A DNA stretch of 63,516 nt, counting the filler, from Dugesia japonica (lineage: Eukaryota), in assembly GCA_001938525.1 (NCBI GenBank). It is 5 parts of 5 records of this genome, joined end to end, with 100 filler letters (N's around TTAATTAATTAA, not from the genome) between each part and the next. Parts side by side here need not be neighbours in the genome. Positions count along the whole stretch, not along the records: positions 1 to 26,417 come from MQRL01563595.1; 4 more parts are not named here. One strand, given 5' to 3'. Position numbers and translations under genes: made by a program. This document shows, in pieces, positions 1 through 63,516 of this stretch; position 1 is the first letter of the stretch, and every line of letters starts with the position of its first letter. The notes under the pieces were generated by a model, which was not told the DNA's origin, did no database searches, and was given only the letters and a program-made list of their open reading frames with translations.

Positions 1-40
1 ATGTGTGCCACCGCCTATTTACATTAGAAAAATACAGCCT

Positions 41-120
41 CAATTATGTAATAATCCGATTACGTATAGGGGGCAGGGGGGGTACTGCATGTGTGCAGAG
101 GTTCTCCGCTACTATCTATA
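41..120. repeat. Candidate Polinton/Maverick terminal inverted repeat end (subtype A)
   Basis: About 80 bp aligns by eye with 39600-39683 (ttatgtaataatccgattacgtatagggggc...tgtgtgc...ttctccgctactatct). It ends in CGCTACTATCTA, as does 12920-12965. Polinton termini are known to be 5'-AG with short AGT-type repeats. Confidence 0.4.
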
Positions 121-1888
121 TTTTCGTCACCTAAGTTCTTTTTATTGGTTGTTATTTTTGGATTCCAAAATTAATGGTCGACCTTCAAACACTTATATCT
201 CCTTTCTAGTCCTGCTTTGACTTTTTAATTTAGATTTTTGAAATCTCCGATTTTTTTTGACCAGAATTTTCTAAATTGCTAATTTTGTCACCATGGGAAG
301 TCATATTTTCCTAAAATATTTAATTTTCTTTTAAAAATAAATCATTTTAATTCGTATGATTTATTTTATTTAAATAAATAAATTATTTATTTTATTTTCT
401 TCTTAAATATTAATTATATGTTCATTTTTTTGTTTTTCTGATCTAAATTTAATTTAATTTTGTCGTTTTTTTTCATTAATTAATTGAATTAATTCCTTTA
501 ACTTATTTTCTTTTTCACCGATTATTAGTTCAATATGATTTTCTTAGTTTTGCCTAATGAACTAATAGTTATTCATTATTTTCTTTATCCGGCTGATAGC
601 TTCTATTACTTCTTTTCTTCTTTTTGGCTTTCTTATTTCTGAATTATTTCTCGCTTTAATTTTAGATTTTGCTGGTTTTTACGTTGGTTTTAACTGCCAC
701 TCTTAGTTTTTCCTTTAATTATTTCTTTCTTTCACTGAACTATGAATTTCCTTTGTCTTAGTTTCTTCATTTGGTGACTATCTTTTCACTTTCGGCTTTA
801 CTTACCGCCAATTTTATTCTCCATACCAGGTATTTCACCCCAACACTATTATGACTTTTTATATCCTACAAGTAACAATATTAATATTTAAAATAAAAAA
901 TAGAAAAAATTTTGCCATGCTTGATTCTTCTGCTTGGGTTTAATTTTCGAGACAAGAATTCATATTTTTTATATTAAAAACGATTTTAAACTAAAAGTGC
1001 AGGTATTTAATATAATACTAAATACTGCAACTTAATGAAAATTTTATTTATAAAATATTTGTTATTATTTTGTTATTTTATCTATTATTATGTTATTATT
1101 GCATGAAAGTTTATTATTATTTTGACTCGTTTTATTATCAAAGATTTTTAAAATTATTGGGTTACTATGCTTTTTGATGTTGTTTGATTATTACTTTTCT
1201 GATTTAGTTTTCTGTATTCTCTAGCTTTAAAATTTCTTCCTTCTCTTGATTATCATTTCTGTCTGAGGGATGATACCTAGTAACCACATAAATTTGTGAT
1301 GCTTTCTTCTGCATCACGATCCCCAATTTCCGGATTCAGTGGGACTATGCTGTATCCAATCTTATGTACTGGATATGCACTGTCGCAATCAACACTCCTT
1401 CTCTATTTGCGTACGCTTTGATAATGTCGGCCATCGCTCGACAGGGCTGTGATTAAGCCAGATCTCTTTCTTTCAGCTTAGTATTAGTATCGCGTAGATA
1501 TGAATTCTTCCGATTCAGATCAACTATTTTAGCCAGCAGTTTTCGTTGGACGGTGCACCACTTCTTTTGAATATGAGCCAGTGATGTCTCAGTTAGTTTC
1601 CTTGTATTTGACACTGAAATTATTAGCGACATTATTTTATTTTATGTTGGTAATATTAACACAAGTTATACGCCCTTTCATTTTTATGTTTATCAGCGTC
1701 TGAAATTTTTAATGATTTCATGTTAAATTGTCAACGAGAAATTTTTTATTTTGAAAACTGAACTTCTTTATATTATTATAAATTGAGATTTATGATCATG
1801 ATATTTATTATTAATTTTATTTAAAACAACACATTAAAATAAAGTAGATCATAAGTAAGAACTGTATTGTGGATCACACAAGGTTTAA

Positions 1889-2378
1889 TCAAACAGCTGT
1901 CTCTATAGTATCTGTTTCATCTGATGGTGCGAGCATCTGCTGTAACACCGTTTCTACATTGCTAGTCAATTGATCAGATAGCTTCGAGTATTCCTCAGCT
2001 TCCAACTGTGTTGATCTCATTGATTGCATTAAGTGTCTCTGTTATTTTGCTAGCTCTATGGACCTGATCAATAGGAAGACGAGCTCCTTCTCTCGTTCTT
2101 GGTGCCTTTTGATGACTTTGGTGAACTGTAACTGATGTTTCTGTTCCTGCTGCTCAACTCGGATTTGTAGACTATTAATCCGTTAGAGCTGTTCGGAGAA
2201 TTGTTGTCTTTGCCGAATTATCTCGAATCGCATCTCTTGGATCTCTTCATTCTTTAAGGGTAACTGATCCTGAGTGATCCACCATAGATCGACATCTATT
2301 CCTTTTGTTCTTACTGAGTTCCACAGTGGTGGCATATCGTTGCATTGGTTAGTTGTAAATACCTGCTGGCTCCAATCA
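1889..2378 (-). pseudogene. Decayed Gln/Glu-rich coiled-coil ORF, unknown family
   Basis: Manual translation DWSQQVFTTNQCNDMPPLWNSVRTKGIDVDLWWITQDQLPLKNEEIQEMRFEIIRQRQQFSEQL*RINSLQ...TIETAV* stays in one frame for ~160 codons with two TAA stops. GC is higher than in the flanks. Confidence 0.45.
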
Positions 2379-3449
2379 TTGCCTAGGACAATAAATTAAT
2401 ATTTTTACCACAAATACAATCGTAACTAAATAAATAATAGATAAGATTCAAACATCGACAATCGTAATCATATAACTCTAGAAGAATATAGACAGGAGTC
2501 AACCACCCCTCACCAATGATTTAAACAATATTAACTCGATTCATTACCGTTTCACATCGTTTACGCAGGTGTAATTCTCACAACTTCACATCAGCTTTAT
2601 CAATTTGCTATCGTATGCATCTCTTATATTTCTCGTTATATTTTTCTTAGTCAACTTCAATATTCACCATACCTTTCATGATCACTTTTTTTCGAATAAC
2701 TCTTTGATCATCATCTACAAATATCTCTTTCGTAATCATCTATCGTCATCTCTCTTATCATCATATCGCAATGCCTCTCTTATTAACATATCTAATTTGT
2801 CTACCAACCGCTATCATAATCAAATCTTTCTTTCACAATCATCTATCACGACTTTTAACGTTATTCACTTCACAACTTTAATCATTATCATNNNNNNNNN
2901 NNNNNNNNNNNNNNNNNNNNNNNNNNNNNNNNNNNNNNNNNNNNNNNNNNNNNNNNNNNNNNNNNNNNNNNNNACCGGATCTCTAAGCCTTGATACTCAA
3001 CATTTCCAGCGCGGCTGGTCAATGATGATCATCACTTTAGTCTTCCATTCATAATGTCATAAATATTAATTATTAAATAACAATCTATAAATTTATTCTT
3101 TCAGAGATTTCCTTTCCGTTTTTATAGAGATAGTACGACTTGGAACTTTGAACAATAAGTTAACAAGCGTATAATTCTAATTTTTAAGAGATGATATTTT
3201 GTGATATCTGCAATGCCTTTTATACAAATTTTTATCGTCTTTTTTTCACATATTATGTAGATACCTACTGCACTTTTTGTAGAAATTATTGAATCGTGCT
3301 GTACTCACACGCAGATTCATTCACGATGAATAAATTTAGTCATGATTTTATTTTCATCTTTTGCTCGTATTTGACATGTGATTTTTATTTTTGCTGTATG
3401 ATTACCGGTGCTGAATTTACATCATAGCTTTTGCTTAGCAGTGTTTCTC

Positions 3450-3560
3450 GGTGCTCACCCGATACACAGATTATTTATTTGTAGATTATGTTAGGTGCTC
3501 ACCCAATACACATAATTTTTATTTTACCTGCAATGTGCGGTGCTCACGTGACACATATTT
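3450..3560. repeat. Three diverged ~45-bp tandem repeats (GGTGCTCAC...ACA)
   Basis: GGTGCTCAC at 3450, 3494 and 3539, each followed by similar ACAC/AT-rich sequence. Confidence 0.6.
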
Positions 3561-5439
3561 TCTAATAATAATTTCAGGCTTCAACGTGCACGGCTTCAGT
3601 GAAATCTATGTTCATTGAACCGGCACAAATGATTTTAAAAAATATAATAATATTTATTGATAATAATAATATTTTTTGAAACGTTGTTGAACGACTATAA
3701 ATAAAGATATCTACATGAGAAATTGTTAATAATTAAATATCATTAAATAATTTTTGTATAAAATTAACTCCTAAATCTTCTAGTATAATTTTTATTTCTA
3801 AACTCTATTTCTTACCAAATTTAATTATATTTATCAAATAATAATAAAATTAATAATATTTATTGTAAAATAATAATATTGTACACTCTAATTATTTTAA
3901 TACTTTATTTTACTAATATGATCTTTCCTAATTACATTATAATACTGATCTGTTTCATATCTCTTTCTATTGATGATTTTCAATTTTTTACTAAAATCCT
4001 TTATTATAGTACTTTGTTTTAATCATACTTTACGATAATAATATTTATTATATTTTAATCATTATTTCATCATAGTTATACTTTTATAACAGGAATATAA
4101 TTATAAATATTAATATAACACATATTCTAGTTCCAATTTCATTTTTACTTCGTTAATTATCATTTTCCTTTAATATTTCTGGTATAATGTATTCATTCCA
4201 TAATTATTTAATTATTATTCTTTTTATTTCGTGATCTTCATTTATTATTTAATTATTTTTCTTTTTATTTCTGAATTTATCATTTGAGCTTTCTTTAATC
4301 GGTCCATCACCTTCTTAAGCACTATTTGGTTTCAATTATTAATTTCCTCTTTTATTATATTTTAATTTAATAAACATTTGTTTCTGAGTTTATTTAATTC
4401 TTTCAAAATAATTTCATCTTAACTTTTCGTAGTATTTTCGAGCTTTTAATTTATTTCGATAATCAATGTTTACTTTTTTCTTTTATTCTGATTATTATTT
4501 TCTCTTCGATTCTCTGATTTTCATAATCTTTAATTTATCGATTTATTGAAACCGTTATTTTATTTATTCTTTATTATCGCTTTTCATTTTCCTATTTTCC
4601 CTTATTCCTTCATTTATTCTTGAGTGTTATTGTCTCTTCTTTTCACTGGTTTGTTTGGTTTTAATATTTATTTTATTAACTGGCCTGTTTCAGCCTAACA
4701 AAATTAATTTAAAATACCACAAAGTAATATATTTGTAATCTTTAAAATTAATTTGAAATTATCAAAATATTCACATACTTGAATCTGATTGGATAGATTT
4801 GAAAACCCTGGTAAAGGTAATTATTTTTATTACAATTTAAAAATTATTTTAAAATTAAAGTGAACATTTCGACAGAGCTAAAAGTAATTTATTATTATTA
4901 TTTACCATTATTAACTTTTACTTTTTAGATTCAAATGAATAATACATATAATCGAATTTAAAGAAGGTTTATTTCACCCATGAATACAGTTAGTTTGTTA
5001 TTATTAATTAATTAATTAATTTAGAATTTAAATGTTGCTAAAATGAGAGAACATACCCATAAAGACTGCCGGAACGAAGACAAAACATCAAGAATGCCCG
5101 AACAAATATTTTCATCAAAATATATTACTTACTTTAAACGTTAACTACCAACAAGTAAACCAATAATCTTCCCACTCGACCCAAAACTAGTACCATCATT
5201 TTGCGTCAACATCCACCCTTTCCAACTATTAGCAAGAAAAAACTATTGACTCAGAAAAGTTTTGATATTCAAACAAATATGCGCAATAATTATTTTAATT
5301 ATTTTCTCGAAATATTTTAAATTAAAAAAATTATAAATATTTTAATTACGTATATAAATTTGAAACCAAACAATTCAAATATTATTCTCACATCCCTTTA
5401 TTTAAGAAATCTTCTGATCTATTCAAACCAGATATTTTC

Positions 5440-7267
5440 GGTCATGCATCTTTTTTACTACTAAGAATGGACCTACAAAACAATCCTGATCCTTATTTCT
5501 GGTTTACTCCTTGATAAGCACTGCATCTCAAATATCGAATGTTCTCCTGGTTGGGTACGTAACCTTCGGAATATTGTGCACTGTACACATGTGCCACATG
5601 ACTGTCTTGAGAGAAAATCAGAATTGCCAGGTTTGTCGCTTTTTAGATACAATAAATTAATGTCTAATCCACTTAGATAGTTGATCCAATTTTGAAACTG
5701 TGCCGCTATAGGTTGCTTCATAGTTAACATAAACGTAATCGCCTTATGGTCTGTTCGTACAGTGAATCTTCGCCCATATAAGTAATGACTGAAATGGTTG
5801 CAAAAATAGAATACCGCAGCAGCTCCTTTCTTGTTATAGAATACCCCAATTCGTGGTTATTTATTGCATATGATCCATACGCTATTATCCTTTCTTGTCC
5901 ATTGTTGTAAATTAGTTATAATACAACACCAATTGTATTGCAGCTTGCATCCGTAGCAAGTATGAATTCTCTCCTTACATCCGGAAACACTAAAATTAGT
6001 GGCTTTGTTAACGCTTCTTTCATATTTCTGAATGATTGTTCGCAGCTTTCTGTCCATATTAACTTTTTATTATTTACACTGCACAGTTTTTCTAGTTCTC
6101 TAGCCTTCTTTTGCGTAATCTTTCATGAATCTTCTGTAATAGCAACATATCCCCAAGAAACTCCTCAATCCTTTCACGCATTTGGGACTTTTGTATGTCT
6201 CTATTGCAACCAATTTTGATGGATCGGTCCGAAAGTTTTTATAATTTATGATTTGTCCCAAAAATTTGATCTCTTTTCTTAGCAATTCACATTTTGACTG
6301 ACTCAAACGTAACCCTGATTGATGTATTTTACTAAATACTTCATCCAGTGTTTTGTAATTCTCTTCCAAGCTTTCTGAATATATTAGAATATCGTCAAAA
6401 TACACCGTTGTTCCATTTGTTATACCTAAAACCTTTGTCACGAGTTTCTGGATGCCCCAAAATCTGCCTCCAAACGGCATTTTATTGAAGCAATATTGAC
6501 CTGACTTTTTTGAAAAGGCTGTTTTATCTTTTGACTTCTCTTCTAGCTTCGCTTGATAGTAAGAATTACCTAAATCTAATGAGCTGAAGAATTTGGACCC
6601 GTCTAATCTATCCAGAATCTCTTCTACATTTGACATTGGAAATGTTTGTCTTTCCGTAATATCGTTCAGCTGTCAAAACTTCAGACAGAGACAAATGTCT
6701 TTCTTTTCTTTTTTTCAGATACATCCATGTTGATGTATTTTCAAATAGATTACGTACCCCTTTGTTTATCTTATCCTCTAGGTTCATAGGTGTCCTCCAC
6801 GGCTTAACATTTATAGATCCTCCTTTTGTTACTATTTTATGATTGACCAGTTTTGTTAATCCTATGTCCCATTTATCTGCCATAAATATATTTGAATGTT
6901 TTCTTATCAACTCTTTGATCGTGCCATTTTCCAATGTATTTATCTCACTCATAGCTTTTGACATCTTTCTTCATTTGTAATAATCCTTCCCAAATGCACC
7001 TCAATATTGCAAATGTGATCTTGATTAACTTTTTCCGCTGTATCTATCCAACGTAGTTCTAATCCAAAACTGGTATGCAACTTAGTGCCACCAATTATAC
7101 TAGGAGTTACATTCTCCATAACTATGAAATTAATCCATCTAGTCGTATTGTCGATCCTCACTTCCACCTCAACTCTTCCTTTGGTACACAATGAACTGTC
7201 ATTAGCATACCGTAGTCTGCCCTTGGTTGCTAATAATGGGACATCCTTGAATTTGTTAAACACATCC
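5440..7267 (-). mobile_element. Gypsy/Ty3 LTR retrotransposon pol fragment (protease C-term, RT, RNase H), degraded
   Basis: DKWDIGLTKLVNHKI, FFSSLDLGNSYYQ, YCFNKMPFG, VYFDDILIYS, LRSFLGICCYYRRF; frameshifted and stop-interrupted. Confidence 0.93.
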
Positions 7268-7739
7268 NNNNNNNNNNNNNNNNNNNNNNNNNNNNNNNNN
7301 NNNNNNNNNNNNNNNNNNNNNNNNNNNNNNNNNNNNNNNNNNNNNNNNNNNNNAAATCTCACAACTCTCCATAAATTTTATTGAATATTAGAAGTTTTTT
7401 TTATTAAAATGAAAAATTATGAAGATCAAGTCACAGTATTCAAACAAATAATATCAGAAATTTTAATAAAATATTTTTTCAAAATATCGATTTTACTCTT
7501 AAAGTATTTTACGAAACAATTTTTATACTTTTATAATTTTACCTAATATAAAATATCTATTTTGATTTTAAAATACTTTAATTTCATAACATAATTTTTT
7601 ATAATTTCAAAAAATTTATCTTCACTTTTTTCAAAATTATTTGAAAGTTGTAAAGATAGATTTCAAAATAATATATTTGTAATATATATATAAATTAAAA
7701 AATCTCAGACATTTAAAATCAATGAATCGTTCTTACAAC

Positions 7740-8752
7740 CTTAACTTCCCTCTTTAAATTTTTTAAAAAATTTTTCCACATTTCTTTTGATCATCTTGCC
7801 TTCTGAACTCTTTATCAGGTATCGTCTTTCATGAATCTGTTTTGTCATCTCGTATGGACCTGTGTATCTTTCTTTGTTGGTTGATATGTTTTCTGTCTTG
7901 ATTAGCAACTCGTCTTAAACTTGAAAATGTCTTTTTATTAGTGTCAACTCTTCAGATTCTTCCTTCTTTTCTCCATTTTTGAACCATCGTTCTCTATGTA
8001 TCTTCTTACCGGATATCAATGCTGCTGGATTTATGCCCAGAGTCTTCTTGCTTGTTGCATTTAGAGTATATTTGATTCCTGGTATTACCTCTGCCCAATT
8101 TTTATTCTTTTTATCTTTTAATGTTGTATTGTTGTAATCTCTGATCGTTCTGAATTGACGTTCTACTATTCCGTTTGTATTATGATGATATGGACTTAAA
8201 AAGCAAAGTGTTACATTCATTTAATTTTTCATCTCTTTGAAGGCTTTCAATTTGAAGATCTTCCCAAAATCTACATGTATCTCTTTTGGAGCATCAAATC
8301 TCAGTATTCATTTATCCATAATCGTTTTCCATAATCCATTATAGTTTTCTTTATTGATCCCTCATCTTGTTTAACTAGGGCAGTTAATCATATGTATGTG
8401 CTAAATTTTTCTATTATGTAACATATTTATCTTTTTCTTCCTAAGTTTTCTTGGAATGGCCCACAGATATCTTTTCTTGTTATAAAATATCCTTTCTCAT
8501 GAGCTGATAGTGCATGATTATTCTCATTCTTTCACTTTTTTCATATATTTGCAATAAAACTGCTCCGATGGCATCAAAACTCGAATCTGTATGTAGTACA
8601 AACATCTTTTTGATATCTGGAAAACTCAATATTGGATCTTTTGTTAATGCCTCTTTTATCTCATTAAAAGCTTTATCACAACTTTCAGACCACACCAGTT
8701 TGGCATTATTACTTCAACACAGCTCTTCCAAGCTTCTAGCTTTCTTTGAGTA
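7740..8752 (-). mobile_element. Gypsy pol fragment (RNase H joined to integrase core), internally deleted
   Basis: WSESCDKAFNEIKEALTKDPILSFPD..FVLHTDSSFDAIGAVL; SPYHHNTNGIVERQFRTIRD; a GPY motif near 7860. Confidence 0.9.
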
Positions 8753-8761
8753 AACGCCATC

Positions 8762-11700
8762 ATTGCTTGAAAAGATAGAAAAAAGAGAACCTATTAATGT
8801 AGTGCAGAGTTACGCGGGTGTAACACGTGAAGAACTTACTAGAGAAAGAAGACAAAATATAGAGAAAATTACGAAAGGAAGCAAACCATAGTGTTTGATA
8901 TGCCAGAGTTGTTGGCATACAAAAAGACAGTGTCCAAAAAACTATCATGTGTAATATTGGACTTGTCACAAAAAAGGGCATTTAAGTAGAAATTGTATAG
9001 ACAATAAACCACCAAAATGTTTTGGGTGTAGTAAAATTGGTCATATCAGAAGGGTGTTTACAGAAATTGTATGCGTTAGATGTAAAACACTGAGTTACAG
9101 AGCGAAAAAATTTTATTCAAACATCAATAAACCAAGACTAGAAAAGAGAAGATACAATTCTAAAAGCGGACCACAAACAAAAGAACTGAGTTGGACAAAA
9201 CCAATTCATGCTATTTGAGAAGAGGATGATTATGAGAATGAAGAGATATTTTCTCGGAGCATAATAGAAAATGAAGATCCAAGAAGAGAATACACAAACA
9301 GCATGGCTCTATCAGTAAAGAAGCTGGTCGGAGCCATTCAATAAACGAAATAGCGTTTGATTATTCTCAGGAGACTGAGAAATGGAATGAGATGAGCAAT
9401 GTTGGAAAAAGTTGACAGATTCCAAAAAAAGTTTCAATGATGTGGAAGTTAACAAATCAGAAGTGATAGAAACACTTGAAGAGAAACAGAACGTAGAAAT
9501 TTTGTATGATAAGATGCAAAGAATACCTAGCATTTCAGTGATGATCAAGGATAAACATTATCATTGTTTGTTAGATACGAAAGCAAGAATAAATGTAATG
9601 AGCATAAAAAATTTAGTAGACTCAGAGAAATAATATTAGAAAAGAGCGAAGAACAGTTCCAATATTAAAACTCATTGGAGACAATGGGAAAAATAAGTGT
9701 GAAAGTTGTAATTTCGGAGGTGTGCAAAGAAGTAACATTTATAATAGTAGAGAAATTAATACCAAATCCAATTGGTGGAGTGAAATTTCAAAATACCTAT
9801 GATTATCATCTGCAAAAAATGTGTAGGGTAGACATCAATAATCATCGAGAAAAATTTGTTTGCAACATCGAGGAAAAACTTGGCAGGCAGATTCAGACTG
9901 GTGAACGATTGAGACATGCAATGTAGATTCTAGAAATTATCAAAGATAATAGATTGACTGGGATTTTTCAGAATACTGAAAATGTATTTATGGCGAATAA
10001 ATGTGACATTGAATGTACACACTTAAAGAAGCATCGAATGATCACTAAAGGAGGTCCAATCAAATACATCCGTATCGCTAACCAATGAATCTAGAGGAAA
10101 AGATTGAAGAGGTTATATGGTAACGGTATCATACGAAAGTGTAATTCGCAATGAAATAAGCCATTAATCTGCGTTTAGAAAAATGAAAAAAAGGTTATGC
10201 GATTATGCTTATACTTTAGACAGCTCAATGCAATAACCGAAATACAAGCTTTTCTTAAGCTAAATGTGAATGAAATGCTGAATGCTTTAAAAGTTACACG
10301 GTATTTTAGCTCAATAAAATTGGGAAATGCATACTACCAAGTGAAATTCAGTGAAAATCCGGCTTTTTGACCTAACAAGAGCATTTTTGTTTCAATAGAA
10401 TGCCTTTTCGAATTGCAGCAGCACCAGGTACGTTTTAGAAAATGATGAATAAAGTGATCGAGAAAATAAAAGGAGCCATGGTTGATCTAGACTAGTGGTT
10501 CCTAACCTGTGGGTCGCGACTCCAACAGAGGTTGCCTGACAATTTTCAAGCGGTCACCTGAACCTCCTGAAAATTAATTTTTTAAATATAAAAATGTGTT
10601 TTTTGTAAACTTTATAAACCTTCTACTTTGAAAGTTATCTACTGTGATTAGGCTATAAAATTGACTGGTTTTTTAGAAATCAAATGCATAATAGTTATCT
10701 GCAAAAATGTAGTGAAGGAGGAGACACCCAATTAATTTTATTGTAGGGGTCGCCACAACTTGGGAAATGGTATCAGGAGCTCACAGCACCAGAAAGGTTG
10801 GGAACCGCTGATTTAGACAATATTCTCATATTTACTGAAACAAAGGAACAACACTATGAAATAGTCAATAAAGTATTGACAGAAATTAAGAATGCTGGTC
10901 AAAGAGTTAATAATGCGAAAAGAGATAAAAGTTGGGGTCATGTTATTAATAAAGAATATGTCAAAACAGATCCAACTAAAATAGAATCAATTAAGAACTT
11001 TAGTAAACCAAATTGCGTTAAGAAAAGGAGAAGCTTTATGGTAATTTGCAATTACTATCGCAAGTTTATTGAAGATTATTATTATGAAGATTTAATTTTG
11101 GACACAGATGCCAGTTTCGATAAAATTGAGGGAGTACTATCTCAAAGGGACAGCAATGGACAAAAAAAAGTAATTGCATATGGATCACACGCAATGACGA
11201 GTCATGAGAAAGGATATTGTACTACGCAAAAAGAATTAATCGCAATTTACAATTTTTGTATTCATTTCAAACATTACTTATTTGGGAAGAGATTTCTCTT
11301 CAGAACAGACCATAAAGCTATCAATTTTATACTAAATACTAAGAAACCGATCATATCACAGTTTTAAACCCGGATCAATTATTTGAGCAGTTTAAATATA
11401 AAATTGGAATATAAAAAATGATCGCTTCATACAAATGAGGATATGCTGTCAAGGAGTAAATAAGACACATGAATAATGTCTAATGTCACATAAAGATCCC
11501 AAGAGTAGAAAATTAAAAACAAGGATGTTAGATATTCAAGAAAAACAAAGAAATTTTGAAGAAAATGATGAAGGAACATGGATACTTGATGATAAAGTAG
11601 AAGAGGTTATAATGAAGATACACTATCTTTTGTGTCATGCTGGAGCAGAAAAATTAGCAGCGTATATGAAGTAAAAATAAAACGCGAAACATTTGTGGAG

Positions 11701-12320
11701 CAAAGTACAAGAGGTTGTCCAAATCTCTATAACATACCAGAAAGCTAAACTGTTAACAATAAAAAGAAAGGAAGAAACAAAAAAGAAGCAGCCAGCTGAA
11801 ATGTTTGAACTGTTATTTATAGATGTGTGTGGACCACTGCCGGAGAGAAAAGGTCGGAAAAAATATGTTCTCGGTATAATAAAGTATGTAGCCTTAATAA
11901 CAANGACAAGATAAGATGAGGATACCATTCGGAAAGCAATATTGGAGAAGTGGATATTAAAGTTCGTGTGTCCGAGAGAAATTAGAGTTTATAAAGAAGA
12001 GCATTTGAGTCTAAATTAATGAAAGATTTTGCAGATGAACATGGAATCACTCTCAGGTTTTCGAGTCCATTTCATCATAACACAAGTGGACAAATTGAGA
12101 AACAGTTTAGAATTTTGCAACACTTAAAGAAAGGAAAACCTCAGATTGGACGGATGTATTACCAGAGATAGAATTTGACTTAAATGCTACAAAACCAAAA
12201 ACCATTGGGAAAAGCCCTGCTGAAATCGAATTTGGTAAGAGAATTAGCAGCGAAAAATGGTATGAAACAAATAATCAAAGAGAGCTTTAAGAGAAAGACG
12301 AAGAGATGTTAACCAAAAGA
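8762..12320 (+). mobile_element. Gypsy gag-pol (zinc knuckles, protease, RT, RNase H, integrase), degraded, with a MITE in RT
   Basis: CFGCSKIGH knuckle ~9018; HCLLDTKARIN protease; ILDTDASFDKIEGVLSQ and FRTDHKA RNase H; IHYLLCHAG and FIDVCGP integrase; order PR-RT-RH-INT. Confidence 0.92.
10493..10810. mobile_element. hAT (Charlie/Buster-type) MITE, 318 bp
   Basis: TIRs TAGTGGTTCCTAACCT / AGGTTGGGAACCGCTG; 8-bp TSD ATCTAGAC (10485-92) / ATTTAGAC (10811-18); GGGTCGC subterminal motifs. Confidence 0.9.
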
Positions 12321-12628
12321 NNNNNNNNNNNNNNNNNNNNNNNNNNNNNNNNNNNNNNNNNNNNNNNNNNNNNNNNNNNNNNNNNNNNNNNNNNNNNNNN
12401 NNNNNNNNNNNNNNNNNNGGTAATTCGTGTTCTGATATTAATGATCAGATGAGTTTTACAAACTCATCTAACAATAAATATTTTCATATTTAAACAATTC
12501 AACGCTAAAATCTCTCATTTCTATAAAATCTTTTAAAATAATAAAGGAAATAACTAACAATTAAAAATAAAATAAAACAGAATTACTATTCAACTCTATT
12601 TATTAAACAATAAGACACAATAATTACA

Positions 12629-12859
12629 TCAATTTCGTCTAAACAAATAAAATAACAAAATGGATGTAAAAATTTTGAATCTCTTTAGTTTCTTCAATTC
12701 TTTCTTAATTTTGCCAACGAATATTGATTGGACAATAAGTTCAATATAGTCATTACTCATTGAACCATTTTTGAGCTTGCATAGCAATTGAATTTCGTCA
12801 ACGGATTCACTGTTAATTGTTTCTTTGCATGTTTTAATTTCTTTTTCAACTTGATTCAT
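12629..12859 (-). CDS. Small orphan ORF next to a candidate Polinton terminus
   Basis: MNQVEKEIKTCKETINSESVDEIQLLCKL... open for 76 codons; no recognised domain. Confidence 0.3.
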   Translation of the reverse strand: MNQVEKEIKTCKETINSESVDEIQLLCKLKNGSMSNDYIELIVQSIFVGKIKKELKKLKRFKIFTSILLFYLFRRN

Positions 12860-12919
12860 ATTGAGAATAATTTTAAATTGTAAAATGATTAAGTATATGA
12901 AAACTCGGACCAATTTAAC

Positions 12920-12965
12920 CTTGGCGGCGGGGGGGGGTGGTCCAGTGCGCTACTATCTATCTACT
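12920..12965. repeat. Candidate Polinton/Maverick terminus (subtype B)
   Basis: Reverse complement reads AGTAGATAGATAGTAGCGCACTGGACCACCCCCC; related copies at 31276 and ~40048. Confidence 0.5.
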
Positions 12966-13182
12966 CAGAAGATTTTGAAAAAGTGACTAATTCAAACTAT
13001 TCCCTGCAAGACGAAGTTCAAAAGGCTATTCAAGAAGTATTAAACAAAAAGGCTTTTTTGCAAACAAGTCGCTCTTCAAATTCCATGAAACAGAATTTTG
13101 GAACATATAAAAGAACTAACAAGAATACAAACAAATTAAATAAAAATATTGAATTAAAACAATTAATGGAATATGATGGTCT

Positions 13183-14190
13183 ATTTGAAACTTGATGTTT
13201 TTCTTTTGGCTGATTTCTTTCAGCAATTTCAGGCTAAATCTTTAGAACATAATAGGTTAGAACCACTTAATTCCTGTGGTATTCCTGGAATGAGTGGGGC
13301 TTCTGCTTTTGATGACTTTAAATGAACTAACTGAGCTTTTGATCGCCAATGATATGTACACTTTCTTTGAATGTGGTATCAGAGGAGATCTTACTTTTGT
13401 AAATAAACATTATGTAGCTACAGATGATAATACTGAACTTTTGTATTTAGACATAAATAATTTGTATGGTTGAGCTTTAAGCCAATAGTTACCTTTTAAG
13501 AATTTTGAATGGATGAATAGTAACTTGGAAAAAATTCTTGTTGATTGTATGAATTAAGACTGAGATTCTCTGTCTTATGGTTATAGTGTTGAAGTTGATA
13601 TGATAATTCCTAACGATTTATATAACTATTTAAGTGATTTACATGTTGCTCCTGAACAACAAATTGTACCAGGTACAAAATTTAAAANATTACTACTTAC
13701 ACATCACCCAAAGAAAAACTATGTAAAACATTGGAGATTATTTCAATTGTATTTACAAATTGGGATTAAAGGGACTAAAATTCATAGGGCTGTAAAATTT
13801 GACCAAGATTACAATTTTAAGACTTATGTTGATGGAAACACTACATTAAGATCTGAAGGTAAAAATAAGTTAGACAAAAATTATTATAAACTACACAATA
13901 ATAGTCTTTAAGGTAAGACTGTTGAAAGTCTTAAGAAGAGGATGAATCTCCGTCTCTGTAATTCGACAAAGAAGATTGTAACCTACACCTCCAAACCGAG
14001 CTTTAGGAAAACTTTTAAAATCAATAAGGATCTGGTTGCTGTTCAACTTAATAAGGATGTTATTTGTTTGGATCGTCCAAGTTATATTGGACAATCTGCA
14101 CTTGACTTATTTATGCTTAGAATGTATTAACTTCAGTATGTTGACTTTGAAAAATTCCGAAAGGAAGAGAAATGTTGTATAAATATTGTA
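13183..14190 (+). pseudogene. Polinton/adintovirus-type protein-primed family B DNA polymerase fragment
   Basis: GIRGDLTFVNKHYV, LYLDINNLYG*ALSQ*LP, YYKLHNNSL*GKTVE, LDRPSYIGQSALDL; multiple stops. Confidence 0.9.
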
Positions 14191-14659
14191 TAAATAAAGC
14201 AAATTTGAGTCAATAGCTGTCATCTGCGCACAGAGATCTGAGTGCTAAAATCTGATTTTTGATATTTTTCACGACAAAACTTCATTTATTTCATTGTAGA
14301 TTAACTTTGATGATTTAAGGTTAACATATTTAGAATAAGCAAAATATTTTCTATCAAATGGAAATTGTATTGATTGAATTTCAAAAGGAAAATGCTTTTT
14401 CGAATAATGGTTTTTGTAAAATAATCTCCACCAAATTCTCTATCGATTAATCTTATAATCTCGACAAAAATCTTTTCCAAAACGTTTTCAAATTTGAATT
14501 GTTTACCTAAATTCTAAAATATTTTGATTATTTAAAAACATTCCCGTAAAAATTTTAACCCAAACAGACCAACACAAGTAAATTATTGCCGAAAATAACC
14601 CAAAAATCAGCGTGCACGAATTTTTTAAAATTAAAAAATTTCAATAATTCGGTAAACTA

Positions 14660-15592
14660 TTGTTAATAAGTAAGATCAGGAGCGCTTAATAACACGTATA
14701 CTTGATGGAGAATTAATAGAGGCATACGTGTAAACATTGAAGAAGTCAGACGGATATTAAGGAAGATTGCGATTAGCTTTTGAGAGCAAGAGAGACGCAA
14801 TAAAAGATTTTCAAAATCTTTTAAACAGTCGGCGTGGTGGTGAAAACTTTGGGGTGTTCTTAAAAGAGTGGAAGATTTGGTCAATAAATATTTAACAAAT
14901 GGAGAACTGACAAAAGAAAAATTCTTGTCAAAAATGCTACTAATTTGCGCAGATAGTAAAAAAGCAGAAGATGAGATAATCATTAAGAAATTGGAGAAAG
15001 TATAAGATATAAAAGAAACATTATCACTAGTTGAAAAAATAGAAAGAAAAAAACCAGTGTGTTNNNNNNNNNNNNNNNNNNNNNNNNNNNNNNNNNNNNN
15101 NNNNNNNNATTCTCAAGTGAAAGACTACACTTGCCACAGGAAAGGGAATGTAAGTAGAAATAGTCCACACAAGAAGCCACCAAAATGTTTTAGGTGTGAT
15201 AAGATTGATCACATCAAAAAGATGTGCGTGGAGATTGTATGTGGTAGCTATAAAACACCTGGTAACAGAGTAGAAGAATGCTATAGAAACGTCAACAAGT
15301 CAAAACTAAAAAAATGAAGACACAATTTTAAAAGCAGGCAGCGAATGAAAGATTGGAATAGGATAAATAAAAGTCTTCAACGACAATGAAAGTATGTAGA
15401 GATTTTCTGGGAACATAGTTTAAGAGAATACCCAAAATGCAGGGCCGTATCAGTGGAAGAGTTGGCCGGGCTTAGGGTTATTCCAAAGAAATGTCAATTT
15501 TATAGAGACTAAGTCAAATCTTTGGGACACGTTATCAGAAATGAAAGTGTCAAAACAGATCAAACCAAAATAGAAGCAATTAAGAACTTTAA
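14660..15592 (+). mobile_element. Gypsy gag remnant fused by deletion to the RT thumb
   Basis: Three zinc-knuckle-like motifs (TCHRKGN, CFRCDKIDHIKKMC, CGSYKTPGNRVEEC) resembling 8940-9120, then GLRVIPKKCQF...LGHVI...KTDQTKIEAIKNF. Confidence 0.8.
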
Positions 15593-16550
15593 TAATTTAT
15601 TAATATAAACACACTTTATCAAGAAAAAATTGTTAAAGATCATATAAACACACAGCTACTTTGAAACGTTGATATTTAAGTTAATATATTTAAGATAAAC
15701 TAGATATTCACTCATTAACTCACTCTATAACGCTTACACACAAGTACAAAAGTCAATAATAATTTGTATAAATGTGTTGAAATTAGCAAACTAAAATACC
15801 ATAACGATTAACTTTTATTTCTGATGAAGAAGTAAATCCGTTTAACGGTAACTTCTTGATGAACTACAAGACCGTTACTAAATGATGCAAGACAAATTAG
15901 TCGCCATGTTGTGTATAATGAAATAATTCAGCAAATAAATACTAACGCTTTATTGTATGAACATTAAAAATGACTACTCTTTTTTTTAATTCAAACTAAA
16001 AATAATTTTGAAAAATATTCTCAATTTTACATTGAAAATTAAAAATAAATTCAAAAATTAGGGGCACCACGGGCAACCTCAGAATAAACTAGTAAACTGA
16101 GAATAGATAAAAAGAAAATAAATTATCAAAAAAGAAACCTTATTATTTTGTTGATAAATTGCAGGTAAAAATTACTATTTGATAAAAAATCAGTAGTTGT
16201 GTTAGACTTTGATGGAAATCAGCAATACTTAAATATTGATATAAATCTGTTATGAATTATAAATTATAACTCAAAAGGACAACTTTAAATATAGAACTAT
16301 AAATGTATTTCTATTATATTTCTATGTTGTGATTTTATTATTCGTATCTCTAAAGTTTATAATTGTGACAAACAATTAAAAACAGCTTTGTCCATTGAGT
16401 TTACATTAAAAAAAACAAATTTAAATTAAACAAATTTTATTTAACAAATTTTATTTAACGAAAAATTTTCTTTATTTTTTACTTTCGTTCTAAATTAAAA
16501 GTTGATGACATTGAATAGTAGTTATTATTTGGATATATAGCTGATTGAAG

Positions 16551-19500
16551 TTAATAAAAGCCTGGCGAGTAGCTCGCAACAGAATTTATTTTTGGTGATG
16601 CTGGAGAATAGTTTGGAGAACTTGGAGAATAGTTTGNNNNNNNNNNNNNNNNNNNNNNNNNNNNNNNNNNNNNNNNNNNNNNNNNNNNNNNNNAACTTGG
16701 AGAATAGTTTGGAGAACTTGGAGAATAGTTTGGAGAACTTGGAGAATAGTTTGGAGAACTTGGAGAAAAATTGGGAGAACTTGGAGAATAGTTTGGTGAA
16801 CTTGGAACGTACCCATGACTAGTTGGAGAATATCCAGCACCAGTTGGAGAATATCCAGCACCAGTTGGAGAATATCCAGGACTAGTTGGAGAATATCCAG
16901 GACTAGTTGGAGAATATCCAGGACTAGTTGGAGAATATCCAGGACTAGTTAGAGAATATCCAGGACTAGTTAGAGAATGTCCAGGACTAGTTGGAGAATA
17001 TCCAGGACTAGTTGGAGAATATCCAGGACTAGTTGGAGAAAATCCAGGACTAGTTGGAGAAAATCCAGGACTAGTTGGAGAAAATCCAGGACTAGTTGGA
17101 GAATATCCAGGACTAGTTGGAGAATACCCAGGACTAGTTGGAGAATATCCAGGACTAGTTGGAGAATATCCAGGACTAGTTGGAGAATATCCAGGACTAG
17201 TTGGAGAATATCCAGGACTAGTTGGAGAATATCCAGGACTAGTTGGAGAATATCCAGGATTAGTTGGAGAATATCCAGGACTAGTTGAAGAATATCCAGG
17301 ACTAGTTGGACAATACCCAGGGCTAGTTGGTAAGCAACTTGCACTCACTGGGGAATAACCTGAATAACTTTGGGAACGTAGGCCTTGTATAACACTTCCT
17401 GGAGAATTAAATGAGTTGTAAATCGGACTTCTTGGGCTCAATAATGGACTAAACGCTATACCTGGACTTGGAGACATTCCCATTTCAGAAAACACACTAG
17501 GAGAAAATGCAGCTGCAGAATTATGAATATTTGGTGACATTGAATAACAAATTGGACTGAATTGTGAATATTGTGGAGAACTCGCATATATTGGACTATA
17601 TTCACCATTCATATAAACACTTTGAGCTATTCCACTCATTGTAGGAAAACTCTGCGCTTCCTCACATCTTTGAAAATCCATCAAAACATCAAAGCAACCG
17701 GTTCCCATTTTAGCAAGTTGACCTAACAAGATTGATTCAGATACACCTTTCATTACGTCAATTTCAGAATGAGCTCCCGCTTCTAATAAGATATCTACCG
17801 TCTCTTCAAATGTTGATCTTGAAAGCGCTCCAGTATCTTGCTTATTTATTCCATGTCTGTCTATAGACATCAAACCACCACTTTTTGTCATAACTTCACA
17901 TAATAGTGCCAAGTGACGATAGTTTACATAAGAACCATCAAATGAAAGAACATTATTCATTTCATATTCAATGGCATTTCTAGCTGCTTCAATGCCAAAA
18001 GTTTGAAATATTTCAGTAATATGATTACTTGTCGTATTAATTGGATCTACATCCCTCTCTGTTATTACTTTTGCCAAACACGAACCATCAGTTTCCAACT
18101 TCCATTCACCAACCTTTTTAAATTCGCCATTTTCGTCAATAACGCTTCTTAATTTAAAACCAGTATCGGGATTTAGAAGATACACTTTAGAAATCTGAGG
18201 AATTCCTTGCAAAGTCACCGAGTCAAGAATTGAATTTTCTAAACGTTCTAAAAATAGTTTTTCATTCGTAACTTCATCAATATCATTATATTCTTTATCT
18301 TCTTGTTTTCTTTTTACTCTTATTCTTAAAACTAATTCCAAATTATCATCAGGAATATGACAGGTAATATCATTTTTGAAATATTCAGAGATCTTTTCTG
18401 CTATTTGTGCTAAGCATAATTGTTTATCAATAATTTTCTTTCTATTTAACACAATTCGCAACATGTATGGTGAAATATTTGTTATGTCTTCATCGGATAA
18501 TTCATAATATGTTCTGACCCAATCTCTTTCTTTTTCTATCACCGATTCCATTGGATCGGGATCATAATAAATTTCTGTCATAAAAGTTAGTTTTCTCAAA
18601 GTCGTGTGTTCAAGTCTTGCACCAACTCTTTTCGCAAGTTCTGAATCGTTAGCCGCATCACCAAGAAGTCGAATGTTTAAAGATGGAGTTTTTGGATTTC
18701 TAGACACATTAATAATTTCCTTCAATCTAGGAACACCAAGTGTAACGTTTTTCGCAGATACACCGGCAAAATGAAATGTATTCAATGTCATTTGAGTAGC
18801 TGGTTCACCCAAACTTTCTGCAGCTAATGCACCGACCATTTCACCAGGTTGTACCAAAGCTTTAGAAAAGGCTCTAACAATTTCACCAATTACCCACTCA
18901 AAGGCACTAGAACTTAAACGATCTTTAAATATTATTTTTTTGACGCTTAATGAACTTCTAATAAGTATGCAAAATAATAGTTTTGCATTTCTATTAGCTT
19001 CTCTAGTTACTGGATCATCTCCTTTTACAACGCATAATGTGTCACAAAGACTGTTAACCGTATTAATTATTTCAATTGGATTTATATCCGTTTTGTTTAA
19101 AAAGTCTATTTTAAACTTTTTTTGAGCATTCCATATCAGCCTTTGAATGTTACATGGCAAAGCTATCTTTCCACCGGTTTCTTCTTTTAATATAGAACGA
19201 GCCTCATCTCTATCATTTTTTAGAGTTTGCCATTCCAATTCTAATGAAGCAATAGTATCGTTATTGTACAATATCTCTTTTACCCTTCTGTCTGTTAAAT
19301 AACATATCAATTTATTATGATCATTAAAATCAATTTTATATTTGTCTTTAAATTTTTCATTTGACAAATTATATGTCGGTAAATTTTGAAATTCGACAAA
19401 CGCCCCATCAAGACCGTCTTCGCCATATTGGGTTTGTAAAATTTGATCATTTTGATTTCGAACAGTTCCATCATATTTTACCATTGTTGACTCCATTGCC

Positions 19501-22123
19501 TTTATCAATCGACGTTGAATATATCCAGTTTCTGCAGTCTTAACAGCTGTATCGATAATACCTTCTCTTCCTCCCATTGCGTGAAAATAAAACTCAGTAG
19601 GAGTAAGTCCTGCTAAATAAGAATTTTCAACAAATCCTCTTGATTCTGGCCCATAATCATTTTTTAAAAAATGTGGCAATGTTCTTTGCTGGAAACCGAA
19701 TGGAATTCGCTTACCTTCAACATTCTGCTGACCAACACATGCAATGACTTGAGCAATATTAATTTTAGAACCCTTTGCTCCTGAATTAACCATTAAATTG
19801 AAACTGTTGTACTTTGAAACCGAAGACTGTGCATTGCCTCCAGTTTCATCTCTAGCCTTATTTAGTATTTGGTTTACTTTTTCTTCAAATGTTTGCATAA
19901 CCGATCTTCCAGGATTACATTTTAGATTTTTAGCATGTCCTTCACTAATTGTGTCATAGACTTTTTCTTTCGCATTTGCAATGCAATTCTTAATATTTAC
20001 TTTTATTTCGGGTGTGTATAAGCAATCCACTATTCCAATAGAATGGCCTACAATTTCGAGCCAATTGTTAACGACAATTTGAACATTATTAAAAAAGCTT
20101 CCAACTACATCAGAATTGTGCTCTAACGCAATTATATGTATTAATGAACCTGAACTACTTCCTAATGATTTTTTACAAAGAATTCCAGATAGTAGTTCTC
20201 CATCTTCTATCAGAACCTTAGTGTCATAATATGTTATATACTTGTAAGGTCCTAAATCCTCTTTATCTGAGTGGGTACTATGAGTTCTAGTACAATTTAA
20301 ATGCTTAGGTATAATCAATGAAAACAGTTGCTTTCCTGTCCACAAAGGTTTTGGTTTCATAATACTAGGTTTTGGCATTATTCCGTCCCAAGATGGTAAA
20401 AACATTAATAAACGCATCATTTCTGCTCTGTCAAGTGTAACATCACGAAATGTAAGCTTATTACACGCCGTTAAAGAATCTTGTACAATACTCATAACTG
20501 GTTTATTACTTTGCGGTGTTATAACCAATTTAGTAACTCTAGCTAAATTTGCTACTTCTGCTCTAGTTTCTTGGGATTGTGGCAAATGTAAATTCATTTC
20601 ATCACCATCAAAATCAGCATTATATGGGGCTGTTACAGAAAGATTCAAACGAAATGTGGAAAATGGCAATACTTTGACGCGATGACACATCATGGACATT
20701 TTATGTAATGTTGGCTGTCTATTAAAAATTACGTAATCATCATCAATAATGTGTCTTTCAACTATTTCGCCATAATTTAAATTAATAGATGAACAATCTG
20801 GATGACGTTTTAAATCAATTCTGTCACCGTTTTCTTTGATAATATACTTAGCTCCAGGATATACTTTTCCATTCTTTACTAGTGTTTGAAGAAAACTTTT
20901 ATTAAATGGTGTTACCACTTCTGGAAAAGTCAGATTTTGTGCAATTGATTGTGGAACTCCAACTTGATCTAAATTTAGATTTGGATCAGCCGTTATTACA
21001 GTTCTTGCTGTATAATCAGTACGCTTTCCCATCAAGTTACTTCGAACTCTACCACTTTTCCCTTTCAATCTCTGTTTTAATGATTTAAGAGGTCTTCCTG
21101 ATTTTTGGATTGCAACAGGTAGAAATGTACTTTCATTATCTAAAAGTGTTGCTACATGATATTGTAGAAGATTTTCTTTTTCCAGTAATACTGCTGATAT
21201 TACTCCTTTTATTTCTGAAGATTTTATATCTTCATTTATTTTTACAATTTCTGTAAGTTTATGTGTTAAATCATCATGAGCTTTGCCGCTGTGATTCATT
21301 ACAATAGCTGGTCGAACTGCCATCGGCGGGACTGCAAGAACTGATAAAATCATCGATTCTGGCCTGGAATGATTTGGGCTAAATCCCAATAATAGACAAT
21401 CGCTATCAGAAATTCTTTTAAATATTTCATGAACTTGTGTTGCTCGTAATATTTGCGTGTTTGGTTCATTATTTTCACTTTCAAATGTTGCTGAATAATC
21501 CAAACCATTTCGTTTATATTTTTTTGGTTGAATAAAATTACAGCCTTCTTTGAAATCATGATTATTATTATCATTATTGTCCACATTTTCTTTATTTTCC
21601 AAATCATCAGAATTTGATGAAGCGCAAATTTTAATTTTTTTACAGTGTTCGTGAATCAATTCAAATCTCAATTTTAAATTGTTTTCAGTTTTTTTAACTA
21701 TTTCCTTTATTTTATGATTTTCGGGATCAATTAATATTCTCGAACATTTAAAACAAACCGATCTTAAAACTTTAATAATTTTTTCCTTAAAACCAATATG
21801 AAAAACAGGTCTCGCTAAATTTATATGACCAAAATGTCCCGGACATTCTGAAACATTTGAAAAACATGTTTGACAAATGGAATACTTATCAACTGGACCC
21901 TGTCTAGGATCCATTAAACCATTTCTTTTAGGAATACCGTTTACAGCCTTTTCTGGATATATGATGCCTTGGGAATCAAGTACCGACAGTTTTGTCTAAA
22001 AGAAAATGTTAGTTTATGTAATAAATAGGAATAAAATCAAACTATTTCCGAAGAGCTTAACATTCCAAACTCGACTCTAGAAATAGTCTTAAGAGGTATA
22101 AGAGCAGAACTTTTGTCATCCAT
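16551..22123 (-). CDS. RPB1: DNA-directed RNA polymerase II largest subunit; exon 1 22123-22043 (27 aa), intron 22042-21996 (47 nt), exon 2 21995-16551; ~1841 aa, with an N gap in the CTD
   Basis: NADFDGDEMN active site, CQTC..CPGHFGH zinc site, bridge helix TAVKTAETGYIQRRL, trigger loop QMTLNTFH, heptad CTD. Exon 1 MDDKSSALIPLKTISRVEFGMLSSSEI joins in phase 0 through a GT...ACTAAC...TAG intron to TKLSVL...GLMDPRQ. Confidence 0.98.
16590..17340 (-). repeat. RPB1 CTD 21-bp coding tandem repeat
   Basis: Near-identical TATTCTCCAACTAGTCCTGGA units (about 25 G7 heptads) followed by TATTCTCCAAGTTCTCCAAAC units (N7 heptads). Confidence 0.95.
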
Positions 22124-22859
22124 TTAAAAAGTAGAAATGAAACAATAATAAACTATTTAATAAACGAATTTTCTATATTCAGTAATTTAGAAAATCACAC
22201 ATTTTTCTTTCAATAATTACTTTTTTTACAAATATTGGGAAAATAATTTAAAAATTGTTCTTAAATTTTTTTATAGATAATACGTATAGTTTTGTCTTTT
22301 ATTTTATTAACAAAAAAAACTATATTTTTTTAAGAAAAATTTTTAAATATCAATTAATTATTTGCTATAAAATTATTTTAAAAAAAGTTTTGTTTTTAAT
22401 AAATTAAAGAAATTAGAATTTTTCTTTATATCATTATGTTTGACTGGAAATTTTAAATCATTTTAAAATATTTAATTATTTTATTTGATGTGACGATGTC
22501 GAAAGCCTGATGAATTAATTAATGGAAATAATTATCATAACCTTAGATTGAACTTGGAAATCGGAGACGTATGCTTAAGAACTTTAGTCTTATAGGTGAA
22601 CTCAATCAATATGTTAAGAGCATGAAACTATTGCTGGTTCACCAACTATAACGTTGACAAAAACTCGATTAAGATTAAATGGTAAATGTTTTGAAAAAAA
22701 AATAAAATAATGACTACAATTTATTTAGTTATTTTCCAGACGTCATTTTAAAATATAATCTATTTCATGTTTCGACAGGTTAACTGCCATATTCAGTCAA
22801 TATTTTTTAATATATGTAAAAGAGCTCATATTGAAATTCTAATAAATATATGAATAGTC

Positions 22860-23285
22860 CAGTGGTGTATATTTGTATGTTTAAATAATCACAATTTAAA
22901 AATTGTGATTTTTTATTATACCTATAAAATTTTCAATAATTATTTTAAAAACCCAGTAGTGTATGTTTGTTGGTTTGTGCATAATGCTTAATATTATTCA
23001 ATAAATTTCAAAAATTGTGATTTTTTATTATAGGTTTAAACTTTGAATTATTATATCATACAGTGGTGTATGTTTGTTTCTTTAAAATTTTAAAATTACA
23101 AAAAATTGAAAAATAGCCCGGTGGTGTATGTTTGTGCGTGAGACTCAATATTATTTAAAAAATTTGAAAAGTTGTGATTTTTTATTATAGGTTTTCAAAA
23201 ATTTCAATTATTATATTAAAAAGCCAGCGGTGTATGTTTGTTTCTTATTATTTTAAAAATTTTTGAAGTTTAAAAAAATTGAATA
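22860..23285. repeat. Diverged tandem array with core motif CAGTGGTGTATGTTTGT
   Basis: Motif at 22860, 22954, 23061, 23119 and 23225; second motif TTGTGATTTTTTATTATA three times. Confidence 0.75.
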
Positions 23286-24142
23286 AAATTTATTCAGAAA
23301 ATGACCAAGAAAAGTATTTAAAAATGATTAACTTCAGTGATAATAATTTTAAAAATTTAAATGAAGAGTTGCAACGTTTCAATGAAAGTTATTGTTAAAA
23401 AGTACAAGAAAAATTTATGAAACCAGATAATTTTAAAAAATGAGAATAAAACCTATAAATTTTGAAAATAATGCTCAAAACCAAATTCATGATACAAATT
23501 TATCGATAGATTTGGATTTTTAAAAATTTTTTAAAACTTCAAGTTTACAGTAAATATGGAACTATATTTACTCAACTAAATATTCACTATTGAAAAAATT
23601 TTACTTTCTGAAAAATAGTTTGAAATCTATTTATTAAATTTAATTTTCTCACATTTTATTAAATAAAACTTTTCAAAAAAAATATTTTCTATCTTAGTAA
23701 TTACTCTTTAATTCATTTAAAAATGACTAAATAATGATATTTGTAATAATAAAATAGAAATATATATTATTAAAAGTTAAATTTCAATCTTTGAAAAAAG
23801 GAAGCGGATAATTATAAGTTAAAATGTAAAAAAGGAATAATTTGATAATACTAATTTAGAACTTAAAAATTGGATGTAAAAAAATCAGAATTTCAAATAA
23901 TTTTTATTTCTATATTAGTTTATTCCATGAACACTTATTTTGTTCAAATTATATTTACAAGTTCAAGTAGGAAACTATGGAAGCAACGCTGTTTGGATTC
24001 TTTCAAATTTTAACATTTATTTAATCCAGACATAATATTTTTAAATTTTAATTTACCAATCTCCCAAATTTTGGTTTTCAACAATTTGGTTCTCAATCAA
24101 TCGAGAAGGTTCTTCGTTTAAAAACCTACTTATACATAAATG

Positions 24143-24462
24143 CAGGGCCGATCGGAGGCCGTAGCAAACAGTGCGACCGCACAAGGTTCCTGTCGTCCCC
24201 GTTTTTAAATAAAATGTTATTAATAACTTATTTTACCTTTTGTTTTCGAAAACGTTACCATAAATAAATTTTTAATAATTTAAAGCATATAATTAATTAT
24301 ATTAATAAAATTTTTTCTAATATATGTATATAGTAAAACTAAAACAACCATTTTGATACTATTTATGACCATTTTTTAATTACTATTTCTTGCATGAAAT
24401 TTCTTTCAAGGCATCGCTAGGAAAATTTTCACTGTGTCTCACTTTTGTACAGGCCGGTCCTG
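24143..24462. mobile_element. hAT MITE (CAGGGCCG-type TIR), 320 bp
   Basis: TIRs CAGGGCCGATC / GGCCGGTCCTG; 8-bp TSD CATAAATG / AATAAATG (7/8). Confidence 0.8.
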
Positions 24463-24812
24463 AATAAATGTATACATCTACTTGTAGTAACGAAAGGCAA
24501 AAGCAAAGTATGTAACATTATAACTTTGCCAATTATTACTTGAGTTGATTTAATATGAGGCAAAGAAATTACATTAGTGACATCATTAATGAAAATAATA
24601 TGGGCTATATATATATATATATATATATATAAATATATATAAGTAATGGGGTATTAACGTTTTCTTTTCAAGTTGATACTACCGTACCTCATGAAAAATG
24701 AAATATGTTAATGTAATATTTTAAATGAAATATGTTAATGAAATATTTTAAAATCCAACATGATTCAATGCAACATGAAACATGAAATATTTTTAAATTT
24801 ATTCTATAGAAA

Positions 24813-25436
24813 ATGAGTGATCAGAAAAAAGTTGTTCCACAAGAAAAAGTAATGAGTGAATTAACTTTAGTAACATTAATAAAATCAATACAAGATTTTG
24901 ATGCATCAGAAGAGTTGAATATTAATGAATTAAAAGAATATTTAAAAAATGATTTAACAAGAGAAACAGCAGAAGGTTATTTAAATTATCTTAATGATTT
25001 ATATGCTAAATTAGAAGAATTAAATTTAGTAGAAGAAAATAAAAAATTATTTAAAAATTTAATAACCACCATTGCCACAAAATATACAGAAAGTGATAGT
25101 CGTGGTTTATTACTTGAATTATTTAATAAAAGAATTGAAGATTATTTAAAAATTATTAAACAACAACAAGTAGATTTTCAAAAAGAAAGAGATCAACATA
25201 ATGCTGCTTTAATTAAATTAAAAGAAAAACCTAAACAAATTAAAGTTAAAGAAGTTGTATTTACAGTTCATCCTTTAGATATCACCAAGAAGAAGAGAAA
25301 TGTAACTGTTAAACGTTTTACTGAATTATATGATAATTTAAATCTAAGCAATCTTTCATTAGATAAATCAAAACGTGTTCAAGCTCAAGTAATTACTGGA
25401 TTTGATAAAGTATATGCTAAAAAAGAACCTAAATAA
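24813..25436 (+). CDS. Intact 207-aa orphan helical/coiled-coil protein, probably Polinton/adintovirus-encoded
   Basis: Uninterrupted ORF in very AT-rich DNA, AAAATG start context, co-directional with a capsid-like gene 460 bp downstream. Confidence 0.65.
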   Translation: MSDQKKVVPQEKVMSELTLVTLIKSIQDFDASEELNINELKEYLKNDLTRETAEGYLNYLNDLYAKLEELNLVEENKKLFKNLITTIATKYTESDSRGLLLELFNKRIEDYLKIIKQQQVDFQKERDQHNAALIKLKEKPKQIKVKEVVFTVHPLDITKKKRNVTVKRFTELYDNLNLSNLSLDKSKRVQAQVITGFDKVYAKKEPK

Positions 25437-25437
25437 A

Positions 25438-25800
25438 ATGGATTCAGTTTTAAATAAAATGTTAAGTGAATATAATTTTAAAGATAACTCTATGCAAGAT
25501 TTTTGTAAGGCTTATAATATAAATCAAAGAACTGTTAAAAAATATTTAAAGATGTGGAACATAGAATATAGTGTTAGATCTTGGAACCCATGTAGAAATT
25601 TACAAAGAAATTTACATGGTAGTTTTATTTCTGCAATTGAAAGATTTGAAAAAAAAAAAGTTACTAATGTTAAAAAAGTTACTGATGTTAAAATTCAAAG
25701 TGTTAGATTTGAAAATAAAAAAGTTACTGATGTTAGATGTGATTATGAAAAATTATTTATCGAAATGAATAAAGCAAAAAAGTATACAGTAATGAATTGA
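25438..25800 (+). CDS. Intact ~120-aa orphan protein with HTH-like N-terminus
   Basis: ATG lies 1 nt after the upstream stop (TAAAATG); SMQDFCKAYNINQRTVKKYLKMW resembles a helix-turn-helix; internal KKVT(N/D)V repeats. Confidence 0.55.
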   Translation: MDSVLNKMLSEYNFKDNSMQDFCKAYNINQRTVKKYLKMWNIEYSVRSWNPCRNLQRNLHGSFISAIERFEKKKVTNVKKVTDVKIQSVRFENKKVTDVRCDYEKLFIEMNKAKKYTVMN

Positions 25801-25897
25801 GATGAATTGATTTGAAATGAGATGAAATGTTTTAGCAATGTTTTAGCAATGATAANATAAAAAAAAATATATACCATTAAATTTTACATCTAATAAA

Positions 25898-26417
25898 ATG
25901 ATTANAATGTTAGATTTAGATAATAACATTCAATTTTCACATGTAGCAATTAAAAATGACACATTAGTAATATCACCATCAGCAGGAACATGAAGTAAAT
26001 TAAATGCAAGTGGTGACATAGTATTTCAATCTTTACAATCTACAAATCCACTTGATATCTGTAATTCATTATTATATTTTAGAATTACTATTAAAGTTAC
26101 TATAAAAGATGTAAAATATAAAATAACATTAGAGAATAACTTCTTTCCAAGTTTATTTAATTCATTAAGATTATTTTTAGGTTCTTCTGAAATTGAATCA
26201 ATAAATGATCCAGGTGTAATAAGTACAATGTTAAATTTTATATTTTCAACTGAAACAATTAAAAAGGAATATGGACAATTATCAGGTTGAATTCCAGATA
26301 TTGATGATGGAGATTCAAAAAATAATGGTTATCAAATTAGAACTAAACTTTATAAATCAGGTAAATTTGAAGGTTACTTTCCATTAAAAAACTTATTTGG
26401 TTTTATGCAAAATTATA
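25898..26417 (+). pseudogene. Polinton/adintovirus double-jelly-roll major capsid protein, N-terminal part (cut by gap; two in-frame TGA)
   Basis: Manual translation: ...LNASGDIVF...LENNFFPSLFNSLRLFLGSSEIESINDPGVISTMLNFI...LSG*IPD...NNGYQIR...FEGYFPLKNLFGFMQNY. This fits the NN..LF..EIE..PG..STM..GW..N.G..R..PL..LFGF..Y pattern I recall for Polinton capsid proteins. Not in the ORF track because of TGA at 25991 and 26288. Confidence 0.75.
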
Positions 26418-26517
26418 NNNNNNNNNNNNNNNNNNNNNNNNNNNNNNNNNNNNNNNNNNNNTTAATTAATTAANNNNNNNNNNNNNNNNNNNNNNNNNNN
26501 NNNNNNNNNNNNNNNNN
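26418..26517. other. Artificial scaffold spacer (44 N + TTAATTAATTAA + 44 N)
   Basis: Identical 100-bp structure also at 36832-36931, 45581-45680 and 54077-54176; the 12-mer gives stops in all six frames. Confidence 0.92.
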
Positions 26518-26614
26518 ATCTTCTCAATTAATTTATTTCTTAAATTCTAAAATTTAAAAATATTCTCGTAAAATTTCATTTTAATCTACTTCCTACTACT
26601 TTCATTTTAAACCC

Positions 26615-27130
26615 CAACATTATCATAACAGCATGGGCCATCCAGGATTTATAAAGACAAAAGAATTAATTCAGAATTTAATTTGACTGGAAGAATTTGA
26701 GTAAAGAGAGGAAAACCTTTATTGAAAAATGCATTCCATGCATAAATCGAAAAAATGGTATAATTTTAAATCACATCTTTGATAAACATTTTGTAGTTAA
26801 TGAGGCATTTGGAAAAATATGCATTGATATCACTGAACTATTACCAAAGTTAAAGGATACAGATATATTTTAGGAATAATATGTCTTCTTTAGATATACT
26901 ATGTTAATTCTCCTTATAGGAATCAAATCAAAATTAGTAACAAATCAATTATTTAGAAAATGGATCACTATCCTTGGAATACCAAAGAATTTTGTAAAGT
27001 TCTGAAAATAAATCAAACCTTTGCAAGCCCATACTATCATCAAGGAAATGAGTTGGTAGAAAGAAATTTTAGAACTTAGAAAGATATAATTTATGTATCT
27101 AGCTTGAAAATTCTAACAAATTTGGTAGAT
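26615..27130 (+). mobile_element. Gypsy integrase fragment (HHCC zinc finger and core), degraded
   Basis: HYHNSMGHPG...EKCIPC; FGKICIDIT; ASPYYHQGNELVERNFRT. Confidence 0.8.
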
Positions 27131-27469
27131 GCCGGTCTCTATCATTTTTGTTTAATTTAAAGAAGATAAAACGATTAGAATTATTTTGAATACTGTTTTT
27201 GTCAAGGATATATTATGTCAGTTAGAAGTTACAGTTATTACGTTTACCACTAGAAAAAAAATTCAAATTTTCTGATTTCTTTCATTTACAATATCATTAA
27301 AGATGACTATTTTTTCTTATTAACTGATAATAATAATCACAAAATAATAACAGTTACAATACCATCTTGACACATTAAATAATAATACGCTTTTCAAAAA
27401 TTTATTACAAAACATTTTTTGGAATATTTAAACAGCAATATTATCTTATTGTTACTCTCCTTTTATTTA

Positions 27470-30025
27470 AGAACTGTGACACTCTTTCAGCCATTCAATT
27501 CATCTGTATTTCCTTTCATTTGGATACTCTAGTTCAACTTGATGATCCGTCGGGAAATCAAAGATCTTTACAGGACCTTCATATACATTGCCATCCTTTC
27601 GTTTCTTTTGTGGATCTATTTTTGCCAAAAGTTCCTGTCCCACTTCAAAAAATCTGTGCACCTTCTTCTTAACATCTTGACCTTTCATTCTTTCCGCTGA
27701 AATCTCAAGATTACTCCGTACCTTTGACAATACTTGTTCTTGATCCAATTTTATGTACGGATCTTTGCCAAGAATATTTACGAGGACTGTCTAAAAAGTT
27801 TTTAGCCCGACCAATTTCTAAACATATTTTTTATTTTTTGTCAACAGTTTATTAAAATTCATTCTTTATTTAGTATTAATAAATCGATTATTATATTTTT
27901 ATCATTTAAGTAATAGTATTATTTTTTTTTAGTAAATGACTTCGGATGAATTGAAAAATTTTGAAAAAGTTTTTTTTAAGGATTAAGCCCAAAAGAAATT
28001 TATGAAGACATGAGCAGATTATTAAATAAAACATGCCCGTCATATGCAACAGTGAAAAATTGGGTATCATCATTTGAGAGAGGCAAAACAAGCAACCAAT
28101 ATCAGCCAAGGTTCGGTCGACCAATTTCTGCATCAACTCAGGAGAACATTGAAAAGGTACACGAAATGATTCTTGAAAATCGTCGAATTTCAATCAGAAT
28201 TATTGCTGAGACCTTAAAACTATGCAAAGAACGTGTTGGTAAAATCATTCACGAAGATTTGGATATGAATAAGCTTTCTGCAAAATAGATCCCTAAATGC
28301 ATGAATTCTGATCAGAAGCAAAGACGAGTGCAGAGTTCAAAGGTGATTCTTTCATATTTGGCAAGGGATAAAAGTCAATCTATTAATCAAATTTTTACCG
28401 TCGATGAAACATGGTTACATTCCTTTGATCCTGAAACCAAGCAACAATCCATGGATTGGAAGCATTCCAGATCGCCCCAAACCAAAAACTTCCAAAGATA
28501 AAAGTCTGCAGGAAAAGTCTTAGCATTGTTTTCTGGGATTGCAAAGGCATTGTGATGATAGACTTTATAGAAAAAGGCTCAACAATAAATTCTGATTATT
28601 ATTCATTTTTATTGGTCAAAGTTAAAGAAAAATTTAAACAAAAACGACCTGAAAAGTTAAGAAATGGTATTCAATTTCTGCAGGACAGTGAACCTGAACA
28701 TATTGTCTTACAGACATTGAATATAATTCAAGATATTGGTTTCCAAGTTTTTTTTTGTAAAAATCTGATTTATTTTTACAAATTTTTTATAAAAGTACTT
28801 AACGGTTTGAATAAAAGTACTTATAGATTTGAATATCCCTGTAAACTAATCACCTAGCTAAATGGATCGATTATTACAACCATATATCGATTACTGCTTC
28901 TGCTTTCCTTCATATGCGCAATATCTATCACGATTTGATCCATAGGGTTCATAACCTTTCTTGGTATTAAATATTCGGCTGTCTTTAATTATAGTGTCTT
29001 CCTTCTCATATACAACTCACATTTTTTTATAATCGACTTTGTATCTGTTACCACGTTTATCCAAAAGAATTGACTACCAATATAATTTATAGTTTTCTTA
29101 ACACATAGGGTCCAATTTCTTTATGCATATGTACCACAAACCTCTCGACAAGCTTATGCGGAATGCTTATCTTCCGTTTATTTTCACTTTATATTAATAA
29201 AAACATTTCTTTCAACAGTATACTATCTAATTTATGGAAATACACAGAATGTTTTATCAACTTTGGTACTATCAAAGAAGGGTTCATAATAAAATTTTTA
29301 ATCGCTTCCAAAACAGAATCCTCAGCTTGAGCGGAACGATACGTTTCAATATTAAATTCTTCAAACAAAATTGCATTTAAAAATCTTACTCTGTTCTTCT
29401 CTTTTATCCCTTCTTCGTGTTCACTTTGACATTGAGAGCAATAGCTCAATAATATTCTGGATAATCCGTCTGCATTGTTATGGTTTTCACCCTTCCAATA
29501 TTTTAGATCAAAATCAGCGCCAGATAATTCACTTAACCATGTATGAAATTGTGGACTTATTGATTTTTTGTGGACTTCAAAATTGTAAGTGCTTTGTGAT
29601 CTGTACGGATATCAAATTTCTTACCGTATAAGTATTGCTTGAAGTAATATATAGCCAGTAACGCCTTCCGTGTCACACAATGACTTTTCTCATGAGCACT
29701 TAAAAGCCTTGATCCATTTGCGATAACCTTTTCACATCCATCTTGTACCTGACTAAGAACAGCACCAATACCGCTAAAACATACATCTGTGTCTAAAATA
29801 AAATAATCATATTTGTTTGGGAATGCCAATACTGGAGTATTTTATAAAGAATGTTTGAGTTTCTGGAAACTTTCTTGACACTCTTTATTTCATTATATGT
29901 CTTTCACATGTCCATTAGTAGCCTCGTATAATGGTTGGGCAATTTGAGCAAAGTTAAAAACAAATTTAGTGTAGTAATTTGCCAAACTAAGAAATGACCG
30001 TAATTGTTTGGTGCACTTTGGAATT
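27470..30025 (-). mobile_element. Gypsy pol fragment (RT thumb, RNase H, integrase) interrupted by a mariner
   Basis: FILDTDVCFSGIGAVLSQ..IRTDHKAL (29557-29829); integrase C-term YEGP motif (27500-27748). Confidence 0.85.
27781..28750 (+). mobile_element. Mariner transposon, 3'-truncated, transposase pseudogene ~27990-28750
   Basis: TA then TIR-like CGAGGACTGTCTAAAAAGT; PSYATVKNW, GRP, KLSAK*IP (WVP), TVDETWLHSFDPETKQQS, VFWDCKG; no YSPDL or right TIR seen. Confidence 0.92.
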
Positions 30026-31275
30026 TAAGTACCTAAAAGAGAAACTTTGATAATTGATAATAATAATTTGATAATTGATAATAAATATAAATTTAAAATA
30101 AAGTCAAAACACTACAAATCATCGTAAATAATGCAAAATTATCTTTGTAGATTAGTTAAAAAACACATGAAAACTTTGAATAATTAAGTTTAGATGAAAT
30201 AATTCATTTGAACATAAAATATTTTACACATGACATATATAGAGGTTGTTAACAATTTTGATGAAAAATTTGAGTTATTTTGAAATTTTAGGGGTTTGAT
30301 TCCAAACCTTTTGTTGATAGTGAGAATAAGAAGCCGATGTGTGACCAATGGAATTTCGATGTGACCAAATCATTTGATTGGAAATTCATTCTTGAATGTT
30401 ATTTGATGAGTTATTTTATTGGTGATTATTTGTAACAGTCAAATTAGGGGGGGTGCTTGAAGCAACACTCGATGGTACAAAAATTTCTGAAAAATTTTTT
30501 AAAAGTCAACTTGTATGTGTGTGTTTGGAACACTATACAAACGAGTTTAGTTTTATGTATAATTTGCAGATTTACCAAAGAATTAAAATTTATGATCTTG
30601 TGTAATCTTTAAAGGAAATTTGTGATTGAAATTCAAATTTATTTTGATTTCAAGAAGATTTGTTTTGATTCAATTCAGATAGTAGTAATATTTATTTATT
30701 GATACTATGAATCAAATCCACAGAGACTCACCTTATCTAAACTCAGTCAGATAATAAATTGCTTTATTCGGGATTACAGCTCAAGTGTCGTGTAAACCCT
30801 AACAATATTGACTTTCATTAACTCTGAATTTGTAAGTTTTCATATTGTCCATTCATCGATAGTTTCTAACTTTGAAAACATTTCTTCAAGTAAAGTTTTT
30901 ATAATAAAGGAATGAATAATTTTTAGTTTTATCTTTTCAATGTCTTAATTATCATTTAAAAGGTCAATTTTGTGAACATTAAGCAGATTTCGTTGATTTA
31001 TTAAATTGAGAATATAAAGTTCTTTGTAAGCATAAAATGCGAATTGCATAATTTTGATCTTTCTATTTTAAATATATCCAAGCAACAGATTTCTTATTTT
31101 GTGACATTGGGTTTGCCATTAAACAAAAACGTCTTTAAAAATATAACTAATATAAATTATATTGAATTCAATTAAAAGAAAAGCATCACTAATTGAAATT
31201 TTAAAATATTGAATAAATTAAAGAAATATTAAAGAAATATTTTGAAGCTTGCCAATTTTGTTTACCAGGCTCTTA

Positions 31276-31322
31276 AGTAATTAGATAACAACACATTAGA
31301 CCACCTTCTCTCCCCCCCACCG
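31276..31322. repeat. Candidate Polinton terminus (subtype B, opposite orientation to 12920)
   Basis: AGTAATTAGATAACAACACATTAGACCACC matches the reverse complement of the 12936-12965 end at 22/30, differences mostly transitions; followed by a C run. Confidence 0.45.
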
Positions 31323-31962
31323 GTGAGCAATTTTTTTGAGTTTAGTGGATTATGTAATACTACAAATGTAATACTACTATGTAATTGTCTACAAATCTAT
31401 ACAGCTTATTATGCAATTAATATATACCTATGAAGTCGCCGATGTATTATTGTGTAATAATTGTGTAATCACTCGAAAATTCAAATTTTTGTTTAAATTA
31501 AGCAAAAGTAATATTTTTTATTTAAATTAATTAACATTAATGATTTTTTGTTTAAATTAACAGAATTTTACGAAATTTCGTTTAAATTGACCGATTTTTA
31601 TATTTTGTTAAAATTGATGGAAATTTAATTTTTTATTCAAATTAAAATACTGTTATGACATTTTTGTTAAAGTTAAGTGAAATTTATGATGTTATCACGT
31701 TACCCATCAATTAACACGAAATTTTACACTAATCAAGAATATCTTAGTTGAAAACCAAAAAACTTTATACACAGTAAATAAAATCGGAAAATATTATAAT
31801 GAACCCAATTATTTAAATGAATTGCCCTCCCGAGCAACATTAACATTAATTGCTCTCCGGGCAATATTAACACTAATAATAATTATAATATACAAAATAG
31901 TAAAATACCAATCATTATAAAATATTTTTTCACAATATATTCAATATTTATACAATCTATAC

Positions 31963-33939
31963 CAGTGGCCTTCAACCTATCTTAGCCTAACGACCACGTT
32001 CGTTATATTTTCATCTATAAATAAGTTTACCACCTATCTAAACTTTACAGAACTAATTAAAAGTCAAATATTGTTTACTAACAATACAGAATGCTATATG
32101 ACTGATACAATAGTGTTAGAAATTGCAGAGTCAATGAGACCATGCGCTTGGCGTTTGGATGGCAAAGACTTAATGTCTAGTTTCAATTGGACGAGAAGCA
32201 GTTTCAAATCACTTCTCTTGGTAAACGCAGATTGCTTCTTTGATTGTTGAGGAGATTAGTTATTGCACTGAATTCACACTCGATGAAGTAAGATGTGAGA
32301 AATGCCAAGATGAGCAATTTCATTTTTTCCATAAGTTTGGATTGAGAGCTTGTATTTCTTTGCCCTACCAAATTTTGGTATGTCTACCTTTGCTAGAAAA
32401 GAAATGTACAACTTCATCGTTTTGCAATTTCAACAATTCTTCTTGAACTTTTGGAATATTACTGTGATGTAGAACGGATCTTTCTTTGCCTCTTTTTAAT
32501 CCTTAGAAAGGTTGATGTCTCTATTTTAGTCATAAAATAGTAAAATACTGTAAGATAATTCTGTAAATTTTGTCAATTAGTTGTCTTTTCATAACCAACA
32601 AACTAAACTATGAAGAACAAATCGATTATGTCGTTCATCATTGTTTTTTCACAATCGCCAAAAGAGGTTATCATTCAGAGAATTATTATTGATCTTGTTT
32701 ACAGCATGGATAATGAATTGTAAATATGTTAGGAGTCGAAGTTTTCAAATATGATAAAAATTTTTGATAGCGACAAACCACCGCAAGTGCACCATTAGTT
32801 GCGCGGGCAACGATGTTTTTAAAAGGAACATTCTTCATATCAAGAAAAGTATTTGACATGTGCCATAAACAAAGCTTCATTACCAGGTAACGTAGATTCA
32901 TTTGTTGGCTTTGAAAACTTAGTGGCTCGCAAGATTGCAACCAGTTTCATTTCCATATCCACTGTCATTTTATCAATACGTTTTTAAACATACGTGTCAC
33001 TTAGTAAAAAAAACTTTGAGCATCCTGGTTAAATCCTGTTGCATCACAGTTCTAATAACTTTTTAAAGTGCTGATAAGTTGAGTGCTTTAGCAATATAAT
33101 GAGAAATAATATTATGATGTTTACCACACTTTGATATGAGTTCAAAATCATGGTAGGATGCAAGTAGTCTGTCTCCTTCTTTTGCATTACTTTTTTGAAA
33201 AATTATGGTAGTTGTTTGTCACTCCTTGATTTGCTTATTCAGAGTTTTAAAGTAATCCAGTGGCGTACCTTTTTTGTCTCAGTGCACAAAATTTAAATGA
33301 GCTTGATGGCTTTATAATTAAGGGATTTAACAAATCCATATGAGAGATAATCCAATAAATATTGCGGACAACGCTTCTTCTTTGATGACATTTCCTTATT
33401 CAATCTTGAGGATTATCAAACGCAAATTAATCTATTTGTAAAGTATTTAAGTCAACAAGCAAGCGGAATTCCTAAACACAAAAGCGAAAGAAATACTGTG
33501 AAAACTTTAAAATAAGAGTTGCATTATCTATATATTGTAAGATGAGTAAGTGAATGACAATTCGAGAACGCTGTACTTTAAGTTGTTTTAGATTGATGTG
33601 AGTATGTGTTACTTGCATTATAAGTAATAGAACTTTTACAAGTGCGTGTGCATATACATGTAGCCTTTGCTATTTACAACTGGGTACATATACTAGGACA
33701 ACGCAGCTAAGTTGATTGATTGTTGGATTTAATGAATGGTTCTTTGTTTATGTGAGTGTATTGCAAGTATATGTGTTAGTTACTAATTACAGCTGGGTAT
33801 AGGCTGCAGATAAACTGTCAAAACGCCAATGGCCACTTATACATAGAGCGCCCACACACTGTGCACTTTCTTTCTAGCGCCTGCTTAATATTTTCTAACG
33901 CCCATTAGTGGACGATGTCACCCAGGTTGAAGGTCCATG
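31963..33939 (-). mobile_element. hAT Buster/Charlie (ZBED5/ZBED8-like) transposon, internally deleted; transposase remnant 33391-32120
   Basis: TIRs CAGTGGCCTTCAACCT / AGGTTGAAGGTCCATG; flanks ATCTATAC / GTCTTTAC (6/8); MSSKKKRCPQYLLDYLSYGF, NIVARATNGALAVVCRYQKFLSYLK..IH, C-terminal SDLKLLL..QAH. Confidence 0.88.
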
Positions 33940-33989
33940 GTCTTTACAATTGAAATTTAGTTTGATTGAAATCTTCATACGATATCATT

Positions 33990-34818
33990 TGATGCTACTC
34001 TCTTAGCCTTCGTTGATTCTTTTTCATTAAGGAAAATATAATATTTTGATCTCAGAAAAACTCATTTCTTGTATTTCTTGCCATTATTCTCATCCTTGAA
34101 TTTACTTACTATCGAGTTCCAGTTGTTATTGTAAAGTGAATGATTTTATCTTTATTTTGATGTGTTCAAAAGATTATCTCGCACCGTTAATCTTAGTAAT
34201 TTTTCTATCTTAATGTTTTTAATTTCTACGAAAAAGCTATTTGTATCTCCAGCTACTATGTTTATTGTGCAACTCTCTTTGTGATATTTTTTGTGTCCAA
34301 TGTACTGCAACTAGTACATTCTTAGCTTTGACAGGTCCAACACTGCTTGAACAATGTAACTAGGTTTGTGCAAACAAATTGTACCTTTATTCAGTTAAAC
34401 TGCAATTATATATTCATCTTTCTTCATTTTTTTCCTGAAAGTTGACTTTGATGAATAAGTCATCAGCTTTTTCACTGAACTACAAAATTCTAAAGTTGAA
34501 CTTCGTCTTAATTTTTTTCAACTGATTATCCGTAAGGGTGGTTATTCATTGTAATTTTTATCTAAATCCGATTGACTTTGCGATCTCAACTAAGTATTAC
34601 TATCAATATATTTTTTACAAATTATCTTGAGTAAATTTTACAGCTCTGAAGATTTTTGAAATCTGAACACTTAATTGTAAGTATAATTGTAATAGCATTC
34701 AGTGTACTACATAGTTTATTTTTGAACCTTGGGGCTTTGATGTTTAGCTGTTACAGGAAAGTCATTTAAATAAGGGTAAAGTTTCTTAGGTATTTCAATA
34801 TCTACTTCTAATACATAT
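33990..34818 (-). pseudogene. Polinton-type pPolB C-terminal fragment
   Basis: YVLEVDIEIP, LHKPSYIVQAVLDLSKLRMY, IVAGDTNSFFVE, VFLRSKYY..KAKRV; homologous to 13183-14190 and 50250-52467. Confidence 0.85.
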
Positions 34819-34819
34819 T

Positions 34820-36831
34820 TCTTCCTATCAGACCACGTAAGTCGGAAAATACGGAGTTAAATATATCGCATAGTTACCCATTACGATCACAACAAGCTAT
34901 GATGATACTCGGAAAAGCATCAATCCCAGTATTTGTATTGAGTCAGCTAAGCCAGCAAGTTAAAGCATTGGGTACCATAACATTATATCCTATAATTCCA
35001 CGGGGTATACAGACACCAGTAGCAGAAAACTGTTGTGCTCACTTCTTTCGAGTGATATACCCAATCTCACCAACGCTAATGGAGGCCAGTTGCCTTGCAT
35101 GCATATGGAAAATGCAATCAATTTTAAAATCAGCATTACGGGAAGTCGCTGGTCTTAGACTTTGGTTGTTACAACAAGACGAACTCAGTAGAAAACGATG
35201 TAAGAAAATGCATGACAAGCTGACAGTTTAAGCACCATTGGAGCAAGACGAAGTGCACACCCTTTGCGAACGTTATGTCAGCATTTATAACGAAACTCTC
35301 ACTCGATCTATTGAAAATTTCCATACGATATTAATAGTATGGGATTGGTTGGTATTATGGTCTCAACCAGATGACCTTCCGCTGAGTCTGAAGAAAATGG
35401 GGAAGGGGAACTAACGGAAAAGGATGTAAATTCGGAACTGAAAACAGACATACAGCCGAAAGACGAGGAAAGGACAGAAACAGAGTTGCAGAGAATAACG
35501 AGGTTATTAAAATATGGCGCCTTAAAATATGCAGACAAACAAAGAAAAGAAAGGAAAGTGAAAGATAGCCTGACTTCAAGTCAAAATTTTCATGCCAAAA
35601 TCGACAACGAAAACACGGCCACTGTAAATTCTGCACTAGCCAAGGAACTAAATCGTTCAGATAAACTAGTGATGCCTAAAATAGTTGAGGCCCCAAATCC
35701 TACTCATCCGTCTCAGGCTCAAACAACATTATCTATGATTAATGATAAATCAGTCATTATATCACAAGAAATTAAAACTGTATCTTTTGGTTTAGATAAT
35801 CGAATGCGTGGACCACTGGCAATTGAGGCTATGAATGCTACTTCATACTATACAATCACATGCCAGGGGAGTCGGAAAGAAAGTTGTAATCATATTACCC
35901 ATATAACCTGTCCGCTGTAAGCACTTCAATTGGAAGAAAATTGTTTGCAATGTATCAAGCAAACACAAATGATATTAAAAAATGCACTAAAGGCTATTTA
36001 CGAGCAAAGAGCATGGTTATTCACACCAGAAAATTGGTTCATGAAAGAATGTGATGGATCCCGAATTAAAATACCGATTCAAGCATCAAGTCGTCAATCC
36101 GTCATAAAAAAGTTATGTATGCCATGCACAGATATTTTTAGCAAAGAATTACTAACATCCATTCATGTATTTCATCATCATTGGTATAATGGAACTGAAT
36201 AAGGGTGTATGAACCTTTGGAGATCCAATTGCCATGGTTAATGATAGAGCCATCTACTCGAAGAAAATACTAGTTAAAATAGATGGTAAAATTGGAGTTA
36301 AAAACAGATAAACTGACCGCCAGAGCGTCAGAGCCAAACAATTTCAAGCCAATAACCAGCCAAAAGGTACAAAAGTTAGCGAGGTTAATGGAAGAATCAT
36401 TCAAGGACCAATGGAGTAAAATGAAAAAAAGAAGGACAACAATGGTCCAGTATGACATTTGGAAAATTGAGAGAAATGAAAACGACCATAATAATTGATA
36501 AGATATAACAAACAAAGGAAGCAAAACAAGAAAAGGAGGTACTTCAAGAAAATAAGAACTTAATTACGATAGGAAAAATAATTAAAGTAGTTTTGTTGGT
36601 ATGAACAGTAATTAACACAAGTTGGGATTATGGCATACTAGGTTGGTTAACAATGAAAATTATCAAAAATATAGGAAGAGGGTACCCAACATCGATTATA
36701 ATATACGGACTCACGGGAATAATCTTACTCTGGTTAGCCTTACCGGCACTAGCAACGCAACAAGTACAGAACCTCAACCAAAATAGAATTCCTAGTATCC
36801 AAGGTATATTGATTACCATACTAACAGCCAT
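34820..36831 (+). pseudogene. Unidentified decayed long reading frame (Cys/His-rich middle, hydrophobic C-terminal segments)
   Basis: Five ORF-track pieces (34899, 35486, 35930, 36283, 36653) join through scattered stops and about three frameshifts; GC clearly higher than flanks. Confidence 0.6.
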
Positions 36832-37792
36832 NNNNNNNNNNNNNNNNNNNNNNNNNNNNNNNNNNNNNNNNNNNNTTAATTAATTAANNNNNNNNNNNNN
36901 NNNNNNNNNNNNNNNNNNNNNNNNNNNNNNNAAATTAAGAAAATAAATTAAGGCTAATTTTTTAAAATTTTTATTAAGTGTAAAAACTATTCAAAAATGT
37001 TTTATTTTTCTCAAATGTTCGATTTTATTTTCTAAGGAGTTGCGACTTTTTTATTTTATTTTAATGTAAATAAAGATGTTTTTCAAATTAAATTTTTTTA
37101 TCCTGATTTTGATGGGATAATATTATTAAAAATTATAATAATTTCTGGTTTAAATGTTTGACTAAAATTTCTTTGTGTTTTTTTCTATGGAGTGCTGATA
37201 TATAATGGGAATTTCATATTTTCAATTTTATAATATTGTAGTCAGCATGAATATTGTGATCGTGTATGAAATGTTTCTAGAGTTTACTCTCCTTCTCTTT
37301 GATATGTTCTTTGATTCTAGTTCAGTTTGTTCTAAGGGCTTCGACTATACATGATTTATTACATATGGTACAAATAATTTCATAAATTACATTTTTATTG
37401 TACNNNNNNNNNNNNNNNNNNNNNNNNNNNNNNNNNNNNNNNNNNNNNNNNNNNNNNNNNNNNNNNNNNNNNNNNNNNNNNNNNNNNNNNNNNNNNNNNN
37501 NNNNNNNNNNNNNTTTTTAAAAAACTTTTACCAGAAAAGATTTTAGTAATTAAGGCAAGTATGTAAAAAAGGAAAATATTAACAGTCCCATAATTAAAAT
37601 ATTGTAAATAATAAAACATGAAAATTTTAGAAATTAATGAAGACTAGAATTAACTGAATAATTGAAAAATTGGCTTTTATAAATAGAATACAGAGAAATA
37701 AAGAAATTAAAGGGAATTATTTTTAATAATTTATTTCATTACACGTGGTTATCTTTTGTTATTAAATGACAACATTAATCATTTTTCTTTGC

Positions 37793-37860
<68 letters not shown>

Positions 37861-37920
37861 NNNNNNNNNNNNNNNNNNNNNNNNNNNNNNNNNNNNNNNN
37901 NNNNNNNNNNNTTATTATTA
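37793..37920. repeat. (TTA)n/(AAT)n microsatellite; also 49185-49400, 53995-54076, 54308-54374, 59595-59817
   Basis: Direct inspection; most abut N gaps. Confidence 0.97.
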
Positions 37921-38459
37921 TTTAATTAAAACAAAATAATTAAACACGTTTTTAAAAAATTATATATTATTAGCCTAAATGTAAATTTAATTTGAAATTA
38001 AAGGATAATTTGAGATCAATAATTCAGACTTCTTGATAATGATGAAGTAATAATTGAAAGTAAAGGAAAATTATTTAAAAACATAATAAAACCTAATTTC
38101 CCGATTGACATGTGTTTTAACAATTAATTCAAGAATTTCCCATTTGTTATACAAAGAATATAACTAATTCTTCGACAATATTTCTCTGAATTACATTTCA
38201 AAAATATTTTGTCCATTAACCAAATTTTGAATTCCACTTAAAATAAAGTCACTTATTATAAAAGATATTTTAGAATTTAAACAACTATTAGTTAATAATT
38301 AAAATGCATAAATCGATTTTCTACTTACTTTAAAAAGGTTAAATTTTTGTTTTGCAGTTCTTTATTATATTATACTTGTAGAAAACAAAAAAAATGAAAA
38401 GAAAGAAAATATTTCTCTGGGAAATATTGAGGAATTAAAGTAAATAAATATTGCAGCTG

Positions 38460-39510
38460 ACTTGACAAAAATTTCCAAAACTGACCCAAGTTAACCATTT
38501 CTGAGGAAATAATTTACCAAATTGCCAATTATTTACCTGGTTTAGGTAGTATTGGTCAAATATTTTCATCGGTGAGGTCGAATCTGGGAAAACTTAGTCG
38601 GTTTTAGGTAAATTTGGTCAATTTTTTCCTCGTGATTGGTCAGTTTGCGTAGCTTTTTGGTGATTCAGTCAAATCTTTCATCAATCTGGTTGAATTTGGT
38701 TCATTTTTTGGCGATTTGGTCAATTATTTACTCGCTATGAACAAACTTGGTTAATTATTTGCTCACAAGGGTAATTTTTAGGTAAATACGGTCAATTATT
38801 CCCTCAGGAATGGTTAATTTGTATAAGTTTTGGACAATTTGGTCAATTATTTACCCGGTTTAGGTAATTCACTAATTCACCCAAAAATTACCCAAATCAA
38901 CTAATCCCGAGAAATATTAAACCGAATTCACCTGGACCAACCAAAAATCGACCTTATTCGACCTCACCGAGTAAATTCCTAACTAAATCATTCAAAGATT
39001 ACCTAAAACCGACCAAGTTTGCCCAAACTAACCTATCTCGAGGAAATAATTGACCGAATCGTCCTAAAAATAAACCAAATTCACCTGAACCCACCAAAAA
39101 TTCGACCAATTCACCCAAAAAGAACCCAAATTGAGCAATCTCGAAGAAATATTGGACCATATTCACCTGAACCAGCAAAAAATGGATCACANTCGACCTC
39201 ACTGAGGAAATATTCAACCAAATTAATCTGAACCAATAAAAGTTGACCTCATTCAACCTCACAGAGCAAATTCCCAACTAAAAAGCCTAAAAAATTCTAC
39301 TGCTTAAAAAGCCTTAAATATTTTCCCAACTAAATACACAGGGAAAAATGAAAATCACTTGCCGCCTAAATAACCAAAAAAAATTTCCCAACTAAATACA
39401 TTGGAAAAATTCAAAAACAGTTAATTTCACCGATAAAATTAATCTGATGACATAATTTGTCTGCAAAATGTTTTTCCCAACTAAATACATTGGAAAAATT
39501 CAAAAACAGT
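38460..39510. repeat. Degenerate tandem array with an internally inverted segment (~38525-38868)
   Basis: Strand-skew switches; TCGGTGAGGTCGAAT (~38569) is the reverse complement of ATTCGACCTCACCGA (~38956); TTCCCAACTAAA four times at 39271-39485. Confidence 0.75.
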
Positions 39511-39599
39511 TGCGTAATATTGTCGCGACGAAATTTATTACATTATGTAATGCACACAAATGNNNNNNNNNNNNNNNNNNNNNNNNNNNNNNNNNNNNN

Positions 39600-39683
39600 C
39601 ACTTATGCAATAATCCTATTACGTAAAGGGGGTAGGAAGGTTACTGAATGTGTGCTGTTTTTCTCCGCTATTATCCCTCTACT
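39600..39683. repeat. Candidate Polinton terminus (subtype A)
   Basis: Aligns with 41-120; ends CCGCTATTATCCCTCTACT. Confidence 0.4.
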
Positions 39684-40689
39684 TAGATCTAAGTAGCAAA
39701 GTCGAAACCCTCAAAAAATTTCAAATAAAATCGTCCTAATCGTCAAGTTACAGAAAAAAATAAATCACATCACATCCCCCCGCCGACGAAGCGATACATC
39801 AATTTGAGTGATCTAGAAATGTAGGATTTCGATTGATTGTTTCTATTAAGTAAAAAAAGTTTTCGAATTTTGGTTGGAATGGTCGAAATTTTTCTCGGGA
39901 AGGTCAAAAATTCAAATTTCGGTTTATAATTTTTTTGGTCAAATTTTATTGAGTGGCTTCCAATTTGATATCGTTGAACTTAAAATTTAAATCTGAATGT
40001 TTTTTACTCAGGGTTTGCTATAAAAATACTTTTAGTTGACAAGATTAAGATATGAGCGCACTGGATCACTTGGACTTGATCTACAAATTTCTCAGTTAAA
40101 ACCAATTGTATAGTTCTATAAATGATAGCATTCTATTTAGAATAACATTCTGAACATATTTTTTATTTACTACATAAAACTGTTTTGTTCAGGAAATAAT
40201 ATATAATAAATTGTAAATTATAATTATAATTAGAATAGTAATAATTTTTTAAATATTTTCTTACTTTTCAACTCAGAATTCAAAACACTGTAGGAGTATA
40301 ATTTTATTTTTCTTAAAATATAAATAAAGATGTTTTTAAAAATTAATTCCTAGGAGACATTTTATTCATTCTTATTTTATTCATTTTTACCATACATGTG
40401 TAAAGTTGAAAAGTTTTAAATTTTAAAAAATATTTGTTTAAACTTGTCTTTACAAAAAAAATAGAAAGCTTATTAAAAATATCTAAAAGTTTACAAAACT
40501 GTATTTTATTGAAAATTTTTAAATTGATACTGTGACATTTGATCTTCCCTAAAACGTATAAAGCTAAATTTCGGTCTTTTTCTCTCATTTACTTGTTCCA
40601 GTCCATTTTTTTCTTAAATTATTTACACACCTTCTCTTCTTTTTAAGAGCCTATTCACTTTATTCCTACTTTCTGGTAATTGAGAATAA

Positions 40690-41560
40690 TCAATCAATTT
40701 AGTTCTCATTGGATAACACTGACAAACTTGTCTATTGGTGGAATCTTGTCATCTTGGTACAGCCTTTGGAAATGGTTTTCTTCTTCTTTATTCTTTGTCT
40801 AAAATCCCTTATATCTGATTACATATGTTTTGTAATCCTCTGCCTGACTCAAGATACCCAGTTGTTTGATGGGAGTGACATTCTTCTGTTAACTAAGACA
40901 CATCTTACATCTCAGTTCTTGATCAACCCCAGCCAAAATATCCTGTTTATTTATTGATTGGACAAACTGAAAATATATCAATTTTTGTGAGAAGTCCAAC
41001 ACTTTCTTGTGTTGGACAATTTTTTACTGATATGACGAAAATTGCGGTACAGCCCGCTCCCCAGATCTTTTTTCCGTGGTTTATTCAATATGTATGCTCT
41101 GTATATTATTTCCGGCATTTTACGTTACAAATCTATAACTTCTAACAACATTAATCAGATTCATCAAGATTAGTCTCTTTCACATCTTATATGCTTTCAA
41201 AAATTACTCATATTTTTTTTCTTCCATTTTTTATTCATGGAGTAAACTACCAGTATCTCAACTTTAACGCTTTATTCAAGAAGTCTCCCACCCAAGGTTC
41301 TATATTCTTAAAAAATGACTCGTCTGTGATTTACTAGATTCTGAAAAAAATCTATTATTAAAACCCATTGTCTACAATATATAATCTTTCGGTTTTCTTC
41401 AAGTTTTGACATAAATTTCCAAGATATTTTCATCCTTCATACTGGAAAATGACATCGATTTTTCTTTAGAACGATACTTTTTGCTTCGAAGTACATTTCT
41501 CATTGTTTGATAAACCCAACGAGGTCAATTGCAATTGCATCCGTGTTTACCACTGCATCA
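40690..41560 (-). mobile_element. Possible Gypsy gag remnant, highly degraded
   Basis: A-rich coding-like minus strand with Cys-containing knuckle-like remnants (ELRCKMC; CP...CP) and a gag-like N-terminus (VGFIKQ*EMYFEAKSI). Confidence 0.4.
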
Positions 41561-42820
41561 TACTAATTTATAATACTAGAATGAAACTAATTATAAAACG
41601 GTTAGCACAAATTATATAATTACTAATNNNNNNNNNNNNNNNNNNNNNNNNNNNNNNNNNNNNNNNTTTTCACATTTTAACTACAACAAATTCAATAATC
41701 AAACGAAACTCAAACTACATTCAAAATAAAAATTAATAATTATATTAATCACAACTTTTTGAAATATTCTGTTAATTCTTCTTTGATAATTAAACCTGTT
41801 TTCTATCAATTCCAAAAATTATTAAGTCAATCTAGAAAGAAAATGAAATTATTATAACCTACCCAACTGATATCAAGAGAAAGTGAACAAATCCTTTCTT
41901 TGGCTAGAAATATTGCTACAGTTAAAATGAATGCAATTGCTCTATTTTCTTAATAATTAATTCATTGTTTTCGTACTTGTAAAATCGTTTTTTAATCATA
42001 CATTTTCATTCAAATTATTCTTTTTTTAAATAGTACCTAAGTTTTACAAATGTAAAAAAATTGAAAGTAAATTGAAGCTTGGAATCAATATAAAGAAATT
42101 TTTAGAGAAAGATAAAACTATCAATAACCATGAAACCAAAAGAGTTCTATTCTATATGTGAAATTGGAGGTAAATCAATTAAGCAATATCATTAATAAAC
42201 AAATCAATTAACCAAATTTATGTGCTTACAAATTCGAAATAGTAAACCATTATCTGCCCAAACTTTTCTCTATTAGCACTGTTTTTCTCTCCAATTAACA
42301 TATATTTAAAATTAGCAAATTTTCTCGAAAAATCAATAAAATCTGTAACGTCCCAAAAAAAGGACAATTGCGTGTAATATGTTGAGAATTGGTGGGTCAA
42401 AATGAATTAGTAAGATAGAAAAACTCATGAAAATTATCTGAAATTAAAATCAAGAACAAATTGTACAGAAAATTGTATATATTTAAATGTAAACTCCATT
42501 TCAATTGAACATTACGACCGCACAATAGCACAATAAAACATCCAATATAAATACAAATATCATTTTGAATAGAGATATTCTTCATTGAAATGAAAATAAT
42601 ATACATATAAGGTCCGCGTACGTCATAAAGAATAAATTCAAGTCACAAAGAGTTTATTATTATTTATTAATAAAAACACACACTAATACACACACTAATG
42701 CACACACTAATGCACACACTAATACACACACTAACACTGCTAGAAAACCGTATAGAAATATACACATCTATTTACATAAATAGAATAATAATAATAAAAA
42801 TAATAATTATAATATTAATT

Positions 42821-43018
42821 CTAAATATTTAATAAATTTCTCATTTGTAGAACATTTTGTTTATGTTGATGATTTTCTACATGATCTTCAAGATCCGCTT
42901 CTGTATACAATGGCACGCCGAGTCTTGATTTCTCAGTCATATAATCACTGTTCTGTGTGCAGAGTTCACATATTTTCACTTCTGGCAGAACATCACGACT
43001 CAGTTTAACACGAGACAT
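42821..43018 (-). CDS. 65-aa single C2H2 (U1/matrin-like) zinc-finger protein
   Basis: CELC...YTEADLEDHVENHQHKQN; intact ORF with ATG; AATAAA downstream. Confidence 0.55.
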   Translation of the reverse strand: MSRVKLSRDVLPEVKICELCTQNSDYMTEKSRLGVPLYTEADLEDHVENHQHKQNVLQMRNLLNI

Positions 43019-43782
43019 TGGCCTATATATTAGTGATTGATTAATTATGACAATTTACTAATTTTCAAAAAAATAAACATGAAGGAATATTCTCACAAGT
43101 GAAGAAAGATTTGGAAATCAATATTGTTTGTGATAATTACAAAAAAGGCCCTTCTAATAAAATTGTATTAGATCAACCCTTTATAGGGCAGATTTTAATT
43201 ATTTTGGAATTTTAATGTCAACATGACACTTTAGAATACTCATTGCCCGCATAGAATGAATTCAATAGAAACACTAAGAATATTTCTTTATTATATTTCT
43301 TTATTATGTATTATAACGTATTCAAGTTTACATTTCTATGAGCGCTATTGAAAATATAGACCTTAAAGCGATTGGTTAATATTGTGAGTATGTTTTGAAA
43401 AGCGAATTGAAATTTTTGTTCTTTGGTTGGAAATCATTTTCTTAAAATCTTCTTTAAAAATTGAAAATAGGAAATTAAATAAGAAAGTAGAGTTAATTAA
43501 ATTAAAAACTTTGTACAAAAATTATGGATATTTAAATTGAATAATAAATGACAATTTTATTTAAAATTCGGAAAAATTTTAAGTGAAAATTTTATCTAAA
43601 ATTTTAATAAATTGAAAAATGATTTCCAATTAAAACATAGTTTGAGTAAACAAATAATGATGGATATAGTTTTGTTTTGTGAATAAATCTTTTATAGAAA
43701 CTAATCTTGGCATTAATTAGCAGATGAGTACGCCAAACTCATCTAACAAATATATTAACCACTTTCAGTCATTGTCCTATAA

Positions 43783-43957
43783 AAGGGTTAAGACAGTAAT
43801 TTACAAATTGGAAAGCACGGGCTTCGGCGAAAAAAGGCGTGAAATTTTTAATTTAAATGTAATTCGAAAATGTAATTCTAGATAAAAAAATAAATACGAT
43901 AAACAAATTCGACCTATTAATATTAAATATAACGTAAAAATATAACCCGTATATATA
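43783..43957. repeat. ~175-bp direct repeat, copy 1 (copy 2 at 44315-44490)
   Basis: Both copies run AAGGGTTAAGAC..AAATTGGAAAGCAC..GGCTTCGGCGAAA..GGCGTGAAATTT..CTATTAATATTAAATATAACGT..CGTATATATA; roughly 85% identical by eye. Confidence 0.92.
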
Positions 43958-44314
43958 GAACTAAATTTAAGGCTGTTGTTGCTCTTGGTGATAACAATGG
44001 ACATGTTGAATTAGGAGTAAAATGCGCCAAAGAAGTTGCGACTGCCATTAGAGGAGCAATTACTCAAGCTAAATTCCCTGTTATTCCCGTCAGAAAAGGT
44101 TACTGGGTAACAAATTGGTAATAGTACCATGCAAAGTTACTGGAAAATGTGGATCGGTAAGTGTAAGACGTATTCCAGCTCCAAGAGGTACTGGTATGGT
44201 TGGTGCACCCGTAACAAAAAAGCTTTTAAGCATGGCGGGTATTCAAGATGTCTACAGTAGTGCTAATGAACAAACAGCCACTTTGCAAAATGTCGCTGAA
44301 GCAACTTATATGGC
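43957..44314 (+). pseudogene. RPS2: 40S ribosomal protein S2 (uS5) internal fragment, frameshifted
   Basis: [42 protein letters not shown] / [38 protein letters not shown]; lacks both termini; no intron in the fragment. Confidence 0.93.
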
Positions 44315-45000
44315 AAGGGTTAAGACTGTAATTTCCAAATTGGAAAGCACAGGTGGCTTCGGCGAAAGAAGGCGTGAAATTTATAATAGAAATGTAATTT
44401 TAATAAAACTTCTAAATAAAAAAATAAGTACGATAAACTAATTCAATCTATTAATATTAAATATAACGTTAAGATATAATGCGTATATATATATATATAT
44501 ATAATTCATCTTGGGCTTTGTATATTATGTTCAATTTTTTAGATAATGACAAATACCATCTATCTTCATCATATAAAATTACAATATCGTCATTGGTTAA
44601 TGGTACACACTAATTTCTCCTTATATTTTGTTTAATTATCCTATTGAATTTTCCTTTTCATAAGTCTAAGTAATTGTAAAAATACTATTGTCTGAAAATA
44701 AAAGTAATGTGTTTTAATTAACTAGATTGAGACAGCAGTTTCATTGATTACGACAAAAGATTTAGAAGGTTGGCTAAAATTGATGGGGCGTGATTGTGCT
44801 TTAGCTATATAGATTGTCAGGTTTTCCATAAATAAAGCTACTCAGTAAAAATTCTACTTTTTATTTCATTTAAAAATCTGAAACGAATTTAAAAAATTCG
44901 AAAATGATTTATAAATACTAAATGTTTAATTGAATTATAACAAATGAAACGGAAATTCCTAAAAATTTAGAAATTTTTTTAAATAGTAATAAAAGTAATA

Positions 45001-45160
45001 TTTTTTGTTTTTGATAATAATTCTAATTTTCGACTTTTTCTTCGTCAGGAATTGACTTTTTCTGATTTGACTGGAGAAAAAAGTCAATTCTTGACGAAGA
45101 CAAAGTCAAAAATTAGATTTATTATCGAAAACAAAAAAATTGATCAAAGCTTTTATTTTA
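45001..45160. mobile_element. Inverted pair of ~90-bp hammerhead-bearing repeats (Penelope-like pLTR remnant)
   Basis: Minus-strand copy 45003-45059 and plus-strand copy 45081-45160 of AAGTCAATTCCTGACGAAGACAAAGTCGAAAATTAGAATT..., separated by a short spacer. Confidence 0.7.
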
Positions 45161-45761
45161 TACTGTTATTCCAAAATACAAACTTTTTTATTCCAAAATA
45201 TAAACTTTTTGACTATGAAAAATATATTTTAGTAATGAATGATAAAATTTTAGATAGGAAATAAATAATTAAAAAATTTACATAAATTCTTTTAATCACG
45301 TCCTTATATGGAATATTCAAATAATAAAAAGTTAAGAAATACAGTATTCGATGAAAATCTTAGAATTATTAATAGAAAACTGGTGCCATAAAAAACTGCA
45401 TTAAAAATTCAATAGAAATCTCATTTTTAAGACGTTTCCTTTAGGTGAGTCATATTTTTATTCATATATCAGAAATTTTTTGAGAAAAGTATTTGGTAGA
45501 AAAAAGATAGTTTCTGTATTTAACAAAAACCAATTAATTTAAACTGCAATTTTCAATAGAATTGCAGAATTACACATTAANNNNNNNNNNNNNNNNNNNN
45601 NNNNNNNNNNNNNNNNNNNNNNNNTTAATTAATTAANNNNNNNNNNNNNNNNNNNNNNNNNNNNNNNNNNNNNNNNNNNNTATATATATATATATATAAC
45701 AAAGAAGAAAGTAAATCACAGCCAGATTATGATCGCGAAGTCTGAGTTGAATTGTCTATCA

Positions 45762-47200
45762 TCAACGTTTCAATGTCAGGACATCAGCAACCAGTTTATT
45801 CTCTCGGTCATGGAGGGACCGGATGATTTCCGCGAAAGACTCTAACTGCTGCTTCCAGAGGCGTTCTTGTGCATGCGATGCCTCGGCCTCTTTACGGAAC
45901 ATGAGATATTTATGTTTNGCGATGCCTCGGCCTCTTTACGGAACATGAGACATTTATGTTTGTATCGCTTTGCCTTGCTCTCCGCGGCAGCTGTGTTGGC
46001 CTCCCAGCGGCGTTTAGCTAATCAATAAACATCCCAACTTATTTCTATATCTTTGCTATTCTCTTTAACTTTTTTGGTTGGAGCGACAGAGCGAATTAGA
46101 GAGGAATTCACTCGAAAAGAAAATTAATTTATCATTTAATTAATGAAGTGATAGCAAATTTAAATAAGATTTATTACGAGGGATCAATAATTTATATGAG
46201 ACTTATTTTTTAAACAAGAATCTAGCCAAATAACACGATTGAAACGATCTATTAAAAGGGGATACTGCATTTAGGACCAAGAAATTTTATTATTATTACA
46301 AAAGAGAATCACTCAGGAATATTGTTTAGAGTTTGAGTCTCACTATCCGTGGGCGGCTCGGTATTTTCCTCACTACCGCCACTTGCCGTACTTCAAACAC
46401 TCCATAATATGTCACTAATCAATCCACCTAACCCTACGGGGTTGAGGAGCAGGAGGCGTATTTCCCCTCCAAACTCGCTGATAGATTGGCATGCCATTCT
46501 CGTAGCGGGTAGATATAGTCATTGCGAAGAGCGTACTACGACCGTAGTCCGTGCCAGTCTAGTCGTAATACGCTTGGTAATCAGTTGCACCCATGTGTCG
46601 CTCCTCATATGCGACCCTTGCGGGCAAGTTGAACCGCTCTACCAGGACGCCCGCGTCTCGATTGTACAGGTTTACATATCGTTTAAAAACTATGCGGCCG
46701 GTAGCCTTGTCCTCACATTTAAGTTCCACTAAATTACATGGGTCTTTATAACTTAAAATGAAAATCAATGTAATAAAAAGGTATGCAAACAAAAGAGAAC
46801 AGATTGGCAGGTACAAAACCACTTGATTACTATTTATTTTAATAAAGACATAATCAATCAATAAGAGTATCGTTAATTTTGCTAAAATTCTTGGTGAATA
46901 TCCACACCGTAGTTCAATGGGAACATCTCGACAAAACACTACAAATCGGTTTCAACGGGATACTCCACCAGTTCTGGGAACAACAGGTGACCTATGAGCT
47001 GTTTGTGACGCGCTGCTTTCTCCTGTTTTAGGATCAAACGAAGTGTATTCCTTAACTCTGCCGGCATCACCTAAAGGTAATAAAATTTTCATACTGTCGA
47101 AGGTCAATATTTTAATAAGAATATTCTCAGCTTGATTCCACACTCGTCGCATCGATTCGAGATTGATTGCTAAACATTTGCGACGGGGGCCTCTGTCACT
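45762..47200 (-). pseudogene. Cluster of GC-richer decayed orphan ORFs (probably mobile-element accessory genes)
   Basis: ~46115-45762: ISWDVY*LAKRRWEANTAAAESKAKRYKHKCLMFRKEAEASHAQERLWKQQL...; ~46750-46415: LVELKCEDKATGRIVFKRYVNLY...YYD*TGTDYGRS...RWID*; 47152-46952. Confidence 0.4.
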
Positions 47201-49229
47201 CTAGTAGCGGATTAATTGTTAGGTTTTGTTGAGTTAAAGAACCACAGCGTTATATCCCCTACAATAAACACGAGTTGGCATTTTCTGACCCGTAACCACG
47301 AAGGATAATACAAATAAATTAACATTAACTTGTAAATGTAACTTACGCCATATTATAGTTTTGGTAATTATAAAACGAGGATAATACCGTGGATAAAAAC
47401 TACATGGTTTATAGGCTTGATAATGATAAATCAACAAAGATTGAAGGAAAGTGGTGTACTAGTGCGGATAGCGTACATCTAGCGTGATGGCAACCCTAGT
47501 CATGATAACAACGATACTGATCAGATAATGATAACAAGAATAGTAGCATCCTAAGTAAGGTACTGATAAATAAGACAAAAATTAGTACTCGTAATAATAT
47601 CATTACTAGTCCCCTTGATAATCATGATGCATACTAATGGAGATATTATTCGTAGTAATAGAAGCAGCAATAGCCATCAATGGTAGTTATAATCGGTATA
47701 AATGATATTAATAATTGAAAATAATAAAAATCACCTAACTCTGGGATGACTCAGCAACTCATCTCACCGCAACTCTTAAACACACTAACTCTTTATGTGT
47801 ATGTGAGTAATGTGATAAATTCGAATTATCGATTGATATATACAAGGAAACATTTTGGCTAGATAGAGAATTGTTTCTACAGTTGGTGTGACACTTAATT
47901 TGTGGTGTATTGTGACGAACTAATTATCAAGAGTGTAGATAAAAAAACAAATTGATCCTGCCATTATTTGTAATAGAAAAAACATCGAGCCATTAGTGAG
48001 GATACAACGGTGTGTAAAATTGGTTACTTTGAAGTAGCCTATGTTGATTAAGTTTCCATTCATGAATAATATAAATTTCAATAATTTTTATTGTTTATTT
48101 AAAACATAAATAGATATCCATAACATAATGAATACAGATACAGCACTTACTATTAAGTTTTCAGAAAAGAATTTCTGCAACGGGTTTCTGCTGATTTCTG
48201 GTAAATATCGCAAGGTATTCCTAATTCACTGGTAGGGAAGGTTTCCTTCTTTAATTTTAAATTAACCGAAATAAATATCGGGAATATTACTTTCAAATTC
48301 TTGTTCAATTGCAAAGGTGATTAACCTAGTGAAAATTTTCCGAGTAAGTTCCACACAGTTAATTTAGTGAACAGGTTGTAGTTTTGATCAGCTGTAATCG
48401 TAATCACATGTAAATTATTAATCGTGGTGATAGCTGGGAATAATTAAAAATTGGGTTTTTTCATCTAAAATTTGGGGGGTTTAAATAGAATTTTTCTGAC
48501 AACCCGATTTTTTTCGTATTGGTGGTCTATTTTTGTTTCAAATTTCTGAATTTCTATTGGTGGTGGTGCCAATTTTTCGATTTTTTTAAGAATTCTTGGT
48601 TTTTTATTGGTGCCTATTTCTAGAGCACCTTGTGATTTTTGTTTCGTTATTTCACGTTTATTTTCTGGCCTCTCATTGGCCTATTCTTCAAACCCTTCCG
48701 TAGACCCTCCTGATAATGTTANNNNNNNNNNNNNNNAAAATTCAATTGCCCTGTTACTTTTTCTTTCTGAATTTTCTTATTAGGATTCCTTGCGATCTTC
48801 CAGAGTGAAGATATCTCCCAAAAACAACTTTTTGCTTAATTTACTTTCTTTTTTCAACTAAAATTAATTAATTTTCTCCCATATTTTTTATTTAATTAAT
48901 ATAATGTTTTTCTTGTTTTTTACCCTCATGATATAATTTTCTTTAATTGACTATTTTATTACGGGTTTAAATAATGAACTAATTCTTCCTTGAATATTAT
49001 TTTATTAAAAATCTTTTTTTTTAATCTCATTTTTCATTATTTAATAATCATTACTAATGGACTAACAAATACCACTGATGACCTCACTTATCATTCCTTA
49101 TTCTTCTTTGATCGCCCATATTGGGGCCCCTGAGTAAACTTCATTTCACTCTTCAGTGTTTCACCCCATTATTTATATTTTTGATAATAATAATAATAAT
49201 AATTTTTGATAATAATAATAATAATATTT

Positions 49230-49279
<50 letters not shown>

Positions 49280-49359
49280 NNNNNNNNNNNNNNNNNNNNN
49301 NNNNNNNNNNNNNNNNNNNNNNNNNNNNNNNNNNNNNNNNNNNNNNNNNNNNNNNNNNN

Positions 49360-49423
<64 letters not shown>

Positions 49424-49949
49424 TTTATTTTTAATAATTGATAAGCCTATGATGATAATAATGTTAATAATAAACAGTGATATAACCCTACAATGACATT
49501 AATATTTTTTTTTGATAAAAATTTATTGAAAAGAATTATAACTGTGAGTATCGGTTCATGAATTTCGGATGTCTGAGATTTTTTAATTTTTATATTTAAT
49601 ATTAAGATTGGTATTTCTGAAATTTTTAAAATATAAAATTTTAAAAATTATAAGGTTGTAAAATAAATATGTAGGTAAAACAAAGATATTTTAAATTAAA
49701 TTTAAAAGTTTACATGGTGTTAAATTATAAAATTATTTTCTAAAATGAGGTTTAAAAATAATTATTTTGGAATTTAAAAAACCAATATTTTTGAAAAATA
49801 TTTTTCTAAGATTTCTCAGATTATTTGTTTGAAATTTGTGAATTGTTATTTCATATTTTTATTTTTTAAGAAAAGACTTGTAATAATCAATAAACAATTT
49901 ATGGAGACTTGTGCGACTTTAAATTTAACTAATAATAACAATTAAATAT

Positions 49950-50215
49950 TTATTTATTTTCAAATTTTCTTAATGCGTCTCTGTAATATTTGAGTTTCTC
50001 CAGTCGTTCATCGGCGATTTTTACTGCTCGTAGATAATATTTGATTAATTCTTCTCTATTTTTGAGCAACTCTTCTACATATTCTCTGGGATTGTTCTGA
50101 ATTCTGTTTTTTTGAAACCTTTTTGCATCAGCTGCTGTTTTTGTAACATTTTCGTAAGCTTTCTTATGAGGATTCTGAAAATAAAAAAATAAGAATAAAT
50201 AAATTAACTTACCAT
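49950..50215 (-). CDS. 75-aa basic helical protein; first coding exon is ATG only (50215-50213), 38-nt intron, exon 2 50174-49950
   Basis: ATG|GTAAGT...TTTTCAG|AAT CCT CAT; gives MNPHKKAYENVTKTAADAKRF...RKFENK*. Confidence 0.55.
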
Positions 50216-50249
50216 TATTATTTCTTGTTTTGTGAAATAATAACAAAAA

Positions 50250-52467
50250 TAAGTTGCTTTATATTCAATGAAATTGGTAAACCACTACACAAATGAGACT
50301 AAATATATTGAATTTATAGGCAATGAATGTGTTTTCGAATTTTTAAAAGAAGTGGAGAATATTACTTATAATGTAGTATGTCTTTACTATTTGGAACATG
50401 GGAATAAGAAAGTGATAGTAACTCCTGCACAAGAAATTGAATTTCTGCGACTAGCATATGTTATTTATGTATAAAATCAATAGTTCAATCAGTTTGTCAN
50501 NNNNNNNNNNNNNNNNNNNNNNNNNNNNNNNNNNNNNNNNNNNNNNNNNNNNNNNNNNNNNNNNNNNNNNNNNNNNNNNNNNNNNCATAATCTCAAAGAA
50601 TATGATCTACATCCTACTCTCAACTATAGACTCAGTAGATTTTCAAATTAGGCAATTAAATGTATACCTACAACCAAAGAGAAATTTCTCTCTCATGGTT
50701 AATCAAAAGAAATCAGCAACCATCAGATGTATTGATTATTATCAATTTATCAGCTAATGGTTAGATGTAGCTGCAAAATCAATAAAAGCAACTCCGTTAA
50801 CAACAAAGGAGTTTAATGATAGCCGGATAATAACATCAAAGAATATATTTCCATATAATTTTCCCACCAGGTTGGAAATATTAGAAGAAACAACAACCAT
50901 GCCATCGAGATGGAATGGAGTGAGTGAAGAATCATACACGAAAGCATTGGAAATGTGTGAAATTATCAGATGTAATAACTTGTTGGATTATATGAAAGTA
51001 TATTTAAAGTTGAATGTCTTTTTGTTGGCTGACTTTTTTTAACAATTTCGACAAAATTCGTTAAAAAATTATAGATTAGAACGATTGAATTTCTTTGGTA
51101 TCCCAGGGATGAGTTGGGCATCTGCCTGATGACACTTGTTGAGCCTATACAATTATTAACAGATAATGACATATTCACATTTTTTGAAGTAGGAATCAGA
51201 GGAGGAATCACTTTTGTCAATAAATATCATGTTAAATCTGATGAAAATACAGGGCTTTTGTATATTGATAAAAATAATTTGTATGGGTGGGCATTAAGTC
51301 AAAAGTTACCAAATAAAGATTTTGTGTGGATACATTCAGGGTTGAATGAAATATTAGAAGATTGTAGAAGAATGGAATGGGATTCGTTGACATATGGATA
51401 TGTATTAGAGGTGAATATATTAATTCCCAATGAGTTACATAATTAGTTGAGTGATCTATCGGTAGCAGCTGAACATCCAAACCCTCCTGATAGTAAAGGG
51501 AAGAAATTACTCTTAACAAATTACCCGAAGAAGAATTATGTAGTTTACTGGAGGCTGCTGCCGATGTACTTGTATTTAGGACATATATACAAGTCAGGCT
51601 AATATATTAATATATGTACTAATATACTAATATACTATATATTAGTCAGGCTAATATATTTAGCAAATACAGAGATATGAACACAGAGCTAAGATCACAC
51701 CGTAAAACCNAATTGGAGAAGAACTACTACAAGCTATTAAATTATAGTCTATATGAGAAAAGTGTAGAAAATTTAAAGAAAAGAATTAACCTGAGGATTT
51801 GTAATTCTGCAGAAAAGTTGATTACTTACTCTTCAAAAAAGTTTTAGAAGTACAATAAAAATGTTCAACTCAACAAAGAGGTTATATGTTTGGATCGACC
51901 CAGCTACATTGGACAAACTGTACTTGATCTGAGTAAATTAAGAATGCATCAGCTCCAATACATTGAGGGTGAAAAGTGTCGAAGAGATGAGAAATGTGTG
52001 ATAAATATAGTAGCTGGTGATACGGATAGTTTCTTTTTAGAGGTTAATGATATTAAACTGGACAAATTTTTGTAGTTGATCGTAAGAGACAGATTATTGG
52101 ACACATCGAACTATAGCAAAAGAAACCCTCTTTACAACATGGATCTGAATTTGGTAGTTGGTAAGTTTAAAGATGAAAGTAAAGGTGAAAGATATATAGA
52201 ATGGATATTCCTGAGGCCAAATTTTTATAGTCTACTCAAGGAAAATCTAGCATGAAAGATACAGACATAACACATCAGTCATATCTTGATTGCTACAATG
52301 AAAATAAGAGATTGTTAGTTAATAAATTTATAATAAGGACTAAAAATCATCAGTTTTATAGTTTCATGAGTTCAAAATTAGCTCTTACAAATAATGACGA
52401 CAAAAGAGTGTGGATATATAAGAACACAAGCAAACCATATGGACACCACACATTACACACCACATAG
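50250..52467 (+). pseudogene. Polinton/adintovirus pPolB, longest fragment (exonuclease to C-terminus), degraded
   Basis: HNLKEYDLH (Exo II), IFPYNF, GIRGGITFVN, YIDKNNLYGWALSQKLP, YYKLLNYSLY, IVAGDTDSFF, LDTSNY, GKFKDE, LTNNDDKR..KPYGH. Confidence 0.93.
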
Positions 52468-53698
52468 TACTTTGTCTCAGTGTTCCCGATCCAATCAGTC
52501 AATAAAAGTAAATTTTTTGATTATTATTCCAGTAATTTATTGTATTTATTTTATAGTATCAATGTCATCCAACCGAAATGTAATCCATTCAGATATTTTT
52601 GAATTAAATAAATTATTGTCATTTAAATCAAGTGTTTATTCTGTTATTTTGCTATTTTTATAATGTAAAGTTTTGTTTATTAAAGTTTTGTTTTATTATT
52701 ATAATATAGCATTAAAAGACAAAATCAAAAAATAATACTTGACAAATTCTATTTCTTGCTTTTAATGAAATTTTTAACTGATGTTTTTATCGTTTTGTAA
52801 TTTGTTTGTTTTTATATTTATTTTTATATATTTTCTTTGATATATAAACTTGAAATTTAGTTTTAATTTTCAAACGGGTCATTGTACTAGTTTGTAAAGG
52901 CTTTGCTCATGTATTTTTTAAATTTATTTTGTATTCTTTCTTTAGTTATAAAAACCCTTGTTTAATTTATATTAAAAATATAACGAATTCATGAAAATAT
53001 TCTCTTTTGAAAAAGGAAAACATAACCATGAGAAATTGGCATAGAACAACTTTTCAAACATTGATAAAATTAGAGCATTTAAAAAGAATAAAAGACTGTT
53101 GGGTACATTTTAATTAACATTTATTTTTCTATCATTACAAAAACGAACTCTGTTTCTATCAAATTCATAATTAACATTGATATTGGATTAACTTTCTAAT
53201 AAATCTATTATTTAAATTCTTTTAATTGACATAAAGACAGATTATAAATAAATCTGAGTAAAGTGTAATATAAAATCTGTCTTTATGCCAAAGTTTGTAA
53301 TAAGAATTTACTGAACACCAATAAGACTCTCGCGAAATATTGAAAACAAAAGATAATCAACTTTGATCTTTGTTAAATAGTTTTTTGAAATACAAAATTA
53401 TTTGTTGTTAAAAAAAATTATTTAACTGTGTAATAACTAATTAAAAAATTTCATTGTAATTTAGATTATTATATTTTAATTTAAAATTATTATTGAAATA
53501 TCGATTTATAGATTAATTATGATCTACCAATTTTACTGAATATCTGAATAATAATTAACGAAATATTGAAATTTAATTAGCGAATAATAAAAGCCCTAAC
53601 AATAAAATTAAACCAATCAAATTACAGATATAATTAACTAATTAAAATATTTATTGTTATACTTATTACAGAATCAACAAATATTTCATTTCTATTAA

Positions 53699-53971
53699 AT
53701 GATTACTATATTATTTTTTGTTTTAATTCCTAATAGTTATAGTTCTGTTCTTTTTACAATTTCTAATGGGTGCATTTTCAATTCATCGCAAGTGATGTCT
53801 GAAAATTCGCAACTTATATGTGCAATTAAGTGCAGTCTAGAAAATTGCAAAGCTTTTACATTTAATTCAAATTCATTATTGTGCCATTTGTACGCATATG
53901 ATGAGATTTGTCAATCAAATACGATGTGCACCAATGTATCTATGCATATCAATAATAAATATAATAATATG
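53699..53971 (+). CDS. First exon of a secreted PAN/apple-domain protein
   Basis: Hydrophobic N-terminus MITILFFVLIPNSYS; CAIKCSLENCKAFTFNSNSLLCHLY fits the PAN C-x3-C-x4-C..F.F..C.L pattern; donor GTATGT at 53972. Confidence 0.7.
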
Positions 53972-54006
53972 GTATGTTTATGATGTTGATAAAAATAATA
54001 ACAATA

Positions 54007-54076
<70 letters not shown>

Positions 54077-54308
54077 NNNNNNNNNNNNNNNNNNNNNNNN
54101 NNNNNNNNNNNNNNNNNNNNTTAATTAATTAANNNNNNNNNNNNNNNNNNNNNNNNNNNNNNNNNNNNNNNNNNNNCTTTGTAAGAATTACACTTTTTTT
54201 TAGTAATTATCATTCCTTCTTTATTATATAAGCATACTTTTTCAATTATCGTCATAACACGCAAGAAAAAACGATTAAAGATTTCTAATAAAATTAAAAC
54301 TGAATATG

Positions 54309-54374
<66 letters not shown>

Positions 54375-57300
54375 NNNNNNNNNNNNNNNNNNNNNNNNNN
54401 NNNNNNNNNNNNNNNNNNNNNNNNNNNNNNNNNNNNNNNNNNNNNNNNNNNNNNNNNNNNNNNNNNNNNNNNNNNNNNNNNNNNNNNNNNNNNNNNNNNN
54501 NNNNNNNNNNNNNNNNNNNNNNNNNNNNNNNNNNNNNNNNNNNNNNNNNNNNNNNNNNNNNATGCTTATATGAATGACCATTTTTATAATCTTTACAAAC
54601 ATTTTCCGGCAAACATTAAAAACCAGTTAGCAATAAACATGCGTTCTTTACTATTATATTGAAATAATACAAATTTTGATAATTTTGGAAATTGTTAAAA
54701 AAAATGGTTAATATAGAAAATTTATTATTTGGTTTTTAACAATGAAAAGTTTCGCTACGATGCTTGTTTTAACAGTATTGCAAGTCATGTAAATATGTCA
54801 TTTCATTGTTAAACCATTAGAATTAAGAAATATTAACCTACTTAAACTTTCTTTTTTGTAATGTAAATCAGGAAAATTTTTTATTGAAATTTTTTGAAAA
54901 TATGTTGTTTCATATATTTTATTTTAACATAGAAGATTTTTTTAAATTTCATTTTATTTCATTCAACTCTTCAGAATTTTCTTTTAGTTTAATAATAAAA
55001 CAGAATTTGTTTGTTATTTCGATGAATAAAATGAACAAATTTTTTAGTAAATAAAAATCATCAAATAGGGTCTTAGTTTTATATAATACGATATGCTTTG
55101 TTTTTATTTCCTTAAAGAAGATAATTTACAAATAGATTACGAGCCACATAAAAAAGAAACAAATCTTAATATACTTATTTTCAATAATTTTATTGAGTTT
55201 ATTATATGGAAATAAATTCCTCAAACTTAATTGACCAGTAAAGTTGAAATAAGCACGAATATAGACATAATAATTTCTGGTTTGATGTTTTTTAAGTAGA
55301 TGATAAATCAAATAAATTTCATAGCAAATAAAATGAAATTAGTGTAATAATTATACAATATTTCGATAAATAATAAAACCGAAAATACGCATTTTTAAAA
55401 AACAAACTGTTTTTAATCTCTAAAACCATTACAAAGCGGCTCTTTTTAATAAGTCATCAATTACTGTTGGTTAGAAAATTTTTTTGATCTAACTAGCGTA
55501 TGTGTGTGTCATTTAACACAGGAATAGATTTTNATTTGTGTGTGCGTAATTAATTAGCACTTAAATTACTGGAATTTAATTGGCTGATTAAATGGAATTT
55601 TGGTTGTGAAAACCTTAAACAATTTTCTAAATATTATTTAAGCAAAAACTTAAAATTACAATAAAAATGTTGAAATTAAAATTTTTCCAAGACTTTAAAA
55701 TTATTTTTCTCATGTGTATCCAATCTCGATAAGATCTTACAAATATTTGAATTATTTTTATCCACTAGAAATGGAATTAATTTCTTCTCGACGAACTCTG
55801 CATTTTTTAAAAATTAAATTTGATTTAACCGGTTTTTTAAGAGTAAGTGATATTACGTCACAGTGAATTACTTTCTTACCTCTTCTATTCAATAAGTGAT
55901 TTAAACTGTATTTTTAGTATCTTTTTTCTATATGAATTGCTTCTAATTATTTTCTTTTATTTCAAAAAGAAATATTTTCAATTATTTTTAGAAAATGAGA
56001 TTATTTCTAGAACAGGAGAATATAGTGTTCTCTTGCATGTATTTATTTCATCATTAATTTCTCCTGATTTCTGAAATAATATTTCAAATCGATTATAAGG
56101 AAATAAAATGTGGTTTCTTGCTGATTTATATGTAAAATCGATTGATAAAGACGTTTCAAAGTATATTCTTAAATAAGATTTTTCAATTTTTGTCATTTTT
56201 CATTTATGGCTTTAATCTATTTCGAAATTTATAAAATGACAACTAAATAATGTTTGATAATCGTTTACCATTTGGAATAATTCATAAATATTATTTTACA
56301 AGGTAGTATATACAGTTTCTTGTAATTGTTTTCTAATGATTAATTAGAAAAGCACGGTATTTCTTTTTTTTTTAATATATATTATTGCAATTTTTTACAT
56401 ATTCATTGAAAGTAAGAAGACCTGTTGGGATTTTAATTTATAACAGATTCACAGGTGCATTGTAAATGATCCCCTCTCACCTTAGCAGGAATTTCCAATT
56501 CTTACATTTCCGATTATATTAGTCTCTTGCACCAAAAGATTTACACAATGTGAATATAAGTTATCAGCTAAATAGTGAAATTTTATTATTAAAACAAGCG
56601 ATTCCGTCTGAAACTTCTCAACTACCCTCAACTTAAGAAGAAACACTTATTTATTTTGACGAGGATTTTGCATTACCTGTTAGTGTGGCTTTAGTGGAAA
56701 AAAGTTTTCATGCTTGAAAAGATTTAAAACCTCCTTAAGAAATAAAATAAACTAAGATAGATTGTTAGATTTAGCATTATCAAATCTTCATAGGAGTATA
56801 GATATTAAAAATAAATTTATTTGCCAATATTAGAAGTAGTAGGCTCGATTTCGTAATAAAATAAGAATTAATTTTAACGATGTACTTTTATGTTTAGTTC
56901 TGATTACAACAGTATGTAATTCAATTTATTATTATATGTTATAGGTGTAATATTTTTGTTGAATGTTATATGGTAATGGTTAGATGTATGTAACTCAAGG
57001 GTGCNNNNNNNNNNNNNNNNNNNNNNNNNNNNNNNNNNNNNNNNNNNNNNNNNNNNNNNNNNNNNNNNNNNNNNNNNNNNNNNNNNNNNNNNNNNNNNNN
57101 NNNNNNNNNNNNNNNNNNNNNNNNNNNNNNNNNNNNNNNNNNNNNNNNNNNNNNNAATTTCATAAAAATACTGAAATCTATCTTTTTCTAAAGATTATCC
57201 TTTAAAATCAAATTATATTTTATAAGCAATAAACAGAACTAAAAAGCCAAAGAAATTCTACAATCATGAATTCAAGTAGAATCAACAAATTTTCCCATGA

Positions 57301-59606
57301 CCAGGGCGGTAGGTTGCGCGCCCATAATATAACTGCTATATTTATTTATTTTGTTAAAATTTAATTAATATTTAATATTAATATTTATTTAGAATGCAAG
57401 TGTGTTTCTTGTGAACAAAAATTTAGGATTTATTCATTAAATTTAAAATAAAAATATAATTATTAATTACACTATTGCACTGTTATTAATATCGCCATTT
57501 TAGAAAAAATACTGGAATTGTCGCAGAGTATAGTTTTTATTTTTCGAAATATTTTATATTAACTTTTACTTTTGGTGTTATTTCAATTACATTTCTAACT
57601 TTCTTTTGAAAGACTTCACTTGCTTAAAATTATTTTGATATTGCCTTTTATATGTAAATTTGAAGAAATGATTTGTTTTTAATTTTTTTAGTATCAATGA
57701 TAAATTTATCTCTTTTTTGAAAATTAAAAGAATTTAATATGTTAATTAATTATTATCGATTATCTAGTTTCATAAATTTTAATTCATAAATTAAAATATT
57801 TATCAATCATATAAATTAATAGTAATGGATTAATTAATTTTCCGAAATTTAATTTAATGAAATTTATTAGTTTTTCAAAAATTAAACTCGAAAATTTCAA
57901 GATTAAAGAGAAATATCGTTAAAAATCAATTACAGATTTTACAAAATTTATTAGTAATATAAAATAAATATTTTTAATAAATTTTTTTTTTAATTATAAA
58001 ATACTTTCGATGATTATCGATCAATGAAAAATTTATTTTAAATTTTTTTTTCTCAATTAGTTTATCAACAAGTTACAAAATGGGAAAATTAAAATAATCT
58101 ATAGAAAACATACGAAATAAATATATCAGATCATAATTTAATAAAGACAAAATATATTTATTAAATTACATTGAAGAAAAACCTGAAGAGAACTATGCAA
58201 ATGAATGAATGATGGAAAATTTGTTGAAAAATAGATCAAAGATTGAAGTTTAATTAAGTATTTGATGGTAAATGTCAAATTTCTACAGAACGTAGTCATC
58301 ATATTAAATTAGAGTAACGAATTTAAATGTTCTCATTAGGCTGCAGAGAAATAAACAAAACATGCAGAAATGCACTGCATTGAACCTGTATTAATTTTGC
58401 CTACTTGTAGTGCGCGTTTAATCATCTAGAAAAGAAAAACAGTGAGTAAAAAACAAAGTTTCTATATATTCTGAAAAACTCAACATTATCAACAACTTCT
58501 CCACCACAATTTTGATATATTTCTTTAATGACTCAATACTTTGAATTAATAACTTCTGTTTTCTAATTATTGTAAAACTACAAAGCTTCTTTATATGTTT
58601 TTTTTTTACAACAATGATATATTGTATTAATGCTCTTATGACTCGATACTTTTTGATGGGATTGATTTTCACAGACAAAACCATTTTTCTTCTAGTGGCA
58701 GAAGTGTAGGATTTTGTTAATTTTCGGTGAGGAATTAAATATATGCTTCAAGTGTTTTTTTTACGGATTAGTATTCCGATTTAGATTTTGCAAAGAACTG
58801 ATTTGTAATTTCAGTTGTTATAATTGATTAATCAAAATATTTCTTGATTTATTTTTGTAACTAATTACAAATTTTCCATTATGAATTAACATCCAAAAAT
58901 GATTTTTTTTAAATTAATTTTATTATTATTTTATCTTTGATATTTTTTTTTCAATTAAATTATTAATCGCNNNNNNNNNNNNNNNNNNNNNNNNNNNNNN
59001 NNNNNNNNNNNNNNNNNNNNNNNNNNNNNNNNNNNNNNNNNNNNNNNNNNNNNNNNNNNNNNNNNNNNNNNNNNNNNNNNNNNNNNNNNNTTGGTCATAT
59101 AAATTTTAAAGAGTTGAAAAGAAATGAGATATAAAATTTTTGATGTTTCTGACATTTTGAACTTTCACCTAGTTAGTGTGAAAAATAAATGAAATACTAC
59201 TTACAATTGTAACTACACCTGTGAGTCTTTTTGATTATACATTAAATGTTCAGGAATAATAAATCCCCTACAGCTTAGCATTTGCAGTTTTACATGTTGG
59301 TCACTTTATTCAGTTTCCTATGTTTCATCAGTTGTGTCCATGTTTTTTTCATATCAACTAGTTGTATCTACTTGTTTTGGCTTATTTCAGGAAAGCACGG
59401 ATTTCATTTGATTTCCCTTATATTTTAAATTAAATTAAAATTTGATGTTTTTCGTTTGATTATTTCCAAATAGTATTATTCTAATAGTTATATTAATAAT
59501 ATTTAAATTATATATTAATTTATTTATTATTCGATATGATATTATGATTATAGTATTATTTGTGTTTTTATATTGCTATATTATTTAAGCAATATTATTA
59601 TTATTA

Positions 59607-59663
<57 letters not shown>

Positions 59664-59783
59664 NNNNNNNNNNNNNNNNNNNNNNNNNNNNNNNNNNNNN
59701 NNNNNNNNNNNNNNNNNNNNNNNNNNNNNNNNNNNNNNNNNNNNNNNNNNNNNNNNNNNNNNNNNNNNNNNNNNNNNNNNNNN

Positions 59784-59817
<34 letters not shown>

Positions 59818-60837
59818 GTTATTAATATTAATTTAATTTAAGCACTTATTAATTATTGATTTTAAAACTAATTTGAATTTTTGCTAATTGACGGTAGTTA
59901 TATTTTATTGTTTTCTGTAAATTCCTCAATTAAACATTACTATAAAATGATAACAAAATTGATAAATTAAAAAATATTTGTTCTAGTACTCGAAAATGCC
60001 TTTTATTTTTTTTTATAATAAATGGTATTTTACTGTAATCTGGTATTACTTATAACAAGAGTGATTAATCCTTTAAGAAAATCGTACAAAAAATTGAGAA
60101 ACGATATTTAAGTGTGCGACATTATATATTTATTAGAATACAAATGAAAGAAAACCATTTTGAAAATTTTAAATAAAATTTCTATTATTTCTAATTTGAA
60201 AACTTTGGTGTTTTACTCAAATTATCCTTTTTTTCAAAATTCGAAATCTTGGAACAAGAAAAAAATAAACGGCACATATAAATTTCTATTAATTGGTTTT
60301 ATAATTTTTTATTTGAGAAGTTTCATTATTGTAATATTTAATTTCGAAAATGAACACTTATAAATTGAATTAAAACCATAGTTAGTTTTCATTGTGGAGA
60401 ACAATTTAAAGACTAATATTAATTTTTTGGAAAAGGAAGATAGAAATGACTTGGTATGTTTAAATACTACATTTATATACAATTGCTATCGAAATCAGTT
60501 CTGAATTATTACTTTACAATAATGATGTTAGATTATCTAATTTCAAAAAATTATATTTGTGGGAAAGATTCATTTCATTGTATCCAATGTATAATAGTTT
60601 AAAAAGAAAGGATATTGCTTAAGCATAAAATTATGAATATCCAAATCTTATAATTAAATAGTAATAAGAGGGAAGGCAAGAAGATCCATGAGTAGATTTA
60701 TCATTTATTGCTGAAAATGCTTGAATTTAGAACTAAAATATTTTATTTTTGTCTTCAATAGATACTGTTGATTTTGTAATTTTACTCTTTTATTACAATA
60801 CTGAATTTCCAATGACTCATTTCTAAATGGCTACAGT

Positions 60838-61086
60838 CAGCCTCTGATTTACAAAGAAGCTTAGACCCCCACTTGATTAAATGTAGTTAAGCAATTTAGA
60901 CATTTTATAAAAAGAACAAAAAACATTGATCGGTGATTAAATATAATAGGTTAATATTTATGTCTTTTTAAATATGCTTTTTCTGATTTCTCCGTTCATC
61001 AACGTTTTGCACTCACATACAAAATCGTACAAATGTGACTCCATAACTATTTTCTTAGGGCTTCACTGATCTTAAATCCGGGTCTG
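60838..61086. mobile_element. hAT MITE, 249 bp
   Basis: Perfect 8-bp TSD GCTACAGT (60830-37, 61087-94); imperfect TIRs CAGCCTCTGATTTA / TAAATCCGGGTCTG. Confidence 0.85.
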
Positions 61087-61212
61087 GCTACAGTATTTAT
61101 GAACACATTTCTGTTGGATTTATTTTCATATTTTCAGTGTCCATTTTTGCAACAAACTTTAATATATTTTTCATGGATTGTTGCATTGTTAAAAGTTTAA
61201 GTCAAATTCCTG

Positions 61213-61305
61213 AAGTCAATTCCTGACGAAGACAAATTAGAAAATTAGAATTATTATCGAAAACAAACAAAACAAATTTTGATCGAAGCTTTTATTTTAA
61301 TGAAC
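61213..61305 (+). repeat. Hammerhead-bearing ~90-bp repeat copy (stem II disrupted)
   Basis: AAGTCAATTCCTGACGAAGACAAATTAGAAAATTAGAATTATTATCG...TTGATCGAAGCTTTTATTT. Confidence 0.75.
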
Positions 61306-61599
61306 ATTATATTTATTTTGTCAAGTAACTCATCACTAGGCATCTTTAAGGGTTAATTCTTTGTATTTTTTATTTTATTTAAATTCAGATATATTAAGCA
61401 TTTTCTGAAGCGTAAACAGATGATTGGCACATGAAATATTAATTTTTAAATTCAATCTATATTGATACTACTAAGATAATTTTCTAAACTAAATTGTTGG
61501 AAGTTTTAAGTGAATAAATTTATTTGTGTTCGTTTTACGTATTTGTTTTACATTTTATTTAGAAACGCTGCGATTAATATTAATTTTAACATTTTAATT

Positions 61600-62100
61600 C
61601 CGAAATTTCATAAATATCATACTTCGTTCAATGCAATAAAACTGAAATTACTCGTAATAAAAGTATATACGGCGAGATTTCTGTAAGTACTCAAACAGTG
61701 CAGCATAGGTTTAAGGAATTTTGTGTAAAATCACTGAAAAATAAAACTCATGAAAATCCTCAAACCAAAATTGATAATGAAATTTTGAAGACCTTGATAA
61801 AAATAGTGTTGTGTTTCATGAAGCCAAATTTGATTGAATTAATATAAATTTATTGGATTTCATAAGAAATCACCGTAAATAATTTCTGGGGTAAATAGGA
61901 ACGCGCAATAAAAGAATATTGTACGTATAATCATAAGAAATCAGCTAAATGACTAAATAAGAATAACATGCAACAAAACCTTTTAAACATACACAAAAGT
62001 TACTGTGTACAATTTGGTGGAATAAAAAAAGTGTAGTTGATTATTTCGTCCTACCTCGTGGCGAAAGAATAATTACAGAAAATCAAATATATTAGAAATT
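61600..62100 (+). mobile_element. Highly degraded mariner transposase remnant
   Basis: TEITRNKSIYGEISVSTQTVQHRFKEF..PQTKIDNEILK; YNHKKSAK*LNK; QKLLCTIWWNKKSVVDYFVLPRGERII. Confidence 0.72.
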
Positions 62101-62754
62101 CGTGAAAAATTAAAAAAAAGTTGATAAATATTTTATAATATACTTATATATAAAAAATTTATTTTTAAATATTACAATTAGTATCGGTGGTACCAGTAAA
62201 GAGCCTCCAATCTTAGAAAAACATTTTTTACTATTTATGAAACGAGAGAATTGTAAAACTTAATTGAGTAAAACTTATACTATATTTATAAATATTATTC
62301 GGTTTTATTGTGGTTTTTCTTTAGCAAAAATCGAGGCAATATAAAATAAACTGTGAATTTGTATTATATTAGTGCTTAAGTTCTTTCGAAAATATTTACC
62401 ATGAATATTAATTTAATTTAATATCAATTTTTCACAATTAATTAACAGATTTTTTTATTGTCTTTTGTTTATATTTTCTTTTACCATGTATTGCTGAAAT
62501 TGAAAATGTTAATATGTGTAAATTTTTCTGGCTTAATAAATAAATTGGTTGTAATTAATTTTCCATTTATTCTATAAAAACATTCAATATTTGGAAGTTA
62601 ATCTTCGTTTAAATTTGAAATCAAGAATAATTTATTTAGATTAAAATATTTTTTTCTATTTTTATTTGGGAAAATGTGAATATAAAGGTTTATTTTATAA
62701 GTAGTTTTATTGATATAAATATATATATAAACTATATGTATATATACAAAAAGT

Positions 62755-62791
62755 CAATTCCTGACGAAGACAAAGTCGAAATATAGAATTG
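62755..62791 (+). ncRNA. Minimal type I hammerhead ribozyme (within repeat 62751-62845)
   Basis: Stem I CAATTC/GAATTG; CTGACGA(A); stem II GAC-AAA-GTC; GAAA; palindromic ATAT in place of stem III; UH site, predicted cleavage after 62785. Confidence 0.7.
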
Positions 62792-63516
62792 TTATCAAAA
62801 ACCAAAAAAACTAATTTTGATCGAAGCCTTTATTTCAAATGAATATACATATATATTAAAATAATGTTTTATCAGTAGACAATAAAATCGACTCGGTTAT
62901 TGTCCCACATTTGTAACGTTTGATAAAAATGTCTTTACAATAGCCAAAAGTGCGCATCCGTTATGCAGGACATCTAGTTTTATGACATACAACCAGGTAA
63001 ATAAATATGGCTCACATAAGTGGAATCCACTGTACCTGAATGAATGATATTTTAGAAATTAAAGTGCGTAATTTATATTTTCGATTGTGCTTCTAATATT
63101 TTCAGACAAATTAAAGCGAAAGAAATATGGCTTAATTAACTGATCAACTGTCAAAAACTTATGAATAAAATTTAATTCTTTTCTAAAGTCATTTGAGCAA
63201 CATTTCTAGTGATTACTTTTAGTATTTTCTATTTCATAATGACGTAGCACGGAAAAATATGACCAGCGTACAGAAAAATCTGTGCATCTTTGAATTAAAG
63301 GAACAATATTGTCATTATTTCTATTGAAAATGTAAATAAAAATGCAATAAAATTGATAAATATGAATGAATATTAATAAATATCAAATAAATAAAATTTA
63401 TCACAGTATTATTTTAAATTTACCACTATTCGAAGGTATCATCAAGATTTAGTATTTGATTCGAATTATCCATACAATTATTATAAAATGTGAAAAATTT
63501 GTGATTTTTAATAAAA

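Follow-up and report, generated by a model that had tools for sequence, protein, structure and literature searches.

The names Polinton, Maverick and adintovirus are treated as synonyms in the openly accessible part of 10.64898/2026.06.19.733378. As described in the accessible text of PMC10748475, Polintons carry terminal inverted repeats of 100-1500 bp and have a target-site duplication of 5-8 bp, and 96% of vertebrate Maverick loci are decayed according to the available sections of PMC8097293. A link between Polintons and mitochondrial linear plasmids has also been proposed (PMC11071308, accessible part). Fossils of this kind are widespread in animals, and a decayed Polinton end is by itself ordinary. 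The cluster of three reading frames described here is probably such an end, namely the left end of a young, lightly decayed endogenous Polinton (Maverick/adintovirus, Polintoviricetes), in whose capsid gene two in-frame TGA codons would represent early nonsense decay. It stands out through the pattern of these TGA codons and through the family of its first gene (ORF1), which is compact and unnamed, adjoins the capsid gene and is a candidate core or host-interaction protein.

Genomic setting of the locus

The whole stretch of DNA that was analysed (the window; 63,516 nucleotides) consists of five scaffolds chained by four N44-TTAATTAATTAA-N44 spacers, and the cluster fills the final 1.8 kb of the first scaffold. 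Nothing past positions 26418-26517 is part of the element, because these positions are a spacer that separates unrelated contigs. Toward the other side, the region 16694-25855 contains no N, and the cluster is joined gaplessly to a host gene for the largest subunit of RNA polymerase II (RPB1; 16551..22123, minus strand), which flanks the element and lies outside it. Two ambiguous bases are present at 25856 and 25905.

RPB1 has one 47-nt intron (21996-22042) and ends in TAA; its frame contains TGG eight times but never TGA, and its best PDB matches are chains of 1970-1984 aa, which score above yeast-type chains and which, by length and motif, we take to be of the animal type. Considering these matches together with the lack of in-frame TGA and the TAA stop, the host is of animal type and uses the standard code; its genome is AT-rich and full of gypsy and mariner debris. 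The RPB1 intron carries a CTAAC branch-site-like word and the tail of the protein is a long YSPTSPG repeat; together with the single short intron, these features suggest an intron-poor, fast-evolving animal. Upstream of RPB1, at 22830-23290, a repeat unit that measures about 50-150 nt and has a CAGTGGTGTATGTTTG-like core is present in four to five diverged versions. Rfam gave no matches in 22000-26417, and ARAGORN detected no tRNA genes in the window.

Several other features were observed in the window. Decayed gypsy-type copies with reverse transcriptase, RNase H, integrase and gag zinc-knuckle parts lie at 5400-12300, 14600-15600, 26600-27800 and 29100-30050 and served as a control set in the analysis of stop codons below. 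A decayed mariner-type transposase (Pfam HTH_48) is present at 27980-28860 (plus strand), a degenerate array of direct and inverted repeat copies at 38450-39240, and part of a gene for ribosomal protein S2/S5 (Pfam Ribosomal_S5_C) at 43783-44504 (plus strand), with a 190-nt duplication nearby. A Cys-rich coding stretch at 34812-36175 (plus strand), which contains two diverged tandem copies (35034-35324 and 35885-36175), adjoins the polymerase-like copy at 34 kb described below, and the two frames neighbouring this stretch gave no Pfam match. A Pfam match to Endotoxin_N was dismissed as a sub-threshold chance match.

On the left side, host DNA appears to give way to the element at a (TA)18 microsatellite (24606..24641, no strand assigned), which marks the start of the cluster 2.5 kb from RPB1 and is the apparent insertion site or, possibly, an assembly misjoin. 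It is followed by a leader 5' of ORF1 (24642..24812, plus strand) with a 27-nt tandem duplication (24696-24752) and short repeats of the ATGAAA type (24768-24787), which may be considered a candidate terminal repeat or promoter region. Polintons follow an AG terminus rule, and after the (TA)n tract the sequence starts near AG and then runs into short repeats; the right end of the element is missing. Likewise, the other Polinton core genes and a target-site duplication are absent from the contig, which ends at 26417, and a crude six-frame motif scan gave no match to Walker A, rve or adenain. A second copy of the cluster, of the capsid gene or of a member of the ORF1 family was not detected elsewhere in the window.

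A compact cluster of three reading frames

The arrangement first described for this cluster was reproduced: three co-directional frames (ORF1, 24813-25436; ORF2, 25438-25800; ORF3, from 25898) follow the (TA)n tract, ORF2 begins 1 nt after ORF1, and each of the three starts in the context AAAATG. Since AAA precedes only 165 of 2064 ATG triplets in the window (20 of 160 locally), this common start context is unlikely to be due to chance (approximately 0.0005-0.002 by a post hoc estimate). Together with the lack of an obvious Shine-Dalgarno sequence upstream, it suggests cytosolic translation. The frames are continuous and intronless, and they show a strong codon-position bias, with GC1 of 0.40 and 0.31 and GC3 of 0.07 and 0.08 for ORF1 and ORF3, respectively; GC3 across the cluster is 0.07-0.12, versus 0.19 in the host RPB1 gene. 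Short tandem repeats (AATGA units and an 11-nt duplication; 25791..25851, plus strand) extend from the end of ORF2 to the region preceding ORF3 and resemble the ORF1 leader in make-up.

ORF3 (25898..26417, plus strand) comprises 173 of about 415-430 codons, that is, the first 40% of the gene, and is truncated where the contig stops (26417). Its identification as a Polinton/adintovirus-type double jelly-roll (DJR) major capsid gene, judged from sequence and structural models, is well supported. It is not intact, however: besides the truncation, which like the lesions had been overlooked in the first description, its frame is interrupted by TGA at 25991 and at 26288 and contains an N at 25905, and because of these three positions it had been missed by the ORF track. 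When X was placed at both TGA codons and at the N (P0001), no frameshift was found over the 173 codons, and 13 of 566 longer candidate proteins were recognised as full-length relatives (415-432 aa, E-values down to 1e-49), sharing 38-55% identity over 97-98% of the fragment. All 13 carry the PF21738 domain, and the four that were rescanned lie far above the Pfam cut-off; the ORF3 fragment alone scores 17 bits against PF21738 (E 0.0035), under the cut-off of 27. The resemblance to capsid proteins that had been noticed in the translation was thus confirmed. At the sequence level, neither the fragment nor the capsid alignment matched any PDB entry. In scans that reach close relatives only, none of 99 and 243 pattern matches in GTDB were confirmed as prokaryotic relatives, and the plasmid and phage sets gave no match.

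An AlphaFold model of the ORF3 fragment was poor (pLDDT 44.9), and although its three best structural matches are all of DJR type, their Z scores are just 2.2-2.8. For this reason, evidence for the fold was drawn from the full-length relative P0002. Its model (pLDDT 70.9) matches the solved DJR capsids of iridovirus, mavirus, Sputnik and PBCV-1 (TM 0.51-0.57, E about 1e-11) as well as adintovirus/MELD capsid models, which is the fold that had been expected. In the ESM Atlas, the cluster that fits P0002 best represents a DJR protein of eukaryotic type (score 0.98), and the commonest known taxa in its DJR clusters are Preplasmiviricota, arthropods and nematodes.

ORF1 (24813..25436, plus strand) is open, encodes 207 aa and contains no Trp codon. 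Its product has an acidic N-terminal half and a basic C-terminal tail (19 K+R versus 8 D+E), with a coiled coil in the middle that bears the conserved QKER motif. ORF1 can no longer be called an orphan, as 19 relatives with the common coiled-coil motif were found at E<=0.001 among 1.84 billion representatives (23-49% identity), 14 of which are 204-221 aa long; they belong to no named family, and no Pfam family is matched by more than one of the 20 members. ORF1 itself is divergent, keeping 16 of 25 conserved columns versus 13-21 of 21-25 in other members. The ESM Atlas provided no usable match for ORF1, and enterotoxin A2 helices, which appeared as a match of the family, were rejected as a sub-threshold chance match. 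We also observed that ORF1 stops approximately 8-10 residues before most full-length relatives, just where ORF2 begins (25400-25460). ORF1 would most likely be a coiled-coil virion core or scaffold protein, dimeric and binding DNA with its basic tail. Its tie to Polintons is suggested by adjacency and common codon bias at this single locus.

ORF2 (25438..25800, plus strand) encodes a basic protein of 120 aa (25 K+R, 13 D+E) and contains two TGG codons, internal duplications of 18-63 nt and a terminal TGA that lies inside a repeat, the next TAA being at 25858. Residues 9-58 give weak, sub-threshold helix-turn-helix matches. Apart from a weak match of ORF2 to a homing-endonuclease C-terminus (E 0.0011), NCBIfam and PHROGs provided no significant match. 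A word-based search of low sensitivity detected no relatives among proteins of 66-210 aa, no real match was found in the PDB, and ORF2 shows no likeness to the ORF1 profile. It is a probable small helix-turn-helix DNA-binding regulator. The proposal that ORF1 and ORF2 are undescribed core or regulatory proteins is plausible on these inferred grounds.

Decay state and the distribution of TGA codons

The cluster had been described as young and as the structural module of a virion-forming virus. The former holds in part. ORF1 and ORF2 are open, the codon bias is strong, and ORF3 departs at 3 of 40 columns in which nine relatives do not vary, one of the three departures being a stop (the set was de-replicated by dropping five near-identical sequences and one fragment); tested likewise, seven relatives depart at 0-2 of 40-42 columns and the others at 6 of 46 and 19 of 59. 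The few departures and the lack of frameshifts indicate a young copy, but the capsid gene carries two stops. The latter description finds no support here: the host nucleus reads TGA as stop and the capsid gene, broken twice under the standard code, is unable to make its protein; furthermore, the contig lacks genes for the ATPase, protease, penton, integrase and polymerase. Intact Mavericks are defined by stop-free core ORFs in the accessible text of PMC8097293, and the two TGA codons place this capsid gene outside that definition.

The positions of the two TGA codons were then compared with the relatives. The TGA at 26288 strikes the only conserved Trp column of ORF3, which is Trp in 14 of 15 relatives (the fifteenth, a fragment, breaks off out of frame at this point), while the TGA at 25991 falls in a mostly hydrophobic column (I in 11, and M, F, V and N). 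Over 500 codons there is no TAA, no TAG and no frameshift. TGA accounts for 13-18% of the nonsense paths in ORF3 under AT-biased rates and for 28-34% without AT bias, and no change is seen at any of the eight TGG/CCA sites in ORF3 that are conserved and out of frame. Under decay, this exact pattern would have a chance no higher than 1-3 x 10^-4, a value from a crude post hoc model that is meaningful only against a rival.

Three decayed sequences in the window, which by motifs A, B and C we take to be family-B polymerase-like, show a related pattern. Their identity is based on these motifs because Pfam, PHROGs and the PDB gave no match; they share 64-65% DNA identity where aligned, are probably of Polinton type, and are physically unlinked to the cluster. 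One lies on the same scaffold (13173..14190, plus strand) and has two TGA codons, at 13471 and 13561, both of which stand opposite TGG in the copy at 51 kb. The second, on another contig (34023..34817, minus strand), has TGA codons at 34064 and 34701 that face TGG in the other copies, and the third (50992..52243, plus strand), also on another contig, has six TGG and no TGA in its aligned part.

In 989 aligned codons of these fossils with 17 stops, 4 of 4 TGA codons face TGG in another copy, compared with 0 of 10 in the gypsy control (1605 codons, 24 stops; Fisher p 0.001; 0.0005-0.03 in a random-path model), although these are small numbers from alignment blocks picked by eye (9 for polymerase, 21 for gypsy). 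Counted by site, TGA occurs at 4 of 10 Trp-facing sites in the polymerase-like copies and at 0 of 17 in gypsy (p 0.012), whereas of 29 fossil sites with the same trinucleotide out of frame, 1 is changed (p 0.011), and no Trp-facing site carries TAG. Taken together, the capsid and polymerase-like pieces have five TGA codons at Trp columns, against nine TGG in the polymerase-like copies and two in ORF2. These counts (8 of 8 sites intact in ORF3, 1 of 29 changed in the fossils) support neither hypermutation from G to A in general nor a hot spot at TGG/CCA, but Gly-facing fossil sites comprise 6 GA versus 2 AG among 38, so that the rate at Trp sites (4/10) is to be compared with 6/38 (p 0.18), and there may be a mild GG-to-GA lean in the fossils. 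In addition, TGA at non-Trp positions makes up 0 of 13 stops in the polymerase-like fossils versus 10 of 24 in gypsy, and this lack is explained neither by decay nor by a reading of TGA as sense.

Competing explanations and comparison with known systems

We consider it probable that a Polinton would have inserted at the (TA)n tract upstream of RPB1, its remainder here being cut off by the contig end. Judging from Polinton biology, its ancestor would have formed icosahedral particles and its integrase would have provided entry into the germ line, and the two capsid TGA codons would then have arisen by early nonsense decay in a standard-code nucleus. Such plain decay is favoured by the exclusive use of TGG in RPB1, by the TGG codons of ORF2 and of the polymerase copy at 51 kb, and by the search among proteins of similar length, in which neither of the two matches among 62 candidates is cut by a stop at the Trp column. 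However, it accounts poorly for the lesions that are seen: TGA makes up both stops, one of them is at a conserved Trp, and the bias recurs in the fossils. Because TGA faces Trp in ORF3 and in 4 of 4 cases in the fossils, it is possible, though unproven and in our view unlikely, that the cluster came from a Polinton lineage that read TGA as sense (Trp) and was intact when it entered the assembly. The hydrophobic column at 25991, the contrast with gypsy, the nearly unchanged out-of-frame sites and the lack of TAG at Trp-facing sites agree with this alternative. In ORF3, one column that is always Arg has AGA and one that is always Lys has AAA, which would indicate the pattern of NCBI table 4 if TGA is sense; the mitochondrial tables 5 and 9 were rejected for the element on account of the AGA. 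The genes would, again with rather low probability, have been translated in the mitochondrion, in a UGA-reassigned protist or earlier host, or via virus-induced read-through, and the nuclear copies would have been dead on arrival. Against a sense reading stand the few, hand-picked alignment blocks, the TGG codons of ORF2 and of the 51-kb copy, the similar lean at Gly-facing sites, the lack of non-Trp TGA in the fossils, which are unlinked to the cluster and whose polymerase identity lacks a library match, the cytosolic look of the AAAATG starts and the absence of tRNA genes in the window. No precedent for a Polinton with reassigned TGA was found in the openly accessible part of the literature; the term 'genetic code' is absent from the accessible text of PMC8502044, 10.64898/2026.06.19.733378 and 10.64898/2026.10.13.758929, and in that of PMC12220804 it refers to hosts.

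The remaining explanations concern the assembly and the nature of the two upstream genes. It is improbable that a viral contig from a free virus or a co-sequenced organism was joined at the (TA)18 tract, or that base-call errors near a low-coverage contig end made the stops. The start of the cluster at a microsatellite, the opening of another contig in the window with (TA)n (45681), the ambiguous bases at 25856 and 25905, the contig end inside ORF3 and the GC3 below that of RPB1 are consistent with such an artefact, but the sequence is gapless from RPB1 to ORF2, the decayed polymerase-like copies show that such elements reside in the genome, and a preference for TGA at Trp columns, seen at four separate places, is not expected of random errors. 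For ORF1 alone, a decidedly improbable alternative to a core protein is a viral UBAN-type decoy, that is, a NEMO/ABIN-like coiled coil that would bind linear ubiquitin and damp host NF-kB-type signalling. The best PDB matches of the ORF1-family profiles are indeed TNIP1/ABIN-1 chains (E 0.004 and 0.007). DFxxER is the conserved ubiquitin-binding motif of UBAN domains, its Asp being essential for ubiquitin binding; the motif conserved in the ORF1 family aligns on this stretch, and ORF1 itself has it exactly. Since the Asp is kept in 3 of 15 members, however, the match to the TNIP1 UBAN coiled coil is a weak lead only. The E-values are weak, fall on a coiled coil and concern one protein, no NEMO or optineurin chain appears among the 10 and 12 matches at E<=10, none of the 20 members has a UBAN-type Pfam match, and a literature search turned up no evident viral UBAN mimic. 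We give very little credence to the idea that ORF1 and ORF2 belong to the host, or are viral genes that it has domesticated, beside a capsid relic; the two frames are open and ORF3 is not, but they are intronless, lie 1 nt apart and share start context and low GC3 with ORF3, and a family with 19 representatives in 1.84 billion and no Pfam entry is unlike a conserved host gene.

If Polinton copies in this genome carry TGA specifically at Trp, the code of a eukaryotic DNA virus would differ from the standard code in which the nuclear genes and retrotransposons of its host are read, and a DJR DNA virus would be translated in mitochondria, via a UGA-reassigned host or by forcing read-through, leaving recognisable nuclear fossils. 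Such a finding would bear on the site of Polinton expression and on the proposed link with mitochondrial linear plasmids, and gene callers that assume the standard code would hide such viruses.

As a probable Polinton end in early decay, the locus resembles Polintons/Mavericks (adintoviruses) in its DJR capsid gene of about 420 codons (PF21738), compact intronless ORFs, animal-type host and decayed polymerase-like copies in the same genome. It differs from them in that only 1.8 kb are left, the capsid gene contains in-frame TGA and would lie 1.3 kb inside the presumed end, with two unnamed genes ahead of it, and the closest database relatives are just 55% identical. ORF1 is conserved and adjoins the capsid gene like the adintovirus 'Adintoc' proteins in the accessible part of PMC8502044; this likeness to Adintoc and to Polinton PZ/PW is by description, and the sequence set of that source may include the ORF1 family. 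In what is left of the element, ORF1 and ORF2 have no Pfam match to phospholipase A2 or gasdermin, the hallmark genes being PLA2X in Alpha and GasderminX/Cupiennin in Beta adintoviruses. ORF1 is also similar to the UBAN coiled coils of TNIP1/ABIN-1 and NEMO in its DFxxER-like stretch within a coiled coil, but the score is weak, the Asp is poorly kept in the family and the remaining part of ORF1 is unrelated. Finally, the capsid relative P0002 shares its fold with virophage and NCLDV capsids (mavirus 6g45, Sputnik 3j26, PBCV-1 Vp54 and SGIV 8hif; TM 0.51-0.57), from which it is set apart by an identity of about 10% and the absence of PDB matches at the sequence level.

What the first reader, a model, noticed from the sequence alone, without database searches (positions are those of the whole stretch)
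62751..62845. Dispersed ~90-bp repeat family encoding a minimal hammerhead ribozyme
Seen: four copies (45003-45059 minus, 45081-45160, 61213-61305, 62751-62845). The last has the full type I layout: CAATTC-CTGACGA-A-GAC aaa GTC-GAAA-TA-TA-GAATTG. Stem III is reduced to a 4-nt palindrome, ATAT here and AATT in the other three, so self-complementarity is kept despite the sequence change. Known: Penelope-like retroelements carry minimal type I hammerheads with palindromic stem III in their pLTRs, proposed to cleave as dimers. Inference: this is the self-cleaving end of a Penelope-like or retrozyme-like family, probably abundant, with no RT in this window. The other three copies have core or stem II damage.
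Basis: partly seen in the sequence, partly recalled or inferred. Interest (0 to 1): 0.78.

Follow-up and report, generated by a model that had tools for sequence, protein, structure and literature searches.

The report
Penelope-type hammerhead repeat in a flatworm
This short, very abundant DNA repeat encodes a minimal self-cutting RNA of the kind that Penelope-like jumping genes carry at their ends, so it is a new example of a known class, and its cutting activity is inferred from sequence, not measured.

Summary
Four copies of a ~95-bp repeat are in the window, and only 62751-62845 has an intact minimal type I hammerhead (predicted cut after 62785). Its RPB1 gene suggests a flatworm host. In three contig sets of the same organism, 13,129-14,154 pieces lie on the element and almost none on its flanks, so there are thousands of copies or more. 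Family variation fits a hammerhead: the cleavage base is A, C or U, with G under 4%; the two inner stem III bases change together and keep the palindrome; 1 of 27 constrained positions varies at 4% or more. Beyond the ribozyme it looks like a Penelope-like (PLE) end: a head-to-head pair with the 3' extension on one copy only, and apparently two 3' ends ~34 nt apart. The same hammerhead layout lies beside PLE reverse transcriptase in metagenome loci. The window also holds a PLE endonuclease remnant followed by a weak look-alike of the element (suggestive only). No tandem array, RNA cut ends or autonomous partner was shown. Dispersed solo hammerheads of this kind are already described in many animals: a new member of a known kind.

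The parts
62749..62844 (+). Best-preserved copy of the ~95-bp element
   Evidence: Summed contig depth rises from 0 to over 1.3 million at about 62748 and falls to about 10 after about 62844-62853 in three runs
62755..62791 (+). Minimal type I hammerhead: stem I (5 conserved bp plus one non-conserved pair), CUGACGA, extra A, 3-bp stem II, GAAA, 4-nt palindromic stem III
   Evidence: Sequence, descriptor and resampling control, fold, family variation
62785..62786 (+). Predicted cleavage site, after nucleotide 17 (62785)
   Evidence: Inferred from standard hammerhead numbering; 62785 is C in 41-43% and U in 4-4.5% of depth, G not listed at the 4% threshold; no RNA ends seen there
62794..62821 (+). 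Weak stem-loop with an A/C-rich loop, the candidate upstream reverse-transcription start region
   Evidence: Predicted (only -1.8 kcal/mol for the 3' half; not predicted in the 45081 copy); many contigs stop matching at 62810; role inferred by analogy to PMC11167929
62811..62844 (+). Optional ~34-nt 3' extension (candidate PLE 'tail')
   Evidence: Present in the 62751, 61213 and (in part) 45081 copies, largely absent from the minus copy; loose ends at 62810 in 176-192 contigs per run with low agreement, 0.50-0.53
62742..62748 (+). Candidate 7-bp target-site duplication, left copy (right copy 62843-62849), in a TA-rich tract
   Evidence: weak because the surroundings are low-complexity; none found at the other insertions
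61213..61305 (+). Full-length copy with stem II destroyed; 61200-61212 looks like a partial duplicate of its 5' end
45078..45160 (+). Right member of the head-to-head pair; core damaged (C3, G12), 7-nt deletion, keeps most of the 3' extension
44991..45061 (-). Left member of the head-to-head pair; core intact, stem II 2 bp, ends 25-35 nt short of the full 3' end
   Evidence: the pair folds into one long hairpin, z -13.8
37136..37402 (-). Decayed GIY-YIG endonuclease of a Penelope-like element (three internal stops; an assembly gap lies directly upstream)
   Evidence: Found with a PLE profile (iE 5.5e-4); best relative P0242 at 53% identity, E 8.8e-17, which has RVT_1 and GIY-YIG domains
36970..37052 (-). 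Possible fifth, heavily decayed copy of the element 80-90 nt downstream of the endonuclease remnant, same strand; catalytic core not intact
   Evidence: Hammerhead part scores above all 1078 control windows and 1000 shuffles with flat scoring, but 4 of 1078 reach it with composition-aware scoring; whole element 17 and 15 of 1078; missed by nhmmer. Suggestive only

Best explanation
The repeat is the terminal unit (pseudo-LTR with its minimal hammerhead, plus an optional ~34-nt tail) of a Penelope-like retroelement, scattered as solo copies by that element's reverse transcriptase and GIY-YIG endonuclease. Shown: repeat, high copy number, hammerhead layout, hammerhead-compatible variation, head-to-head pair with the extension on one side. 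Inferred: in the source element's RNA the hammerhead cuts after 62785, and because a 4-nt palindrome cannot close on itself it needs a second copy or the element's protein to do so. Inferred mechanism for the solos: the endonuclease nicks AT-rich DNA, reverse transcription starts inside an uncut transcript at one of two sites (in the A/C-rich loop near 62810 or at about 62844) and runs to a fixed 5' end a few bases before stem I, perhaps the transcript start. That would give short copies with a whole ribozyme, one 5' end and two 3' ends. Most genomic solos, including three of the four here, are dead. Whether the template is the 5' end of a full-length element or a short non-autonomous master is not resolved.
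For: Family variation in three runs, one of them (X5) from a study not flagged as a possible source of this DNA: 62785 A>C 41-43%, A>T 4-4.5%, G not listed; 62782 T>A 9.6-9.9% with 62783 A>T 9.2-9.7%, against 0.2% for the palindrome-breaking A>G; loop 2 A>G 37-41%. 1 of 27 constrained positions against 3 of 8 free hammerhead positions carry a variant at 4% or more (Fisher p 0.03). The extra base after A9, G10.1-C11.1 and palindromic 15.2-16.2 are the features Cervera and de la Pena list for metazoan PLE hammerheads; they also report mostly single copies and opposite-strand pairs (PMC4209133). Inverted pLTRs with a 30-40-bp tail on one side are typical of PLEs (PMC3846280; PMC8557442). Internal priming at two sites in an AC-rich stem-loop, protein-assisted cleavage and insertion from uncut RNA were shown for an Anolis PLE (PMC11167929). 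A pattern fixing only the core, stem II, stem III and one stem I pair gave 6 metagenome loci; 5 of 6 have a 4-bp stem I, and 2 of 6 (L003, L005) carry a PLE-type RT (profile score about 840), L003 as a 5221-bp tandem unit. The genome has PLEs: endonuclease remnant at 37136-37402, followed by a weak look-alike of the element.
Against: No intact copy was found joined to a PLE ORF; no genome is held. The look-alike after the endonuclease is borderline (4 of 1078 and 15 of 1078 control windows reach it under composition-aware scoring; nhmmer misses it) and was spotted by eye. The remnant's full-length relatives have the DKT motif of the Hydra clade (3 of 3), whose listed canonical hammerheads have longer stem III with a loop, unlike this one (PMC8557442 File S2). 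Constrained positions are not significantly more conserved than the 3' half (1 of 27 against 7 of 53, p 0.26), and pieces were only counted if 80% alike, which favours a conserved core. G12 is A in 5.5-6% of depth. Loose-end groups show stem I 3'-strand variants (after 62781 and 62789) with no partner change visible at 4%. The palindrome swap may be a single ancestral event. Loose ends at 62810 could also be A-tract indels. In RNA run X24 about 23 reads cover the element, in both directions, about 20 span the cut site, and no place with many starts or ends is listed. The metagenome hammerheads share layout, not flanking sequence, and probably stand for two or three families only.
Confidence: 0.77

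Rival explanations
1. Dispersed monomers of a non-LTR retrozyme: tandem units elsewhere are cut to unit length, circularised and reverse-transcribed.
For: Retrozyme families can be largely monomeric, with consensus lengths down to 51 bp, and are proposed to derive from PLE pLTRs (bioRxiv 10.64898/2026.07.22.740005). A palindromic stem III suits tandem dimers (PMC4209133).
Against: No tandem array of the unit in the window. Of the 4 joints listed none goes back to the element's start (9 further joints in X5 were dropped by the tool at a repeat). Very low RNA cover, whereas retrozymes are described as highly expressed and carry canonical rather than minimal hammerheads (PMC7229834 passages).
Confidence: 0.1
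2. A SINE-like element with its own promoter, like the Schistosoma hammerhead SINEs, moved by a LINE or other RT.
For: Fixed 5' end, short length, very high copy number.
Against: No Pol III A-box (1 mismatch allowed) or B-box match inside any copy (motifs recalled); no tRNA; no poly(A) or simple-repeat tail; head-to-head pair with one-sided extension is a PLE trait.
Confidence: 0.07
3. A repeat of another kind (for example a decayed DNA element) whose hammerhead look is chance or no longer relevant.
For: Longer contexts do not fold as a hammerhead and are no more stable than shuffles; Rfam models do not score it; a G12 variant reaches 6%.
Against: 0 strict matches in 300 resampled windows; cleavage-base and palindrome variation follow hammerhead rules; single copies have no terminal inverted repeats; same layout beside PLE RT elsewhere.
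Confidence: 0.06

Closest known systems
Minimal hammerheads of metazoan Penelope-like elements (Cervera and de la Pena 2014, PMC4209133)
   Same: Type I, extra base after A9, G10.1-C11.1, palindromic positions 15.2-16.2 with no loop, A/U-rich flanks, thousands of mostly single copies, opposite-strand pairs.
   Different: Stem II of only 3 bp with a 3-nt loop (most listed examples have 4-8 bp); this sequence is not among the representatives in supplementary Figure S3, and the Schmidtea example there is a different family with a 5-bp stem II. No attached ORF shown.
Poseidon element PAc of Anolis carolinensis (Frangieh et al. 2024, PMC11167929)
   Same: Hammerhead followed by an AC-rich stem-loop; two 3' ends about 30-40 nt apart; AT-rich targets; no RNA ends found at the cut site in public reads.
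   Different: In PAc the ORF starts inside the hammerhead and priming is 111-118 nt into the ORF; here the element has no ORF and the hairpin is weak and its role only inferred.
Hydra-clade PLEs (Craig et al. 2021, PMC8557442)
   Same: The endonuclease remnant's full-length relatives have the DKT motif, and P0242 has a CxCX5C linker; (TA)n targets fit the 62751 site.
   Different: Hydra-clade hammerheads in File S2 have a longer stem III with a loop; the remnant and P0242 appear to keep Cys/His residues that the paper says are absent; no flatworm is in the paper's Hydra table. Clade not settled, and the link to this repeat is only suggestive.
Non-LTR retrozymes (PMC7229834; bioRxiv 10.64898/2026.07.22.740005)
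   Same: Short non-coding repeat with a type I hammerhead, probably PLE-related.
   Different: No tandem organisation seen, minimal rather than canonical hammerhead, near-absent RNA in the one raw run laid.
PLE-type elements in metagenome loci L003 and L005
   Same: Same core, extra A, 3-bp stem II and 4-nt palindrome; three stem I pairs differ on both sides and still pair.
   Different: Unrelated flanks, 47-48% GC, 6-nt loop 2, full elements with an upstream ORF and an RT with the DKG motif.

Membership tests
Hammerhead ribozyme, minimal type I | CUGANGA and GAAA core with U16.1 and H17 around a three-way junction, open at stem I | tested here: met
   62751 copy; H17 is A, C or U in the family
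Hammerhead ribozyme, minimal type I | Stems I and II form; G10.1-C11.1; one extra base after A9 | tested here: met
   Pair probabilities 0.78-0.96 in the 37-nt core; longer contexts misfold
Hammerhead ribozyme, minimal type I | Palindromic positions 15.1-16.1 allowing a dimer | tested here: met
   Both palindromes seen; coordinated change at 62782/62783
Hammerhead ribozyme, minimal type I | Core more conserved than unconstrained sequence across copies | tested here: inconclusive
   p 0.03 against free hammerhead positions, p 0.26 against the 3' half; ascertainment favours the core
Hammerhead ribozyme, minimal type I | Self-cleavage after position 17 | not testable with these tools
   About 23 RNA reads, no end pile-up: too few to judge
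Hammerhead ribozyme, Rfam families | Score at or above a family's gathering threshold | tested here: not met
   Best 13.3 bits against 56.3; none in the whole window
Penelope-like element terminus (pLTR) | Lies directly downstream of, or flanks, an RT + GIY-YIG ORF | tested here: inconclusive
   No PLE ORF beside the four clear copies; a borderline decayed copy follows an endonuclease remnant
Penelope-like element terminus (pLTR) | Head-to-head inverted copy, with tail on one side only | tested here: met
   44991-45160; one case in the window
Penelope-like element terminus (pLTR) | Optional 30-40-bp tail, two 3' ends | tested here: inconclusive
   Ends near 62810 and 62844; the first could partly reflect A-tract indels
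Penelope-like element terminus (pLTR) | AT-rich or (TA)n targets, variable target-site duplication | tested here: inconclusive
   One 7-bp candidate at 1 of 3 insertion sites, in low-complexity DNA; the genome is 17-37% GC throughout
Non-LTR retrozyme | Head-to-tail tandem units each with a hammerhead | tested here: not met
   None in the window; no go-back joint listed; short contigs could hide arrays
Non-LTR retrozyme | Abundant circular RNA | not testable with these tools
   One raw RNA run of unknown selection, about 6% read, about 23 reads
tRNA-derived SINE with hammerhead | Internal Pol III A and B boxes | tested here: not met
   No match inside the copies (motifs recalled); no tRNA

The most novel reading that the evidence does not exclude
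The family is a self-propagating, promoter-less ~95-nt non-autonomous element, a 'ribozyme SINE' made of little more than a hammerhead and a priming hairpin. It never occurs in tandem yet keeps a cleavage-competent core and palindrome, which would mean selection for cutting between separate RNA molecules or with protein help, and its fixed 5' end would mark a transcript start reached by internal priming. In a flatworm with good genetics this would make the open question of what PLE hammerheads do in vivo directly testable.
Probability: 0.2. Interest if true: 0.65.

Novelty: new member of a known kind. Interest (0 to 1): 0.36.

Why it matters
It adds a very abundant, very compact (37-nt) hammerhead family that Rfam models miss, and it shows that family-wide variation in public contigs can test ribozyme constraint without a genome. 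What PLE hammerheads do in vivo is still open: cleavage was dispensable for insertion in vitro and was protein-assisted in the one element studied (PMC11167929). A family with thousands of copies, a fixed 5' end and two 3' ends is a convenient natural read-out of internal priming. The class itself, including dispersed solos and opposite-strand pairs, was described in 2014, so a specialist would not be surprised.

Tried and rejected
Exact-family pattern in metagenome contigs: 0; relaxed pattern in viral contigs: 0. Rfam: no hammerhead at useful score; the mir-1256 hit at 45040-45100 is only the inverted pair. Pfam on 93 of the 103 stop-to-stop frames of 68 aa or more (RPB1-region frames left out) and on six frames of 59900-63516 and 43000-47500 read through with X: no PLE domain beside the copies. 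tblastn with one PLE RT: nothing; only a profile found the endonuclease remnant. nhmmer with the four copies found no fifth copy. The swapped-stem dimer cannot be scored by ViennaRNA, so dimer stability was not computed. The pair counts compare two unrelated groups and stand for very few events; I do not count them as statistical support. No RNA holder was listed among indexed runs; that blank is no evidence on expression. Summed depth was not taken as copy number: the crude ratio is 137,000-194,000, or 2,200-6,200 after allowing up to 31-fold overlap of short contigs and a haploid flank (word length of the contigs recalled). L002 was kept in the count of 6 loci and judged a chance match (1-bp stem I, bacterial-looking genes). 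Earlier-findings look-ups returned nothing. Lunse et al. (PMC5785218), the largest catalogue of such dimers, is not held and may already list this family. Seven paper searches showed no paper describing this family; Repbase and Dfam could not be checked.

Full report
Observation. The four copies are real. BLASTN of 62701-62900 against the window finds 61213-61317 (+), 45061-44991 (-) and 45078-45158 (+) at E 3e-28 to 5e-19, and they align over about 60-95 nt with one shared 5' start. The 62751 copy reads as a type I hammerhead: stem I 62755-60/62786-91, CUGACGA 62761-67, an extra A, a 3-bp stem II with a 3-nt loop, GAAA 62778-81, a 4-nt palindrome 62781-84 and cleavage base 62785. A descriptor finds only this copy in the window; 300 resampled windows gave 0.1 loose, 0.017 palindromic and 0 strict matches per window. 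Stems I and II are the preferred fold of the 37-nt core (probability 0.58), but longer contexts fold otherwise and no better than shuffles. Rfam does not recognise it.

Host and surroundings. The window is 17-37% GC, with an intronless RPB1 gene at 16551-21995 whose four best named relatives are all flatworms, at 56-57% identity. I infer a flatworm, possibly a free-living one; the species was not determined. The rest is decayed mobile DNA: gypsy-type RT/RNase H pieces and mariner remnants. So the window does hold RT remnants, but no PLE RT. No whole genome is held.

Abundance and ends. I laid three contig sets and one raw RNA run of the same organism on 62620-63000 (X1 and X3 may be the source of this DNA, X5 is not so flagged). 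13,129, 14,154 and 14,154 pieces were laid. Summed depth is 1.3-1.7 million at 62763-62775 against 8-10 in the flank, rising at about 62748 and gone by 62854. This is not a copy number; crude bounds are about 2,200 to 194,000, and 4 copies in 63.5 kb point the same way. A second 3' end is suggested by 176-192 contigs per run that stop matching at 62810 with mixed flanks (agreement 0.50-0.53), though A-tract indels could contribute. The tool skipped 62702-62746, which may hide loose ends at the 5' edge; the fixed 5' end therefore rests on the four window copies and on the listed pieces, nearly all starting at 62747-62755.

Constraint. Across the three sets the cleavage base is C in 41-43% and U in 4-4.5% of depth, and G is not listed at the 4% threshold, as the hammerhead NUH rule requires (rule from established knowledge). 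62782 T>A (9.6-9.9%) and 62783 A>T (9.2-9.7%) move together and keep the palindrome, while the breaking change A>G is 0.2%. The AATT share is probably underestimated, because such pieces are clipped against an ATAT reference. Loop 2 varies (37-41%), and so does the outer stem I base (54%), so the conserved stem I is 5 bp. One of 27 constrained positions (G12, 5.5-6%) against 3 of 8 free hammerhead positions has a variant at 4% or more (p 0.03), but against the 3' half (7 of 53) the contrast is not significant (p 0.26), and the 80% likeness filter favours a conserved core. Two loose-end groups show stem I 3'-strand variants whose partners I cannot see.

RNA. In run X24 (about 6% read) roughly 23 reads cover the element, in both directions, about 20 across the cut site, with no place where many molecules start or end. 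That is too little to test cleavage, and the same blank was reported for the Anolis element (PMC11167929).

Link to Penelope-like elements. First, layout: Cervera and de la Pena name the extra base after A9, G10.1-C11.1 and palindromic 15.2-16.2 as marks of metazoan PLE hammerheads, and report mostly single copies and close opposite-strand pairs (PMC4209133; main text parts 1-2 of 4, supplement parts 1-2 of 3). Second, the 45-kb pair is head-to-head with the 3' extension on one copy only, as described for inverted pLTRs (PMC3846280 passages; PMC8557442 passages). Third, an A/C-rich stem-loop follows the ribozyme (62794-62821; weak), where the Anolis element starts reverse transcription at two sites that define the tail (PMC11167929, parts 1-2 of 4). 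Fourth, a relaxed pattern gave 6 metagenome loci: 5 have a 4-bp stem I that the pattern did not require, and L003 and L005 carry a PLE-type RT, L003 as a 5221-bp tandem; they are probably two or three families and are not homologous in their flanks. Fifth, a profile of 22 PLE proteins found an endonuclease remnant at 37136-37402 (minus), whose best relative (53% identity, E 8.8e-17) has RT and GIY-YIG domains. About 80-90 nt downstream, on the same strand, lies a decayed look-alike of the element's first 45 nt (37052-37011). It outscored all 1078 control windows and 1000 shuffles with flat scoring, but 4 of 1078 reach it with composition-aware scoring and 15 of 1078 for the whole element, and nhmmer missed it. 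Against the link, the remnant's long relatives have the Hydra-clade DKT motif, and canonical Hydra-clade hammerheads have a longer, looped stem III (PMC8557442 section 11 and File S2). I treat it as suggestive.

Mechanism. Most likely the element is the pLTR-plus-tail of a PLE. In the source RNA the ribozyme would cut after 62785 only as a dimer or with protein help (inferred from PMC4209133, PMC11167929 and review passages in PMC6765202). The solos contain the whole uncut ribozyme, so they were copied from uncut RNA. Priming inside the transcript at about 62810 or 62844 and running to a fixed 5' end would produce exactly this shape (inference). The template could be the front end of a full-length element or a short non-autonomous master; the several high-frequency variants show more than one source lineage but do not decide between them.

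Rivals. Retrozyme monomers: possible in principle (bioRxiv 10.64898/2026.07.22.740005, parts 1-3 of 5), but no tandem unit was seen. Pol III SINE: no A or B box (motifs recalled) and no tRNA. Chance: disfavoured.

Novelty. The class is known, down to dispersed solos and inverted pairs. This sequence is not among the representatives I saw in the Cervera supplement, its core was not found by text search of the Craig supplement, and seven searches showed no description. Lunse et al. (PMC5785218) could not be read, bioRxiv supplements are closed, and repeat libraries were not available, so it may already be catalogued. I also saw passages only of PMC6431247, PMC7229834 and PMC6515669. Verdict: a real, abundant, PLE-type minimal hammerhead family; new member of a known kind; interest 0.36.

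Noticed in passing
window 43783-44504: A ribosomal protein S2/S5 gene fragment (about 43950-44315, broken) sits between two 190-bp direct repeats, 84% alike, each ending in a TA run and holding a short GC-rich hairpin. It looks like a gene piece captured between two copies of a small mobile element.
   Followed up: partly
window 16551-21995 (-): Intronless RPB1 with a C-terminal repeat mostly YSPTSPG rather than YSPTSPS; only 57% identical to its best named relatives over residues 1-450, 70% to one unnamed protein.
   Followed up: partly
window 37136-37402 (-): PLE endonuclease remnant whose long relatives have Hydra-clade-like DKT and CxCX5C motifs; no flatworm is in the Hydra table of PMC8557442, so the clade's range may be wider.
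   Followed up: partly
L003 1-6137; L005: Two-ORF PLE-type elements in metagenome contigs: a 617-aa upstream ORF, a 644-aa RT ORF without an attached GIY-YIG domain, about 1.35 kb of non-coding DNA, then the hammerhead; 5221-bp tandem unit.
   Followed up: partly
window 13171-14190, 50990-52245 and 34021-34400: Mutually similar decayed stretches (64-69% identity); the ORF at 51075-51446 resembles a protein-primed DNA polymerase B of Polinton-like elements (recalled resemblance; no Pfam hit).
   Followed up: no
window 61650-62050 (+) and 27980-28854 (+): Mariner-type transposase remnants; one lies between the 61213 and 62751 copies.
   Followed up: no
window 62778 (family-wide): The catalytic G12 is A in 5.5-6% of family depth, and several listed pieces share a 7-8-nt deletion like the 45081 copy: possibly an amplified subfamily that cannot cleave.
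   Followed up: no
window 24810-25800 (+): Two adjacent ORFs of 208 and 135 aa with no Pfam match.
   Followed up: no
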